Shown: positions 1-64,000, counted from the stretch's first letter. The stretch is DNA of 64,000 bases from Defluviitaleaceae bacterium (GCA_009780765.1 WQZK01000001.1:7246-71245), one strand, 5' to 3'. Notes: generated by a model not told the origin, from the letters alone. Numbers and translations: made by a program.

Positions 1-86
1 TTGAAGAGGTAGAAAATATTTTTAGAGATTTTATAGAAAATAATAAACTGCCTAATTTAGCTAATTGGAAGCGTACACAAATATAA
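1..86 (+). CDS. 3' end of an upstream ORF (partial, product unknown)
   Basis: Frame 3 is open from the window edge to TAA at 84-86 (...EEVENIFRDFIENNKLPNLANWKRTQI*). It is too short to assign a product. Confidence 0.3.
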   Translation, partial: EEVENIFRDFIENNKLPNLANWKRTQI

Positions 87-127
87 ATATTTATATTTAG
101 GTAGTATTGCTGTGTTTCCAATTACAC

Positions 128-156
128 TTGACAAAATAGAAAATTTATGTTATAAT
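128..156 (+). promoter_or_regulatory. Sigma-70-type promoter with extended -10
   Basis: TTGACA (128-133), a 17-nt spacer ending in TGt, then TATAAT (151-156). A GAGGAAA RBS and the ATG at 183 follow. Confidence 0.6.
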
Positions 157-182
157 GATGAAGCTTTGAGGAAATAAATTTA

Positions 183-1874
183 ATGAAAAATAAAGAAAAT
201 AGAAAAAAGAGACATCTTATTATATTATTAGCAATATTTTTTTTGATTGCTATTATGTTTACGATTCCCTTATCGATTATTATGTGTGATTGTTCTGGTA
301 ATCAAGATAATCCGACTTATGTAGTGCCAACTGGGCTTACTGTAGTATTCGATAGTGAAAGACGCTTTAGCGATATAGAATTGCCTAATGGTTGGCGTTG
401 GGTAAATCCAAGTGAGTTAGTTGGTAATGTTGGTACTCGAGAAAAATACGCAGACTTTTTTTATCAAGATACATTTATAGCACGGTATAGGCTTTCGGTT
501 CTTGTTACACATGCGTTTGTTAATCCGCCTCTTATAGATGGTGTTATCGGATTATACGGACAAGCACTATCTAATGTTGTTATGCCTAATAGGTGGACTT
601 GGAATGCTCCAAACACCTCTCTTTCTCCGCTGGGGCAAAATAGTTTTGAAGCATCATTTCAACCTGTTAATCCTAATTATAGAGCAATAATAGACTTAGA
701 TGTTACTATTATAAGAAGTTTTGAATATATATCAGCTGGAGATTTCCATAACATTGCATTATGTTACCATGGCAATGTATGGACTTGGGGTGCCGGAAGT
801 GATCGTTTGCGTTCTAATAGCAGAGATGCTCATGGGTGGTTAGGGCATGGTAGCTATAATAACGAGTTGCGGCCACGCAGAATAGATGGCATTAGTGGGT
901 TTACTAATATATATGCTGTAGCGGCAGGTAGCGAAGGGAGCATGGCACTTGATAGTAACGGTAACCTTTGGAGTTGGGGTAGTGGATCATATAATTTAGG
1001 GCTAGGATATAGTAATTTAGTAGATATCACTAGGCCTCAAATGATTGAAACAGGATATAATGACATTCAGTTACCTAAATTTGTTGCAATAAGTTTAGAT
1101 AGAATTAGTATGGCATTAGATATAGATGGTAACCTTTGGAGTTGGGGTTTTACAGAGGGTTTAAGTGGAAGTAATGTTTTAGGACATGGAGATATTAGAA
1201 ATATTAGTCGCCCTAAAAAAATAACATACGGATATAATAATATGCTATTACCGGAATTTATTAGTATAAATACTGCAAATACACACAGTATGGCTATAGA
1301 TGCCAGTGGCAACATTTGGACATGGGGTTTTGGTGGTGGATTAGGGCATGTTAGTGCAGCAGTGCGTCCGCAAATACTAGAATTATGTTATAACAACGAG
1401 GCGTTACCATCTTTTATAGAAATTAGTGCAGGTTTTTCGCACAGTATGGCAATTGATGAATATGGATATGTTTGGAGTTGGGGCTCTGACAACGGAAGGC
1501 TAGGGCATGGATTAGATTCAAGTGTTTTTATAACTCGTCCTAAAAAAATCGCTGGATTAAATAATATTGCTACAATAAGTGCTAGTGCTGGATTTCATAT
1601 ACATAACATGGCATTATGTAAAGAAGGTTATGTTTGGACATTTGGACATGGTAGGCATGGACAATTGGGACATGGAACAGATAGCAATGAATATACTCCT
1701 CGTAAAATAGAAGGTTTATCCAATATTAGAGTGATAAGTGCCAGCAACGATGTGCGTAGTGTTGTTGTTTGTGAGATTGGTCATATTTGGACTTTTGGAA
1801 GCGGTAATTGGTTATCAGGATTATGGGGTACATTGCATAACAACTTTAGTAATATGCCAATTAGAGTGGTGTAG
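183..1874 (+). CDS. Membrane-anchored RCC1-repeat (beta-propeller) surface protein
   Basis: N-terminal Lys-rich segment plus a hydrophobic helix (HLIILLAIFFLIAIMFTIPL). Then two roughly 70-aa Ig-like repeats with '..NGWRWVNP..' / '..NRWTWNAP..'. Then about 7 RCC1-type blades with recurring 'G[NH][VLI]W[ST][WF]G' and 'LGHG' motifs. Confidence 0.8.
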   Translation: MKNKENRKKRHLIILLAIFFLIAIMFTIPLSIIMCDCSGNQDNPTYVVPTGLTVVFDSERRFSDIELPNGWRWVNPSELVGNVGTREKYADFFYQDTFIARYRLSVLVTHAFVNPPLIDGVIGLYGQALSNVVMPNRWTWNAPNTSLSPLGQNSFEASFQPVNPNYRAIIDLDVTIIRSFEYISAGDFHNIALCYHGNVWTWGAGSDRLRSNSRDAHGWLGHGSYNNELRPRRIDGISGFTNIYAVAAGSEGSMALDSNGNLWSWGSGSYNLGLGYSNLVDITRPQMIETGYNDIQLPKFVAISLDRISMALDIDGNLWSWGFTEGLSGSNVLGHGDIRNISRPKKITYGYNNMLLPEFISINTANTHSMAIDASGNIWTWGFGGGLGHVSAAVRPQILELCYNNEALPSFIEISAGFSHSMAIDEYGYVWSWGSDNGRLGHGLDSSVFITRPKKIAGLNNIATISASAGFHIHNMALCKEGYVWTFGHGRHGQLGHGTDSNEYTPRKIEGLSNIRVISASNDVRSVVVCEIGHIWTFGSGNWLSGLWGTLHNNFSNMPIRVV

Positions 1875-1900
1875 GAAAGTAAATTTATTTTAAAACTTTA

Positions 1901-2515
1901 ATGAAAGATTTGATTTTTACTCAAAAGATATTTGATTTTGATTTATCGCTAAACTGTAAACATATTTGCGGTGTGGATGAGGCGGGTAGAGGTCCGTTAG
2001 CGGGTCCTGTTGTTTGTGCTAGCGTTATTATGCCTTATGATAGTATGATAGACGGGATTTACGATAGCAAAGGAGTGAGCGAGAAAAAAAGATCAGAGTT
2101 GTTTGATAAAATTAAAAATGTTGCAATTAGTTATCATATTGCGGTTATTGATTGCGATGTTATAGACGAAATAAATATTTTAGAAGCAACAAAACAGGGT
2201 ATGGTAGAAGCGATTGTTAGTGTTTGTGATGTTATTACTCCGGACAAAATTTTAGTAGATGCCGTTAAGGGATTGAATATTGACAGGGAATATGTGGCTT
2301 TGATTAAAGGCGACCAAACAAGCTATGCCATAGCATCGGCCTCAATATTGGCTAAAGTTACTAGAGATAGATTGATGGAAGAATACGACAAACAATATCT
2401 GCAATACGGTTTTAATAAGCACAGGGGTTACGGTACGGTTCAGCATATAGGGGCGATAAAAGAATTTGGATTATGTCCGATACATAGAAAATCGTTTTGC
2501 AAGAATTTTATATGA
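1901..2515 (+). CDS. rnhB: Ribonuclease HII
   Basis: 'GVDEAGRGPLAGPVV' active-site motif, 'ASILAKVTRD' and 'GYGT..H'. The length (204 aa) is typical. Confidence 0.93.
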   Translation: MKDLIFTQKIFDFDLSLNCKHICGVDEAGRGPLAGPVVCASVIMPYDSMIDGIYDSKGVSEKKRSELFDKIKNVAISYHIAVIDCDVIDEINILEATKQGMVEAIVSVCDVITPDKILVDAVKGLNIDREYVALIKGDQTSYAIASASILAKVTRDRLMEEYDKQYLQYGFNKHRGYGTVQHIGAIKEFGLCPIHRKSFCKNFI

Positions 2516-2904
2516 ATACGCAAGATAAAAAATCAATAAAAACTAAAAATCTTATCAAAGGAAAATCGGGCGAAAAGTTAGCAGTTAAGTTTTTAAGACA
2601 AAAAGGTTATCGCATTCTACATAAAAATTACAAGACAAATTTGGGTGAAATTGATATAATAATTAGCGATGGGGAAACACTTATATTTGTAGAGGTTAAA
2701 AGTAGAGAAGGTGGTTTTTTGGATGTGCCGGCAGAAGCTGTAACAGCATTTAAACAACGAAAAATAAATCAGGTTGCTTGTATGTATTTATCAAGATTTC
2801 AATTAAGAAATGTACCCATTAGATTTGATGTTGTAGAGGTTTATATGTCGGAAAATAGGATGGAGCATTTAGAAAACGCATTTGACAGTTACTTAAAGTT
2901 TTAG
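2512..2904 (+). CDS. yraN: YraN-family (UPF0102) endonuclease
   Basis: 'GEKLAVKFLRQKGYRIL..NYK...GEIDIIISDGETLIFVEVKSR' is the family signature. The start is taken as the ATG at 2512, which overlaps the rnhB stop as ATGA. The ORF track's 2497 start is also possible. Confidence 0.85.
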   Translation: MNTQDKKSIKTKNLIKGKSGEKLAVKFLRQKGYRILHKNYKTNLGEIDIIISDGETLIFVEVKSREGGFLDVPAEAVTAFKQRKINQVACMYLSRFQLRNVPIRFDVVEVYMSENRMEHLENAFDSYLKF

Positions 2905-2905
2905 T

Positions 2906-3832
2906 ATGATTACACAAGAGATTAGACAATTAAATACAGATACTTTACCGTTAGAATTTAGAAAGTTATCGCTAGCGGATAAAGAAAATTTAGAAAAGAT
3001 TTTATCACATAATACAGAGCGACTAGGTTGGGAATATTCGTTTGCGATGACTCATATTTGGAACTCTAGAGGCAATGCTGAGGTTTGTTTTTTGTCTGAT
3101 ATGGCGATAATTAGGTCAATGTGGGGTGGCAGACGAATTTATTATCCGCCAATTTTAGTAGACCAACGACATCTTTGTAGAGCAGTTAGTTTAATAGAAA
3201 ACGAGTGTAGAATTGAAAGTGTTCCGTTAGATATTAGGGGTTTAGAGTTCGAACAGATGCAAAGATTTGATGGTAGTAGATATGACATTTCTACTAGTCG
3301 AGATAATTGCGATTATATTTATAGTACCGACGATTTAATAACATTAAAAGGCAAAGCATTTCATTCTAAACGTAATTTTATCACGAGATTTAAGGCAACT
3401 TATCCCGATTATAATTTTAGAGCTTATAATGACGAATTAGATAGAAAAAATATTTTTGCTCTTTATGAAAAATGGAATGCTACTACCGAACACGAAACAT
3501 ACGCTTTAGAGCAATTAGTTATAACTCGGGCATTAGATTATCGAGTGGAATTAAATTTGCAAATTGGTGTTTTATATGTGAACGATAATTTAGTTGCATT
3601 TTCTATAAGTGATATTAGTAATCATAATATTGCACACACATTTTTTGAAAAAGCCGATAAGGACTATATTGGTAGCTTTCAGGCGATAAATCAATTTTCT
3701 GCCCAAGCATTTTTAAGTAATCATAAATTTGTAAATCGTCAAGAGGATTTAGGAATAGAAGGGCTAAGAAAGGCAAAATTATCTTATCATCCAATAAAAT
3801 TACTAGAGAAGTACAGGGCAGTAAAATGTTAA
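2906..3832 (+). CDS. DUF2156 / phosphatidylglycerol lysyltransferase C-terminal-domain-like protein
   Basis: The size and the 'KGKAFHSKRNFITRF' block recall the DUF2156 (LPG_synthase_C-like, FemAB/GNAT-fold) family. This is recognition from memory only. Confidence 0.55.
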   Translation: MITQEIRQLNTDTLPLEFRKLSLADKENLEKILSHNTERLGWEYSFAMTHIWNSRGNAEVCFLSDMAIIRSMWGGRRIYYPPILVDQRHLCRAVSLIENECRIESVPLDIRGLEFEQMQRFDGSRYDISTSRDNCDYIYSTDDLITLKGKAFHSKRNFITRFKATYPDYNFRAYNDELDRKNIFALYEKWNATTEHETYALEQLVITRALDYRVELNLQIGVLYVNDNLVAFSISDISNHNIAHTFFEKADKDYIGSFQAINQFSAQAFLSNHKFVNRQEDLGIEGLRKAKLSYHPIKLLEKYRAVKC

Positions 3833-4857
3833 ACGAAAAATTTATATTGCAACTTAAAAGTCTTTATAAGGACGCTTTTCCTACAGACTCCGCTAATTTC
3901 GTGGAGTATTTTTTTAGTGGTCGGCTTAAAAATGATTTATTTAATAATGTAGCAACAGTATCGGATGATAAACAATTAGTATCGGCGGGGTATATTATAA
4001 AAAAGCCTGCAAAGATTTTTAATAAGCAAGAAACGGCTTATTACTTAACTGCTTTAGCGACTTTTAGCGAGCATCGCAATAAAGGATATTTTACTCAACT
4101 TATGCAAAAACTGCTTATCAATCTTTATGATAAACAAGTTTCGTTTTGCTTTTTATATCCTTTTAATCACGAATTTTATCTAAAATATAACTTTAATAAT
4201 GTTAGTTTTTGCGATAAAATTATAGCAAATGGTAATAAAAAGTGTATAGAGATTAAGTATACTTCAAATTCGCAAATTCCGAATGATGTATTAAATCAAC
4301 TCGCAACACTAGATAAAAAAAACGATTTTGATAATCGCTTAACATTCGGCAAAGAAGAGATTTTAAAAAAAATAGGAGAATTTTCGGCAGATAATGTTGA
4401 GTTATGCACCTATGCGTACTCAAACGATACTGACAGCATTTTTGCATATTGCTTTAAGAATGATAAAAAAGTATTTTTTTATGTAACGAATGACAAAAAA
4501 ATGTTTTTTGATTTAGACGCTCTTAAAGGTTTAGAGGTTTTTGATTTTAATCAAGGAGAAATGCCATATATTCAAGCAAGAATAGTAAATATAAAAACGG
4601 CACTTCAAATAGCACCACTTATTATCAAAAAGCCGTTTAGTATAAAAATAGTTGATAACTTAATTAAAGATAACAACGCTATATTTTTAGTGACACCAAA
4701 AAGCGAAGGGCAAGATAATATAATTAAAATAATTAAAGAAGCTAAAAGCAACAAACTAGATTTTGAATTTAACATTGCTGAACTAACAAAAATATTATTA
4801 TGTGGTGATGGGGCATTAGTAAAACCACAACGCAATTGTTTTATAGATCAATATTAA
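3826..4857 (+). CDS. GNAT-family acetyltransferase with a C-terminal SCP2-like domain (Eis-like architecture)
   Basis: 'YLTALATFSEHRNKGYFTQLMQKLL' fits the GNAT acetyl-CoA motif A region. The 343-aa length fits two-domain Eis-like GNATs. The start overlaps the preceding gene by 7 nt. Confidence 0.5.
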   Translation: MLNEKFILQLKSLYKDAFPTDSANFVEYFFSGRLKNDLFNNVATVSDDKQLVSAGYIIKKPAKIFNKQETAYYLTALATFSEHRNKGYFTQLMQKLLINLYDKQVSFCFLYPFNHEFYLKYNFNNVSFCDKIIANGNKKCIEIKYTSNSQIPNDVLNQLATLDKKNDFDNRLTFGKEEILKKIGEFSADNVELCTYAYSNDTDSIFAYCFKNDKKVFFYVTNDKKMFFDLDALKGLEVFDFNQGEMPYIQARIVNIKTALQIAPLIIKKPFSIKIVDNLIKDNNAIFLVTPKSEGQDNIIKIIKEAKSNKLDFEFNIAELTKILLCGDGALVKPQRNCFIDQY

Positions 4858-4902
4858 AATGAAATTTTCTCATTGCTTAAGTGGCATTTTGTACTTAATT
4901 TA

Positions 4903-5730
4903 TTAAATTTCTTTTCGCAAATATTGCAGAAAATAAAAAATATATTGTTGAGCGATACCTGCATATTTATGATTTAATAAAACTTCGCCATCATCGCCTA
5001 ATTGTTCAAGAGCTTTATTTATCCAAGTGTCTTGTGGGGCGATGTCTAAGCGGTTAAAGTCGCCACAAAAAAGCATAACGCAATTTGCTACTTTTGGCCC
5101 TATACCTGTTATTTGGCAGAGGGCTTTTTGTAATTCTTTATTAGACAATTTTTTGAGTTGTTCTATATTTATGTTTTTTAACTGCTCTATTGCCTTTACT
5201 AAGTAGACACTTCTATATCCGCAGCCTAATTCCTTAAAGTCCGCTTCTGTTACATTTTTTAGTTGTTTTAAGGCAGGGAAAGCATATTTACCATACGCTA
5301 ACTTATCGCCGTATCTTTCTGCCAATAAATTCAAAGTTTTAGTGAATCGTTTAATGTTGTTATTAGCAGAAATTATAAACGACAGAACCATTTCTACAAA
5401 TTCGCCTTTTAGAATACGAATTCCATCGCCTGCTTTAATTGCGGGTATCATTTTTTTATATTCTGATAACGAGTTTTTTATTGCGTTATAATCGGTATCA
5501 AAATCAAAATAGTTATAAAAATATGTAGAATTATCGCATTTGATAATAATTTTATTATCGTTTTTATCTTGCACTATATCAGCAAAATGATTGCCAACAA
5601 TAAGTTGATAACCATTTTCTATAGCAAAATACCGAAAAACTTGACCGCTGTGCATTATAGCATCCACATCAAATTGAGTTAAATCATAAACCTCTATAGT
5701 ATTATCATCTATTATTTTAGCTATTGGCAT
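4903..5730 (-). CDS. ogg: HhH-GPD DNA glycosylase (8-oxoguanine DNA glycosylase/AP lyase-like)
   Basis: Helix-hairpin-helix 'ITGIGPKVANCVMLF' with a Lys, followed by 'PQDTWI' (catalytic Asp region). An N-terminal OGG_N-like domain is present. Confidence 0.8.
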   Translation of the reverse strand: MPIAKIIDDNTIEVYDLTQFDVDAIMHSGQVFRYFAIENGYQLIVGNHFADIVQDKNDNKIIIKCDNSTYFYNYFDFDTDYNAIKNSLSEYKKMIPAIKAGDGIRILKGEFVEMVLSFIISANNNIKRFTKTLNLLAERYGDKLAYGKYAFPALKQLKNVTEADFKELGCGYRSVYLVKAIEQLKNINIEQLKKLSNKELQKALCQITGIGPKVANCVMLFCGDFNRLDIAPQDTWINKALEQLGDDGEVLLNHKYAGIAQQYIFYFLQYLRKEI

Positions 5731-6182
5731 TATAAAAATCTTAATCCATCTAAATAAGATTGCAGAATTATTTGAGCACTGGCGGTATCGAGTTCGCCCG
5801 ATTTTTTGGCTGATTTTTTGGCGGTGGTGTTAGCTGTTCGTATGTTAAAATTATCATAAAATGCACTAAAGCCTTGTTTTGCTTGTGCAGTGCTTAATCG
5901 CTCATCTTTGTAGATAATCTCTAAGCCTGTAACTTTTTGCAAAGCATTGCCAAAACTACGAGTTTTACTTGCCCGCTCGCCCTCACTTCCGTCCATGTTT
6001 TTTGGAAGCCCTATAACGATTTTTTCTATCGCTTCATTTTCACACACTTTCGCAATGTAATCAACATCTAGACGCATAGTTTTTTCCTTAAACGCCTTTA
6101 GCGGAGTTGCAACTTGCAAAATGTTATCCGCAATTGCAAGCCCTATTGAATTATCACCATAATCTATTCCTAATATATTCAT
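5730..6182 (-). CDS. ruvX: Holliday-junction resolvase-like / pre-16S rRNA nuclease YqgF
   Basis: 'ILGIDYGDNSIGLAI' N-terminus, 'IVIGLPKNMDGSEG', 'DERLST..A'. Confidence 0.9.
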   Translation of the reverse strand: MNILGIDYGDNSIGLAIADNILQVATPLKAFKEKTMRLDVDYIAKVCENEAIEKIVIGLPKNMDGSEGERASKTRSFGNALQKVTGLEIIYKDERLSTAQAKQGFSAFYDNFNIRTANTTAKKSAKKSGELDTASAQIILQSYLDGLRFL

Positions 6183-6185
6183 ATT

Positions 6186-8624
6186 TTATACAATCACATT
6201 AACTATTTTATTTGGCACATAAATAACTTTTTTAGCTGTTGCTAGGCCTAAGTGAGCTAGTGCTTTTTTTTCTATGCTATCGCTTGCTTCGCCAACTTCT
6301 ATGCTTATTGTACCTTTTAGCTTTCCTAATAGCTGTACAGGAATTTCTATTGTACTTTCTACTAGCTTACTTTCGTCAAATTTCGGGAAGTTTTCATTTG
6401 CAATATCTTTACTAAAAACACTCTCGTAAATTTCGCTTGTGATGTGCGGAATAAAAGGATTCATAACTATTAGATATTGGCGCAATTCTTCTTTAGTGAT
6501 GTAACCAGATTTTTTAACAACATTCATAAACTCCATAAAGCCAGCTATAACGGTATTAAACTTAAAGTCGGCTCTATCTTCTGTTGCCACATTGCTATCT
6601 GCTATTATACCAGTATCGGCACGCTTAATCATTTGATGTAATGCTTTTTCGTGTGTGGAACTAATTGAATTATCGTCCTTTTTTACAATATCCAATAAAC
6701 TCCACACCTTTTTAAGAAAGTTGCTACATCCGTTAATTCCCTCTAAAGTCCAAATTGTATTAAACTCATAATCGCCCATAAATAATATATGCAACCTAAA
6801 ACAATCAGCTCCGTAGGTGTTTATAACTTCGATTGGGTCAATAGCATTACCGCTACTCTTACCCATTTTCTTCCCAGATTCGTCCAAAATTAAACCGTTG
6901 CACATACGGCGAATAAACGGCAACTTATGCGGAACAGCTTTAATATCATACAAAAAGTTATGCCAGAAACTAGCGTATAACATATGACGGGTCACATGCT
7001 CGGTACCACCTGTATAAAGGTCAACTGCTCCCCAGTATTTTAGTTTTTCTTGAGAAACAAATTCATTTTGATTATGTGGGTCTAAAAAACGAAGCCAATA
7101 CCAACTACTGCCTGCCCAATTTGGCATAGTATCGCTTTCTCGAACTGCTTTAATTCCACATTTAGGGCAATGAGTTTCTATCCATTCTAACGCTTTAACC
7201 AGTGGACCATTTCCGCTAGCATCAGGAGTGAAATCTTTAATTTTGGGTAGTTCCAGCGGTAAATCTTTGTCGGAGCAAGGTACAAATCCACACTTTTCGC
7301 AAATAACAATCGGGAAAGGCTCGCCCCAGTAACGCTGACGGTTAAACGGCCAATCCTGCATTTTATAGTTAGTTTTAGCAGTCGCTAATTTTTTAGTGGC
7401 AAGATGCTTAATGATTTTTGCTTTAGCAGTCTCTACATCTAATCCATTTATAATGTCGCTATTAACTAATTCGCCATCACCTGTGTAGGCTTCTAATTCA
7501 ACATTTCCACCTCTAATAACCTCTACAATCGGCAAATTAAACTTTTTAGCAAACTCCCAATCTCGAGTATCGTGCCCAGGAACCGCCATAATTGCACCTG
7601 TGCCGTAACCCATCATAATATAATCAGCAACAAAAACAGGAATTTGTTTTTGTGTAGCAGGATTTATTGCCATAATTCCATCTAGCACAACACCTGTTTT
7701 TTGCTTATCGGCACTTCGCTCTATATTATCTTTTGCCGCCGCCTCTTTAGCGTAAGCTATAACTTTATCTAAGTTAGCGATTTTTTTAGCGTATTTTTTG
7801 ATAAGAGGATGCTCGGGAGCAATTGCCATATAAGTTACACCGTAAAGAGTATCGGGACGGGTTGTAAAGACTTCTAGCTTATCCTTTAGTTTTTCTGTTT
7901 TATCTTTGCCGCCTTTGCTAGCTAATTCAAAAATAATTTCTGCACCCTCACTCTTTCCAACCCAATTGCGTTGACTATCCTTTAGATTATCTTTTAAGTC
8001 TATCTCGTTTATAGCTTGTAACATTTTTTCGCTATAAGACTTCATTTTTAGATACCAAACGCTTCTACGACGCACCTCAACTGTATTTTTACATCTATCG
8101 CAAATTCCGCCTTGACTATCCTCATTAGATAACACAGTTTGGCAACTAGCACAAAAATTAACCTCGCCCTCGGCTTTATAAGCTAAACCATGCTTAAATA
8201 ATTGCACAAAAATCCACTGTGTCCACTTGTAGTAACTAGGGTCAGTTGTAGAAAATTCTCTAGACCAATCAAACGAAAAGCCAAGTCTGGTTAGCTGATT
8301 AGTAAATATTTTTATACTATCCTGCGTGGCAGACTTAGGATTTATATCCATTTTTAAGGCATAATTTTCTGTCGGCAAACCAAAAGCATCCCAACCAACA
8401 GGATACAAAACATTAAAGCCCTTTAACCTTTTGTAACGAGCAATTACCTCGCTGGGAGTAAATGCTTTAACATGACCCAAATGTATGCCCTTGCCGCTTG
8501 GTCCAAAAAATTCAGTAAGTACATAATACTTAGGTTTTTTAGAAAAATCTTCTGCATTAAATGTTCCATTAGCAAGCCATCTCTCTTGCCATTTTTTCTC
8601 TATATCTGTAAAATTATAATTCAT
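6186..8624 (-). CDS. leuS: Leucine--tRNA ligase
   Basis: 812 aa. HIGH-type motif 'GKGIHLGHV', 'KMGKSSGN' (KMSKS), and a CP1 editing domain with 'TTRPDTLYGVTY'. Confidence 0.97.
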   Translation of the reverse strand: MNYNFTDIEKKWQERWLANGTFNAEDFSKKPKYYVLTEFFGPSGKGIHLGHVKAFTPSEVIARYKRLKGFNVLYPVGWDAFGLPTENYALKMDINPKSATQDSIKIFTNQLTRLGFSFDWSREFSTTDPSYYKWTQWIFVQLFKHGLAYKAEGEVNFCASCQTVLSNEDSQGGICDRCKNTVEVRRRSVWYLKMKSYSEKMLQAINEIDLKDNLKDSQRNWVGKSEGAEIIFELASKGGKDKTEKLKDKLEVFTTRPDTLYGVTYMAIAPEHPLIKKYAKKIANLDKVIAYAKEAAAKDNIERSADKQKTGVVLDGIMAINPATQKQIPVFVADYIMMGYGTGAIMAVPGHDTRDWEFAKKFNLPIVEVIRGGNVELEAYTGDGELVNSDIINGLDVETAKAKIIKHLATKKLATAKTNYKMQDWPFNRQRYWGEPFPIVICEKCGFVPCSDKDLPLELPKIKDFTPDASGNGPLVKALEWIETHCPKCGIKAVRESDTMPNWAGSSWYWLRFLDPHNQNEFVSQEKLKYWGAVDLYTGGTEHVTRHMLYASFWHNFLYDIKAVPHKLPFIRRMCNGLILDESGKKMGKSSGNAIDPIEVINTYGADCFRLHILFMGDYEFNTIWTLEGINGCSNFLKKVWSLLDIVKKDDNSISSTHEKALHQMIKRADTGIIADSNVATEDRADFKFNTVIAGFMEFMNVVKKSGYITKEELRQYLIVMNPFIPHITSEIYESVFSKDIANENFPKFDESKLVESTIEIPVQLLGKLKGTISIEVGEASDSIEKKALAHLGLATAKKVIYVPNKIVNVIV

Positions 8625-8679
8625 AATTGTTTTCTTTTTGATTGATTTTATAAAGTTTGTTGTCGTTAGAGTTTTACCC

Positions 8680-10335
8680 TTATAGAATTTGTGATAAAAA
8701 CATTTTTAATTTTTCGAATATTTTTTTGTTTTCTTCTATTGTAGCTGCGGCGGTTAGATAGGCTTTTATAAGAGGTTCGGTACCGGAGGGGCGAATTATT
8801 AGCTGTGAATCGTCGGCTAAATCAAATGATATTACATCGGCTTTTGGTAGAGGAAATTCGGTTTGAGTTAAGTAATCTATTGTTTTATTTACTTTAACTC
8901 CGCTAATCTCAAGTGGTAAATTTGCTCTTAAATTTTTTAATAACTCTTGCATTTTAGTATTTCCGCTAGCACCTTCAAAGGTATAGGTTAGTAATTGATG
9001 CTGATAGAAGCCAAATTCATCATAAATTTCGTTGATTTTATCAATTAGCGTTTTGCCTTGTTTTTTATAGTAAGCAGTCATCTCGCTAGCTAGCATACTG
9101 GCTATAACGGCATCTTTATCTCGTACATAAGTGCCTGCTAAGTAGCCATAGCTTTCTTCAAAGCCAAATATAAATCTACTTTCTTGTTTTAAATCCTCTA
9201 AAGTTTTAATATATTCGCCGATATACTTAAAACCGGTCAAAACATTAACTACGCTAGCACCATGTTTATTAGCGATTTTATGCGCTAGCGGGGTAGATAC
9301 GATTGTTTTAACAAGCACAGGATTATCAGGCAGAATACCTAACTCTCTTCGTTTAGTAAATATATAATTTGCAATTAAAACTCCCATTTCATTGCCTGTC
9401 AATAGTAATATTTCACCTTTGTGGTTGACTGCAACACCCATTCTATCAGCATCGGGGTCGGTAGCGATAAGAATATCTGCTCCTGTTTCTTTTAATAACT
9501 CAATCCCCAATGCAAGTGCTTCGGGCTTTTCAGGATTAGGATAAGGGCAAGTAGGGAAGTTGCCGTCGGGGTTAGCTTGCTCGGCAACCAAATGCAATTT
9601 TACTGAATGTAATGTAAGTAACTGAGGAATTATACGGTAACCGGCACCGTTAAGAGGCGAGTATATAACCTCTAACCCATCTGCAGTATCTAAACTATAA
9701 CTCATAACTTTTTCAATATACTCACCCTCTAGGCTATCATCGATAATGCTTATCAAACCTTTTGATAAATAGCTTTCAAAAGTGTCCATTTTTATAGCAA
9801 ATGGATCAATTTTTTCTATAAATGATAAAATTTCGTTGGCTTGATTATCGGTTACTTGACAACCATTATTATCATACACTTTGTAACCGTTATACTTAGC
9901 GGGATTATGGCTGGCAGTAACCATAATGCCCATATCGCATTTTAACTCTCGCACCATAAATGATAGATGAGGAGTAGGGGCAAGAGTAGGAGATATGTAT
10001 GCTTTAATGCCATTAGATGCTAAAACACAAGCGGTAACTTTGCTAAACTCATCGCTTTTATTTCTGCTGTCGTAGCTAATAGCAACGGATTTTAAGTTTT
10101 TGCGTAGCATATAATCAGCAACACCTTGCGTGGCTTTTGCGATAGTATAAATATTTAAGCAGTTTGTGCCAACACTAATTTCACCTCTAAGTCCACCTGT
10201 GCCAAAAATCAAATCCTTATAAAAAGCATTTTCAATGGCATTTTGATTGTTTCTAATAGCTTCTAGCTCTTGTTTTAGTGCCTTATCTGTTACCTTTTCA
10301 AGCCATAATTCATAATTTTTAATTGCTGTTGTCAT
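8680..10335 (-). CDS. Phosphoglucomutase/phosphomannomutase family protein
   Basis: Phosphoserine loop 'TASHNPAKYNGYKVY', Mg loop 'ATDPDADRMG', and 'GFEESYGY'. 551 aa. Confidence 0.92.
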   Translation of the reverse strand: MTTAIKNYELWLEKVTDKALKQELEAIRNNQNAIENAFYKDLIFGTGGLRGEISVGTNCLNIYTIAKATQGVADYMLRKNLKSVAISYDSRNKSDEFSKVTACVLASNGIKAYISPTLAPTPHLSFMVRELKCDMGIMVTASHNPAKYNGYKVYDNNGCQVTDNQANEILSFIEKIDPFAIKMDTFESYLSKGLISIIDDSLEGEYIEKVMSYSLDTADGLEVIYSPLNGAGYRIIPQLLTLHSVKLHLVAEQANPDGNFPTCPYPNPEKPEALALGIELLKETGADILIATDPDADRMGVAVNHKGEILLLTGNEMGVLIANYIFTKRRELGILPDNPVLVKTIVSTPLAHKIANKHGASVVNVLTGFKYIGEYIKTLEDLKQESRFIFGFEESYGYLAGTYVRDKDAVIASMLASEMTAYYKKQGKTLIDKINEIYDEFGFYQHQLLTYTFEGASGNTKMQELLKNLRANLPLEISGVKVNKTIDYLTQTEFPLPKADVISFDLADDSQLIIRPSGTEPLIKAYLTAAATIEENKKIFEKLKMFLSQIL

Positions 10336-10368
10336 AATAAAAAATTCCTAAAAGTATGATGTATTTTT

Positions 10369-10398
10369 AGTATACCATTACATAGATATAGTGTCAAA
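10369..10398 (-). promoter_or_regulatory. Candidate promoter of the pgm-leuS-ruvX-ogg operon
   Basis: On the minus strand: TTGACA (10398-10393), an 18-nt spacer, then TATACT (10374-10369). Confidence 0.5.
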
Positions 10399-10427
10399 TG
10401 ATGTTTTATAAAAAACAAAAATAATAG

Positions 10428-10456
10428 TTTACAATACTTGTGATGTTGCATATACT
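10428..10456 (+). promoter_or_regulatory. Candidate promoter of a short leader transcript upstream of rtcB
   Basis: TTTACA (10428-10433), a 17-nt spacer, then TATACT (10451-10456). Confidence 0.5.
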
Positions 10457-10489
10457 ATAGAGGACTTTCGCCTTAGGAGGGTTACAATT

Positions 10490-10528
10490 ATGAGTGAAAT
10501 AAAAAAAGGAAAATCAAATATAGATTAG
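10490..10528 (+). CDS. 12-codon micro-ORF (MSEIKKGKSNID), possible leader peptide
   Basis: A strong SD (AGGAGGG, 10474-10480) lies 9 nt upstream of the ATG. The ORF sits between a promoter-like element and an intrinsic terminator. It contains an A-rich run (ATA AAA AAA GGA AAA). Confidence 0.3.
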   Translation: MSEIKKGKSNID

Positions 10529-10562
10529 CGGAAAAGACCTACTAAGGAACATTGTAATAATG

Positions 10563-10592
10563 AGCCACGGTTTTTCTTGCCGTGGCTTTTTT
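10563..10592 (+). terminator. Intrinsic terminator
   Basis: AGCCACGG / CCGTGGCT stem with a 9-nt loop, followed by a T-run. Confidence 0.7.
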
Positions 10593-10637
10593 AGTTGTGC
10601 TGGTATAAAATTATTACCAAAAGTACAGGATTTTTAA

Positions 10638-10678
10638 ACCTCCAAAAAAGCCATATTTTTAGGCATGGAGGTATTTTT
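10638..10678 (+). terminator. Second terminator-like hairpin upstream of rtcB
   Basis: ACCTCCA...TGGAGGT stem, with inner GCC/GGC pairs, followed by ATTTTT. Confidence 0.45.
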
Positions 10679-10763
10679 AATATTATTCTTATTTCCTAAT
10701 CTAAAGTGAATAGGAAGCAGACTTAATAAGGAAAAATAAATAAATTAAAAACAAAATAAATAT

Positions 10764-11849
10764 ATGAATACAATAAATAAAAATAAATTAACAATAATTA
10801 CAGATAACAAAAATTGGATGGAGGGTAACGCTATAAATCAAGCTAAAGATGTAGCTAAACTAGACGGCGTTGTAGAGGCTTTTGCTATGCCTGACCTTCA
10901 TGCAGGTAAAACACCCGTAGGAATTACGGTTATAACAGAGGGCATTATTTATCCTCATTTAATCGGTACAGACATTGGATGCGGTATGAGTACCTATTCT
11001 ACAGATATAGAAGTATCCAAGCTAAAAACAGATAAGTGGGTTAAAAAACTTAATACCATTAAAACTTTGTCTGCCGTACCTAACGAGAACTATTACCCAG
11101 ATTGCCCTATACCAGACTTTGGAAGTTTGGGTGCCGGTAATCACTTTGCTGAATTTCAAGTTGTGCATAAAGTGTACGATAAAGACGCTTTAGAAGAGTT
11201 GGGAGTTTCAATAAAAGAATTACTAATAACGGCACACAGCGGTAGCAGAAGTTATGGGGCTAAAATTTTACAAAACTATAATAGTTATAATGGTTATAAG
11301 GCAGACCGTGAAGAAGCAAAAGAATATATGGCTGTTCACAACGATGCTTTAAAGTGGTCATCACTTAATCGTGATGAAGCAGTAGAAAAAATCATTGCTT
11401 ATTTAGGTTTTCAAAAAAAACCTGTCAAAAGGCTAGAGAGTTTTCATAATTACCTAGAGGAGACTGGTGGCAAGTTTTATCATCGTAAGGGAAGTGTGTC
11501 ATCAAATCATAATGCGGTTTTTATCGCAGGAAGTAGGGGTACGCTTAGTTATATTGTGCGTCCAACGACAAAGTGTGCCGAATACGGCTATTCGCTAGCG
11601 CATGGTTCGGGTCGCAAATGGGCTAGAAGTATGTGCAAAGGCAGAGTTTGGAACAAATATGATAAGTGCAGTATTGATATAAAATTCAATAAATATCAAG
11701 GGCAGTTAGTTTGCCATGATTATGATTTGCTTTTTGAAGAAGCTCCAGAAGCGTATAAAAATATTGAGAATATCATAGCAATCTTACTTGAATATGAAAT
11801 GGTAGAGTTAATTGCTAGTGTAAAGCCTGTTTTAACGGTAAAGGCATAG
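10764..11849 (+). CDS. rtcB: RtcB-family RNA ligase, short release-factor-H-coupled type
   Basis: 'AMPDLHAGK', 'DIGCGM', 'GAGNHFAEFQ' and 'HGSGR' metal/GMP-His motifs. It is 361 aa (shorter than canonical RtcB) and shares an operon with prfH. Confidence 0.88.
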   Translation: MNTINKNKLTIITDNKNWMEGNAINQAKDVAKLDGVVEAFAMPDLHAGKTPVGITVITEGIIYPHLIGTDIGCGMSTYSTDIEVSKLKTDKWVKKLNTIKTLSAVPNENYYPDCPIPDFGSLGAGNHFAEFQVVHKVYDKDALEELGVSIKELLITAHSGSRSYGAKILQNYNSYNGYKADREEAKEYMAVHNDALKWSSLNRDEAVEKIIAYLGFQKKPVKRLESFHNYLEETGGKFYHRKGSVSSNHNAVFIAGSRGTLSYIVRPTTKCAEYGYSLAHGSGRKWARSMCKGRVWNKYDKCSIDIKFNKYQGQLVCHDYDLLFEEAPEAYKNIENIIAILLEYEMVELIASVKPVLTVKA

Positions 11850-11860
11850 GAGATGGATTT

Positions 11861-12400
11861 ATGAGTAAAATATGGTCAAAAACAAGAAAGCATTTAAAAA
11901 GTATGCTGTGCATTGAGTTAAGAGACAGGTTAGATTATCATTATATAGCATATGGGTCAGATAGTCATGAAGGATGTTATAGAGTGGCAGTTTTTTTAGA
12001 TGGAAAAGAATTGCATAATAAAATCAGCATAACTTGCTGTCATTTTTATCGTACTGTTTCTAGCATAGCAGAAAATATAGATGAAAAAGATGTGAAAGAA
12101 AAATCTCAAGTTTCATATTGGAGGTTGAAGGATGAAATTAAAGAAAAAGCCGAAAAAAAGGCAAATGAAAGAGGAAGGTTTGGGTTGCTAGATTTTAGAG
12201 TGGCTTATGAACTTTTTTCAACATTAAAAATTGAAGAATGTATAAAGCATGAAAGCTTACTATTAAGGTTTTTAGCTATCGTTGATAGAAGGGTAGGCAA
12301 AAGAACTCTTAATAGGCTTAACGAGAGCGTTAAGAGTTGGCCTAAATGGCTACAATATTTTTATTCCCTTAGAGTTGGAGTAAAGGAGGAAAAAACATAA
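11861..12400 (+). CDS. Conserved-looking hypothetical protein inserted between rtcB and prfH
   Basis: AGGAG RBS. The stop overlaps the prfH ATG (TAATG). 'W.K.RK.L.S.LC..L..R..' at the N-terminus and 'DRRVGKRTL' near the C-terminus recall, from memory and unverified, the 'SF0329 family' of unknown function. Confidence 0.6.
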
Positions 12401-12996
12401 TGTTAATACAAATTACTTCGGGTAGAGGTCCAAATGAGTGCGAACTTGCGGTGGGATTGTTTTTATCAAGCCTAAAAAGTGAACTTGGCGAATTAGAAAT
12501 TTTAGCGGAAGAAAAAGGGCGATACAATGGCACCTTTAAGTCTATTTTAGTCAAAATTAGCGAAAATACAAGCCTTTGTGGCACAATTCAGTGTGTTTTT
12601 AAAAGTCCGTATCGCCCTAACCATAAACGCAAAAATTGGTTTATCGGGATTAAGCAAATTGACGAACCTAACGGTAGTATATATGAAACTGCCGTTGGCG
12701 GTATTGTTTATCAAACCTACCGTAGCGGTGGCAAAGGTGGTCAGCATATAAATAAAACAGAATCTGCTGTTAGAGCAATTCATACTGCTACTGGGCTATC
12801 GGCTATATCACAAGACGAGCGCTCGCAACATCTTAATAAAAAAATCGCATTAGAGCGGTTGCAAAAAATGCTTACTGGAATAAAAGATGAAATAGATTTA
12901 TTTTCTCAGCACGAACTTAATCATAACCATAATTTGTTGGCGCGTGGAAATCCTATCAGGATTTACGAAGGCACAGCATTTAAGAGAACTTTTTAA
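12400..12996 (+). CDS. prfH: Peptide chain release factor H
   Basis: '[20 protein letters not shown]' GGQ motif. It is about 200 aa and lacks RF domain 1. It begins '[17 protein letters not shown]', as PrfH proteins do. Confidence 0.88.
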
Positions 12997-13023
12997 GATT
13001 GTTAAATATGCGTGTATCAAAAT

Positions 13024-13065
13024 AAAAACACTGTCGTGAGTTTGTGATGTGGCAGTGTTTTTTTT
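13024..13065 (+). terminator. Intrinsic terminator after prfH
   Basis: AAAAACACTG ... CAGTGTTTTT stem followed by a T-run. Confidence 0.7.
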
Positions 13066-13113
13066 ATATAAATAGTGCTTTGAGAAATTCACTTTTATTA
13101 GTATACTGTAACT

Positions 13114-13929
13114 ATGTTCGCTAGCGAAAAAATAAGGCCGAGTGTTAAGAGTTACATTTGGGGAAAAGAAATTTGGTATGAGGTTGAGGGAGCATTGCCG
13201 ATTTTGATTAAAAAAATTGAAGCGAAAGAAAAGACTAGTGTTCAAGTGCACCCGAATGACAGATATGCTTTTAAGTATGAAAACGGAGCATTAGGTAAAA
13301 GTGAGGTTTGGATAATTACAAAGGCGGACGAGAATGCAGGTGTTTATTATGGACTTAAGCAAAGTTACGAAAAGGAAGAGATTTTAGAGCATATTGAGAA
13401 CGGCACTTTAGAAAATATATTAAAATTTTATACGGTTAAAGCTGGTGATGTTTTTTACATAAAAGCGGGAGTTATACACGCAATGGGGGCTGGAATTGAG
13501 TTTTTAGAGGTGCAACAAAATTCAAACATTACATATAGGATGTATGACTATAATAGAGTAGAAGCAGATGGTAAAGGTAGAGAACTGCATACAAAAAAAG
13601 CGTTAGATGTTTTGTTTTGTCATTATGTAGATGAGCCTACAAAGCAAAATTTAGTTGATATTTCGGATAAAACAAAGTCAAGAATCGTTTGTTTAGAAGA
13701 AGAGTTTATAGTTAAAGAATATGTAACAGAAGAAGAGTTAGAAATGTATTTAGACGATGCTCCGTTTGTAATAGTTAATTTTTTGTTAGGCAGTGGTGAG
13801 ATTTTTTTTGGAGGGGAATGGCAAAAATTTAATGAGGGTGATGCGTTTTGTGTTTCAAGCAAAGAAATCAGCTACAAAATTAATCCCAAAGAGAAATCCC
13901 ATATTGTTGTTAGTAAACAAAATAATTAA
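13114..13929 (+). CDS. manA: Class I mannose-6-phosphate isomerase (cupin)
   Basis: 'YIWGKE', 'SVQVHPND', 'KSEVWII' and 'AGVIHAMGAGIEFLEVQQNSNITYRMYDY' Zn-ligand motifs. Confidence 0.85.
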   Translation: MFASEKIRPSVKSYIWGKEIWYEVEGALPILIKKIEAKEKTSVQVHPNDRYAFKYENGALGKSEVWIITKADENAGVYYGLKQSYEKEEILEHIENGTLENILKFYTVKAGDVFYIKAGVIHAMGAGIEFLEVQQNSNITYRMYDYNRVEADGKGRELHTKKALDVLFCHYVDEPTKQNLVDISDKTKSRIVCLEEEFIVKEYVTEEELEMYLDDAPFVIVNFLLGSGEIFFGGEWQKFNEGDAFCVSSKEISYKINPKEKSHIVVSKQNN

Positions 13930-14010
13930 CCTTGAAAAAACTTTGATAAAGATTGTCTAGGTTGATTTTTTCAGTAGTTTTTTAGCGAAGTAATTTCAGA
14001 TAGTAAAAAA

Positions 14011-14994
14011 ATGAAAATTCTTATTTTAGCAGGCGGTGGCGGAACTAGATTGTTTCCGTTATCAACGCCAAATCGTCCAAAACAGTTTCTGCCACTAGCA
14101 GACAGCGAACCGCTTATTATAAACACGATAAAGCGTTTTTTGGGCATATGCAAACCAAGCGATATTGTTATCTTAACAGGCGAAAAATTCAAAGAGCAAA
14201 CACTCAATATATTGAGCGAATACGGATTGGATGAGGTTAATACGGTTTTTGAACCGTGTGCTAAAAATACCGCTCCTGCCATTATATTAGGAGTTAGTTT
14301 TTGTCGAGATGAATTAAAAATTGATAAAAGCGAGCCAATGTTTGTAGTGCCTAGCGACCAAGTTATTCGCCCGCTAGAAACTTATCTAAAAAGTGTTTCT
14401 GTAGCTCAAAACGCTTCTAAAGAGGGTAAAATTTCAGTTTTAGGCATAAAACCAACAAGACCCGATACAGGCTACGGTTATATTGAGATAGATGGCGAGG
14501 ACAATAACGAACTTAAAAAAGTTGTAGCCTTTAAGGAAAAACCAAATTTAGAAACTGCTAAAAAATTTGTAAAATCAGGCGACTATCTTTGGAATGCGGG
14601 CATGTTTGCGTTTAGTTTATTGGGATTAAAAGCCGAGCTAGCAAAACATGCTCCCGAGCTGCTTAATTTCTTAAATTATCCATACAAAACCGCTTTAACC
14701 GAATTTTCTAATCAAATTGCAATAAGTATCGACTATGCACTCGCCGAAAAATCCAACAATATGTTTGTAGTGCCTTGCGGAGTAGATTGGAGCGATATAG
14801 GTAGTTTTGATGCCTATTATGATTTTTGCAAAAAAGATGAAAACGGCAATGTAATAATAGGCAAAGTAGAAGCAAGCGATTGCAAAAACTGTCTAATTTA
14901 TTCCGATGACAGCCTCTTAAAAATAACTTCCCAACAAAACAAAATAGTAGTTAGTAGCAACAGTAATACTATTATGTTAAATCGCTTGCTCTAA
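14011..14994 (+). CDS. manC: Mannose-1-phosphate guanylyltransferase (no fused PMI domain)
   Basis: 'MKILILAGGGGTRLFPLS' nucleotidyltransferase loop and 'GYGYIE'. 327 aa. Confidence 0.85.
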   Translation: MKILILAGGGGTRLFPLSTPNRPKQFLPLADSEPLIINTIKRFLGICKPSDIVILTGEKFKEQTLNILSEYGLDEVNTVFEPCAKNTAPAIILGVSFCRDELKIDKSEPMFVVPSDQVIRPLETYLKSVSVAQNASKEGKISVLGIKPTRPDTGYGYIEIDGEDNNELKKVVAFKEKPNLETAKKFVKSGDYLWNAGMFAFSLLGLKAELAKHAPELLNFLNYPYKTALTEFSNQIAISIDYALAEKSNNMFVVPCGVDWSDIGSFDAYYDFCKKDENGNVIIGKVEASDCKNCLIYSDDSLLKITSQQNKIVVSSNSNTIMLNRLL

Positions 14995-15041
14995 AGTTAT
15001 ATTTTCATTATACTGAATTTCGGGGGTAAGAAAGGATAGGT

Positions 15042-16085
15042 ATGGCAAAAAAGGCTTTAATTACAGGCATAACGGGGCAAGATGGAAGTTATCTAACGGA
15101 ACTACTTTTATCTAAAGGGTATGAAGTTCACGGCACGATTAGACGAGCTAGTACTTTTAATACGAAACGAATAGACCATCTTTTTGAAGATAAAAATATA
15201 GGTAATAAGTCGCTGTTTTTACATCATAGTGATTTAACAGATTCTAGTAATCTTAATAGGCTTGTAGAAAAAATTTCACCCGACGAGATTTATAACTTGG
15301 GTGCTCAAAGTCATGTTCAGGTGTCTTTTGAAGTGCCGGAATATACTGCGGAAGTTGATGCTATCGGCACTTTGCGGATTTTAGACGCCATAAAAGACAC
15401 TAAAATAAAAACTAAATTTTATCAAGCAAGCACTAGTGAGTTGTTTGGTGGTATGCCTGGAACTAGTCCACAAAGCGAAAAAACACCTTTTTATCCTAGA
15501 AGTCCGTACGGAGTGGCTAAGCTATATGCGTATTGGATTACTGTAAACTATCGTGAAGCATTTGGATTATTTGCATGTAATGGTATTTTATTTAATCATG
15601 AAAGCGAGAGAAGAGGAGAAACCTTTGTTACTCGCAAAATTACCCGTGCGGTCGCAAATATATTAGCCGGCAAGCAAAATAAGCTAGTGCTAGGTAATAT
15701 CGACAGTATTAGAGATTGGGGTCATGCTGAGGATTTTGTTTATGCTCAATGGCTTATGCTTCAACAAAAAGAAGCTAAAGATTATGTAATTGCCACAGGC
15801 GAAACTCATACAGTGCGAGAGTTTGTTGAGAGAAGTTTTGCTATTGCAGGTGTGGATATTATTTGGAAAGATAAGGGAGTAGACGAAAAAGGATTGTGTA
15901 AAAAAACAGGCAATGTGCTAGTTGAAGTTAGTCCAAAATATTTTAGACCCACCGAAGTAGATTTATTGCATGGCGACCCGACTAAAGCCGAAAAAGAGTT
16001 GGGCTGGAAACGCAAAATTAGTTTTGATGAGTTGGTTAAAAGAATGGTTGTTAGTGATTGTAGAGAATTGGGAATAAAATTATAA
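15042..16085 (+). CDS. gmd: GDP-mannose 4,6-dehydratase
   Basis: '[19 protein letters not shown]', 'QASTSELFG', '[12 protein letters not shown]' (YxxxK), 'NHESERRG'. Confidence 0.96.
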
Positions 16086-16164
16086 AATGATTATAGGATA
16101 ATTTAGTTTAAACTGAAGCTAAAATACTTTAGCTAACTTAACAACATAAAAGTAACTGGTTACA

Positions 16165-17097
16165 ATGAAAAAGAATTCTAAAATTTTAATATGCGGTTAT
16201 CGTGGTATGGTTGGTGGGGCGATTGTTCGCCATTTGCAAGCAAATGGCTATATAAACCTATTGCTTGCCGATATTGCCGAACTTGATATGACTAATCAGT
16301 TGGCAGTCGAACAATATTTTGTTATTCATAAACCCGAATATGTTTTTTTGGCATCTGCTAAGGTTGGCGGAATTGTAGCAAATAGTACATATCCTGCTGA
16401 TTTTATCCGTATAAATCTACAAATCCAAACTAATATAATAGATGCCAGCTATAAAAACAATATTAAAAAACTTCTTTTTTTAGGTTCATCCTGCATATAT
16501 CCCCGTGATTGTCCTCAACCCATTAAAGAAGAATATCTTTTAACAGGCAGCTTAGAAAAAACTAACGAGGCATATGCTCTTGCCAAAATCGCAGGACTTA
16601 AAATGTGCGAATATTACAATATACAATACGACACTGACTATATTAGCTGTATGCCTACTAATCTTTACGGTGTAGGCGATAACTACGATTTAAATAATTC
16701 TCATGTATTACCGGCTCTCATTGCCAAGATACATAAAGCAAAAGAAAACAACGATAAAGAATATGTTGTATGGGGTACAGGCAGAGTGCGTCGGGAGTTT
16801 TTATTTGTAGATGATTTAGCAACCGCTTGTGTGTTTTTAATGAATAACTATAGAGGAAATCAAACAACAAACATCGGCACAGGTGAAGATATTACAATAG
16901 CAGAGTTAGCCGAAACTGTGGCTGAGGTGCTAGAATATAAGGGTAATATTGTGTATGACACTACAAAACCAGACGGCACACCAAGAAAATTACTAGATAT
17001 ATCAAAAATCCATAGCTTAGGTTGGAGTGCAAAAACATCATTAAAAGAGGGGATTACTTTAGCATATAAGGATTTTTTAGCGAGGTATATTAAGTGA
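16165..17097 (+). CDS. fcl: GDP-L-fucose synthase (GDP-4-keto-6-deoxymannose 3,5-epimerase/4-reductase)
   Basis: '[14 protein letters not shown]', 'GSSCIYP', 'YALAKIAG', 'PTNLYG'. It lies immediately downstream of gmd. Confidence 0.93.
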
Positions 17098-18158
17098 AAA
17101 AAAAAGTTTATATAGACACTATAATATTTGATTTGCAAAAAGCCGGCGGTATTTCTCTCTATTTTTACGAGGTAATTTCTAGATTTCTTATAGATAACAA
17201 TATTGATTTAACACTTATAGATAGTGGTGATTGTAAAAACAACATATTTTGGTCTAAATTAGATTTGTCGAATATAAAAATTATCACATATAAAAAAAAG
17301 TTTAATCGTTATCGAGTTGTTAATTATATTGAAAACGAAGAGCATATATTTATTTCATCTTATTATCGTTATTCAATAAATAAAAACGCTACAAATATCA
17401 CAATTGTTCACGATTTTACTTATGAGCATTTTTCTAAAGGGTTAAAACTTTTTGTGCATCATAAACAAAAGGCAATCGCTATAAAAAATTCACAAAAAAT
17501 CATTTGTATCTCAGAAAACACAAAAAAAGACTTGCTAAAATTTTGTCCTAAAGAGAGTGAAGAAAAAGAAATAGTAGTTATTTATAACGGTGCTAGCGAT
17601 AAATTTAGAGTTTTAGAAAGTGAAGAATTTAATGAGATTGAAAATAAAAATCAATATTTATTAGAGATAAAAGAACCTTTTGTGTTGTTTGTAGGTGCTA
17701 GAAGTGGATATAAAAACTGGATTGAGGCGATAGAGATTTTTAAGCAATTTCCGCAAAGCTACAACTTTGTAAGTGTTGGTGGCCCTAGCTTATTGGACGA
17801 AGAAAAGATATTATTATCGGGCATAAAGAATAGCCACATATACATTCCTCCTGTAGATGAAGAAGTGCTAGTTTATTTATATAATAAAGCGGTATGCCTT
17901 ATGTATCTATCTAATTATGAAGGATTTGGAATACCGGTAGTAGAAGCACAAAAATGTGGTTGTCATGTTATAGCAAAACCTGTATCATCTATTCCTGAGG
18001 TAGCAGGCGAGGGAACATTGTTATTAGAGGATGATATAAGCATAGAAAAAACATTAACTTTTTTATCTAAAGAATTTAATTATACCCCCATTTTTTCGTG
18101 GGATAAATGCTATAAAGAATTAATCAATGTTTTTGGAGGATATATTTGTACCCGATAG
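17094..18158 (+). CDS. Glycosyltransferase, GT4-like (GT-B fold)
   Basis: C-terminal '[20 protein letters not shown]' E-x7-E region. The start overlaps the fcl stop. Confidence 0.8.
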
Positions 18159-19273
18159 TTCCGCTATTTATAATATTCCCATTGCTAATAATGGTACTTG
18201 CTTTTATGGCTAAAGGCAAAGAGAAGGCTCTTAAAATCATTATCTTTTGGGCATTTATTTTTATATTTATTTTTAGCGAAACGGGAGCAGATTTTGAATC
18301 CTATAGACAAATTTATACTGCTGTTCAATCAGGTCGCCCTCTTAATGATATTCACGGAGAGATTGCTTTTTTATTTATAATGCGTATATTTAGTAATTTT
18401 GGCTTTTCATATTACGCTTTTAGAGTAATATTTGTAACTATAGCACTATTTATTTTATTTTATTTTGCAAACAAAATCACACCTAGTCCGCTTTTTACAT
18501 TTTTAATTTTGATGCTAGGTTATATTCTTTATATGACTACTATTTATCGTCAGCTAATGACTATGGCGATGCTATTTGGACTATTTTATTATGTTTTATA
18601 CAAGAAGAATTATATAAAAGCGATGATATGTGCGATTTTAGCAATTTTGTTTCATATATCAGGAGTTATTGGACTAGCATTTATTTTTCTGCATTTATTT
18701 TTTAAGTTATTCAATATCAGAAGTGATGCGGCTAGTAAAAAATATTTTAATGGATTGTCTATGTTTATATTACTAACTTTGGCATTTTGTTTTAGAATAT
18801 TTATTTATTTTTATGGTTCGAGGTTTTTTTATTCTTTTGTAGGATTTTATCCGGAAACAGTTTTATTTTCAGTTGGAGTATTGTCGAGATTAGTACTTTT
18901 ATGTTTAGTAGCTTGGCAAATAAAGCAAGGCAATTTTAGCGAAAAAATAAATATTTTATATTGTTTTTACTTTTTATCGCTATTTGTGTACTTTGCTTTT
19001 CCATTTGAATTGATTATGGGAAGACTTACAAACAATGCTAGAATTTTAGATATAATTTTTATCCCCTTAATTATTGTCGAAGCTATAAAAAACAATAAAG
19101 TGACCGCTAATACTAGAAAGAAACACAAAAGAATATTGCTAAAGCCAAACTACAATAAAACTAGAGCTATTGTAGCTTCTATTGCAATTTTTGGCATTTA
19201 TTGGTCTATGTATATTTATCAAATGCTTATGCAAGGAGGATATTACCCGTTTGTACATTTTATATTTGGCTAA
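18146..19273 (+). CDS. EpsG-family / Wzy-like polysaccharide polymerase (polytopic membrane protein)
   Basis: About 10 predicted TM segments. An N-terminal 'GADFESYRQIY' block resembles EpsG. It sits inside a Wzx/Wzy locus. Confidence 0.7.
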   Translation: MYPIVPLFIIFPLLIMVLAFMAKGKEKALKIIIFWAFIFIFIFSETGADFESYRQIYTAVQSGRPLNDIHGEIAFLFIMRIFSNFGFSYYAFRVIFVTIALFILFYFANKITPSPLFTFLILMLGYILYMTTIYRQLMTMAMLFGLFYYVLYKKNYIKAMICAILAILFHISGVIGLAFIFLHLFFKLFNIRSDAASKKYFNGLSMFILLTLAFCFRIFIYFYGSRFFYSFVGFYPETVLFSVGVLSRLVLLCLVAWQIKQGNFSEKINILYCFYFLSLFVYFAFPFELIMGRLTNNARILDIIFIPLIIVEAIKNNKVTANTRKKHKRILLKPNYNKTRAIVASIAIFGIYWSMYIYQMLMQGGYYPFVHFIFG

Positions 19274-19297
19274 AGTAACATAGGGAATAATTAAAAA

Positions 19298-20419
19298 ATG
19301 AAAAAAGTTTTATTTTTAACTAATGTGCCGTCTCCTTATAGGGTGTGTTTTTTTAACGAGTTAGGCAAAGAATGTAATCTTACTGTATTATTTGAATTAA
19401 ATAACAGTAGTGAAAGAAATACTCTTTGGCAAGAATTTAAAGCAGAGAATTATGAAGCCATTTTTCTAAAAGGTAAAAGAACAGATGTAGATAAAGCAAA
19501 GTGCAGAGAAGTTAAAAAATACCTTGTTAAAAAGTGGGATGTTATTATTATTGGTGGTTATTCTAGTCCAACACAACAAATTGCAATAAGATATCTAAAA
19601 CGAAAAAGAATTTCGTTTATACTAAATTCTGATGGAGGAATTATTCCTAAAAAAGAGTTTTTTCTAAAAAAATGGTATAAGCGGTGGATTATAAAAAAAG
19701 CATCGATGTACATAACGACAGGAGAGGCATCAGTTAGGCAGTTAGCATATTATGGGGCGAATCTTCAAAACATTTTTGTATACCCCTTTACTTCTGTTTA
19801 TGAAAATGATATAATAGATTTAGATTTGGTAGATAAAATCGAATTAAAACGAAAGCTAGGAATTGTAGAAGACTTAACAGTAGTTTCGGTTGGTAGTTTT
19901 ATCCATAGAAAAGGTATGGATGTTGTTATAAAAGCGGCAGAGCAGCTAAAGGATAAAAATATAGGCTTTTATATAATAGGTGGTGAGCCGAATGAGGAAC
20001 TTTTGAGTTTGAAAGGCAATAATGAAAAGATTCATTTTGTGTCACATATTTTTAAGGCTGAGTTAATGGATTATTATAAAGCATCCGATATTTTTACCCT
20101 TATGACAAGATATGAAATTTGGGGCTTAGTAATAAATGAAGCATTAGCAAGCGGACTGCCTATTATTACAACTGATATGTGTAACGCAGGATTAGAAATG
20201 ATAAGGAATAATGAAAATGGTTATGTAATTCCTGTAGATAATATCTCTATTTTAGTTCAACAAATTGAAGAAACAATTTTCGATACAGAAAAACTATCAA
20301 AACTGCAACAAAACGCAATCGGAGTTGCTAAACACTACACCTATGAAAAAATGGTATCAAGGCACTTAGAAATTTTTGAAGAGTTTGTCTTTAATAAAAA
20401 ACAACCAAATAAAAAATGA
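19298..20419 (+). CDS. Glycosyltransferase, GT4-like
   Basis: 'VGSFIHRKGMD' and 'EIWGLVINEALASGLPIITT' (E-x7-E). Confidence 0.8.
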   Translation: MKKVLFLTNVPSPYRVCFFNELGKECNLTVLFELNNSSERNTLWQEFKAENYEAIFLKGKRTDVDKAKCREVKKYLVKKWDVIIIGGYSSPTQQIAIRYLKRKRISFILNSDGGIIPKKEFFLKKWYKRWIIKKASMYITTGEASVRQLAYYGANLQNIFVYPFTSVYENDIIDLDLVDKIELKRKLGIVEDLTVVSVGSFIHRKGMDVVIKAAEQLKDKNIGFYIIGGEPNEELLSLKGNNEKIHFVSHIFKAELMDYYKASDIFTLMTRYEIWGLVINEALASGLPIITTDMCNAGLEMIRNNENGYVIPVDNISILVQQIEETIFDTEKLSKLQQNAIGVAKHYTYEKMVSRHLEIFEEFVFNKKQPNKK

Positions 20420-21492
20420 AACGAGTATTATTTATAACAGGAATTGATGTAGCCTCGCCTAATATAAAGGGTGGTGGTGCTATGATAGCTAAACGCAATT
20501 ATGAATTGATTAGTTTGTTTTCTGATGTTACGCTTGTTGCTCCACCTAAAAAAACTAATATTTTAAATAAAATAGGCAAATTTTTATCTTGTCGTATTTG
20601 TTTTACTAATAAAGAGGTAAGAGCTATTTTGCATTTAGCAAAAAGTGGTGATTTTGATATTATTTATTTAGATCAGTCGTTTCATGGCAATTTATTAAAA
20701 AAACTTAAAAATCTAAACGCTAAAAAAATCACTTTTTTTCATAATGTAGAAGTTAAATATTTTAAAGATGTCGAAAAAAAATTAGTTAGAATTGTTAGAA
20801 AAAACGAACAAAGTGCGGTACAATACTCAGATGAAATTATCGTACTTAATAATAGAGATAGATTAGGATTAATAAGAGAATATCCATTAGTAAACACAAA
20901 AAAGATTCATTTTTTACCCATAACTCTAAAAAATACTTTTATCGAAAACGAAAATCAAATTGAGACAGAAGAGGAAAATAATAAAAAAATCGGTTTATTT
21001 TTAGGCTCATTTTTTCCGCCTAATTATAATGGAATTAAGTGGTTTGTAGAGAATGTAGCAGAAAAAACAAATGCGGATTATTACATTGTTGGCAAAGGTT
21101 TTGAAAGCGTTAGAGAAGAGCTTAGCCGAGATAATGTAATAGTAATAGGCGAAACAGATGATGTTGCTAGCTGGTACAAAAAAGTAGATTTTATAGTGTC
21201 ACCAATTTTTGAAGGCAGCGGTATGAAGGTAAAAACTTGTGAAGCCTTAATGTATGGCAAAACAATTTTTGGCACAGACGAAGCATTTGAGGGTTATGAA
21301 TTAGATTTTAATTTAGTGGGTGATTTATGCAATACAACGAATGAATTTGTCGAAAAAATCAATTTCAGGTTAGACAACAACTTGATTCAAAAACAAAATG
21401 GTTATAATAGAGAAGTGTTTTTAACAAAATATGAAGACATTATTGCTATTCAAAAATTTAAAGAAGTTATATTAGATAAGGAGGTTGAGTGA
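20416..21492 (+). CDS. Glycosyltransferase (GT-B fold, divergent)
   Basis: 'GSGMKVKTCEALMYGKTIFGT' C-terminal nucleotide-sugar-binding region. Translationally coupled to its neighbours. Confidence 0.65.
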   Translation: MKRVLFITGIDVASPNIKGGGAMIAKRNYELISLFSDVTLVAPPKKTNILNKIGKFLSCRICFTNKEVRAILHLAKSGDFDIIYLDQSFHGNLLKKLKNLNAKKITFFHNVEVKYFKDVEKKLVRIVRKNEQSAVQYSDEIIVLNNRDRLGLIREYPLVNTKKIHFLPITLKNTFIENENQIETEEENNKKIGLFLGSFFPPNYNGIKWFVENVAEKTNADYYIVGKGFESVREELSRDNVIVIGETDDVASWYKKVDFIVSPIFEGSGMKVKTCEALMYGKTIFGTDEAFEGYELDFNLVGDLCNTTNEFVEKINFRLDNNLIQKQNGYNREVFLTKYEDIIAIQKFKEVILDKEVE

Positions 21493-22684
21493 ATTGCAAA
21501 AAATACTTTTTATCCATAGTAAAATGGGAATGGGTGGACTAGAGCGGGTAATGATAAATTTAATGAAAGCTACTACAGATTTTGAAATTCATCTAGGACT
21601 TTTAGATATAGATAACGGCGAGTTAATAAAAGAAGTTCCTAAAAATGTTACTATAATAAAAATGCCTATTGATAAGCGTTTTTATTATCAATTAGATTCT
21701 ACTATTTCTAATAAACAAGTATTTAAAATAGCCCTTAAAAAAGGACGTTTTATAAAAGCGTTTAGTATTTTTATTAAAAAGATTTTTAACACCTCTATGC
21801 CAAAATCAAGCTCTTGGAAAAAAATAGAGAATTTTCCAAATGAGTATGATATTGTTGTTTGTTATGATTTTAAGCAAACTCCGCTTATGAAATATTGTGC
21901 TACTAAAGTAAACGCTAAGGTAAAAGTAGCTTGGATGCACGATAACTTAGAAGAAACAAAGTATAACCCCAATCATTTTTACAAACTCGCTAAAGATTTT
22001 AGATATGTTTTTGCTAATGGCAGGCATGTTCATAACATAAATGCAAATATTCTAAAAAAACACAGTTCAAAAATAAAAATAATGTATAATATCATTGATT
22101 TTGACAATATGAAAATGCTTGCTAGTAGCATAGATAACTTAAGTTCGATATTTTTAGAAACTCAAGATACAAAAATTATATCTATAGGTGCTTTATCTTA
22201 CGGAAAAGGATATGATATAGCTTTAGATGTAGCAAAACGCTTAAAGGAAGATAAATGTAAATTTAGATGGTTTATTATAGGAGATGGAGATAAAAAAGAA
22301 GAAATAAGGCAAAAAATCATTGAGTATAATCTAGAGAATTATTTTTTTCTTTTAAGCAATCAACTAAATCCATATTCGTATTTAGCCAACTCCGATATTT
22401 TTGTACACTGCTCTCGTCACGAATCATACTGCACAGTTATAAACGAGGCTCGTTTTTTTTGTGTGCCGACAGTAACGACTCTTGTTGGCGGAGTAGATGA
22501 AATGATAGTAGACGGCACAACAGGGCTAATAGCTAAAACAGAGGCAGAGGATATTTATCGAAAAGTTAAATTTTTATTTGAAGAAAATAGAAGAGAAGAA
22601 ATGCGAGCTAATCAAAAGTCTATATTGTTTGAAAATATTGATGCTAATAAGTTATGGCACGATATTTACGAAGGAGAATTGTAA
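21485..22684 (+). CDS. Glycosyltransferase, GT4-like
   Basis: 'KILFIHSKMGMGGLERV' N-terminus and 'HESYCTVINEARFFCVPTVTT'. The start is uncertain: TTG at 21485 or TTG at 21494, after AAGGAGG at 21478-21484. Confidence 0.8.
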   Translation: MSELQKILFIHSKMGMGGLERVMINLMKATTDFEIHLGLLDIDNGELIKEVPKNVTIIKMPIDKRFYYQLDSTISNKQVFKIALKKGRFIKAFSIFIKKIFNTSMPKSSSWKKIENFPNEYDIVVCYDFKQTPLMKYCATKVNAKVKVAWMHDNLEETKYNPNHFYKLAKDFRYVFANGRHVHNINANILKKHSSKIKIMYNIIDFDNMKMLASSIDNLSSIFLETQDTKIISIGALSYGKGYDIALDVAKRLKEDKCKFRWFIIGDGDKKEEIRQKIIEYNLENYFFLLSNQLNPYSYLANSDIFVHCSRHESYCTVINEARFFCVPTVTTLVGGVDEMIVDGTTGLIAKTEAEDIYRKVKFLFEENRREEMRANQKSILFENIDANKLWHDIYEGEL

Positions 22685-23841
22685 TGAAGGTAGTATTTTG
22701 TTCTAATTTTTTAAATCACCATCAATTAAGATTTTGTCAAAAAATGACAGAATTATGTGATTTTACATTTATAGCCGAAAAGCCATCGGAGCAACTTAGG
22801 TTGGATATGGGCTGGCAGGATATGAACAGCTTATATCCGTTTGTACATAGGGCTTATGAAAACGATGAATGTTTTGATAAGGCAATAAGCTTATGTAATA
22901 AAGCCGATATTGTTATAGCGGGCGATTCATCACAAAAGTTTATACAAGATCGTATAAAGCAAAAAAAAATTATTTTTTATGCAGATGAAAGACTTATTAA
23001 AGCTGAGAGCTTATATCGCAAACTTAGAGCAATCGCAAGATATATAATCAAAATAAAAAAAGCACAAAAAAAGCAATATAAAAATCCTAACGCATATTTA
23101 TTAGCGTATGGAGCGTTTGTAAAAAAGGATTACTATAGACAGTTGGGTTTTAGAGGCACAACATTTAAATTGGGATATTTTCCATTTGTAGAAAAACAAA
23201 CGTTGGAATATCTATTAGAGCAAAAAAAATCTGAGAAAATAGAAGTACTGTTTGCCGGTAGACTAATTGATTGGAAGCGTTGCGATTTAGCGATAAAAAC
23301 GGTGGAAAAGGTAAGGCAACAATATAAGAATATTCGATTTAGTATTATAGGCAACGGTAATGAGAATGTGGCTTACTATAAAAAACTAACGGATTATGTG
23401 AAAAATAAAAAACTGGAAAGCCATATAGTATTTTTAGGAATTAAAAAGCCGAGCGAAGTAATAGAGCAAATGCAAAAATCGCATATATTTTTGTTTCCCT
23501 CAAATTCATGTGAAGGCTGGGGATGTGTCCTAAACGAGGCTATGGCGTCAGCTTGTGCTTGTTTAGCAAGCGATAAAATTGGGTCTGTGCCATTTTTATT
23601 AAAAAGCGGAATAAACGGTTTTGTTTTTAAGAATAAATGTAAAAATGATTTTTATATTAAATTTCTACAACTTTTAGATAACGAAAGACTAAGGCAAGAG
23701 ATGAGTGCTAATGCTTATAATACAATTTATAATGAGCAAAATGCCGACATAGCGGCAGAGAGATTAGTAGAGGTTTTTAAAGCTGTATTAAACAATAAAC
23801 CTTTAGATGTTTTTAGCGATGGTATAGCTAGTATACAGTAA
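22684..23841 (+). CDS. Glycosyltransferase, GT1/GT4-like
   Basis: 'CEGWGCVLNEAMASACACLAS'. The ATG at 22684 overlaps the upstream stop (TAATG) and follows AAGGAGAA. The ORF track's 22654 start is less likely. Confidence 0.75.
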   Translation: MKVVFCSNFLNHHQLRFCQKMTELCDFTFIAEKPSEQLRLDMGWQDMNSLYPFVHRAYENDECFDKAISLCNKADIVIAGDSSQKFIQDRIKQKKIIFYADERLIKAESLYRKLRAIARYIIKIKKAQKKQYKNPNAYLLAYGAFVKKDYYRQLGFRGTTFKLGYFPFVEKQTLEYLLEQKKSEKIEVLFAGRLIDWKRCDLAIKTVEKVRQQYKNIRFSIIGNGNENVAYYKKLTDYVKNKKLESHIVFLGIKKPSEVIEQMQKSHIFLFPSNSCEGWGCVLNEAMASACACLASDKIGSVPFLLKSGINGFVFKNKCKNDFYIKFLQLLDNERLRQEMSANAYNTIYNEQNADIAAERLVEVFKAVLNNKPLDVFSDGIASIQ

Positions 23842-23842
23842 A

Positions 23843-25348
23843 ATGACAGAAAATTTAGAACAAAAACCAAGCATTAAAAAAAATGCGATGTACAATATGA
23901 TAATGACAGTTGTAGGTTTACTAGTGCCTATAATTACTTTTCCGTATTTTGCACGCATTTTATTGCCCGAAGGTCTTGGGATAAATAGTTTCTTGACTGG
24001 CTTTGTTGGTTACTTTATTATATTTGCATCTTTAGGCATACCTATATATGCGGTAAGGCAGTGTGCAATGTATCAAAATGATAAGCATAATTTGTCGCAA
24101 AACTTTCAAGAAATCTATATACTTAATGTGGTTTTTGCTATAATTTCATTTTTTACTTTAGTTACAATTAGCTTTTTTATAGAAGAAATTTACCGTCATT
24201 ATTTTTTAATTATATTTATAGCAATAGAAGGTTTTTTAAGGGCGATTAACGCTGTTTGGTTGCTTCAAGCTAAAGAGAAATATAAGTTTTTATCCATAAG
24301 AACAATGATTCTAACTTGCTTGCAGATAGTGTTTTTATTTAGTTTTGTTAGAAGTCCCGAGCATCTATATAGATATGTTTTAATAATAAGTTCTTTGGGA
24401 GTAATTTCTAGTATTGTTTCGATTTTATATGCTAGAAAATTCGTTTCATTTAAAAGGTTGCAAAAATATAACTTTAAGCGGCACCTAAAGCCGATATTTT
24501 TATTTTTATTGCTGGTTTTAGGCGGAAGTGTTATAGCAAACTTAGGAACCGTCATGCTGGGTTTTATGCTAGGCGAAGAATATGTCGGTTTATATAGCGT
24601 TGGTATAAAGATTGCTCGTATGATACTAGTAGGAGTCGCCTCTATTATAACGGTGCTAGTGCCTAGGATCACCTTTTATGTAGAAAATAACAAAGTGGAT
24701 GACTTTAGAAAGCTACTAGCTAGAGCAGTTAATGTTATTTGTATCATAGCGATTCCTATTGTTCTATTTTTAGCGATTTATGCTTACGATATTATATTGC
24801 TTTTATTAGGTTACGAATTTACGGGCTCGGCTATAGTTCTAAGAATAGATGCTGCTATTATTTTTATAGCGACTCTAACAAACATTATTGGACTTCAGTA
24901 TCTAATTCCTTTAAAGAAAGAAAGGTTTGTTATTGTCGTTGTATCTATAGCAGCTGTGATGTGTTTGATACTAAATATTATACTTATTCCGATACTCGGC
25001 ATTATTGGGGCAGCTATTGCTACTCTGATAGCCGAAATTCTTGTTTTGACAGTAGAGTTAATTTATGTTAAAAAGGATGTGTGGTGGTTATTTTCAAAAA
25101 TAAAAATCGCAAGAATCGCAATTTTGCTTGCGATGGCAATAGGATTGATTTTATTATCGCTTTTTGTTAATTTAAGCAGTCTATTTAATTTGTTAATCGG
25201 CGGAGCATTTTTTATGATTTGTATGACATTACTTGTGCTTAATTCGGGCGATGAGTCAATAAAAGCAATGTTAGATAAAGTTTTAAAAAGAAAAAAAGTA
25301 GTGGCAGAAAAAATCGAAGGGGTTAATGATGCCGAAGACAAGGATTAA
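23843..25348 (+). CDS. wzx: Wzx-type oligosaccharide flippase (MOP superfamily)
   Basis: 501 aa with about 12-14 TM helices. The N-terminal 'KKNAMYNMIMTVVGLLVPIITFPYFARILLPEGLG' is typical of polysaccharide-biosynthesis flippases. Confidence 0.8.
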   Translation: MTENLEQKPSIKKNAMYNMIMTVVGLLVPIITFPYFARILLPEGLGINSFLTGFVGYFIIFASLGIPIYAVRQCAMYQNDKHNLSQNFQEIYILNVVFAIISFFTLVTISFFIEEIYRHYFLIIFIAIEGFLRAINAVWLLQAKEKYKFLSIRTMILTCLQIVFLFSFVRSPEHLYRYVLIISSLGVISSIVSILYARKFVSFKRLQKYNFKRHLKPIFLFLLLVLGGSVIANLGTVMLGFMLGEEYVGLYSVGIKIARMILVGVASIITVLVPRITFYVENNKVDDFRKLLARAVNVICIIAIPIVLFLAIYAYDIILLLLGYEFTGSAIVLRIDAAIIFIATLTNIIGLQYLIPLKKERFVIVVVSIAAVMCLILNIILIPILGIIGAAIATLIAEILVLTVELIYVKKDVWWLFSKIKIARIAILLAMAIGLILLSLFVNLSSLFNLLIGGAFFMICMTLLVLNSGDESIKAMLDKVLKRKKVVAEKIEGVNDAEDKD

Positions 25349-26309
25349 TTTCATGAAAAAGAACAATTCAGTTAAAAAAATAAAAATTCAAAAGCAAACT
25401 GAAACGGTGGCTGTAACGATAGATGAATTTTGTAAAAAATTATGTTTAATGCCTATGTATACAGGTAGCAATACGCATTTGCATATCAGTACCAGTAATA
25501 TAAGCCGTCCCGGCTTATTTTTAGCGGGCTTTCACAAGTATTTTGCTTCAGACAGAGTGCAAGTTATCGGTGAGCAAGAAACAGCTTATATTTGTACTTT
25601 GGATAAAGAGCAACGAAAGATAGCGGTTGATGCATTATTTGAGCGTGATATTCCGTGCGTTATACTTTCTAGCGGTCTTGATGCTTGCGAGAAGTTTTTA
25701 TTTGCGGCTCAAAAATATAATAGGGTAGTGCTAGGTAGCCAAGCTAGATCTACAGTACTTTTTAGTGATTTAAGTATGTATCTAAGCGAACTATTAGCAC
25801 CTTCAACTCGAAAACACGGTGTGCTAGTGGATATTTATGGAATGGGTGTTTTAATAGTTGGTAAAAGCGGGGTTGGTAAAAGTGAGACAGTACTAGAGCT
25901 TCTTGGTAGAATGCACAGGCTCGTTGCTGATGATGCGGTAAATATTAAAAGAATTGGCAATAGGTTAGTGGGTAGTAGTCCCGCTACTATTAGGCACTTT
26001 ATGGAAGTGCGAGGTCTTGGAGTTATAGATATTAGCTTGATGTATGGGGCAAGTGCTATAGTGGATGATAAGGAAATTGATTTAGTTATAAATTTGGAGG
26101 ATTGGGATAGCACCAAGGAATACGATAGGCTAGGAGCAACCGAGGAGTATTACGATATTTTAGATATAAATGTACCGATGCAAACCATTCCTGTTAAAAC
26201 AGGCCGCAATGTTGCCGTTATTTTAGAGGTAGCCGTACGCAATTTTAGACTAAAATGTGCCGGACATAATGCGCTGGATGATTTAAAAAGTAGGATAGGG
26301 CTTAAATAA
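25326..26309 (+). CDS. hprK: HPr kinase/phosphorylase
   Basis: P-loop 'GKSGVGKSETVLEL', 'LVADD', 'EVRGLGVIDI'. The start is uncertain (25326 or ATG 25353). Confidence 0.92.
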   Translation: MMPKTRINFMKKNNSVKKIKIQKQTETVAVTIDEFCKKLCLMPMYTGSNTHLHISTSNISRPGLFLAGFHKYFASDRVQVIGEQETAYICTLDKEQRKIAVDALFERDIPCVILSSGLDACEKFLFAAQKYNRVVLGSQARSTVLFSDLSMYLSELLAPSTRKHGVLVDIYGMGVLIVGKSGVGKSETVLELLGRMHRLVADDAVNIKRIGNRLVGSSPATIRHFMEVRGLGVIDISLMYGASAIVDDKEIDLVINLEDWDSTKEYDRLGATEEYYDILDINVPMQTIPVKTGRNVAVILEVAVRNFRLKCAGHNALDDLKSRIGLK

Positions 26310-26659
26310 GAGTGGGAAATTAGAAATGAAAAATAATTTTATTATTTTAGTTAATTTAGATATTTATTGGCAAAGTAACAAATAATCAGTTTGAGTTTTT
26401 TATAGTGCTTATTGGGTTGGTGATTTGACAAATGCAAATTATGTTAGAATGTATAATAAAATTACACGGCAAAAACTTCTTAGAATTGTACTTTGTTTAT
26501 GTTTTTGTAATTGACGAAAATAAAGTAGTGTTGCTAAGAGTTTTAGCTCCATTTTAGCTTTGATACTTTTAGTCTACTTTGCTATAACAAAAATGGCACC
26601 ATAAAGCTAAAATTTATCTTAAATATAATAAAAACAAATTCAGATAAGATAAAAATAAC

Positions 26660-26688
26660 TTGACGGCTAGTGAGATTTTTTTTATACT
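26660..26688 (+). promoter_or_regulatory. Candidate promoter for the downstream membrane protein/asp23/nusB... operon
   Basis: TTGACG (26660-26665), a 17-nt spacer, then TATACT (26683-26688), within a 490-bp AT-rich intergenic region. Confidence 0.5.
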
Positions 26689-26799
26689 TTAAGTAGTTGT
26701 TGCTTAGAAAATTAAGCAAAGGAGTTAATATTGAAAATACTTCGGTAAAAATCATATCAATTAGTTTGTTTTAATGATTTTTGTGTCAAGAATTTTCGG

Positions 26800-27246
26800 A
26801 TGATTATGAATATGGAAAACAGACCAGATAACAGATTAGATACAATGGCAGAAGCATTAGATAATGCCGAGACTGCTTGCGAGAAAAACAAACCAATGAC
26901 ACTTGATGAGTTAATGGCAGTTAAAAAACATCGCACATTAAATGTATGTGTGTTGTTATTTACGGCAGTGTTGGTAATAGTATCTATACTTACATTTTTT
27001 GTAGCATTATTTAATGTAAACTTGGGCAATGCTTACTATATTGCAAGTATGTTTGTGCTGTGTATGTTATTGGCAGCACCGACTCTAAAAGTGTTTTTAG
27101 ATAAATGTACTTGTAGAAATTTACGTATGTTTAATATTATAGCATTAGTAGGAATTTTTGTATCAATTTTAGTTCTTGTTGTTGTTATTAGTTTGTCATA
27201 TGCGTTTCCATGTTGGTTTACAGAATGTAACTACAACAACGGTTAA
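26800..27246 (+). CDS. Hypothetical membrane protein (3 predicted TM helices)
   Basis: Hydrophobic segments VCVLLFTAVLVIVSILTFFVALF, MFVLCMLLAAPTL and IIALVGIFVSILVLVVVISL. No recognisable family. The RBS is weak. Confidence 0.5.
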   Translation: MIMNMENRPDNRLDTMAEALDNAETACEKNKPMTLDELMAVKKHRTLNVCVLLFTAVLVIVSILTFFVALFNVNLGNAYYIASMFVLCMLLAAPTLKVFLDKCTCRNLRMFNIIALVGIFVSILVLVVVISLSYAFPCWFTECNYNNG

Positions 27247-27252
27247 AAATTT

Positions 27253-27642
27253 ATGCCATTAGGAAGTAGATTTAGAGCAAAAAATGCAGGCAAAGTGAAT
27301 TACTCGTTTAAAGTACTTCACAATGTTATATCTTTAGCATCACTTGAGGTAAAAGGTGTTGCCAAGCTAGAAGGGCGGGGAGTTCGCACAGAGGAAGGCT
27401 TAAAAGATTTGTCTGTAGATGTATTTATTTCTGTTGTAAAAGGAATTCGTTGCACAGAGGTTGCTTTTTTGGTGCAAGAAAATGTTAAAAAGGCATTAGA
27501 GACCATGACGGATAAAAAAGTAGGCAGGATAAATGTTCATGTTATGGGAATTGAGGAGCAATGCACAACGCTTTATACACAAATCACAATTGAAAATGGA
27601 GAAGAGCTAACTTCAAAGCAAGAAGAAAAAAATAATGAATAA
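27253..27642 (+). CDS. Asp23/Gls24-family envelope stress protein
   Basis: 'ISLASLEVKGVAKLEGRGV...VDVFISV..G....EVA..VQENVKKALE' matches the Asp23 pattern. Its position upstream of nusB matches Bacillus yqhY. Confidence 0.8.
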   Translation: MPLGSRFRAKNAGKVNYSFKVLHNVISLASLEVKGVAKLEGRGVRTEEGLKDLSVDVFISVVKGIRCTEVAFLVQENVKKALETMTDKKVGRINVHVMGIEEQCTTLYTQITIENGEELTSKQEEKNNE

Positions 27643-28102
27643 CGAAAGCGAAAAAATACAGAAAATGGGAAACGAGATTAAATCTATCAAAAGAAAAACA
27701 GCAAGAGAGTATGCTTTTGCACTTGTTTACGAAAAGTTAATTTCGGGCGAAAGAAATGAGTTTAGTAAATCGGTAGCCAAAGAAAAACTAGAAGGGCAAG
27801 CCGATTTTTTTGATACGCTTTTAAGCACCGTTGATAATAATTTTGATTTTTTACAAAAAACCATTGCCGAATTTTCAACAGGTTTTAAGTTAGAGCGGAT
27901 TTATAAAGTAGATTTAGCACTTTTACTTTTGGCAGTTGGCGAGATTTTGTTTTTAGATGATATTCCCGACTTGGTGGCTCTTAACGAAGCATTAGAGCTA
28001 GCAAAGATGTATTCAAGCGAAAAATCCTCAAAATTTATTCATGGTGTGTTATCAAGCGTTATAGACAAAAAAGAGGAGTTATTAGAGAATTATAAAGTAT
28101 GA
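27635..28102 (+). CDS. nusB: Transcription antitermination factor NusB
   Basis: 'RKTAREYAFALVYE' and 'NEALELAKMYSSEKSSKFIHGVL'. Conserved nusB-folD synteny. Confidence 0.9.
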   Translation: MNNESEKIQKMGNEIKSIKRKTAREYAFALVYEKLISGERNEFSKSVAKEKLEGQADFFDTLLSTVDNNFDFLQKTIAEFSTGFKLERIYKVDLALLLLAVGEILFLDDIPDLVALNEALELAKMYSSEKSSKFIHGVLSSVIDKKEELLENYKV

Positions 28103-28941
28103 ATACAGTAATTATAGACGGCAAGGCGATTGCCCAAAAAATTAAAGAGGAAGTTGCTACTAAAGCAAAGGAATTTATTAGAAAAAAAGCTAGGAGGGTT
28201 TGTCTTGCTGTTGTTTTGGTTGGCAATAATCCTGCTAGCGAGGTTTATGTTAAAAATAAAGTTATGGCGTGTAGCGAGAGTAGCATAAAATCGGTAGAAT
28301 ATAAACTAGATAAGAAGGTTAATAAAAATGACCTTTTATTGCTTATAGAAAAGTTGAATAGCGATAGTAGCGTAGACGGAATTTTGATTCAGTTGCCACT
28401 ACCGAAACACTTAAATGAACAAGAAATTCTGCAAGCGGTAAATTCTAATAAAGATGTCGATGGTTTTACTATGATAAATTCTAGCAAGCTAGCATTAGGT
28501 TTAGATTGTCTAGCACCTTGTACGCCAAGCGGTTGTGTAGAGCTAATAAAATCAACGGGTCAATCAATTGAAGGCAAGCATGCTGTTATAGTGGGGCGGA
28601 GTAACATAGTAGGTAAACCACTAGTACAGATGTTGCTGGCTGAAAACGCTACTGTTACGGTTTGTCATTCTCTCACAAATGATTTAGCTTATCATACTAG
28701 GCAAGCTGACATTTTAATTGTTGCAATAGGTAAAAAAGAATTTATTACAGGCGATATGATTAAGTTTGGCGCAACTGTTATAGATGTGGGGATAAATCGC
28801 TTTGAAGGTAAATTATACGGCGATGTGGAGTTTGATGGGGCGAGTAAAGTAGCAGGGCATATTACACCAGTACCCGGTGGAGTAGGACCGATGACTATTG
28901 CTATGTTATTAAAAAATACGCTAAAAGCTACAAAGTTATAA
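28099..28941 (+). CDS. folD: Bifunctional methylenetetrahydrofolate dehydrogenase/methenyl-THF cyclohydrolase
   Basis: 'VGNNPASEVYVKNK', 'GILIQLPLP', 'DVDGF', 'CTPSG', 'VIVGRSNIVGKP', 'TPVPGGVGPMT'. Confidence 0.97.
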   Translation: MNTVIIDGKAIAQKIKEEVATKAKEFIRKKARRVCLAVVLVGNNPASEVYVKNKVMACSESSIKSVEYKLDKKVNKNDLLLLIEKLNSDSSVDGILIQLPLPKHLNEQEILQAVNSNKDVDGFTMINSSKLALGLDCLAPCTPSGCVELIKSTGQSIEGKHAVIVGRSNIVGKPLVQMLLAENATVTVCHSLTNDLAYHTRQADILIVAIGKKEFITGDMIKFGATVIDVGINRFEGKLYGDVEFDGASKVAGHITPVPGGVGPMTIAMLLKNTLKATKL

Positions 28942-30113
28942 TGAATAAAAAACGCATATTATCTGTGTCAGAGCTTACAAACTATATAAAAGGTGTTTTT
29001 GATGACGAACTTATTCTTCATAGTGTAGTTGTAGTGGGAGAAATTGAGGAGTTTAAGCAAGTTGGAACTAATACTTTTTTTACTATAAAAGACGAACATA
29101 GTAGGTTGTCGTGTTCGCTTTTTTCTTGCTATGAGGATATTCCTCTCGGTACTAAAGTAGAGATAACAGGAGCTGTCAATTTTTGGGCGAAAAATTCTAA
29201 AATTAGTTTTGTAGCTAGAGAAATTAAAAAAGTAGGCGAGGGGGAAGAGGCATTAGCTTTATTAAAGCTAAAAGCGACACTTCAATTAGAGGGGGTTTTT
29301 AGTAATAAAAAACAACTCCCAAAATTTATAAATCGAGTATTACTTATTACTAGTGATGCGGGGGCAGTTAGGCACGATTTTACCGAGATTTTATTTAATA
29401 GCAAGGCTAAAGTGGATGTAAAATTTTATCCTGTTAGAGTGCAAGGTGACGAGGCCGTGGCAGATATTATTAAAGCATTAGATGTTGTTAATAATAATGA
29501 TATTGCAGATGTAGTAGTTGTTATGCGTGGCGGAGGCTCGGCGGGGGATTTATCGGTTTTTAACAGCGAGGGTATTGCTAGAGCAGTTAGTAGCTGTAGG
29601 GTGTTTACAATTTCGGCTGTTGGGCACGAAACAGATACAACGCTATGCGATTACGCTAGTGATCTTAGAATGCCAACGCCGAGTGCTTCGGCAAGTTTTG
29701 TGGCGGAAAAATTACTTAGTGTATATAATAAAGTAGTTACTTTAGGTTTATTGCTTGCGGAAAATTTAGATAAGCTGTATAATGCTAATTACGCAAGGGC
29801 GATGTTAGCCAGCTTTTCAGTTGAGAGATTTGCTGGTGATAGAATTACATTAGCAACAGCTAATACAAAAATGCTTAGTGCGAGACTTAACTTTGCTGTA
29901 GATAACTTACTTCAGGAAAAAGAAATGTTATTAGCTTCGTTATCAGTAAAGTTAGATAGTGCTAGCCCGCTAAAAATGCTTTCTAAAGGTTACGCTAGGA
30001 TAGAAAAAGATAAAAAAGCCGTAGTAAGTGCCAAATATCTAAAGCTGGGCGATAACATAAATATTTTTTACTCTGATGGTAAAGTCGGGGCGAAAGTTAT
30101 GGAAAAGGATTAA
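28941..30113 (+). CDS. xseA: Exodeoxyribonuclease VII large subunit
   Basis: 'LSVSELTNYIKGVFDDE' OB-fold N-terminus, 'RGGGSAGDLSVFN', 'ISAVGHETDTTLCDYASDLRMPTPSA'. Confidence 0.95.
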   Translation: MNKKRILSVSELTNYIKGVFDDELILHSVVVVGEIEEFKQVGTNTFFTIKDEHSRLSCSLFSCYEDIPLGTKVEITGAVNFWAKNSKISFVAREIKKVGEGEEALALLKLKATLQLEGVFSNKKQLPKFINRVLLITSDAGAVRHDFTEILFNSKAKVDVKFYPVRVQGDEAVADIIKALDVVNNNDIADVVVVMRGGGSAGDLSVFNSEGIARAVSSCRVFTISAVGHETDTTLCDYASDLRMPTPSASASFVAEKLLSVYNKVVTLGLLLAENLDKLYNANYARAMLASFSVERFAGDRITLATANTKMLSARLNFAVDNLLQEKEMLLASLSVKLDSASPLKMLSKGYARIEKDKKAVVSAKYLKLGDNINIFYSDGKVGAKVMEKD

Positions 30114-30196
30114 GGCTTGAAAAAGTTTTGGTTAAAATTGCGATAGTTGATTTTTTTAGCAATTTTTATGCAAATAGTTTTCGGGCAACAAAAAAT

Positions 30197-30403
30197 ATGA
30201 GTTTTGAAAAAAAATTAACCTCGCTAGAGGATTTAGTAAAAAAATTAGAAAATAAAAATCTTCCATTAGAGGAAGGAATTGCTTTTTTCGAAGAAGGGCT
30301 TTCTTTAACAAAGGAATGTCTAAGTTCTCTACATATTGCGAAAAATAGAATTAGTGTTATAAAAGAGGAAATGGGTAAGCTAATTGAAGAACCGTTAAAT
30401 TAA
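30197..30403 (+). CDS. xseB: Exodeoxyribonuclease VII small subunit
   Basis: 'SFEKKLTSLEDLVKKLENKNLPLEEGIAFFEEGLSLTKEC'. The ATG at 30197 is preferred over the TTG at 30128 given in the ORF track. Confidence 0.9.
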   Translation: MSFEKKLTSLEDLVKKLENKNLPLEEGIAFFEEGLSLTKECLSSLHIAKNRISVIKEEMGKLIEEPLN

Positions 30404-30406
30404 CTA

Positions 30407-31267
30407 ATGAATTTTCAAAAATTATATGATCAAAAGGTTGAGAATTTTGAAACTCAACTAAGGCGAGTTTTCGCAGATGTTAAAGATGTTCCGGAGCTAC
30501 TTTATAAAGCTATGGAATATAGTTTAATAAACGGCGGTAAAAGATTGCGTCCTATATTACTTCTTGAGACTTATAAAATGTTTGCAGGCGAGCCTAACGA
30601 AAATATTATAAAGTTTGCTGTTGCTATAGAATGTATTCATATTTATAGCTTAATTCACGATGACTTGCCCAGTATGGATGATGATGATTTTAGGCGAGGT
30701 AAGCCAACTAACCACAAACTCTTTGGCGAGGGTGTTGCGATTTTGGCGGGCGATGCGTTACTTAATCTAGCGTATGAACTGATTATTGAAGCCTCGCTTG
30801 CTAGTGAAGATTATAAAAAGTATCTAAAGGCTAGTAATTATATAGCTAAAAGTATGGGGGCTAGAGGATTGATTGCGGGGCAAGTTATAGATATAAAGGC
30901 GGGCGACACGATTTCTGGCGATACTTTAAAGTTTGTGGTTAGGCATAAAACAGGTAATTTAATTATAGCTCCGTGTGCTAGTGGTGCGATTTTAGGTGGA
31001 GCTAGCATAGAGGAAATAGAGCATATGGTAAATTTTGCCGACTACTTTAGTTATGCTTTTCAAATCAGAGATGATGTGTTAGATTACAACGACAAAGGCA
31101 AAAAAGATAATAACACTTCATTTGTAAACATATACGGAAAAAGTAGAGCCACGCAAACTCTAGGTGATAGTACGCAAAGAGCAATAAAAGTATTGAAACA
31201 ATTAGAGGGTAAAAATACTAACTTTTTTAAGGATTTAGCACTAAAGTTTGCACTTAGAAAGCAATAG
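30407..31267 (+). CDS. ispA: (2E,6E)-farnesyl diphosphate synthase / polyprenyl synthetase
   Basis: First Asp-rich motif 'LIHDDLPSMDDDDFRRGKPT' and second 'FQIRDDVLD'. Confidence 0.92.
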   Translation: MNFQKLYDQKVENFETQLRRVFADVKDVPELLYKAMEYSLINGGKRLRPILLLETYKMFAGEPNENIIKFAVAIECIHIYSLIHDDLPSMDDDDFRRGKPTNHKLFGEGVAILAGDALLNLAYELIIEASLASEDYKKYLKASNYIAKSMGARGLIAGQVIDIKAGDTISGDTLKFVVRHKTGNLIIAPCASGAILGGASIEEIEHMVNFADYFSYAFQIRDDVLDYNDKGKKDNNTSFVNIYGKSRATQTLGDSTQRAIKVLKQLEGKNTNFFKDLALKFALRKQ

Positions 31268-31379
31268 AAGTTAAAATAAATAATAGCTAAACGATAAATA
31301 AAACTGCTAAATTATAGGGGCGGTTAATGTCCGCCTCTACAATTCAGTTGGTTTTAATTTTCATAGATTTTTAATCTTA

Positions 31380-33239
31380 ATGGATTACAAATACTTACAT
31401 AAAATCAGCTTGCCAAGCGAGTTGAAAAAATTAACTCTAGAGCAAAAAAAGGAATATGCTTTAGAACTGCGGGCATATATAACGCAAACCTCTATAAAGT
31501 CTGGAGGACATTTGGCGTCGAGTTTGGGTGCAGTCGAGATTGCTATTGCACTTCACAGTGTTTTAAATTCTCCACAAGATAAAATTCTATGGGATGTTGG
31601 TCACCAAGCGTATGCTCATAAAATGATGACGGGCAGAGTAGAAGGTTTTGAGAATTTACGAACGGATGAAGGAATATCAGGATTTCCAAAGCCGAGTGAA
31701 AGTGAGCATGACGCTTTTATAGCGGGGCATGCTTCTAATGCGTTATCGGTTGCGGTTGGGCTAGCAAGGGCAAGTAGGTTACAAAATGAAAACCGCATGA
31801 TCGTTTGCGTCGTTGGTGATGGGGCATTAACAGGCGGTTTAACATTGGAGGCACTTAATGATTTGGGTGCCAGTAACGAAAAAGTTATTATCATACTAAA
31901 CGATAACGATATGAGTATATCAAAAAATGTCGGCGGTATGAGTAAATATTTTACTAAGTTAAGGATTGCTCCTAGTTACCTAAATTTTAAACAAAAAACT
32001 CGTCGTGTTGTATCAGCGATACCATTTATTGGGCATGGCTTATTTAAGTTCTTAGACAAAATCAGACGAATTTTTAGTACGCTTGTCGGCACAAATAAAA
32101 TGTTCGAGCAGTTGGGGATTAGATATTACGGTCCTTATGATGGGCATGATTTGGGCAATCTTACAAAAATGATTTCTCAAGCAACTAGCATAAACGGACC
32201 AGTGTTACTACATGTAATTACTAAAAAAGGTAAAGGTTTTGAAGATGCTGAAAATAATCCGAGTGCATATCACGGGTTAGCACCGTTAGGTGAAAAAAGT
32301 GAACAAAAATTTTCGGATATAGTAGGAGAAACGCTCTGTGAATTAGCAAAAAACAACGATAAGATTTGTGCCATTACGGCGGCTATGGCGCAAGGTACAG
32401 GTTTAGAGAGCTTTGGTGAGGCATATAATGATAGATTTTTTGATGTTGGTATAGCAGAGGGTCACGCTGTAACACTAGCAGGCGGTTTAGCTAAAGGCGG
32501 GCTAAAGCCGTTTGTATGTCTATATAGTTCGTTTTTGCAAAGAGGCTACGACCAAATTATTCATGATGTTGCTATAGATAATCTACCGGTAATCTTTCTA
32601 ATAGATAGGGCAGGAGTTGTGGGTGCAGACGGAGTTACTCATCAAGGAGTATTTGATTTATCTTATCTATTTAGCATTCCTAACCTGACTGTGCTTAGCC
32701 CAAAGGACGGCGACGAGTTAAAAGCAATGATAGAGTTTGCGACGGAGTTTAATGCTCCGCTAGTAATAAGATACCCGAAATCATACGAGAAAAATTATGG
32801 TTTTGCAACAGAGTTTGAAGTTGGTAAGTGGGAATCATTTCCGTTTGTAGAAGGTTTTGGAGAGGATAGCCAAGAGAGAGATTGCGATTACAACAAATAT
32901 ATTTTAGCTGTAGGTAATCGTATGTTAAAACTAGCAACTGGAACAAAAGGTGCGTGTATTATAAATGCTAGAAGTGTAAAGCCGTTAGACAAAGAACTTT
33001 TAACAGAGATAGCAAAAGAAAATACTTTAATAATAACTCTAGAAGATAATGCTCTAAATGGTGGTTTCGGCAATAGCGTACTAGTATTTTATAATAAAAA
33101 CAATTTAATCAAACGAGGTATGCGTATCATAACATTAGGTTTATCAGATAATTTTATTCACACTCACAATATAGATAAAGCTTTTGCTGATAATAATTTA
33201 ACTAAAGAGTATCTACAGAATATAATAGATAAACATTAG
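31380..33239 (+). CDS. dxs: 1-deoxy-D-xylulose-5-phosphate synthase
   Basis: 'GGHLASSLGAVEIAIALH', 'WDVGHQAYAHK', 'GDGALTGG' (TPP motif), 'IAEGHAVT'. 619 aa. Confidence 0.97.
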   Translation: MDYKYLHKISLPSELKKLTLEQKKEYALELRAYITQTSIKSGGHLASSLGAVEIAIALHSVLNSPQDKILWDVGHQAYAHKMMTGRVEGFENLRTDEGISGFPKPSESEHDAFIAGHASNALSVAVGLARASRLQNENRMIVCVVGDGALTGGLTLEALNDLGASNEKVIIILNDNDMSISKNVGGMSKYFTKLRIAPSYLNFKQKTRRVVSAIPFIGHGLFKFLDKIRRIFSTLVGTNKMFEQLGIRYYGPYDGHDLGNLTKMISQATSINGPVLLHVITKKGKGFEDAENNPSAYHGLAPLGEKSEQKFSDIVGETLCELAKNNDKICAITAAMAQGTGLESFGEAYNDRFFDVGIAEGHAVTLAGGLAKGGLKPFVCLYSSFLQRGYDQIIHDVAIDNLPVIFLIDRAGVVGADGVTHQGVFDLSYLFSIPNLTVLSPKDGDELKAMIEFATEFNAPLVIRYPKSYEKNYGFATEFEVGKWESFPFVEGFGEDSQERDCDYNKYILAVGNRMLKLATGTKGACIINARSVKPLDKELLTEIAKENTLIITLEDNALNGGFGNSVLVFYNKNNLIKRGMRIITLGLSDNFIHTHNIDKAFADNNLTKEYLQNIIDKH

Positions 33240-33247
33240 GATAATTT

Positions 33248-34432
33248 ATGAATTACGAAAATAAAATAAATAAAACAGTACAAAATATACCGCCTAGCGG
33301 AATTAGAAAATTTTTCGATATAGCTTCTACTATAAAAGATGCTATATCACTTGGAGTGGGAGAGCCGGATTTTATAACGCCAGATTATATTAGAGAAGCT
33401 GGAATAAAGTCTATTAAAGAAGGCAAAACAGCATATACTTCCAACCAAGGAGAGTATGCTTTGCGTGTTGCAATCAGCGACTATCTAGAAACTCGTTTTG
33501 AAGTAAGCTATCGTCCAGATACGGAAATTTTTATTACAGTTGGTGCCAGTGAAGCTATAGACTTATCACTTAGAGCAATTATAAATCCGGGTGAAGAAGT
33601 GCTTTTAACAGATCCTGGTTATGTTAGTTATGCTCCAAATATTACTCTTGTCGGAGGTGTTCCCAAACCTATAAAAACAATTTTCGAAAACAATTTTAAG
33701 TTAACTCCCGAGGCATTAGAAAAAGCGATTACTAAAAAAACAAAGGCGATAATTTTGTCCTATCCTTGTAACCCAACGGGTGCTATAATGACTAAATCAG
33801 AGTTGCAAGTGCTTATTCCTATAATAAAAAAGCACGATTTATTAGTTATAGCAGATGAGATTTATGCAGAATTAACATATTCCGGCATACATACCTCAGT
33901 GGCATCGCTGGAGGATATGAAAAACAGAACCATATATATAAGTGGATTTTCTAAAGCATTTGCTATGACGGGCTGGCGGATAGGTTATGTTGGTGCCCCT
34001 AAAGAGATTATGGACGCTATGGTTAAAATGCATCAATATACTATAATGAGTGCCCCTACAGTGGGTCAATATGCTGCTATTGCTGCTTTAGAAGAGGGCA
34101 AAAAAGAAGAATTTATCACAGTTAAAAAAATGCGGGATAGCTATAATGAGCGTCGTGTATTTGTAATTGATAGCTTTAATCGATTGGGATTAACCTGTAA
34201 TTCGGCAGAAGGAGCCTTTTACGCTTTTCCATCTGTTAAAAGCACAGACTTAACAGGCGATAATTTTGCTGAAAGATTACTTTTAACCCAAAAGGTGGCA
34301 GTAGTTCCTGGCAGTGGCTTTGGAGCCGAAGGCTTAAACTATATTCGTGCTTGTTATGCTACAAGTATGCAAAACCTAAAAACCGCTGTGCAAAAAGTTG
34401 AGAGTTTTTTATATGATTTGAAAAGATTGTAA
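33248..34432 (+). CDS. Class I/II pyridoxal-phosphate-dependent aminotransferase (aspartate/aromatic-like)
   Basis: 'LGVGEPDF', 'YPCNPTG', 'DEIYAEL', and the PLP-lysine block 'SGFSKAFAMTGWRIGY'. Confidence 0.9.
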   Translation: MNYENKINKTVQNIPPSGIRKFFDIASTIKDAISLGVGEPDFITPDYIREAGIKSIKEGKTAYTSNQGEYALRVAISDYLETRFEVSYRPDTEIFITVGASEAIDLSLRAIINPGEEVLLTDPGYVSYAPNITLVGGVPKPIKTIFENNFKLTPEALEKAITKKTKAIILSYPCNPTGAIMTKSELQVLIPIIKKHDLLVIADEIYAELTYSGIHTSVASLEDMKNRTIYISGFSKAFAMTGWRIGYVGAPKEIMDAMVKMHQYTIMSAPTVGQYAAIAALEEGKKEEFITVKKMRDSYNERRVFVIDSFNRLGLTCNSAEGAFYAFPSVKSTDLTGDNFAERLLLTQKVAVVPGSGFGAEGLNYIRACYATSMQNLKTAVQKVESFLYDLKRL

Positions 34433-34610
34433 AATAGTTTTTTTATTTGACTTTTAAAATCAATATATTATAATGGTTTTGTTGAGCAAATAGAGTAATA
34501 AATTTTAATTAGTATAGCTTTTACTCAACAGGCATATAATTTTATTTTGGAGGGAGATCTTGAAAAACCTTCGGCATAACTAAGAAAGCGGATTGCTTTT
34601 AGAAGCCTTT

Positions 34611-35408
34611 ATGCGAAGAATTTTCGGACAGCAAAAAATTATGATAACAGGAAATCCAGCTCTTGGGCGAATTTCTAGAATGAATGAAGGTGTAGCGGTA
34701 ACAGAAACGGCTACTTATGGCGGCATTGCTAGAAAGAGTATATTTTTAGTGTTATTAACCTTTATTAGTGCGATTGCTTCTTTTATAGGTTTTAGCTTTA
34801 TGGATATTTACGCTAATTTTAACCTAATAATAGGACTACTTATCGGTAGCGGTATACTTACATTTATATTAGGTTTTGTAGCAATACTTAATCCTAATGC
34901 CACAAAAATAGCAGGAAGTATTTATGCGGTATTGCAAGGTCTTACGATGGGCTTTACGGCACTTATGGTAACATATTGGGGTTTTGGTGGAGAGGTGTTT
35001 TCGGCACTACTTGCTACAATCGGTGTGTTTGGTATTATGATGATACTTTACTCAACTGGAATAATTAGAGTTGGTAGTGGATTTAGAAAGTTTATGATTT
35101 CGGCTCTTATCGGCATGTTGTTTGTTAATTTAGTATTGTTTTTAATAGCACTTATCGGCGGTATTGGTGGTAATATGTGGATGATGTTTTTTGGTAATGG
35201 TCCTTTAGCAATTGGTATAAATGTGGTTATGGTAATTTTAGCATCGCTTATGATACTATTAGACCTAAATCGTATGACAATGATAGTACAGGCAGGACTA
35301 GATAAACGCTTTGAGTGGGTAGCTAGTTTTGGACTGCTTATAACACTAATTTGGTTGTATATGGAGTTTTTACGATTATTTATAAGGATAGCCAGTAGAA
35401 GTAGATAA
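34611..35408 (+). CDS. Bax inhibitor-1/YccA-like membrane protein
   Basis: Seven hydrophobic segments and a C-terminal 'IWLYMEFLRLFIRI' like the BI-1 'LYLDFINLFL' tail. The start is uncertain (TTG 34593, ATG 34611 or ATG 34641). Confidence 0.6.
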   Translation: MRRIFGQQKIMITGNPALGRISRMNEGVAVTETATYGGIARKSIFLVLLTFISAIASFIGFSFMDIYANFNLIIGLLIGSGILTFILGFVAILNPNATKIAGSIYAVLQGLTMGFTALMVTYWGFGGEVFSALLATIGVFGIMMILYSTGIIRVGSGFRKFMISALIGMLFVNLVLFLIALIGGIGGNMWMMFFGNGPLAIGINVVMVILASLMILLDLNRMTMIVQAGLDKRFEWVASFGLLITLIWLYMEFLRLFIRIASRSR

Positions 35409-35424
35409 AAATGATAATATATAC

Positions 35425-35462
35425 AAAACATCCCTTGCTTGTTTTTAAGTGAGGGATGTTTT
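35425..35462. terminator. Bidirectional intrinsic terminator between convergent genes
   Basis: Perfect 11-bp stem AAAACATCCCT / AGGGATGTTTT with a 16-nt loop. A/T runs lie on both sides. Confidence 0.75.
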
Positions 35463-35500
35463 ATGTTTTTTATGAAAGATATTTATGAAAGATAAAAGTA

Positions 35501-36409
35501 TTAGGCTGTTTTTATTTTGGGGTTTACTATTATGTAAACAATATCACTTAAAAGAACACCTAAAATAGTTAGCATCGCTAAAAAGAGATTAAAGCCCATT
35601 ACAAAATTAAAATCGCCCGCCATTAGTGCTCTAAAGGCGGCAAAGCCAATTCCTGGTAGCGAAAAAACAATTTCCACAAACATAGTGCCGGCAAATATTG
35701 TCGGAAGCACACTAGCCATAAAAGTAGATAGAGGGATGGCAGTATTTTTTAGTGCAAACTTATTTATAACGGTTTTTTCTTTAACTCCCATTGCTCGAGC
35801 AGTTCTTATGTAGTCGCTATCTAAAACTTCTAGCAGATTTGCTTTAGTATGTCTGGCTAGTGTACCAATATTTAAAATGGCGATTGTAAACACAGGCAAA
35901 ATTAAATGCCAAATACGATTAAAAAATATAACTGTGTTAGAAGTACCTTCAGGCAAATTGCCCGAAATTAAACCGAAAGAAGGAAACAATCCTAATTGAA
36001 TCGCAAGAAAATGAATGATAATAGCTGCTATGAAAAATGCAGGGAATGCTGTGCTAATCAGTACTAAAGTAGAGCTAACTATATCAAACTTAGAATTTTG
36101 TTTTGTGGCACATTTTATTCCTAATGGTATTGCAATAAGATAGGCAATAGTTAAGCCTAAAAACATTATAAATGCTGAAATTCCAATATGTTCTAATATA
36201 GCCGTGCTAACAGGCTGTTGAAACAAAAATGAGAATCCGAGATCCCCTCTTAGAATATTTCTAAGCCATGTAAAATAACTTGCAAAAAAGGATAGGCTTA
36301 TTCCACGAAGCAACATAAGCATAAGCACAATACTGCCGTATAAAATAAATGAAAAGGCAAGTAAAATAAATGCACTTATAATTAGTCTTTTTATAATTTT
36401 TTTTACCAT
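35501..36409 (-). CDS. ABC transporter permease, OppB/DppB-like (solitary)
   Basis: BPD_transp_1-type EAA loop region 'YIRTARAMGVKEKTVINKFALKNT' and 6 TM segments. No OppC/D/F/A partner is adjacent. Confidence 0.8.
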   Translation of the reverse strand: MVKKIIKRLIISAFILLAFSFILYGSIVLMLMLLRGISLSFFASYFTWLRNILRGDLGFSFLFQQPVSTAILEHIGISAFIMFLGLTIAYLIAIPLGIKCATKQNSKFDIVSSTLVLISTAFPAFFIAAIIIHFLAIQLGLFPSFGLISGNLPEGTSNTVIFFNRIWHLILPVFTIAILNIGTLARHTKANLLEVLDSDYIRTARAMGVKEKTVINKFALKNTAIPLSTFMASVLPTIFAGTMFVEIVFSLPGIGFAAFRALMAGDFNFVMGFNLFLAMLTILGVLLSDIVYIIVNPKIKTA

Positions 36410-36623
36410 ATTTTTCTAATTAGCTATTTGCTATTTAGGAATAGCAAAAAATATTTGAATAACAAAAAAGGTGGTTCGAAAAAACAAACACACCTTTGTG
36501 CAATCTTAGGATATAAGATAAAGTATTTCTCTGGATTTGTCAATAGTTTTTTGCTTGTCATAAGGAAGAGCTATGTGTTAATATTAACTTTGTCGCTTTA
36601 GCAATAAGCGAGGAGTAAAAAAT

Positions 36624-38195
36624 ATGTTATCAGTTAATAATGTAAGTCTACAGTTTGGTAGCCGAGTGCTTTTTGAAGGAGTAGACATTAAGTTTACTAA
36701 GGGCAACTGTTACGGGATTATCGGCGCTAACGGGGCAGGCAAAAGTACATTTCTAAAAATTCTTACAGGCGAGATAGAGCCTAATAAAGGTGATGTTCAT
36801 ATCGACAAAAGCGATAGAATGTCGGTTTTAGCACAAAATCAACATCTTTACGACCATTTTACGGCGTTAGAGTGTGTGTTGGCGGGGCATAAGCGTTTAT
36901 CAGAATTAGTGTTAGAGCGAGAGGCACTTTATTCTAAAGAAGATTTTAGTGATGAGGACGGCATTAAAGCAGGTGAGCTAGAAGCAGAATTTGCAGAACT
37001 TGGTGGCTACGAAGCTGAGAGCAGTGCAGAAGCGCTGTTAAACTCACTCAAAATTGACTCAGATTTATTTCATCAAAAAATGGGCGATATCGACCCTAAG
37101 GTTAAAGTTAAGGTGCTACTAGCTCAAAGTCTTTTTGGCAAGCCCGATATTTTGGTGCTGGATGAGCCTACAAATAATTTAGATCCCAAAAGTGTTAAGT
37201 GGCTAGAAAATTATCTTTACGAACTAGAGGATAGTATTATTATAATTGTTTCGCACAATAGGTATTTTCTTAACCGTGTTTGCACTCATATTTGCGATGT
37301 GGATTTTAAGAAAATAAATATGTTTGTAGGAAATTACGATTTTTGGTACGAGACAAGTCAGTTGCTTCAAAGGCAAGCTAAAGAGGCTAATAAAAAGAGC
37401 GAACAGCGAGCTAAAGAATTAAAAGACTTTATAGCTAGATTCTCTGCTAACGCCTCTAAATCTAAGCAAGCAACAAGTCGTAAAAAGGAGTTAGAAAAAC
37501 TCGAATTATCTGACATTAAGCCTTCTAACCGTCGCTATCCGTTTATAGATTTTAAGTACGAAAGAGAAGCGGGCAATGAGATTTTAGAAGTAGAAGGCTT
37601 AACTAAAAAAGGCTTTTTTAAGGATGTTAGCTTTAAGCTAAAAAAAGATGACAGGATTGCGTTTATTACTAGCAAAAGTCCCGTTGTTAGTATGCTGTTT
37701 GATATTATTATGGGCATAGAAAAGCCCGATAAAGGTTTTGTAAAATGGGGGCAGACTATCACAACAGCTTATTTACCTCAAAACTATGACTACTATTTTG
37801 ACGGAGTGGATTTAAATTTGGTGGAATGGCTTGGGCAATACAGTAAAGAAAAATTTGAAGAATACTTGCGTGGTTGGTTAGGCAGAATGTTGTTTAGTGG
37901 TCAAGAAGCATTAAAAAAAGCAAAGGTTTTATCAGGTGGTGAAAAGGTTAGATGTATGCTTTCTCGTATGATGCTTAGCGGTGCTAATTTTTTAGTATTT
38001 GACGAGCCTACAAATCACTTAGATTTAGAAAGCATAACGGCACTTAATAAAGGTATGCAAAACTTTAAAGGTGGCATTATGTTTATTACTCACGACGAAG
38101 AAATTATGAGTACCGTTGCCAACCGCATAATAGAAATAGAAGATACTAAGGTATTAGACAGAGATATGAGTTATGAGGATTACTTAGAGTTATAA
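36624..38195 (+). CDS. ABC-F family ATPase (YbiT-like translation factor type)
   Basis: Two ABC cassettes ('GANGAGKST'...'LVLDEPTNNLD', and 'LSGGEKVR'...'LVFDEPTNHLD') joined by a charged linker, with no TM domain. The N-terminus 'VSLQFGSRVLFEGVDIKF..GNCYGIIGANGAGKSTFLKILTGE' resembles YbiT. Confidence 0.9.
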   Translation: MLSVNNVSLQFGSRVLFEGVDIKFTKGNCYGIIGANGAGKSTFLKILTGEIEPNKGDVHIDKSDRMSVLAQNQHLYDHFTALECVLAGHKRLSELVLEREALYSKEDFSDEDGIKAGELEAEFAELGGYEAESSAEALLNSLKIDSDLFHQKMGDIDPKVKVKVLLAQSLFGKPDILVLDEPTNNLDPKSVKWLENYLYELEDSIIIIVSHNRYFLNRVCTHICDVDFKKINMFVGNYDFWYETSQLLQRQAKEANKKSEQRAKELKDFIARFSANASKSKQATSRKKELEKLELSDIKPSNRRYPFIDFKYEREAGNEILEVEGLTKKGFFKDVSFKLKKDDRIAFITSKSPVVSMLFDIIMGIEKPDKGFVKWGQTITTAYLPQNYDYYFDGVDLNLVEWLGQYSKEKFEEYLRGWLGRMLFSGQEALKKAKVLSGGEKVRCMLSRMMLSGANFLVFDEPTNHLDLESITALNKGMQNFKGGIMFITHDEEIMSTVANRIIEIEDTKVLDRDMSYEDYLEL

Positions 38196-38323
38196 AAAAT
38201 ATAAAAACAACAGAAAATCAATTGATGAGATGTTGCGAGTAATATGTAGTAATATGTAATAGTAAAGTTGTCTTTAGTTTTAGGGGCAAGTAATTCTAAG
38301 GAACTAACAATCAGTAATTGATA

Positions 38324-38364
38324 AAAAACATCAAAAGTATGATTTTTCTACTCTTGATGTTTTT
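38324..38364. terminator. Bidirectional intrinsic terminator
   Basis: Perfect 11-bp stem AAAAACATCAA / TTGATGTTTTT with a 19-nt loop, between convergent genes. Confidence 0.7.
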
Positions 38365-38401
38365 ATATTATTTACTTATTTAGTTATGCAATATTACATA
38401 T

Positions 38402-38722
38402 TTAATTTGCAATATGATTTGCTGACATTTGCTTAAGTAACATTGGTATAAAAGTAAATGTAAAGATAGCCAACAGTAGATTTGCTAGCGGACTAACATC
38501 TCTAGCACCAGCCTTAATTAATCTAACCGATGCAGCATAATGCCAATATAAAGCATATATTCCAAATGTAAATAACATTAGTAAAATATGTAATCCTACA
38601 CCTGCACCGTCACCGGTGGTTCTTTTTAATTCTGCTTGGAACATAACTGTCCATACAAAAGCATAAATACCAAAAGTGATAAAAGTAAATATCACCATTA
38701 GAGCGATTGAGCGTCTTTTCAT
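38402..38722 (-). CDS. DUF4234-like small membrane protein
   Basis: Two copies of the 'FTFGIYA(F/L).W' helix motif typical of DUF4234. 106 aa. Confidence 0.65.
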   Translation of the reverse strand: MKRRSIALMVIFTFITFGIYAFVWTVMFQAELKRTTGDGAGVGLHILLMLFTFGIYALYWHYAASVRLIKAGARDVSPLANLLLAIFTFTFIPMLLKQMSANHIAN

Positions 38723-38875
38723 AAGTTTAAGTTTACTCCTTTAATATATATTTTGCAAAAATCAATATACAGATGTGCCACAATTTAAGCAATATATTCA
38801 GTATATTCAAAGTTAAAAATTCTGTCAAATAAAAAGATACTTAATTTTTATAAAAACAATAAAAAATCAGTTGCG

Positions 38876-38986
38876 ATTTCCGTGGCTACCTCGGATTTTT
38901 GAAAGATGTTTTCTTCCTAAAGTTTAATTTTTTTATCGTTTTCTTCCGCCAAGTTGGACAAATTTTGTTCTCCGTGGCGGATTTTT
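38876..38986. repeat. Cluster of four degenerate direct repeats at the left edge of the defence island
   Basis: Units: ATTTCCGTGGCTACCTCGGATTTTT; (GAAAGATG)TTTTCTTCCTAAAGTTTAA; TTTTCTTCCGCCAAGTTGGACAAA; TTCTCCGTGGCGGATTTTT. They are related to the cluster at 56932-57020. Confidence 0.5.
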
Positions 38987-39117
38987 AATTGGTACGGGGG
39001 TGCAGAGAAGTTGAAAAAATATGCCACAATGTGAATGAGAGGCTTTAGCGAGGTTTTATGGCTTGAAGAGTTTGATAAAATAGTTTGAAATAAATAATAA
39101 AAGGTGTGATTTTTTGC

Positions 39118-39146
39118 TTGACATTATGTCGCAAATATATTATTAT
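39118..39146 (+). promoter_or_regulatory. Promoter of abiEi/abiEii
   Basis: TTGACA (39118-39123), a 17-nt spacer, then TATTAT (39141-39146). The abiEi ATG at 39157 lies only 10 nt after the -10 box. Confidence 0.55.
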
Positions 39147-39156
39147 ATACGAGCAT

Positions 39157-39750
39157 ATGTCAAGTGCTTTAGATTTAATTATGCAGCTTGCTGCGGAGAA
39201 TAACGGAATTCTGTTTGCGTCGGATGCAAGCAAGCTAGGGATTTCAAGAGAGAGCTTGCGGCAGGCTAAGTTGGCGGGGCTGATTGAGAGTGTCAGTCAT
39301 GGTGTTTATGTCACTGCCGAGACCTTGCCTGATGATGCTTTTATTTTGCAACGCAAGTATGATAAGGCTATTTTTTCGCATGAGACGGCAGCCTATTTTT
39401 TGGGGTTTACAACACGAGACCCGTTGGTGTTCTCGGTGACAGTGCCATCGGGGTATAATTCAAGACTTCTCACTGACGGCAATGCAAAGATTTATTATAG
39501 CGCCGAAATCAAACAAGAGGATATTGTTGTTACAAAGACTATGTTTAATAGAGAAGTGAGGTGCTTTAATATTGAGAAAACTATTGTCGATTTTTGCTCC
39601 GGTAATTTCAAAGGGGATAAGGATGTGGCTTTGGAAGTTATCAAGGCGTATGCTCGTTCTAAAAACAAAAATATTTCAAAACTGATGAGCTATGCTACGA
39701 CAAAAAAAGCCAGAGACACAATCAGGGGATATATGGAGGCACTTTTATGA
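39157..39750 (+). CDS. abiEi: Type IV toxin-antitoxin system antitoxin, AbiEi family
   Basis: N-terminal wHTH 'LIMQLAAENNGILFASDASKLGISRESLRQAKLAGLIESVSHGVYV' and 'AIFSHETAAYFLGFT'. The stop overlaps the abiEii start (ATGA). The ATG at 39157 is preferred to the track start at 39106. Confidence 0.85.
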   Translation: MSSALDLIMQLAAENNGILFASDASKLGISRESLRQAKLAGLIESVSHGVYVTAETLPDDAFILQRKYDKAIFSHETAAYFLGFTTRDPLVFSVTVPSGYNSRLLTDGNAKIYYSAEIKQEDIVVTKTMFNREVRCFNIEKTIVDFCSGNFKGDKDVALEVIKAYARSKNKNISKLMSYATTKKARDTIRGYMEALL

Positions 39751-40694
39751 AAACATCAAGGCAATTAAACGATTTAATCAAAAACCTTTCAAGACAAACT
39801 GGCATTAACGCACAGGTTTTGCAAAAGCGATATTTTATTGAGAGATTTTTAGAGAGAGTTTCTCTTTCGGAGCAAAAACAAAAATTCATCATTAAGGGAG
39901 GCGTGCTAATTTCTGCCCTTGTAGGAATAGCCGCCCGTTCCACAATGGATATTGATATTACAATCAAAAGAATGCCGTTGCATTTAGAATCTGTTGAATA
40001 CGCTGTCAAGAAAATTATTGCCATTAAGATGGATGACAATGTTGAATTTGTTTATAAGGGAGCGGAGAATATTCGGGACGAAAGCGACTATGAATGCTTT
40101 AGGGTAAGCCTTGATGTTATCTTTGACAGGGTGCGTGATAACATCAAGCTAGACATTACAAAAGGCGATGCAATAACTCCTAAAGAGATTGAATTTGGTA
40201 TTGAGACGATGCTAGATAAACGGAAGATTGAGTTATACTCATATAATATCGAGACGGTTTTATCAGAAAAAATCGAGACCATTTTGTCAAGAAGTGTTTT
40301 GAATACCCGCATGAGGGATTTTTATGATTGCTACATCATTGATAAAATGTATCGCAATAAAATTGATGTCAAAACATTTTATGCCGCCATTTTAGCAACG
40401 GCAAGCAAAAGGGGCACGGGGCATATTTTTGATAATACGGAAGCGTTAATTGGCGAAATCAAAGCAAGCACCGATTTGAAGAAGCTATGGGACAACTATT
40501 CCAAAACTTATCCGTATGCCAAGGATATTTCATTTGAAGATGCAGTTGCCTCAATAGAGAGTTTGTTTAGTGCATATAACTCTAAAATATATTTAGAAAA
40601 GCTACGAAAAGCAAAAAAATTGCTTTCTATGGGCAGAGAATTAGATGGCGAGCTACTTACTGAAATACTAACCGAGCTGGAGGATAAAAAGTAG
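39747..40694 (+). CDS. abiEii: Nucleotidyltransferase toxin, AbiEii/AbiGii family
   Basis: 'ERFLERVS......FIIKGGVLISALVG...RSTMDIDIT' NTase motifs (GG...DxD) and 'LSEKIETILSR', 'RMRDFYD'. Confidence 0.88.
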   Translation: MKTSRQLNDLIKNLSRQTGINAQVLQKRYFIERFLERVSLSEQKQKFIIKGGVLISALVGIAARSTMDIDITIKRMPLHLESVEYAVKKIIAIKMDDNVEFVYKGAENIRDESDYECFRVSLDVIFDRVRDNIKLDITKGDAITPKEIEFGIETMLDKRKIELYSYNIETVLSEKIETILSRSVLNTRMRDFYDCYIIDKMYRNKIDVKTFYAAILATASKRGTGHIFDNTEALIGEIKASTDLKKLWDNYSKTYPYAKDISFEDAVASIESLFSAYNSKIYLEKLRKAKKLLSMGRELDGELLTEILTELEDKK

Positions 40695-40790
40695 ATAAGT
40701 AAGGAGATTTCGCTTGTTTTTTATAGGTTTATCTGCTACAATATTTATTGTAGGCGACTATACACACTATTCTAACGGAGATAAAAATAT

Positions 40791-41461
40791 ATGGCTAAAA
40801 AATATGGAGCAGGCGAAAAGGGTCTTTTGTACTTTGCGAGGAATCCCGCATTCCCACATTTGACTAAAATAGGCAAGACAACCAAACTAGAGGTTGTGGA
40901 TAGGAACTTGTCATCGAGCAATGTGCCTGATTTATATGATTATCCGGCCATTTTTGAATGTGAAGATGTTGATTAGAGGATGAAATTCATAGACAGTTTG
41001 CAGATTTTCGTCATTTTAGGTCTAGCGGTTCAAAGACAGAGTTTTTTTGGAGCGGTTGTATAGAAAAAGCGATTGAGAGAGCCGAGACATTAAAGGGCAC
41101 AAAAAATGTAACCGAGAGAGAAACTGACAACGAAGAGATAACAGATGAGACGGGTCAAGAAAAGATTATAAGACGCCCCAATAAAGATTTTTATTCTATG
41201 GGATTAAAAGATGGGGACGAGATTTATTTTATAAAGAAGCCAGAAGTTAAGGCTATTATTTGTGGAGCTAAGGCAGTAAAATATAAAGGTGGCAAGCCTA
41301 TGACCATAACGGCTTTAGCTAAGCAAATATTCAAAGACTATAATCTAGGTATAGCTTATCTTGGAGGGTTTGAATATTTTTCGTACGATTCAGATGAAAC
41401 CCTTTATAACAGATACAATAGAATGGATGTTGACGGAAAACTTTATAGACCGCAGGACTAA
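40791..41461 (+). pseudogene. Frameshifted T5orf172/GIY-YIG-like nuclease gene with a DUF4357-like C-terminus
   Basis: ORF 40791-40976 ('GLLYFARNPAFPHLTKIGKTT...VPDLYDYPAIFECEDVD*') continues in another frame from about 40973 ('..DEIHRQFADFRHFRSSGSKTEFFW...'). It then runs without a stop into ORF 41198-41461 ('GLKDGDEIYF...'). A single frameshift lies near 40960-40980. Confidence 0.7.
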
Positions 41462-41525
41462 ATAGGTTTCAATACGAGCACAATCATTTGTCCTAAATTT
41501 TGTTTAGAAAAGGGATAAATAATAG

Positions 41526-41555
41526 TTGCTATTTATATGGTAGTTATGATATAAT
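41526..41555 (+). promoter_or_regulatory. Promoter of the Fic/type I R-M operon (extended -10)
   Basis: TTGCTA (41526-41531), then TGaTATAAT (41547-41555). An AGAGG RBS and the ATG at 41578 follow. Confidence 0.55.
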
Positions 41556-41577
41556 TCTCTTGTGTAGAGGTATCTCT

Positions 41578-42771
41578 ATGCGAGAGGATTTTTTTGTGCA
41601 GGATAAAAGTATTCCAAACAATGGTCTTATAAGACTTACTAATATTAAATTTGAAGAAAACCCCGCTATATTAAAAATGGCGGAGGAGGCTCGTGTTGCA
41701 ATTGAGATACTCAATTACGAATTAAAGAAAAAACCATCGCTGGAAGTGTTTCTTGACACACTTTACATGCAAGAGGCGAGGCAGTCTAGCAGCATTGAAA
41801 ATATTGAGACCACTAATGACGAGTTATTCAAGGCGGTTCTTGGCGTTTTTGATTCAGAGGAAACTAGAGCGGTGCACGCCTATACTGATGCAATAAAATA
41901 TGGCAGCAGTCTCTTAACTCAAAAAGAGATGTTTAACCGAGAGGATATTGACCAGATGCAAGCATTGCTTGGCATTAGTGAAACGGGAGTGCGGAAAAAT
42001 AGCCCGAAAATAGAAACATCCCTTACTCGCATAGTCAACAAAGCGACAGGAGAAATTGTTTATACCCCGCCACATGGCGAAGGGGTTATTAAAAACCTTT
42101 TGGATGATATGTTAGAGTTTGTTTATAGTGATGATATTTACACAATTCATCCGCTTATCAAAATCGCTCTTGCACATCAGCAGTTTGAAAAAATTCACCC
42201 ATATAAAGACGGTAACGGACGCACGGGACGGATAATCAATATTTTGCTTATGGTGCAAAAGAATTATTTATGTGCACCGATATTGTATGCAAGTAATTTT
42301 ATCAACACGCACAAATCAGAGTATTATCAATTTTTGCAGGATTGTGATGACGGTGATTATGTGCCATTCGTGGAGTTCACGTTGACTAGCTTTTTGAAGT
42401 CAGCACAAAAAACGCTGTCGCTGGTTAATGCAATATCTGCAAAAGTTGATGGGTATTCTACTACAGAATACATCAATGAGGAGCGTGGTTTTAAGGGGCA
42501 TACGGAGTTGATTAAAGGCATTATTAAAATAATGTTTACAAAAGTATATTTTACTAGAAAGGATTTAGAGATTGTAATTTGTGTTGATAAAGCTAGTGGC
42601 AAGCCAAAAATAGAAATGCCCAACAAGAACACTATTACAGCATATTTAGAAAACTTTAAGAATGCAGGGCTTATAGAAGAAGAAGTAATGGTTGGCAAAA
42701 AGGGCAACCCAAAAATATTCAAAAATGTGGAGTTGATTCGCATCATCGAAGAGGAAAACAATAATGACTAA
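41578..42771 (+). CDS. Fic-family protein (AMPylase-type, with N-terminal inhibitory motif)
   Basis: Fic motif 'HPYKDGNGRTGR'. The upstream 'SSSIEN' fits the (S/T)xxxE(G/N) inhibitory helix. A C-terminal wHTH-like extension is present. The ATG at 41578 is preferred to the TTG at 41500. Confidence 0.88.
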   Translation: MREDFFVQDKSIPNNGLIRLTNIKFEENPAILKMAEEARVAIEILNYELKKKPSLEVFLDTLYMQEARQSSSIENIETTNDELFKAVLGVFDSEETRAVHAYTDAIKYGSSLLTQKEMFNREDIDQMQALLGISETGVRKNSPKIETSLTRIVNKATGEIVYTPPHGEGVIKNLLDDMLEFVYSDDIYTIHPLIKIALAHQQFEKIHPYKDGNGRTGRIINILLMVQKNYLCAPILYASNFINTHKSEYYQFLQDCDDGDYVPFVEFTLTSFLKSAQKTLSLVNAISAKVDGYSTTEYINEERGFKGHTELIKGIIKIMFTKVYFTRKDLEIVICVDKASGKPKIEMPNKNTITAYLENFKNAGLIEEEVMVGKKGNPKIFKNVELIRIIEEENNND

Positions 42772-44596
42772 ACCAATGATAAAGAATAGACCAGAGCTTG
42801 ATAACAAGATTAAGCATATTCTAAAAAGCGTTGCGAATAAGCTTCGTGGGCTTTATCTAAGCGAAAAATATGGCAATGTAATTATACCTTTTTGTATATT
42901 ACGCCGCTTTGATTGTATGCTGGAAGAAAAGAATGAAGAGATAAAAAAAGCCTTAGAAGTTTTTGCTAAGTTAGAGTCAAAACAAAAAGAAGCCGCTATT
43001 ATGAAAAGATGCGGTGTGCCTTTTTATAATTCTAAGTGCATTACTTTTAGTGACTTATTGGGTGACATCAAAAACATTAAAATAAATTTTGTTGAATATA
43101 TAAAAGCATTCAGCGAGAATGTCCAAGATATTTTGGACAATCTTGATTTTCAAAAAGAAGTCAAAAATCTATCAAAGGGTAACCATTTGCTAGAAATGAT
43201 ACGGGAGTTTGCCGATATTGATTTTAGTTTAACTTCTGTTGACCAACATAGTATGGGATATATTTTTGAAGAGATTATCCGTGAATACAAAGCCAACGCC
43301 GAGGCGGGCGACCACTACACCCCGCGCGAGATAGTTGATTTGTGTATTGATTTAATTTTAGCCGAGCATGCGGAAGTCTTTGGTAAAAAGGATAAAATTA
43401 TAGAAGTGTATGATGGCTGTTGCGGAACAGGAGGAATGCTTTTTACCGCAAAACAACGGGCGAGAGAAAGGCTTGGTAAAAGTGATGATGAGGTAGTCTT
43501 GTTTGGGCAAGATGTTAATCCCGATGCTTATGCTATCTGCAAAGCAGAAATGCTTATACGAGGCGAAGACCCATCTAATATAAAGTTGGGTAGCACACTA
43601 AGCGAAGATTTTTGGTTTGATGATATGCGAAAGTTTGATATTTGTATAACCAACCCACCCTTTGGAGTGGAGTGGAAAATCGACCAAGAGCATGTCAAAA
43701 GAGAAGCGGAAGAGCAATTAGACCCACGCACTCGTTTTAAGCCTAAACTGCCAAGAATAAATGACGGGCAATTACTCTTTATGCAAAATATGTTACACAA
43801 GCTAAAAGACGATGGGCGTATGGCAATTATCCATAACGGCAGTCCATTATTTAGCGGTGATGCCGAGGGTGGCGAAAGTGAAGTTAGACGCTATATATTA
43901 GAGAATGATTTGTTAGAAGCTATTATCGCTTTGCCCGAGCAAATGTTTTATAATACAGGCATAGCCACTTATATTTGGATATTATCAAAGAATAAGAGCA
44001 CAAAGCGAAAAGGTTTTGTGCAGCTTATCAATGCTAACTTGACTAAGGAAGATAATTTTGTGGGTAATGGACAAGGATTATTTTGGACAGACCTAAAACC
44101 GAAATCACTAGGTAACAAGCGGCGTGAAATTAAAGAAACGCATAAAAGCGACATCATAACCATTTATCAACAAAACAAAGAAAATGACTTTTGCAGAATA
44201 TTTCCGAATGCTTTTTTCTTTTATCACAAAGTATTTGTAGAGCAGCCTATGTTGGATGATAAAGGCAACTTGCAATACGACCGCAAAGGCAATCTAATAA
44301 TAGACAAGAAAAAAGCAGATGTAGAGAATATTTCCTATAGGGCAGTTAGCAAGGACGGAAGTTTTGTGTCAGTTGATATAGATTCATACTTGCAAACAGA
44401 AGTCGCACCTTTTGTGCCTAATTACACATATGATACAGCCAAGACCAAAGTAGGGGTAGAAATACCTTTTACACGATATTTTTATAAATACACACCACCT
44501 AAAAAAAGCGATGATTTACTTGTCGATATAAAAGCACTAGAAGCTAAAATTGCTCAAAGTATGGGGAGCATAATAGGAGGTGGCGATGGCAAATAA
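42764..44596 (+). CDS. hsdM: Type I restriction-modification system methyltransferase subunit
   Basis: HsdM_N-like N-terminus ('LRG...KYGNVIIPFCILRRFD'), motif I 'YDGCCGTGGML', motif IV 'ITNPPFGVEW', and 'GRMAIIHNGSPLF'. Confidence 0.93.
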   Translation: MTKPMIKNRPELDNKIKHILKSVANKLRGLYLSEKYGNVIIPFCILRRFDCMLEEKNEEIKKALEVFAKLESKQKEAAIMKRCGVPFYNSKCITFSDLLGDIKNIKINFVEYIKAFSENVQDILDNLDFQKEVKNLSKGNHLLEMIREFADIDFSLTSVDQHSMGYIFEEIIREYKANAEAGDHYTPREIVDLCIDLILAEHAEVFGKKDKIIEVYDGCCGTGGMLFTAKQRARERLGKSDDEVVLFGQDVNPDAYAICKAEMLIRGEDPSNIKLGSTLSEDFWFDDMRKFDICITNPPFGVEWKIDQEHVKREAEEQLDPRTRFKPKLPRINDGQLLFMQNMLHKLKDDGRMAIIHNGSPLFSGDAEGGESEVRRYILENDLLEAIIALPEQMFYNTGIATYIWILSKNKSTKRKGFVQLINANLTKEDNFVGNGQGLFWTDLKPKSLGNKRREIKETHKSDIITIYQQNKENDFCRIFPNAFFFYHKVFVEQPMLDDKGNLQYDRKGNLIIDKKKADVENISYRAVSKDGSFVSVDIDSYLQTEVAPFVPNYTYDTAKTKVGVEIPFTRYFYKYTPPKKSDDLLVDIKALEAKIAQSMGSIIGGGDGK

Positions 44597-45737
44597 GAAA
44601 ACAGCTAAAAAAATAACAAAACCGCAACAAGCTCCCAAGCCCAATCCGTTAAAAGATTATTACATTGCCTATATTGATATTTTAGGTTATGTGCAATTTT
44701 TCAAAGAATATCCAGAAAAAGTTGCAGATTTTCTAAATGATATTCACACAGTTGTTAATCAAGTTGCTCTGCAAACAAATCAGCTTAACGCAGTTGTAAA
44801 TATGATTGAAGCTCCGTTTGAATTTAAGTATAAGATTTTTTCGGATAATTTTTTGTTTTGTCTTGAAGCTCTTGATAAATCCGAATTACCTAAAGATTTT
44901 GATAGAATATTATTTTTGTGGTACTTAAAAATGGTTGCCGAGATACAGGCGATGTTTGTAACTAAGTATGGATTACTTGTTAGAGGTGGAGTTACCAAAG
45001 GGCAGCTTTCTTTTAACGATGATTATATTTTTGGGCAAGGATTAGTTGATGCGGTTAATTTAGAAAAAAAGGCTCAATTTCCAAGAATAATTGTTGATGA
45101 AAGTTTGTATCATATGCTAGCTGCAAGAGATTTGCCTAAAGAGTGCGAGGGAAAAAACTGTGGAAAATTTGAACATGCAAAAAGCATAGAAAATATGGTC
45201 ACAGCACTAGGAAAAACTGTTCTTAGTTTAGATAATGACAAGCTAGTGCATTTATCGTATTTGGATGAAGACAATCCGATTTTTGATGCGATGGCAATTT
45301 TTGGTTTAGATATAAAAAGTATGCTAGGCTTAGTAAGCCAAATAACACAAGTTCCTGATTGTCTGCCACCAAAGTTTTTAGAAATAATCAATGGTATTAT
45401 CAGCAACCTTAATGCCGAAGAACTAAACCGAAAAGCGTTTTGCTTAGAAAGGCTAAAAGCACATAGGGGAGAAATTGTCGCAATGGTTAAACAAAAATGC
45501 GACAAAATTCCAGTAGATTATAAAGCTAACTATAGAGAATTGCAAAAAATTATATGCAAATATAAGTGGGTGCTTGATTATCATAATTGGATTTGTGATA
45601 GATTCAATCACTTAGATTTGAGTATTGTATATAAAGTAGAAATTGTTGCGCTTATGCGATATGATGCAGAGCCTTTATTTTGTATAAAGATTTTGGATGA
45701 GCAGGATAATGGGGAGGTGGCTGATGGTAAAAAATAG
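44586..45737 (+). CDS. Uncharacterised protein, paralogue A: N-terminal class III nucleotidyl-cyclase-like motif pattern plus Cys/His C-terminal domain
   Basis: AGGAGGTG RBS. The start overlaps the hsdM stop. Motifs: 'YIAYIDILGY', 'YKIFSDNFLF', 'VRGGVTKGQLSF..DYIFGQGLVDAVNLEKKAQFPRIIVD', and C-terminal 'CKYKWVLDYHNWICDRFNH'. Coding status is near-certain. The function is inferred only. Confidence 0.6.
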   Translation: MANKKTAKKITKPQQAPKPNPLKDYYIAYIDILGYVQFFKEYPEKVADFLNDIHTVVNQVALQTNQLNAVVNMIEAPFEFKYKIFSDNFLFCLEALDKSELPKDFDRILFLWYLKMVAEIQAMFVTKYGLLVRGGVTKGQLSFNDDYIFGQGLVDAVNLEKKAQFPRIIVDESLYHMLAARDLPKECEGKNCGKFEHAKSIENMVTALGKTVLSLDNDKLVHLSYLDEDNPIFDAMAIFGLDIKSMLGLVSQITQVPDCLPPKFLEIINGIISNLNAEELNRKAFCLERLKAHRGEIVAMVKQKCDKIPVDYKANYRELQKIICKYKWVLDYHNWICDRFNHLDLSIVYKVEIVALMRYDAEPLFCIKILDEQDNGEVADGKK

Positions 45738-46827
45738 TAGCACTAAAAAGAAAACAGTTGTCTCGCAAGAAGTTTGCAAACCAAGTCCATTAAAGGATTA
45801 TTATATCGCCTATATTGATTTAATTGGGTACAGGCAGATTTTTAGTGAGCAACCAGATAGAATAAAGGACTTTCTTAATGATATTCATAATCTTGTAAAT
45901 GCTTTTATAGAAAGAGCCAAGCAAACAAATGCGAGTTTAGGGGCAATATCATCCGATGGATTTCAGTACAAGATATTTTCTGACAACTTTTTAATATGTT
46001 TTCCTGTTCCCAAAAATGCAGACAGGATAAGCCATGTAACTTTTTTAAGAATAATAGCAGATATTCAAAGAGGCTTTATAACAGAGTATAGAATGTTCGT
46101 TAGAGGCGGTGTAACAATAGGGCAGCTATCTTTTAATGAAAACTATATATTCGGAGCAGGGCTTATTAAGGCAGTTGACCTAGAGCAAAAGGCAAGGCTT
46201 CCAAGAATAATCGTTGATAAGGATTTACGGACTTTATTAAATGGTGGAGAAGTGCCTGAGGGGGCGTGTAATTGTGATAAATGTTATGTAAAATATGTTG
46301 AAGAATTGAAAGGTGAAATAGCTTATTTAACGCTACGGAACGCTACTACTTTGGTTGATGCAGATGGCGAGTGTTTTTTGTCTTACTTAGATGTGACTAA
46401 TCAAGATGCCATAATTTACGAGAGAGTGCAAGGGGCAGGCCCTAAGTTAGTATCAAAAGAAATCCTAGAGGCCTGCAACAATTATGCAGACAATAAAGAA
46501 AAAATAGATAATCATTATAAAGAAGCAACGCTTGATAGGTTGACTACACACAGGGCTTTAATTATTGCAATAATTAAAAAGTATTGCCAAGATTTTAGAC
46601 TAGATAAGTCAAGGACGGATTTTCAAGCTCAAGTAAAAGAACTCCAAAAGAGAGTTTGCAAATATAAATGGGTTGTGGAGTATCATAATGAAATTTGTAC
46701 ACGGTTTAATCATTCAAATTTGTTGATACCTTTTGTCATGGAAATAGTGCCGATTATGCACTATGACGCATATCCGCTACTATTTATTATCAAAATACTG
46801 GAAGATGCAGTGGAGGTGAAGTCATGA
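45724..46827 (+). CDS. Uncharacterised protein, paralogue B of 44586-45737
   Basis: GGAGGTG RBS 6 nt upstream of the ATG at 45724. It overlaps the stop of paralogue A, and its own stop overlaps the hsdS ATG (ATGA). Motifs: 'YIAYIDLIGY', 'YKIFSDNFLI', 'VRGGVTIGQLSF..NYIFGAGLIKAVDLEQKARLPRIIVD', 'CKYKWVVEYHNEICTRFNH'. Confidence 0.6.
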   Translation: MVKNSSTKKKTVVSQEVCKPSPLKDYYIAYIDLIGYRQIFSEQPDRIKDFLNDIHNLVNAFIERAKQTNASLGAISSDGFQYKIFSDNFLICFPVPKNADRISHVTFLRIIADIQRGFITEYRMFVRGGVTIGQLSFNENYIFGAGLIKAVDLEQKARLPRIIVDKDLRTLLNGGEVPEGACNCDKCYVKYVEELKGEIAYLTLRNATTLVDADGECFLSYLDVTNQDAIIYERVQGAGPKLVSKEILEACNNYADNKEKIDNHYKEATLDRLTTHRALIIAIIKKYCQDFRLDKSRTDFQAQVKELQKRVCKYKWVVEYHNEICTRFNHSNLLIPFVMEIVPIMHYDAYPLLFIIKILEDAVEVKS

Positions 46828-48071
46828 GAGAGATGAAAGATAGCGGTGTTGAGTGGGTTGGTGAGATTCCTGTTGAATGGAGAACTGCTAGAATGCGCTT
46901 CTTGTCTAAAATTACAACAGGAAGTAAAGATACTGTTGATAGAAATGACGAAGGAGCATATCCGTTTTATGTAAGGTCTCCAAAAATAGAGAAAATTGAT
47001 TCTTACTCTTTTGATGGTGAGGCTGTATTGATGGCAGGTGACGGAGTCGGCGCGGGGAAAGTGTTTCATTATGTAAACACAAAATTTGATTTTCATCAGC
47101 GTGTATATTGTTTTTATGAGTTTGACAAAATACTTGGCAAGTTTTGTTATTATTTTTTGAATGAAAATTTCAAAAAGGAAATGGAGAGAGGCAGTTATAA
47201 AGCAACAGTTGACTCAATTAGACTCCCTATGATTTTGGATTTTGAAGTTACCTTGCCAGATTTAACAACTCAAAAAAAGATACTGGAGTATATTGAGTTA
47301 AAAACTTCTGAAGTTGACAGAGGCATTGCGGAGATTGAGGAAAGCATTGAGAGGCTGATTGAATACAAAAAGTCTATCATAACCGAGGCAGTAACCAAAG
47401 GTCTTGATAAGTTTGCCCTCATGAAAGACAGCGGTATCGAGTGGATAGGCGATATTCCTAAGGGTTGGATTGTAAGTCCACTTAAGAATTTGGGTGAAGC
47501 GATAATAGGTTTGACATATTCGCCAGAAGATATTTCCGAAGAGGGAGTGTTGGTTCTTAGGTCTTCAAATATCCAGCAAGGTAAATTATCTTTTGAAGAT
47601 AATGTATATGTTACAAAAGAAATACCAGAAAAGCTAATGGTAAAAAAAGAAGACATTTTGATTTGTTCTCGAAATGGAAGTAAGGATTTAATTGGGAAAA
47701 GTGTTTTAATTGGCGATGACTTAGAAAATAGTTCTTTTGGAACTTTTATGACAATATTTAGAGGGGAGTTTAACAAGTTTATAAGTTATGTGTTTCTTTC
47801 CGAAATTTTTGATTATCATGTTGAATCATTTTTAACAAGCACGGTGAATCAGTTGACATCAGGCAACTTGAACAATATTAAAATAACAATACCTACCGAC
47901 AAGAACGAGCAACAACAAATAGCTGACTATTTAGATAAAAAATGTGAAAAGATTGATTCTATTTTGCAAGACAAAAAAAATTTAATAGCTAAACTTAAAG
48001 AATACAAACAAAGCCTTATATATGAATATGTAACAGGTAAAAAAGAAGTCCCTGCAGGAGGTGTGGCATGA
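46824..48071 (+). CDS. hsdS: Type I restriction-modification system specificity subunit
   Basis: Two target-recognition halves, each opening 'MKDSG[VI]EW[VI]G[ED]IP..W'. Conserved spacer helices 'LIEYKKSIITEAVTKGL' and 'LKEYKQSLIYEYVTGKK'. Confidence 0.92.
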   Translation: MREMKDSGVEWVGEIPVEWRTARMRFLSKITTGSKDTVDRNDEGAYPFYVRSPKIEKIDSYSFDGEAVLMAGDGVGAGKVFHYVNTKFDFHQRVYCFYEFDKILGKFCYYFLNENFKKEMERGSYKATVDSIRLPMILDFEVTLPDLTTQKKILEYIELKTSEVDRGIAEIEESIERLIEYKKSIITEAVTKGLDKFALMKDSGIEWIGDIPKGWIVSPLKNLGEAIIGLTYSPEDISEEGVLVLRSSNIQQGKLSFEDNVYVTKEIPEKLMVKKEDILICSRNGSKDLIGKSVLIGDDLENSSFGTFMTIFRGEFNKFISYVFLSEIFDYHVESFLTSTVNQLTSGNLNNIKITIPTDKNEQQQIADYLDKKCEKIDSILQDKKNLIAKLKEYKQSLIYEYVTGKKEVPAGGVA

Positions 48072-48141
48072 GCAATGAAAATTTAAGCAACCTTGTTTCC
48101 CGAGGTCGGGTAGCAAGATGTAAAAACATGGGAGGTGCAGC

Positions 48142-49185
48142 ATGAGTAAATATCCAAAAACGACAAAAGAAGTCCCTATTATAATGTATCAAACCGAAGA
48201 TGGGCAAACCAAAATGGAGGTTATGTTTGACGGCGATACAGTTTGGCTAACTCAAGAAAAAATGGCTGAACTCTTTCAGCGTAGCAAATCCACAGTTAAT
48301 GAGCATTTGAAAAACATATTTTCAGAGGGCGAATTAGTAGAGGGGGATGTGATTATTAAATTCGGAAATTCCGAATTTAATAAAGACCACAAAAAGCCAA
48401 CTAATTTTTATAATCTTGATGCTATACTTGCGGTGGGTTATAGAGTTAAATCTCACCGAGGCATACATTTTAGAAAATGGGCGAGCGGTATATTAAAAGA
48501 GTATATGCGTAAGGGTTTTGCGATGAATGATGATTTGCTCAAGCAAGCAGGCGGAGGACAATACTTCAAAGAGCTACTTAATCGCATTAGAGATATTCGT
48601 GCTAGCGAAAAGGTTTTTTATCGCCAAGTGCTAGACCTTTTTGCAACAAGCGTTGATTATGACCCTAAGAGCGAGATTGCGGGGGATTTTTTTGCTAAGA
48701 TGCAAAACATGCTTTATTATTCGGTTACCAAACAAACTGCCGCAGAGATGATAGCAAAACGAGCTAATGCTTATGACCCCTTTATGGGACTTATGGCTTT
48801 TAAGGGAGAGAGACCTACCAAAGCAGAAGTAACAGTTGCCAAAAATTATTTGGGTGAAAAAGAGGGTAAAGAACTTAGGCTTATGGTAAGTGCTTATCTT
48901 GATGTCGCAGAAATGATAGCTAATGAAGAAAGGCTAATGTATATGATAGATTGGGCTAAAGAGCTAGAGGATTTTATACTTTATCGGAAGAAACCTGTTC
49001 TAAAGCATGCAGGCAGTATTGAAAAAACCGAAGCTAATGAAAGGGCTTTAGAGCAATATAGAATATATAGGTCGAGGAATGGGACTGAATTGACGCAAGT
49101 AGAGAGGGACTTTTTGGAAACTGTGAAAAGAACCTACGCACTGCTTGAGGGTAAAAAGAAGGATGGCGAGGAGGGAGAGGAATGA
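48142..49185 (+). CDS. rhuM: RhuM-family protein
   Basis: 'IIMYQTEDGQTKMEVMFDGDTVWLTQEKMAELFQRSKSTVNEHLKNIFSEGEL' and 'NLDAILAVGYRVKSHRGIHFRKWA' are characteristic RhuM blocks. Confidence 0.85.
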   Translation: MSKYPKTTKEVPIIMYQTEDGQTKMEVMFDGDTVWLTQEKMAELFQRSKSTVNEHLKNIFSEGELVEGDVIIKFGNSEFNKDHKKPTNFYNLDAILAVGYRVKSHRGIHFRKWASGILKEYMRKGFAMNDDLLKQAGGGQYFKELLNRIRDIRASEKVFYRQVLDLFATSVDYDPKSEIAGDFFAKMQNMLYYSVTKQTAAEMIAKRANAYDPFMGLMAFKGERPTKAEVTVAKNYLGEKEGKELRLMVSAYLDVAEMIANEERLMYMIDWAKELEDFILYRKKPVLKHAGSIEKTEANERALEQYRIYRSRNGTELTQVERDFLETVKRTYALLEGKKKDGEEGEE

Positions 49186-52181
49186 AAAAATACGCTTTCT
49201 TAAAAGAAAAGCCTTTTCAAAATGAGATATTTTTGTATCTTGTAGAGAAACTCGGTTATCAAATTAACAAAAAGGAAGATTATAACTATACCTATGCTAT
49301 TGACACGGGTAAGTTGTTTTCGTTTATAAGAGACACGCAAAGTGAAGAATGGGATAAGTTTAGTGATTATTATGGTGATAAAGCTGAAGAGATTTTTTTG
49401 CAAAAACTAAATGAAAAAATTGATAAAAGAAAACTTATTAAGGGTAGATACACAGGTGGATTATTAAATGTACTGCAAGGAACTATTGAGGATATAAGGA
49501 CTGGTGCAAGCATTAGGATAGCCTATCTTAGTCCCAGCGAAGCTGGGTTTGAAAACATCAATGAGTTGTACGCAAAAAACATTTTGTCGGTTAGTTATGA
49601 ATTTGAATACGAAAGCTCCGAGCAGTTAAAATCAAAGGGTAAAAACCAGAGTAATAGGGTGGATTTAGCAATTTTTATCAATGGTATTCCTGTTATTATG
49701 ATAGAGACTAAGAAGTTATTGGCGGGGCAGTCGGCAAGGTTTAATGGCACGGAGCAGTATAAGAATAATCGTGACCCTAATGAATTAGTGTTTAGCTTTA
49801 ATAAACGGGTTGTTGCATATTTTGCAGTTGATGAATACGAAGCATATGTGACCACCCAGCTAGATAAACGAGATAGTTTTTTCTTGCCGTTTAATATGGG
49901 CAATGAGGCAGGCGGCTCGGGCAATCCGCAAGCACTAGAGGACAAGCGGGCAACATATTATTTGTGGGAACAAATTTTGCAAAGAGATATGATTCTCAAA
50001 ATTATGCGGGAATTTGTTTTTGAGGACATTGATAAAGACAATGGTAAGCCATTTATTATCTTTCCGAGATTCCATCAAGTTGATGCTGTTTTAGAATGTG
50101 AAAGAGATTTTGCAGAAAAGGGAGTTGGGGGCAGGTATATTATTTGGCACAGTGCCGGTAGCGGTAAAACAATCACAATAGCGTTACTTGCGTTTAGGTT
50201 ACTTGCTAAAAAAGACATAAATACTGTTATTATTATTAGTGATAGAACTGTTATTGATGGGCAGCTACGAGACCAACTTATTGCGGTGGATAACGGCGAT
50301 AGTCGAGTTAAATGGGCGGAGGGTAATAGTGCCGAGTTATCGAGATATATCAACAGTGGTAATATGATTGTTGGAACTACGCTCCAAAAATTCCCGTTTA
50401 TACTAGACCAGCTTGCATCAAGAAAAAGTAAAGGGTATGCAATAATCATTGACGAAGCACATTCTTCTACAAGTGGTATGACTATGAGTAGGGTAAGCGA
50501 GACCTTTACAGGCAAGAGCTTAAAGGAGGCTATTAAATTAGAGGACAAAGCGGATGAGGCAGAAGATGGTCAAACTTTGATATTAAAGCAGGCTGATAAA
50601 ATTAGGGCTACGAGTAAGGTTAGTTATTATGCCTTTACGGCGACACCGAAAAAAGAGACGCAGGAATTGTTTGGCACACGCAATCAGCGAGGCAAGGAAT
50701 GTTTTCATAAATATACTATGAAACAGGCAATAGAAGAAGACTTTATTCTTAATCCCCTTGCTTGCTATAAAAACATGAAAGCCTTTTATGATATTGAAAA
50801 GAAAAAGGACAGCAGTGAAGAGTATGACGAACAGCGTTCTAAAAGAAAGATTTTTCATCATATCTCAAGTGATGATGAGGTGATTACACTTAAGAGCCAA
50901 GAGATGCTAAGTGATTTTTGTGGGCTAAGAATGGGGTGGTTAGGCGGACAGTCAAAAGCAATGGTAGTTACGCCGTCTAGGCTACATGCGGTTAAGTATA
51001 AGTTTATCCTTGATAAGTTGATAAGGGAGAGCGGTTATAAGATTAAGACTGTTGTGGCGTTTACGGGTAAGGTTAAGTACGGGGATAATTTGTATTCTGA
51101 ATCAGAATTAAATGCTGGATATAAAGATAAAGACATAAGGAAGCTGATTAAGAATAATCCCGAAGTTAGAATTATTATTGTTGCGGACAAATTGCAAACA
51201 GGCTTTGATGAGCCGTTGCTTTGCTGTATGTATGTGGACAAGAAGTTTAATAGTGCGGTAAAGGCGGTGCAAACTCTGTCGAGAGTAAATAGGGCTAAAA
51301 AAGGCAAGAAGACTTTTGTTCTTGATTTTGTTAATGATGCCGATGACATCAAGGCGTATTTTGAAAAGTATTATGATAGCGATATATTTTTGCCTACGAT
51401 GAGCGAGACCGACCCAGAGGCAATCAACAGGATGAAAGACGAGATATTTGCATATGGTCTTTTTGAGGCACAAAGTGTTATAGATTTTGATTCATATGTT
51501 AAGAAGGAAAACAGTGCGGCGATTGAAAAAATGGGCGATGCGATAAAGCATGAGGCGAGCAAGCTCGACAAGGATAAGCGCAAATATTTTTACAAGCTTT
51601 GTACAAGGTTTGTTAAATTATATTACTATGTTGGAATATTGTTAGAGCGTTGGGATGAAAAAAATCAATTATTGGTAGATTTTTTGCGAGAGGTTGTAAT
51701 AAAGGTGCTTTATGAACAAGAGATGGCAAATGTTATCAACCCTAGTGAGTTTGTAAGTTTGGCGGCGGTGCGACTAAAATTGATGCAAGATGAGCAAGAA
51801 ATTCCGCTAGAATCAATAGTGGTAGAGTATGGCAAGGATAAAGAAGAGATTACTCTCACGGACAAAAAGTATTCCTTTTTAGATAAGATTATAGAAGACC
51901 TTAATGCTACATTATCCGAGCCAGAAAAACAAGATGCCTATACGATGGTGGACAGGGTAATGGTTGATGAAGAAGTTGTAAGAAAAGTTAAAAACAATAC
52001 GGGCAAGACCACGCATGATTTTGTGCGCAATCGGGTACAGGATTTTATTTTAGAAAAAATTATAGCGGCGGCAAATGGCGAAAGAGACTTTTATGTAAAG
52101 CTCGCTAACAAAGGGGAGCTGCTTGCTATTATTGCCGCCAATATCATCGCCCAACTGCAAGGGCAAAAGTATGTAAGCTAG
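49182..52181 (+). CDS. hsdR: Type I restriction endonuclease subunit R
   Basis: N-terminal nuclease 'RVDLAIFINGIPVIMIETKK', helicase motif I 'WHSAGSGKT', motif II 'IIIDEAHSS', 'FTATP', 'LQTGFDEP', 'QTLSRVNR'. 999 aa. The start overlaps the rhuM stop (ATGA). Confidence 0.95.
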   Translation: MKKYAFLKEKPFQNEIFLYLVEKLGYQINKKEDYNYTYAIDTGKLFSFIRDTQSEEWDKFSDYYGDKAEEIFLQKLNEKIDKRKLIKGRYTGGLLNVLQGTIEDIRTGASIRIAYLSPSEAGFENINELYAKNILSVSYEFEYESSEQLKSKGKNQSNRVDLAIFINGIPVIMIETKKLLAGQSARFNGTEQYKNNRDPNELVFSFNKRVVAYFAVDEYEAYVTTQLDKRDSFFLPFNMGNEAGGSGNPQALEDKRATYYLWEQILQRDMILKIMREFVFEDIDKDNGKPFIIFPRFHQVDAVLECERDFAEKGVGGRYIIWHSAGSGKTITIALLAFRLLAKKDINTVIIISDRTVIDGQLRDQLIAVDNGDSRVKWAEGNSAELSRYINSGNMIVGTTLQKFPFILDQLASRKSKGYAIIIDEAHSSTSGMTMSRVSETFTGKSLKEAIKLEDKADEAEDGQTLILKQADKIRATSKVSYYAFTATPKKETQELFGTRNQRGKECFHKYTMKQAIEEDFILNPLACYKNMKAFYDIEKKKDSSEEYDEQRSKRKIFHHISSDDEVITLKSQEMLSDFCGLRMGWLGGQSKAMVVTPSRLHAVKYKFILDKLIRESGYKIKTVVAFTGKVKYGDNLYSESELNAGYKDKDIRKLIKNNPEVRIIIVADKLQTGFDEPLLCCMYVDKKFNSAVKAVQTLSRVNRAKKGKKTFVLDFVNDADDIKAYFEKYYDSDIFLPTMSETDPEAINRMKDEIFAYGLFEAQSVIDFDSYVKKENSAAIEKMGDAIKHEASKLDKDKRKYFYKLCTRFVKLYYYVGILLERWDEKNQLLVDFLREVVIKVLYEQEMANVINPSEFVSLAAVRLKLMQDEQEIPLESIVVEYGKDKEEITLTDKKYSFLDKIIEDLNATLSEPEKQDAYTMVDRVMVDEEVVRKVKNNTGKTTHDFVRNRVQDFILEKIIAAANGERDFYVKLANKGELLAIIAANIIAQLQGQKYVS

Positions 52182-52230
52182 CACACGACATTTACCTTAA
52201 ATATTCATGCATATTAAGATAAATAAATCG

Positions 52231-52259
52231 TTGACATTTATGTACTCACATAGTATAAT
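52231..52259 (+). promoter_or_regulatory. Consensus sigma-70 promoter ahead of the ThsB-like gene
   Basis: TTGACA (52231-52236), a 17-nt spacer, then TATAAT (52254-52259). An AGGAG RBS (52297-52301) and GTG at 52311 follow. Confidence 0.65.
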
Positions 52260-52310
52260 TATATTGCAAGCTAAGATAATGTTTGCAAATAATTATAGGA
52301 GATTAGATTT

Positions 52311-52805
52311 GTGCAAGACAGCATTCAAAAGATGAGATTGCAAAACAAGCCTAATATACATTTTTGTTTTGACACCGAGCAAGATGGGTTAAGGGCAGCG
52401 GTGGTTAGTAATTCTGTTGTAGGCAGGGGTGAAATCGTTGCAACTTTAGAAAGTGCTACGGTTGTAGTCATATTGGTAGGGTGTTACACTAATGGCAGCC
52501 GTATTCAACAAACGATACGGCAAAGCCTAGATAGAAAAAAAGCGTTGTTAGTGATAGGTGTTGGTAACATTAAAAGTGTTGCAGGACAAGTTGATTTTGC
52601 AGGAGCTAACCCACTAAACGAATATGAGATATTTGACAATAGGTTTGGGTATGCCCGTCGAGCCAGTGACATTTATGAATATCATGATTGGGTAATTGGC
52701 AGTGGTTATCAAAAATTAAGTGGTTGGATAATTAAGGCTCAACAAATTGCAACAAGTTTGTATGCAGGCAACGCACAAAAACTAACTCACGGAGGAAAAA
52801 AATAA
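52311..52805 (+). CDS. ThsB-like TIR-domain protein (DUF1863-type), solitary, lacking the usual catalytic Glu
   Basis: Collinear with recalled ThsB/DUF1863 blocks: 'NIHFCFDTEQDG' (beta-A), 'ATVVVILVGCYT', 'ALLVIGVGNIKS....GANP', and C-terminal 'YEYHDWVIGSGYQKLSGWI'. Confidence 0.65.
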   Translation: MQDSIQKMRLQNKPNIHFCFDTEQDGLRAAVVSNSVVGRGEIVATLESATVVVILVGCYTNGSRIQQTIRQSLDRKKALLVIGVGNIKSVAGQVDFAGANPLNEYEIFDNRFGYARRASDIYEYHDWVIGSGYQKLSGWIIKAQQIATSLYAGNAQKLTHGGKK

Positions 52806-53125
52806 TGGCAACAACAGTAAACAATGCGTTTGAAGAATTTATGAGGGATATTGTAAATTTAGATGCAGACATCGTAAAGGCGGCTTCAAATACCTATGCC
52901 AACACCCCTCCACAACGGGCAAAGAGGCACACGCAAGTTTTCGCAAAATCAAGAAATCAAGACAAAGGGGCGCACCGCCGATGCACAAAAACGGGCCGCA
53001 AAATTCTCAAAGGCAACGGGTTTGTATGGTCGCCAAAAGCTGGAGCGTGGCAACGCCAGCTTAACAATAATGGCAGATACGCCGCAAGGCGGGTGCTAGA
53101 GATTTTACAGCGGGAGGGCAAGTGA
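52805..53125 (+). pseudogene. Chimeric ORF: about 30 codons of a truncated AT-rich gene fused to a GC-richer Arg/Lys-rich tail of mobile-element type
   Basis: The N-terminus 'MATTVNNAFEEFMRDIVNLDADIVKAA' matches the local AT-rich composition. From about 52890 the DNA becomes visibly GC-richer. It encodes '...GFVWSPKAGAWQRQLNNNGRYAARRVLEIL', which recalls tails of ICE/plasmid proteins (memory only). Confidence 0.4.
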
Positions 53126-53365
53126 GGAAAAAGTATTATAAACTAGGCAAATATAAGCCCGCCCGCCCCCAAGTGGTATGGCTACCGCCTAGAGTTTGAG
53201 GGCGATGACCCCCACGGCACGCCATACCAGCGTATCGCTAATGTCCTTAATTTTGGCAGTAGCACAATTAAAGGGACTAGATTTATTAGTAAGGCAATTC
53301 GCCAGCTCCGAGGCATGGACGATAGAATAGCCAAAAAGTTTGAAGACATGGTAGATAAGCCTTAA
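53122..53365 (+). pseudogene. Frameshifted small gene (HTH-like), mobile-element remnant
   Basis: From GTG at 53122: 'VRKKYYKLGKYKPARPQ..', which stops at 53199. The +1 frame continues from 53147 to TAA at 53363-53365: 'WYGYRLEFEGDDPHGTPYQRIANVLNFGSSTIKGTRFISKAIRQLRGMDDRIAKKFEDMVDKP*'. The frame switch lies at the GCCCGCCCCC tract (53161-53170). Confidence 0.45.
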
Positions 53366-53438
53366 TTTTTCTTGCATTTGTATATAAAATCTGCTATATT
53401 TATTATGGTTGCTTTTGGCAACAGCAAAGATAATATCT

Positions 53439-54332
53439 ATGGGCAATTTAATAGCAAAAGAGTATAAGTCCTTTGAGGATATTAAACACACTGATGAAAG
53501 TGGAGCGGAGTTTTGGCTGGCAAGAGAGCTATGTCCTGTTTTGCAATATGCTCAATGGCGCAATTTTCAAGGTGTTATAGACAAAGCCATGCTTGCCTGC
53601 CGTAATAGTGGCTTTGATGTTTTTGACCATTTTGCTGACGCCAGCAAAACGGTCGCTATGCCATCAAAAGCAAAGCCCAAAATCATTCCCGATTATAAAC
53701 TTTCTCGCTATGCGTGTTATCTAATTGTTCAAAACGGCAACCCCCGAAAAGAGATTATAGCACTAGGGCAAACTTACTTTGCTATTCAAACCCGCCGCCA
53801 AGAAGTGCAAGATTATTTCAACCAATTAGATGAGGATAATAAACGGCTTGTAGTACGAGGCAACATAACGCAGTGGAATCAAATGTTAGCAGAATCGGCA
53901 CACCGAGCAGGCATTATAGACAATGAGGAATTTGCAGAGTTTCAAAACGCTGGTTATGCGGGGCTTTATGGCGGCGAGACTGTATCAGAAATACACGCCC
54001 GCAAGCAGCTCAAACCCAAAGACAAAATACTAGATTTTATGAATTCTAGCGAGTTGTCGGCAAATTTATTCCGCATAACACTAGCGGACGACAAAATGAA
54101 AAAGGGAAATGTATCAACGCCGCACGATGCAATAGAGGCACATAGCATAGCAGGGCAAGAGGTGCGGGGTGCTATTATAAGGGCAGATGCTATTTTGCCC
54201 GAAGACCAACCAACACCAGATAAAAGTGTTAAGCAAATTGCAGCCGAGCAAATAGCAAGAATAAAAGCAGAGGCAAAAAAGAAGCCTTTGATGTTAGATG
54301 AGGATTATGAGGGCTTTGAGGATGACGACTAA
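53439..54332 (+). CDS. dinD: DNA-damage-inducible protein D (DinD/Bro-N-like)
   Basis: 'FEDIKHTDESGAEFWLARELCPVLQYAQWRNFQGVIDKAMLACRNSG', 'DYKLSRYACYLIVQNGNPRKEIIALGQTYFAIQTRRQE'. The ATG at 53439 is preferred over the TTG at 53409. Confidence 0.8.
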   Translation: MGNLIAKEYKSFEDIKHTDESGAEFWLARELCPVLQYAQWRNFQGVIDKAMLACRNSGFDVFDHFADASKTVAMPSKAKPKIIPDYKLSRYACYLIVQNGNPRKEIIALGQTYFAIQTRRQEVQDYFNQLDEDNKRLVVRGNITQWNQMLAESAHRAGIIDNEEFAEFQNAGYAGLYGGETVSEIHARKQLKPKDKILDFMNSSELSANLFRITLADDKMKKGNVSTPHDAIEAHSIAGQEVRGAIIRADAILPEDQPTPDKSVKQIAAEQIARIKAEAKKKPLMLDEDYEGFEDDD

Positions 54333-54410
54333 TTTTTTACGATAAAACACTTAAAAGGTGCAGAACTCTCCTTTATTGGCAAAGGGTTGCATAAAGGAGG
54401 CGACCTTATT

Positions 54411-55244
54411 ATGAAGAAAAATAACAGCTACAAAATTTTCAATGACTGCCTAGAAAGACTAAAGGCAGAATGGACGGACAGCATCAAGCCTTTTATCGAG
54501 TTTGATAAAAATCAAGGTCGCAAGTATGATAAGTTCATACAAGAGGGCGATGTTGTGATGAAGAGAGAACCCGAGCCAAAAGACCATATTCAGACCTTTT
54601 TGAAAATCCCGCCCGAGCAACTGTATGATATATACAGTAGAGTTTACACGGATGAAGATTGTGATGGAAGCCCTTATGAAGTTATGGGCGAGTTGACAAA
54701 CGCTACTGCTTTAACCCGTGACGGCAAAATTATACCCATTGAAATGGGCAAAAGAGTTTTGATGTTCAATGAGGAAAAAGCAAAGTATTTTGAGCAAAGA
54801 AAAATAGCAAACCTATTAAAATCGTTGCATTTTCAATTCATCCAAAAACTTGCTACGGAAGTAATGCGGGCAATGCTTGTTGTTTGCTCTGAACTTGGTT
54901 ATAAGAACAAGGACTTTAGTTTGGATAAGTTCTTTACATTTTCGGACGGCATAATCAAAGACAAAAGCCAACCCAAAATTGAGACATTACCAAAATACAA
55001 TGCTTTTAACCTGCTATTCAAATTAAATAATTTTTTGAAGCATAATACAGTCCAAGCATATTTGACACTCAAAAAGCATTACCCCGACAATATTGATAAA
55101 AACAATAAAACACGCTATGAGAATGGAATGTACGCAGGGGACTTTGTTTATCTGCAAGCAGGCTATTTTGACAAAATCTTTGACAAGCTCCTAATTTTCT
55201 TTGCTGAATATTGCAAGGTTATTCTAGGGGAGACCAGAGACTAG
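54411..55244 (+). CDS. Hypothetical protein (no recognisable domain)
   Basis: AAAGGAGG RBS (about 54392-54399), then the ATG at 54411. A terminator follows. It lies immediately upstream of a solitary SPPY methyltransferase. Confidence 0.6.
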   Translation: MKKNNSYKIFNDCLERLKAEWTDSIKPFIEFDKNQGRKYDKFIQEGDVVMKREPEPKDHIQTFLKIPPEQLYDIYSRVYTDEDCDGSPYEVMGELTNATALTRDGKIIPIEMGKRVLMFNEEKAKYFEQRKIANLLKSLHFQFIQKLATEVMRAMLVVCSELGYKNKDFSLDKFFTFSDGIIKDKSQPKIETLPKYNAFNLLFKLNNFLKHNTVQAYLTLKKHYPDNIDKNNKTRYENGMYAGDFVYLQAGYFDKIFDKLLIFFAEYCKVILGETRD

Positions 55245-55269
55245 CACAAATAATTTAATAAAACACTCA

Positions 55270-55300
55270 AAAACGGTTTCTTTGTAGAGACCGTTTTTTT
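55270..55300 (+). terminator. Intrinsic terminator
   Basis: ACGGTTTCT / AGAGACCGT stem (one mismatch) followed by T7. Confidence 0.6.
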
Positions 55301-55332
55301 AATGCACTAAAACTAAAGGGAGGTAAAAGCAG

Positions 55333-56061
55333 ATGATTCAGCTTATAAATGGCGATAGCATAGAGCAATTAAAATTATTAAAAGACGGGTCGGTTGATTG
55401 TATTGTAACAAGTCCGCCGTATTGGAAAGGTTTTGAGTATGAGGCGTATTTTAATTCTTACAAGCAATATCTTGAATGGTGTGAGGCTTGGCTAAGGGAG
55501 TGCAAAAGAGTATTAAAGCATAATGGCACATTTTATCTCAATGTTATAAACGACAGCGAGATAACAATACGGGCATTTGAGATTATGGAGATAGCAACCC
55601 GCCGCCTTATGTACAAATTACACGATACAATTATTTGGTATAGGTATAACCAACAGCCCGCAAATACCAAGAGGCAACTCACTAATCAATGTGAGTATGT
55701 TTTTATGCTTAGGCAAACATCCGCAAATATTGAATTAGATAAAGAGGCGGCATACAACAACGCCCCCGATATGTTCAAAACAAAAAATGTCGGCAATGTG
55801 TGGGAGCTTCCCTTTAATAAGGGCAAAGAAAAGAATACGGCTTTTGGGCGAAAAGAGACCGAGAGCAAATGGGGGCATAGCGGATTTCCCTTGCTTTTGC
55901 CCGAGACCTGTATTTTATTATCCACCAAAGAGGGCGATACAGTGTTGGATTTATTTATGGGAACGGGGACAGTGGGCGTTGCTTGTAAAAAACATAATAG
56001 AAAATTTATCGGCATTGACATAGACAAAAATGCTTATGCGATAGCAAAGAAAAATTTGTAA
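55333..56061 (+). CDS. Beta-class DNA methyltransferase (N4-C/N6-A family, SPPY type)
   Basis: Motif IV 'IVTSPPYW' precedes the AdoMet motif 'DLFMGTGTVGVA' (order IV then I, i.e. PF01555-type). SPPY is typical of m4C enzymes, but the modified base is not proven. Confidence 0.85.
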   Translation: MIQLINGDSIEQLKLLKDGSVDCIVTSPPYWKGFEYEAYFNSYKQYLEWCEAWLRECKRVLKHNGTFYLNVINDSEITIRAFEIMEIATRRLMYKLHDTIIWYRYNQQPANTKRQLTNQCEYVFMLRQTSANIELDKEAAYNNAPDMFKTKNVGNVWELPFNKGKEKNTAFGRKETESKWGHSGFPLLLPETCILLSTKEGDTVLDLFMGTGTVGVACKKHNRKFIGIDIDKNAYAIAKKNL

Positions 56062-56076
56062 TAAGGAGGTGACAGG

Positions 56077-56802
56077 ATGGCAACTAAGGTCGGGCGGAGT
56101 CTTGACGAGATAGACAGTAAGGTCAAGCAGCTCTCCAGCAGTATAAAAGAGAGTAGCAAGAAGACCAAAGAGCTGGATAGGACATTACGGCTTGACCCGA
56201 GCAATACTCGTGTCGCCGCCCAGCAGATGCGGGCGTTGGGGGCGCAGATAGGGCAAGCAACGCAAAAGGTGGCATTATTGCGCCAACGCAAGGCGGAGGC
56301 AAATAGGGAATTACAGCAGGGCGACATCACAGCGGCGGAGTTTGCCAAGATAGAAAAAGCAGTAGAGCAGGCAGAGCTAGAATTACAACGCTTCAATGCT
56401 CAAATGCGTGCAACCAAGCGGATGCAGGTGCAAGTGTTGGCACAACGCTTTGATAGAGTAACCCGCAGTATGCAGCAAGCCCAGCGGGTCGCCCGTACCT
56501 TTAGTCGTCTTATGCTAGGACTTGTCGGAATAATGGCGGCGAGTGTTACAGCCTTTACTCGCAATGCTGTTGCCCTTAACGAGACAGCGGAAGAGTTTGG
56601 TGTGGGCATAAGACAGTTGCAAATCAAGAACACAGTGTCCCCCGAAAATGAGTGGTTTCAATACCGCCAAAACTACAAGGGCTGCACAGTGTCTCCCCCT
56701 AAAAACATGATGGGGCAAGATAACGGGCAGATACAAGAGAGAATACGGCAGGCAAAAATCAGTATTCGCAAAGAAAAGACAAAGTGCAATCCACGCTCCT
56801 AA
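56077..56802 (+). pseudogene. N-terminal fragment of a phage tail tape-measure-like protein
   Basis: Coiled-coil N-terminus ('LDEIDSKVKQLSSSIKESSKKTKELDRTL...AELELQRFNAQMRA'), one TM-like segment ('LMLGLVGIMAASVTAF'), then 'ALNETAEEFGV'. It ends after 241 aa, whereas tape-measure proteins are several-fold longer. It sits in the GC-rich block. Confidence 0.45.
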
Positions 56803-56931
56803 TTACACAGTCTAAGCCGATAATAGCCAGTCTCCGAGGCGTTAGGCGGGGCAGTCGGGAATAAACCCGTCTGAAAAATAAATTAAAAATTTTTTGAAAA
56901 AAGTTGAAAAAGGGGCGAAAAACTGTTCAAA

Positions 56932-57020
56932 ATTCTCCTGCTAACTCAAACTGATTTCTCCCGCCAAGTCAAATAATTTATCATTTTCAAAGATGGTTTT
57001 CTCCCGCAAACTCAAATAAA
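56932..57020. repeat. Cluster of three degenerate direct repeats related to the 38876-38986 cluster
   Basis: Units: ATTCTCCTGCTAACTCAAA; ATTTCTCCCGCCAAGTCAAATA; (CAAAGATGG)TTTTCTCCCGCAAACTCAAATAAA. Confidence 0.5.
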
Positions 57021-57029
57021 ATTCATTCT

Positions 57030-57064
57030 AAGCCCCAAGACCCAAGCGGTTTTGGGGCTTTTTT
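57030..57064 (+). terminator. Intrinsic terminator
   Basis: AAGCCCCAA / TTGGGGCTT perfect 9-bp stem followed by TTTT. Confidence 0.7.
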
Positions 57065-57169
57065 GTGTTGGGGCGTGCCGAGATTTATTTTACAGGATGG
57101 CGAAGAATAGTTGTGTGAAAATTGAAACACAAATTTTTTTAGAAATTTGGCATTATTCCGTAAAAAGAA

Positions 57170-57198
57170 TTGACTTTGTTCAGAATAAAGCATATAAT
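57170..57198 (+). promoter_or_regulatory. Promoter of the HTH-methyltransferase / type IIG R-M / Gabija block
   Basis: TTGACT (57170-57175), a 17-nt spacer, then TATAAT (57193-57198). A GGAGG RBS and the ATG at 57230 follow. Confidence 0.6.
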
Positions 57199-57229
57199 TA
57201 TACTGTCCTAGGACACATGGAGGCATAAT

Positions 57230-58276
57230 ATGCAATATCTTTCAACAATAGAAGTCGCAAGTAGATGGGGAGTGTCGGAGAGACGAGTGGCTAAACTATG
57301 CTCTGAAAATCGTGTGCAAGGTGCTCAATTTGTAGGAAAAGCATGGATGATACCAAGCAATGCAACAAGACCAAGCGATGCGAGAATTAAAACGGGGAAA
57401 TATATTCAAACCGATAGACCGATAGAGAGACCAATTGAAGAACTAATAAATCAAGTCTTTGAGGCAGATTGTCTAGTTAAAATGCGCGAGATACCGAATG
57501 CTTCGGTTGACATGATACTTTGCGATTTGCCTTATGGAATAACACAAAATGGCTGGGATTCGTATATTCCACTTCCGCAGTTGTGGCATGAATATATGCG
57601 TATAATTAAACCGAATGGAGTTATAGCGCTTACATCGGCTGGAGTTTTTACAGCACAACTGATAATTAGCAACCCAACTGTATACAAATACAAATGGGTA
57701 TGGGAAAAATCAAAGCCCACAAACTTTTTGAATGCAAAAAAGCAGCCTTTGCGTAAGCATGAGGATATATGCATTTTCTATAAAAATCAGCCGATATATA
57801 ATCCACAAATGACACAAGGCGAGGCTTATGATAAGGGCATTCGTAAAAATCAACTAAGCGGGAGTTATGGAGACTTTAAGCCTGTACATGTTCGTAGCAA
57901 TGGAGAGAGATACCCAACGGATATAATATATTGCAAAACTGCCGAGGCGGAGGGAGAGGTTGTGCATCCTACGCAAAAACCGATTTCGCTCGGTAGATAT
58001 TTAATAAAAACTTATACAAATCCGGGGGATATTGTTCTTGATAATGCTTGTGGAAGTGGGTCATTTTTGGTAGCAGCATTACTTGAGGGGCGTAATTTCA
58101 TAGGAATTGAAAAAAATGAAAACACAACGCTATTCAAGCGTGAAAATATAGACTATATTGAAGTTTCAAAAAAACGCCTTTATGCAGCTTGGCAAGAGGT
58201 CGCACAAAGAAATTTGCATACATTAGTAAACAGCTTACTTATGGAGCAGTTTATGGAGAAAAAATATGCCAATTAG
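57230..58276 (+). CDS. DNA methyltransferase (beta-class, DPPY-like) with N-terminal HTH domain
   Basis: N-terminal 'YLSTIEVASRWGVSERRVAKLCSENRVQGAQFVGKAWMIP' (MerR/excisionase-like HTH). Motif IV 'ILCDLPYG', 'HPTQKP', and motif I 'DNACGSGSF'. Confidence 0.88.
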   Translation: MQYLSTIEVASRWGVSERRVAKLCSENRVQGAQFVGKAWMIPSNATRPSDARIKTGKYIQTDRPIERPIEELINQVFEADCLVKMREIPNASVDMILCDLPYGITQNGWDSYIPLPQLWHEYMRIIKPNGVIALTSAGVFTAQLIISNPTVYKYKWVWEKSKPTNFLNAKKQPLRKHEDICIFYKNQPIYNPQMTQGEAYDKGIRKNQLSGSYGDFKPVHVRSNGERYPTDIIYCKTAEAEGEVVHPTQKPISLGRYLIKTYTNPGDIVLDNACGSGSFLVAALLEGRNFIGIEKNENTTLFKRENIDYIEVSKKRLYAAWQEVAQRNLHTLVNSLLMEQFMEKKYAN

Positions 58277-61004
58277 AAGAAACGAGCGCAGTGAGGTTAT
58301 TGAGCTTATAAGCGAAATAAATCAAATTGTAAGCAGGATAGACATTAGAATAAAACGAGCAGGCGGCGAAAATACCCTGCAAGTTCGTGGCGGAGCGTTA
58401 TTCCCTGACATTATCTTGTTTAGAGATACAGCACGAACTCAAATTTTGCATGGCTGGGAAGCCAAGATGCCTGATGTTTCTATTACTGATGCAGAGTTAA
58501 TTAGAAATGCTAAAACAAAGGCAAATACATTAGGTGTAGATAGTTTTGTTCTTTGGAATTTTACATCCGCTAGGCTTTATGGCAAAAGCACTGGCGGTGG
58601 TTTTGTTATAATGCGAAGTTGGGATTTGCCACAAATTCGCACCCGTAGCGATGTGCAAACATACGAGGCAGACTGGAAACGGCAACTCAACGATATAATA
58701 ATTTCCTTGAATGATTATTTTGTAGATGGAACAATTCACGCCTCAACCTTAGAAGCAGTCATAGCTGACGGAATTGGCTCGGCACTTATTGAAAGAAATA
58801 AATCTTCTGTAGCGGAAGCATTAAGGAATGCTGGCATTTCAAATACAGTAGTTGATGCTTTTATACAAGATTGGTGGTTGCAGGCACAAGCAGAATATTT
58901 TAGAGACGAGACTGCGTATACGGCATATTCCAAATCACTTTTATTGCACTGGCTGAATAGAGTTGTTTTTGCTCATCTAATTAAAAGATATTTCAATTCA
59001 GCGAGAGAGGTCGAATCAATAAATGAGACAACGACAGTGACACAAGCAAATGCAATTTTTGAGAGAATAACGGCAGGATGTGATTTCTATAATATTTTCA
59101 AATCTTGGGAGCATGACGACTTAATATCTGACACGGCTTGGAATGACATTATTGTGATTAACGAGTTTCTAAAAGAAAACGAGGTAGCAGGACTTTCGCA
59201 AGAGGCACTCCAAGAAATTTTAGAAAAATCGGTAAATCTCGGTAAGCGAGAAATAAGTGGTCAGTTTACTACGCCGACAATTTTGGCTGATATTCTAGCT
59301 AAAATAACGCTTAGAGATTTAAGGGGAGAATTTTTTGACCCATGTTGCGGAACTGGAACTATAGCAATAGCTGTAAAGGATTACAAAAAAACAAGGCTTT
59401 CGGCAAGCGAGGCAATCAGCACAGTATGGGCGGAGGATAGGGATGCCTTTGCAACTCAAATTGCACAATTAGGGATGAGTGATATAGAAGGTATAAATAT
59501 CCCTGTACGCATATTTCAAAAAAGCGTTTTTGATTTGAGAAGTGGCGAGGTCGTAAGTCTTGTTGACCCGTCAAGTGGTGAAACGATAGATTTTACTTTA
59601 CCACAGTTTGATGCGATAGCTTCTAATTTGCCGTTTGTTGCTTTTGAGAATATTAGAATGGAAGAAAGGTCTGCAATAGAGCGGATTTTTGCGGAGGTTA
59701 GTAATAACGCCTCTGCACTTGGTGGGCGAGGCGACATATATGTTCCTATAGTTTTTTCTCTTTGGAAGCACTTAAGAGAGGGAGCATATCTAGGTATAAT
59801 TACTTCTAATTCATGGCTTGGTAATGATGCAGGTAAGCGATTTTATAATGCGGTAACGCACTATTTTCACATTGAGCAAATTCATATCAGTGGCGATGGA
59901 AAATGGTTTGATAATGCTAATGTTGTTGCAGCGATTAGCCTTTTGAAAAAGAAACCCAATATTACACCGCCAGCATTGACGGACGAAACATTTTTCTATC
60001 TTTGGAAAAAGAGACTTGCGGACTTTGGAGATGATAGAGTAAAGCAAAGATTAGTTGTATCCTCGTTGCAAAATCGTAGCACTGATGCAGAGATAGTATC
60101 AGTACGCAATTATAGCAATGACGAAATATCACGCTTAGAAAATCTGAATTTTGCGAAAAATGCGTTATTTCACGATGTAAAATGGGTGTTGGATATTGTA
60201 GACAAGCTATGTCTGATTAAAAGTATTTTCAAACCTTTTCGTGGGGAGCGGCGTGGGTGGGATAAAATGTTTTATCCAGCAAGCGGACACGGAATAGAAA
60301 GAGAATATATAAAGCCTGTTTTGAAAAGTGCAAGAGGGGTTTCTCTGCTTACGGCACAAGCTGATGGCGAGGCATTTTGCTGTAGTAGAACTTTAGCTGA
60401 GCTGAATAGCAGTGGTCATACGGGAGCATTGAATTGGATAAATCAATTCGCTCATGGGTGTAATGAAAAAGGTTTGCCATTGCCTGATGTATTGAGAAAA
60501 GCAAATGCTCATTGGTACGAGATGTCGGATTCGGGGACGGCAGATGTAGTCACAACCATGAATCCCGAGACACGGCTGTTCTACGCTAAATTTCAAAATC
60601 CAACTTTTATAAATCAACGCCTAATAGGATTGAAATATAAAAGACCTGATGAAAATAAGGATTTGTGCCACGCACTTCTGAATACAGTTGTAGGAATGTT
60701 TTTTATAGAGGTTTCAGGGTTTGGGCGAGGTTTGGGAGTTTTGGATATTTCAAAAACGAGCTTGGAAAACAGCTATATGCTCAATCCCGCAAGTTTGACA
60801 CAGCAGGCAAAAGGCGAAATAATGCAAGCATTTTTACCTTTAATGCAAAGGCAAATTAAAAACACGGAACAGGAATTATTGTCGGCAGATAGAATTGCAT
60901 TTGACCGTTGCGTTTTACGAGCGTATGGAATTGAAGAGTATTATGAAAAAGTTAGAGACAGCCTGTTATCGTTGCAAAGAACAAGGCTTTCGGTAAAACA
61001 ATAA
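58266..61004 (+). CDS. Type IIG/IIL-like restriction-modification fusion (N-terminal PD-ExK nuclease plus gamma-class N6-adenine methyltransferase plus TRD)
   Basis: 'FPDIILF...(x13)...GWEAKMP' fits PD-(D/E)xK. 'GQFTTPTILADILAKI', motif I 'FFDPCCGTGTIAIA' and motif IV 'IASNLPFV' are also present. 912 aa. The start overlaps the upstream methyltransferase stop by 11 nt. Confidence 0.75.
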   Translation: MPIRRNERSEVIELISEINQIVSRIDIRIKRAGGENTLQVRGGALFPDIILFRDTARTQILHGWEAKMPDVSITDAELIRNAKTKANTLGVDSFVLWNFTSARLYGKSTGGGFVIMRSWDLPQIRTRSDVQTYEADWKRQLNDIIISLNDYFVDGTIHASTLEAVIADGIGSALIERNKSSVAEALRNAGISNTVVDAFIQDWWLQAQAEYFRDETAYTAYSKSLLLHWLNRVVFAHLIKRYFNSAREVESINETTTVTQANAIFERITAGCDFYNIFKSWEHDDLISDTAWNDIIVINEFLKENEVAGLSQEALQEILEKSVNLGKREISGQFTTPTILADILAKITLRDLRGEFFDPCCGTGTIAIAVKDYKKTRLSASEAISTVWAEDRDAFATQIAQLGMSDIEGINIPVRIFQKSVFDLRSGEVVSLVDPSSGETIDFTLPQFDAIASNLPFVAFENIRMEERSAIERIFAEVSNNASALGGRGDIYVPIVFSLWKHLREGAYLGIITSNSWLGNDAGKRFYNAVTHYFHIEQIHISGDGKWFDNANVVAAISLLKKKPNITPPALTDETFFYLWKKRLADFGDDRVKQRLVVSSLQNRSTDAEIVSVRNYSNDEISRLENLNFAKNALFHDVKWVLDIVDKLCLIKSIFKPFRGERRGWDKMFYPASGHGIEREYIKPVLKSARGVSLLTAQADGEAFCCSRTLAELNSSGHTGALNWINQFAHGCNEKGLPLPDVLRKANAHWYEMSDSGTADVVTTMNPETRLFYAKFQNPTFINQRLIGLKYKRPDENKDLCHALLNTVVGMFFIEVSGFGRGLGVLDISKTSLENSYMLNPASLTQQAKGEIMQAFLPLMQRQIKNTEQELLSADRIAFDRCVLRAYGIEEYYEKVRDSLLSLQRTRLSVKQ

Positions 61005-61020
61005 AAGTAAAGGTAAACTT

Positions 61021-63156
61021 ATGAAGATAACAAAAATACACATTGAGAATTTCAGAGCATTGAAAAATACGACAATGGAACTTGAGGAATCACGCTCAAT
61101 AATTGTCGGGAAGAACAACACGGGCAAAACTTCAATAAAGGTTTTGCTAGATAAGCACCTCATAGGCGAGAGTGCAAATTTTAGATTTGACGACCTAAAT
61201 TGTGAATTGCAAGATAAACTGATAGCACAAATTGAGGCGGACAAGAAAAAGACAAAAAAAGAGATACAAGATGCAGGGATGCCAGAGTTTGCGATAAAAT
61301 TATTTTTGCATATTGAGTATGATGAAAAAGATGACCTTTCAAATTTGTCTTCGCTAATTACTGACCTTGAGTTAAGTCGAAAAGAAGTAATACTTGGTTT
61401 TGCGTATAGACTTGATTTGGAGTCATACCTTAAATTATTGGAGGATTACAATTCTCATATTGAGCAATTTGCAAAAGTCAATGCAAAAAAGAAAAAAGAG
61501 AAAAAAGGGGAAGTAAAAATCCCCGAAATAATCTATCTGCTTCAAAGCGAAAAATTAAGTAAGTATTTTAGGAATATATTATTTACAGTTGAGCCAGCAA
61601 CGACTAATCAATATGTTATCCCAAGCGATGATAAGTTGATTAAAAGAGACCGAGCAATTATACGCAAATTGATTAACTACAAATTTATCAATGCGGAGCG
61701 GGATTCGTTGAATAGAAGTGCTAACCAAGAGGCGGCAAGTACGCTGACAAATTTGGCAGGTCAGTATTGGGATGTATGCAGACAGTCTGGCGACAATGAG
61801 GAATTGCAGCTTAGGCAAAGCGAACTAGAGGCACAGTTTATGCTTGCGGATTCAGATTTCACGGAAATATATCATAGTGTTTTTCAAGAGACTTTTGATG
61901 AGATTATAGAATTATCTGATAGCAGAGACAACTTGACGATAGAGTCTTCATTGCAAGCGAAAAGTTTGCTGCGGCAAAATACAACTGTAAAATATAAACA
62001 CCAAGCGACAAAATTGCCCGAAGATTATAATGGCTTGGGATATATGAATTTAATTGAAATTATTTTCAAGCTCAAACTTTTGAAAAAAGAATTTGAGGAT
62101 TTTAATGATGGACACATGGCAGATATAAGTTTGCTTTTTATTGAAGAACCCGAGGCACATATGCACCCGCAGATGCAAGTGATTTTTATACGCAATATTG
62201 AAAACTTATTAAAACTCAAAGAAATAAAAAATGTGCAAACAATTTTAAGCACCCACTCTGCACATATCGCCGCAAATGCTGACATAGATGAATTTAAGTA
62301 TTTTATAAACACAGAAAAAAATGGTGTCATTGTTAAAAATTTGCATGATTTGAAACCAAAGGGCAAAGAGCCAAAAATAACAGATAAAAGCACCGCAGAG
62401 GAAATTGCAGAAAAAGAAGAGTTTGTAAGATACCGATTTATTAAGCAGTATATAACCTTAAATGCCGCAGAGGTGTTTTTTGCCGACAAACTAATTTTTA
62501 TTGAGGGCAGCACCGAGAGGATGCTGATGCCAAGTATAATGAAAATTATTGACAATGGAATAAAAGATGCCAAGAAAAAAGGCAACAAACAAAAAGATGA
62601 AAAGCCACTGCTAATGCAAAATATTTCAATATTAGAATCGGGCGCTCATGCAAAAGAGTTTGATGCTCTCATAAAATTTTTGGATATAAAGACTTTAATT
62701 ATTACCGACATTGATTATATTGATAGTTTGGGGCAGGCGTGTGCAAGTGGAAGTGCTGTAAAAACGAGTAACCCGACAATTAAATATTACTTTGCAGAAA
62801 AAGACATAGAGGCATTAAAGGAATTAAAACAAAGCGATAGAATTGTTGTTGAAAAAATATTAGTCTCTTACCAGCAAAAGCAAGGCAACTATGAGCCGAG
62901 AAGTTTTGAAGAGGCTTTTATAGCGCTAAATTTAGATTGGCTGAAAAGCATTAAAGAAGCTCTTTTTGAGAGAGGGGCAATAAAGAATAAAAATGATTTT
63001 GATGGGACTAATTACTATGAGATTGTGAAAAAATGTCTTAGCTCTAAAACGGCTTTTGCAACCAGCCTAATTTTTGAGAGCCAAAGAGACTCCCAAGAAG
63101 CGATATGGAATATCCCCGATTACATTAAGGAGGGATTGATTTGGTTAAGCAAGTAG
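61021..63156 (+). CDS. gajA: OLD-family ATP-dependent endonuclease (Gabija GajA)
   Basis: 'ITKIHIENFRALKN' and Walker A 'GKNNTGKTS'. ABC signature/Walker B region 'LLFIEEPEAHMHP'. TOPRIM 'LIFIEGSTERMLMP' and 'LIITDIDY'. A UvrD-like helicase gene follows. Confidence 0.85.
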   Translation: MKITKIHIENFRALKNTTMELEESRSIIVGKNNTGKTSIKVLLDKHLIGESANFRFDDLNCELQDKLIAQIEADKKKTKKEIQDAGMPEFAIKLFLHIEYDEKDDLSNLSSLITDLELSRKEVILGFAYRLDLESYLKLLEDYNSHIEQFAKVNAKKKKEKKGEVKIPEIIYLLQSEKLSKYFRNILFTVEPATTNQYVIPSDDKLIKRDRAIIRKLINYKFINAERDSLNRSANQEAASTLTNLAGQYWDVCRQSGDNEELQLRQSELEAQFMLADSDFTEIYHSVFQETFDEIIELSDSRDNLTIESSLQAKSLLRQNTTVKYKHQATKLPEDYNGLGYMNLIEIIFKLKLLKKEFEDFNDGHMADISLLFIEEPEAHMHPQMQVIFIRNIENLLKLKEIKNVQTILSTHSAHIAANADIDEFKYFINTEKNGVIVKNLHDLKPKGKEPKITDKSTAEEIAEKEEFVRYRFIKQYITLNAAEVFFADKLIFIEGSTERMLMPSIMKIIDNGIKDAKKKGNKQKDEKPLLMQNISILESGAHAKEFDALIKFLDIKTLIITDIDYIDSLGQACASGSAVKTSNPTIKYYFAEKDIEALKELKQSDRIVVEKILVSYQQKQGNYEPRSFEEAFIALNLDWLKSIKEALFERGAIKNKNDFDGTNYYEIVKKCLSSKTAFATSLIFESQRDSQEAIWNIPDYIKEGLIWLSK

Positions 63157-64000
63157 TAGACAAAATTAGTGATTACATTGGTAGCAAGAAAAGCTTTATC
63201 ATGCTTGGCGGAGCGGGCAGTGGAAAAACTTACACATTGATGCAAGCAATAGACCTAGCCGTTAAGAAAGTGGGAGCCTCAAAGGTTTGTTGCGTTACTT
63301 ATACAAACGCAGCAGTTGATGAAATTAAAAGGCGGTGTCCTTATGAGAAATTGAGAGTTGGAACAATGCACGATATGCTGTGGGAAATCATTTCTCCATA
63401 TCAAAAAAATGCTGTGACAGTTTTTCATAGTTTGATTGAAAGTGGCGATATAAAGATTGATGACGAAGAAAAAAAGAAAAAAGCTTTAGAAGTAGAAGAG
63501 GTGCAATATAGAGATTATCGCTCTTTAGAAAGGGGGATTTTTTGGCATGATGATTTACTTAAAATTGTAAAAGCAATGTTTGACAAATATCCGTTGCTTC
63601 TAAAAATTTTCGCCGATAAGTTTCATTATTTTTTTATAGACGAATACCAAGATACGGTTGATGTGCTTATTGATATTTGTGTTAGAGCTAACAAAGAGCA
63701 TGGGATGACTGTGGGGCTTTTTGGTGATTCTATGCAGGCGATATATGAGAAAAACTATAAAGCAGATGTGCCTATTGAAGAATTAGCCAAAAACAATAAC
63801 TTTGAGATTATACTCAAGGAAGATAATTTTAGATGTGCCAAAAATGTTATAGAGTTGATTAACAAACTACGCACAGACCTTATAGAGCAGCAGGCGGCGG
63901 GGGATAACGAGGATGGCAAAATTACATTCCTGTATTCTATGCAAAGCAAAACAATAGATGAAATAAAGAGCAACGCCGCATTCAGTGGATGGAGTTGGGG
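63141..64000 (+). CDS. gajB: UvrD/PcrA-like helicase (Gabija GajB), 3'-truncated by the window end
   Basis: The frame is open from 63129 to the window end. A TTG at 63141 lies 7 nt after AAGGAGG. Walker A 'MLGGAGSGKTYT' and motif II 'FFIDEYQDT'. It is absent from the ORF track because no stop falls inside the window. Confidence 0.8.
   Translation, partial: MVKQVVDKISDYIGSKKSFIMLGGAGSGKTYTLMQAIDLAVKKVGASKVCCVTYTNAAVDEIKRRCPYEKLRVGTMHDMLWEIISPYQKNAVTVFHSLIESGDIKIDDEEKKKKALEVEEVQYRDYRSLERGIFWHDDLLKIVKAMFDKYPLLLKIFADKFHYFFIDEYQDTVDVLIDICVRANKEHGMTVGLFGDSMQAIYEKNYKADVPIEELAKNNNFEIILKEDNFRCAKNVIELINKLRTDLIEQQAAGDNEDGKITFLYSMQSKTIDEIKSNAAFSGWSW

Follow-up and report, generated by a model that had tools for sequence, protein, structure and literature searches.

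Two adjacent genes, here called A and B, separate hsdM from hsdS in a type I restriction-modification (R-M) operon in the window, the whole 64,000-nucleotide stretch of Defluviitaleaceae DNA analysed here. They are members of a large protein family, as yet without a name, that recurrently adjoins restriction systems and is a credible candidate for an anti-phage enzyme. Structural modelling gives the N-terminal 150–165 residues the palm fold of class III nucleotidyl cyclases. On balance, we read the family as autonomous, NTP-using defence cargo carried in R-M operons, with A and B being an old tandem duplication of a single gene.

Operon Layout and Gene Duplication

The longest mechanical ORFs for the two genes span 44580–45737 (385 aa, GTG start) and 45697–46827 (376 aa). 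ATG codons at 44586 and 45724, each 3–4 nt past a GGAGGTG, give proteins of 383 aa (A) and 367 aa (B), in agreement with the original start calls. Translational coupling into the operon had also been proposed, and the gene junctions bear this out: the A start overlaps the end of hsdM (stop codon 44594–44596) by 11 nt, the B start overlaps the end of A (stop codon 45735–45737) by 14 nt, the B stop and hsdS start are fused as ATGA at 46824–46827, and a GGAGGTG precedes each start (Table 1). The start of hsdM shares 8 nt with the 3′ end of the Fic gene, whose real start may be an ATG near 41578. By Pfam assignment, hsdM, hsdS and hsdR of this type I system are all on one strand. No terminator-like site was seen on the + strand between 43140 and 51200 (hsdM to hsdR), and a promoter-like site (12/12) follows hsdR at 52231. 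The two diverged copies would share a transcript and translational coupling with Fic, HsdM, HsdS, RhuM and HsdR.

A and B are clear paralogues, as originally claimed. They are 43% identical over ~390 columns (BLASTP E 1e-95), far above chance, and every shared block quoted in the original prediction was found. Their N-domains are 54% identical and their C-domains 40%, and all family-invariant residues are retained in both proteins. A database protein, P0001 (367 aa), is probably B, judging only by B's length and the 43% identity to A.

Table 1. Features of the operon containing A and B, in window coordinates
Feature	Position	Strand	Evidence
Fic/SoFic gene, first of the operon	41500–42771	+	Pfam Fic_N, Fic; PADLOC SoFic E 9.5e-74
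hsdM, type I R-M methyltransferase subunit	42764–44596	+	N6_Mtase E 2.4e-57, HsdM_N E 4.6e-14
RBS of A (GGAGGTG), within hsdM 3′ end	44576–44582	+	Sequence read directly
Gene A, 383 aa, cyclase-fold N-domain and helical C-domain	44586–45737	+	ORF, AF2 model, Foldseek
A N-terminal palm domain, ~residues 23–170	44652–45095	+	Secondary structure b-a-b-b-a-b-a-b; invariant columns; alignment to 3mr7, 1yk9
A C-terminal domain, ~210 aa, mostly helical, motif K-Y-x-W-x4-H-N-x2-C	45096–45734	+	Domain-alone model, pLDDT 70
RBS of B (GGAGGTG), within A 3′ end	45713–45719	+	Sequence read directly
Gene B, 367 aa, paralogue of A	45724–46827	+	BLASTP E 1e-95
RBS of hsdS (GGAGGTG), within B 3′ end	46812–46818	+	Sequence read directly
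hsdS, specificity subunit	46824–48071	+	Methylase_S E 8.1e-22, two stretches
RhuM-family gene, second cargo of the operon, embedded between hsdS and hsdR	48142–49185	+	Virulence_RhuM E 3.4e-94; PADLOC candidate PDC-S05 E 2.5e-133
hsdR, restriction subunit, last gene of the operon	49182–52181	+	HSDR_N, ResIII, SWI2_SNF2, T1R_D3-like (Pfam)

A Class III Cyclase Fold Lacking the Catalytic Asn/Arg Pair

The match between the N-terminal blocks and the class III cyclase palm, proposed from sequence motifs, is upheld by structure searches. With the AF2 model of A (pLDDT 81, pTM 0.82), every one of the Foldseek top 50 PDB matches is an AC/GC domain of class III (probability 1.00, E 4e-5 to 7e-4), and target-normalised TM scores against class III cyclases are 0.5–0.67. 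The palm fold is that of the PF00211 cyclases CyaC (1wc0), Ma1120 (4wp8), Rv1625c (1yk9) and 3mr7 (E ~4e-5). Sequence scores are sub-threshold: Pfam Guanylate_cyc reaches 12.9 bits on A (E 0.086, below the 21.9 cut-off) and has no match to B. The same sub-threshold match is the most recurrent Pfam match of family members (4/44, best E 0.012), and profile searches of the PDB reach the cyclases 3mr7 and 1yk9 at E values of 0.4–0.7, with agreeing motifs. The cyclase resemblance is at the level of fold only. A GGDEF or Cas10-mCpol palm enzyme is not supported, as there is no Pfam GGDEF match and neither GGDEF nor Cas10 proteins appear in the Foldseek top 50, all of which are class III cyclases.

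The Mg2+- and nucleoside-triphosphate-binding parts of the cyclase site are kept, namely the two Asp residues, the R-x-G Arg and, at position −4 from the second Asp, a Lys or Arg. In the 383-aa numbering of A, the key residues are D31, K83, S86-D87-N88, Q121, R133-G134 and E160; across 186 members, conservation is 95–100% at D31 (175/178), at the basic K/R83, position −4 from D87 (172/181), at D87 (180/182) and at R133 (184/186). The original prediction placed the first three motifs correctly. HMMER alignments to 1yk9 and 3mr7 confirm YIDILGY as the metal-Asp strand beta1 (D31 aligns with the D of FADIVGF in 1yk9) and VRGG as the R-[IV]-G motif, and the second metal Asp, in FSDN, falls at the beta2-beta3 hairpin of the A model, between strands 82–87 and 90–96. 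The family thus has the features of a class III cyclase in its beta1 Asp, set in a hydrophobic-x-D-[IL]-x-G-aromatic strand, in its hairpin Asp with the basic −4 residue, and in its R-x-G strand; the cyclase helix F-G-x-x-[LV]-x-x-A-x-x-L-E also aligns. The K/R at −4 may correspond to one residue of the pair that specifies the base in cyclases (Lys/Asp or Glu/Cys).

The family departs from class III cyclases at the catalytic pair. Class III cyclases stabilise the transition state of cyclisation with an Asn and an Arg on helix alpha4 (G-x-x-V-N-x-A-x-R). Aligned to 3mr7 (FGDAVNVAARLE), 184 of 185 members have I/V/L/M at the Asn position, and the residue at the Arg position varies (E/S/N/K/Q/D, with N in A and D in B); by this alignment, both transition-state residues are absent from the A/B family, which has its own invariant S86, N88, Q121 and E160. 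The earlier reading of GLVDAVNLEKK as G-x-x-V-N-x-A-x-R is therefore out of register, and with it goes the basis for a pseudo-heterodimer in which A keeps the Asn and B has an Asp; moreover, all 50 of the loci screened for a second copy (L001–L050) are single-copy.

A further difference from class III cyclases is a C-terminal extension of ~100–210 aa carrying the motif K-Y-x-W-x4-H-N-x2-C, for which no relatives were found: the C-terminal domain of A has no PDB sequence match, and its model resembles no fold in the PDB (E > 1 throughout). Only that motif is family-wide; the Cys/His pattern originally put forward as a possible Zn site, C-x8-H-x3-C-x4-H, occurs with all four ligands in only four of ~146 sequences. 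The protein models show none of the long hydrophobic helices that membrane peptides typically have. The faster-diverging helical domain may be the regulatory or sensing part of the protein.

A profile search recovered 12,343 cluster representatives at E <= 1e-3 (~12,000 clusters, defined at 50% identity). Members are mostly 250–300 aa long and annotated "hypothetical", and most are lone genes. Distant relatives are plasmid-borne; the searches turned up neither relatives encoded by phages nor an effector partner. The family fits none of the Pfam, NCBIfam or PADLOC models, the PADLOC HEC and PDC models included, and the absence of any Pfam or PADLOC defence-family assignment for A and B is in line with the earlier remark that no described defence system is known to have this architecture.

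Genomic Context and the Link to Restriction-Modification

Family members repeatedly occur inside or directly beside several types of R-M system and other defence genes, and close relatives also occur alone. An R-M component lies within 8 kb at 15 of the 43 species-genome loci and is directly adjacent at 11, an enrichment beside R-M and defence genes given as raw counts from simple ORF calling, without a matched random-gene control. About two thirds of the sampled loci have no R-M gene nearby. Among the 130 proteins within two genes on either side, the most frequent Pfam families are N6_Mtase (seven), ribosomal S9 and L13 (six each) and Phage_integrase (five), followed by Methylase_S and Recombinase (four each) and ResIII (three). 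The order hsdM-gene-hsdS with overlapping codons is found at L035, L036, L054, L055 and L057, and hsdM-gene followed by the contig end at L028, L047 and L049. Other placements are between hsdS and hsdR, within a LlaJI-type operon and after MmeI, and further neighbours include AIPR, HipA, Abi_C/Abi_2 and Schlafen-like genes. Members without obvious defence context are found, for example, downstream of rplM-rpsI in Ruminococcus, where the insertion site is fixed, and at L063. Integrase, recombinase and TnpV neighbours are frequent. Unrelated cargo (RhuM, Fic, OLD, AbiH, FRG) is present in the same kind of operons.

Payne et al. (bioRxiv 10.1101/2024.01.29.577857), whose candidates are embedded in R-M, BREX or DISARM loci, found embedding in R-M to be predictive of a role in defence, and TgvAB of the V. 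cholerae VPI-2 island is an R-M-linked precedent (PMC11411939). A and B resemble the genes of these studies, in which unknown genes nested in R-M operons were examined and several validated as defences; Payne et al. make no mention of a cyclase-fold candidate. Autonomy of the A/B family is supported by the fact that the nearest relatives of the R-M-embedded members are non-embedded.

A tighter bond with the host operon can be envisaged, in which the HsdM2S1 core would hold A/B inactive, in the manner of PrrC or Ronin, until a phage anti-restriction protein (Ocr, ArdA or another DNA mimic) or some other insult disabled the R-M complex and so triggered nucleotide consumption or conversion and abortive infection. 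The hsdM-gene-hsdS order is seen in five or more family lineages, with identities of only 25–50% among their members, and its overlapping stop and start codons imply co-production with M and S. Precedents exist in RonA, which is caged by HsdMS and freed by ArdA/Ocr (bioRxiv 10.1101/2023.04.06.535777), and in PrrC, which is almost exclusively embedded in type I R-M (bioRxiv 10.1101/2024.01.29.577857). Like PrrC and RloC, A and B are non-R-M genes inside a type I operon, co-expressed with the Hsd subunits. They differ in lying between hsdM and hsdS and in having a cyclase palm, whereas PrrC combines an ABC-ATPase with an anticodon nuclease, for which A and B have no Pfam or PADLOC matches. Unlike PrrC, the family also has close relatives outside R-M operons; at 65% identity these are found by helicases or HipA, or alone, which weakens the case for PrrC-like gating. 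In addition, the family accompanies MmeI, LlaJI-type and type IIG-like enzymes, which lack an HsdMS core, and the many unrelated cargo genes in the same operons argue in the same direction. We consider caging of this kind possible but unlikely. Ronin shares with A and B an extra gene tightly linked to hsdM and hsdS, and caging by HsdMS would be possible in principle; however, Ronin has no hsdR, and a membrane peptide of 61 aa serves as its effector. A Ronin-type system does not fit here, given the presence of hsdR, the length of A and B (soluble, enzyme-like proteins of ~370 aa) and the lack of long hydrophobic helices in the models.

Alternative Functions

Since the canonical Asn/Arg pair is missing, A and B could be non-catalytic, with the palm only sensing a nucleotide or a nucleic-acid end and the effect exerted through the C-terminal domain or partners. 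A solved class III cyclase-like ATP-binding protein, 6yii, is among the Foldseek matches of A. Nevertheless, the near-absolute conservation of the metal Asp pair, S86, N88, Q121 and R133 in 186 diverse members would lead one to expect an active site and not a mere binding pocket, and we consider a dead pseudo-cyclase improbable.

The family might also have no part in defence, acting as an R-M accessory or regulator (for example, in tuning methylation or restriction) or as a generic mobile-element gene lodged in R-M operons. The common integrase, recombinase and TnpV neighbours, the plasmid-borne distant relatives and the fixed Ruminococcus site are consistent with this. Yet the family lies beside R-M types that differ in mechanism and beside defence genes other than R-M, and many members have no R-M neighbour and therefore cannot be R-M accessories. 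A non-defence role is accordingly quite improbable. We give very little credence to Pycsar-like signalling, in which A and/or B would make a cyclic mononucleotide on infection for an effector encoded elsewhere: these are defence-context proteins with a class III cyclase-type fold and an intact metal and triphosphate site, but the transition-state Asn and Arg are missing, a PADLOC search up to E 1 matches neither A nor B to PycC, members are mostly lone genes, and no cNMP-binding, TIR or TM effector is present in the window operon (Fic, HsdM, HsdS, RhuM, HsdR), as the original prediction had noted, or found among the 130 neighbour proteins.

Implications

As autonomous defence cargo, A and B are predicted to bind NTP and to carry out metal-dependent nucleotidyl transfer, not necessarily 3′,5′-cyclisation. 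The family would be a single-protein anti-phage module, probably of the abortive-infection type, that acts autonomously and travels as cargo of R-M operons. A and B are probably dimeric, as class III cyclases are, so that A:A, B:B and A:B assemblies are all possible. A bolder picture, which we think unlikely, is of a very large new palm-enzyme family of single-protein immune effectors wired to R-M complexes; when restriction is subverted, these would yield a non-canonical nucleotide product or deplete NTP without a separate effector, and A and B would pair as a heterodimer in which the two sensing domains differ. If true, this would be a new class of bacterial single-protein immune effector, spread over ~12,000 clusters.

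Operon Structure and Surroundings

Seven genes lie on one strand at 41.5–52.2 kb of the window, and two of them, A and B, sit between the hsdM and hsdS genes of a type I R-M operon. They are paralogs (43% identical, E = 1e-95), and the ATG start of each lies 3–4 nt 3′ of a GGAGGTG, giving the protein lengths originally called from sequence; mechanical ORF calls give 385 and 376 aa. A database entry of 367 aa, derived from a Defluviitaleaceae MAG, is probably B, as it has the same length and, like B, is 43% identical to A. The hsdM stop and A start overlap by 11 nt, the A stop and B start by 14 nt, and the B stop and hsdS start share ATGA, which confirms the proposed arrangement of a paralogous, ribosome-binding-site-preceded pair overlapping hsdM, each other, and hsdS. 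Fic and hsdM also overlap, as do rhuM and hsdR (by 4 nt), and there is no terminator-like site on the + strand from hsdM to the end of hsdR.

Features of the window, and features near family genes at loci in other genomes (coordinates within each locus).
Feature	Sequence	Coordinates	Strand	Remarks
AbiEi antitoxin and AbiEii toxin pair	window	39106–40694		AbiEii E = 4e-34
ORF, 87 aa	window	41198–41461		PDC-S57 positions 147–217 of 221
Fic/SoFic	window	41500–42771	+	
Terminator-like hairpin	window	41553–41590		17-bp stem
hsdM	window	42764–44596	+	
Gene A	window	44586–45737	+	ATG 44586, 383 aa
Gene B	window	45724–46827	+	ATG 45724, 367 aa
hsdS	window	46824–48071	+	
RhuM/PDC-S05 gene	window	48142–49185	+	PADLOC E = 2.5e-133
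hsdR	window	49182–52181	+	
Promoter-like site	window	52231–52259		12/12 consensus
Small ORFs	window	52311–52805 and 52805–53125		
Bro-N domain protein	window	53409–54332		
Second cluster	window	55333–63156		
N6_N4 DNA methylases, two	window	55333–56061 and 57230–58276		
N6_Mtase/Eco57I-type protein	window	58266–61004		912 aa
OLD-family AAA_15 + TOPRIM protein	window	61021–63156		711 aa
DUF6076 and DUF6809 proteins	L006	2285–3307		
	L061	10992–11945		
	L001–L003	10706–10969		
	L062	14470–14557		
FRG-domain proteins	L055	8482–9519		
	L065	11931–13007		
Protein 3′ of family gene	L065	7811–11176		1,121 aa
Family gene downstream of rplM-rpsI	L014, L015, L021, L022, L025, L026, L027	~8000–9070		

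The Fic ORF, as annotated, overlaps a terminator-like hairpin at its 5′ end, so that Fic probably starts at an ATG near 41578; the hairpin may terminate the unit upstream. The RhuM-family gene is a second embedded cargo, between hsdS and hsdR. Directly upstream of the operon is an AbiEi/AbiEii pair, and 38–64 kb of the window therefore looks like one long defense island. An 87-aa ORF matching only the C-terminal third of PADLOC PDC-S57 looks like a truncated defense-gene remnant. The promoter-like site 3′ of hsdR is followed by two small ORFs, neither with a family match, and by a Bro-N domain protein 3′ of both. The second cluster downstream may be another R-M or OLD-type defense system.

A Cyclase Fold with an Altered Active Site

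No Pfam, NCBIfam, or PADLOC model fits A or B, and the only relevant Pfam signal is a sub-threshold match of A to Guanylate_cyc (12.9 bits, E = 0.086, profile positions 10–156 of 183). Searching the PDB with a single sequence or with a profile likewise gave cyclase matches below threshold only (E = 0.4–0.7); PDB matches to a Plasmodium gamete antigen, arenavirus nucleoproteins, and diffocin TRI-1 were disregarded as chance. An AlphaFold2 model of A, for which 44 homologs were used, is confident (pLDDT 81, pTM 0.82) and has the N-terminal topology beta-alpha-beta-beta-alpha-beta-alpha-beta. When it was compared to the PDB with Foldseek, all 50 top places went to class III adenylyl/guanylyl cyclase catalytic domains (E = 4e-5 to 7e-4, probability 1.00, target-normalized TM up to 0.67), with no GGDEF or Cas10 protein among them, which bears out the class III fold that the original prediction had read from N-terminal motifs. 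Foldseek against BFVD gave nothing useful. The N-domain profile aligns to two cyclases in a consistent register, below significance: 'yyiaYlDiLGy' of the family falls on 'EASVLFADIVGF' of 1yk9, and 'lRGgitkGklyinekfvfGqgLidaveLEekakyPrI' on 'yRIGINIGDIVLEDGDIFGDAVNVAARLEAISEPGAI' of 3mr7.

Conservation was counted in 186 diverse members, with residues numbered as in the 383-aa A. Nearly invariant positions are D31 (175/178), K/R83 (172/181), S86 (181/182), D87 (180/182), N88 (179/182), Q121 (179/185), R133 (184/186), G134 (186/186), and E160 (184/185), so the metal-binding and triphosphate-binding half of the cyclase site is intact in the family. The column of the cyclase transition-state Asn (3mr7 register) is I, V, L, or M in 184 of 185 members, and that of the cyclase Arg is variable (E 73, S 18, N 16, K 16, others). 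It is on this variable column that the Asn of A and the Asp of B fall, so the asymmetry once taken to be compatible with a pseudo-heterodimer is a registration error and lends that arrangement no support. We reject the pseudo-heterodimer: both paralogs keep every invariant residue, and a screen for second copies found a single copy at 50 of 50 loci (L001–L050), from which it follows that the tandem pair is special to the window.

The C-terminal domain of A (residue ~185 to the end) is mostly helical. Modeled alone it reaches a pLDDT of only 70, and nothing in the PDB matches it by fold (all E > 1) or by sequence; weak Pfam matches to QueG_DUF1730, ERCC4, Evr1_Alr, and KNTC1 do not recur across members and were set aside. 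The family-wide motif is K-Y-x-W-x4-H-N-x2-C (K 146/146, W 143/146, H 126/146, N 138/146, C 131/146). A Zn site had been suggested at C-x8-H-x3-C-x4-H, but its outer Cys and His occur together in only four sequences, A and B included, and a conserved four-ligand site was rejected as a family feature. A and B are less alike in the C-domain (40% identical) than in the N-domain (54%), as would be expected if the C-domain is the diversifying part, possibly a candidate for sensing or regulation.

What is observed, then, is a cyclase palm fold with a conserved metal and triphosphate site, a missing cyclization pair, and extra invariant polar residues, in genes that have no partner effector and whose neighborhoods contain defense and R-M genes. 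We lean, by a modest measure, toward an NTP-using, single-protein defense enzyme of the abortive-infection type. The family protein would be a dimeric, Mg2+-dependent enzyme whose chemistry would differ from canonical 3′,5′-cyclization, whether by another nucleotidyl transfer, a noncanonical product, or NTP consumption, and whose palm would be controlled by the C-terminal domain. Smaller weight goes to a Pycsar-like signal generator; A and B share the cyclase fold but have no match to PycC, and the effector that the original prediction had noted as missing is indeed absent. A dead nucleotide-binding pseudo-cyclase, in a family that lacks the cyclization pair and retains the metal ligands, is likewise given smaller weight.

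Size and Distribution of the Family

A word-indexed search found 43 close relatives only. When 1.84 billion cluster representatives were searched exhaustively with a profile, 12,343 proteins came up at E ≤ 1e-3, with 7,577 at E ≤ 1e-10 and 568 at E ≤ 1e-30. The typical member has 240–300 aa, comprising the N-domain and a shortened C-terminal core; it carries no Pfam domain and is called 'hypothetical protein' where it is named. Pfam domains are absent from the top 120 N-domain profile matches; TPR and HTH fusions are seen among ten longer relatives from a full-length profile search, and effector fusions in neither set. No relatives were found by tblastn in 50,697 phage records, and distant relatives are carried on plasmids of Bacillus, Acinetobacter, Agrobacterium, and Spirosoma. 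Scanning one genome per species gave 43 loci, mostly in gut and rumen Clostridia.

Genomic Context

Among 130 proteins within two genes of a family gene at 44 nonredundant loci, the leading Pfam domains are N6_Mtase (7), Ribosomal_S9 and Ribosomal_L13 (6 each), Phage_integrase (5), Methylase_S, Recombinase, HsdM_N, and Eco57I (4 each), and ResIII and Resolvase (3 each). The top PADLOC neighbor families are type I methyltransferase and specificity subunits. Home-built HsdM/S/R profiles, checked with Pfam, place an R-M component within 8 kb of the family gene at 15 of the 43 species loci, and at 11 it is adjacent or one gene away. R-M methyltransferases generally make up a fraction of a percent of genes, and measured against that background figure this rate is far above expectation; the R-M enrichment that the original prediction proposed to look for among homologs is to this extent upheld.

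The order hsdM–family gene–hsdS with overlapping codons, as in the window, recurs at loci L035, L036, L054, L055, and L057, and at L028, L047, and L049 the contig ends beyond hsdM and the family gene. Elsewhere the order is hsdS–family gene–hsdR, with two different flanks, or the gene lies inside an LlaJI-type operon, directly 3′ of an MmeI-type enzyme, a ResIII helicase, or an HsdM-HsdS fusion with AIPR upstream, or between Abi_C and Abi_2 beside a type IIG-like enzyme. It also adjoins HipA, SF1 helicases, a Schlafen/AlbA_2 protein, and T5orf172. At six Ruminococcus-type loci the family gene instead lies just downstream of rplM-rpsI. It is a lone insertion there in several Ruminococcus or Oscillibacter genomes (seven loci in the table), as if at a conserved site of integration that has nothing to do with R-M. 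Some surveyed loci have no defense-related neighbors; a non-defense accessory gene is given smaller weight.

Other genes recur at these loci. DUF6076 and DUF6809 proteins are found near family members, close to integrase, TnpV, MobC, and ParE/RelB genes, at sites that look like integrative or mobilizable elements. Two R-M operons that share a family member but otherwise differ also encode FRG-domain proteins, which may be another recurrent R-M cargo. A protein without a Pfam match lies directly 3′ of the family gene in the LlaJI-type operon of L065, and is a possible partner or further defense gene.

Cargo or Gated Effector

A and B are each closest to the other, with L054 next, so this clade is embedded throughout. 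In contrast, L055, L035, L036, and L057 each match a non-embedded gene best (L035 is 65% identical to L037, which is next to a helicase), which indicates that the hsdM–hsdS junction has been occupied several separate times and that near-identical putative enzymes function without HsdMS. Family genes are found, too, with R-M types that lack an HsdMS core. These observations favor an autonomous module traveling as R-M cargo, and RhuM, Fic, OLD, AbiH, and FRG genes are likewise cargo in the R-M operons surveyed. Guarding through gating by HsdMS in the embedded clades, A and B included, has precedents in Ronin (bioRxiv 10.1101/2023.04.06.535777) and PrrC (bioRxiv 10.1101/2024.01.29.577857), where HsdMS can keep an effector caged until anti-restriction proteins set it free, but the non-embedded relatives and the other R-M types speak against it, and we regard it as unlikely. 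Repeated insertion between hsdM and hsdS makes a clean test of whether R-M-embedded genes are co-located cargo or, in the manner of PrrC and Ronin, are functionally gated by the R-M complex.

Relation to Known Systems

Cyclase-fold immune enzymes are known. A and B would work most like an enzyme derived from class III cyclases, but they score below the Pfam threshold and lack the Asn/Arg pair. They are not Pycsar, having neither a PycC match nor an effector. PrrC and RloC have a different fold, and the operon is not Ronin, since hsdR is present and the small membrane toxin absent. There are established cases of defense genes inside R-M operons (Payne et al. 2024, bioRxiv 10.1101/2024.01.29.577857; TgvAB, PMC11411939). 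The literature searched gave no description of a cyclase-fold gene so embedded, nor, in line with the original prediction, of any defense system with the A/B architecture, and PADLOC, Pfam, and NCBIfam have no model of the family. The family appears undescribed, as do the alteration of its active site, its architecture without an effector, and its repeated placement between hsdM and hsdS.

If the family is a defense enzyme, it would be a third branch of palm/cyclase-type immunity beside Pycsar and Cas10/mCpol, one without a separate effector and with an altered active site that points to new nucleotide chemistry. One functional assignment would annotate thousands of 'hypothetical proteins,' as the family is large, wholly without annotation, and frequent among Clostridia of the gut and rumen.
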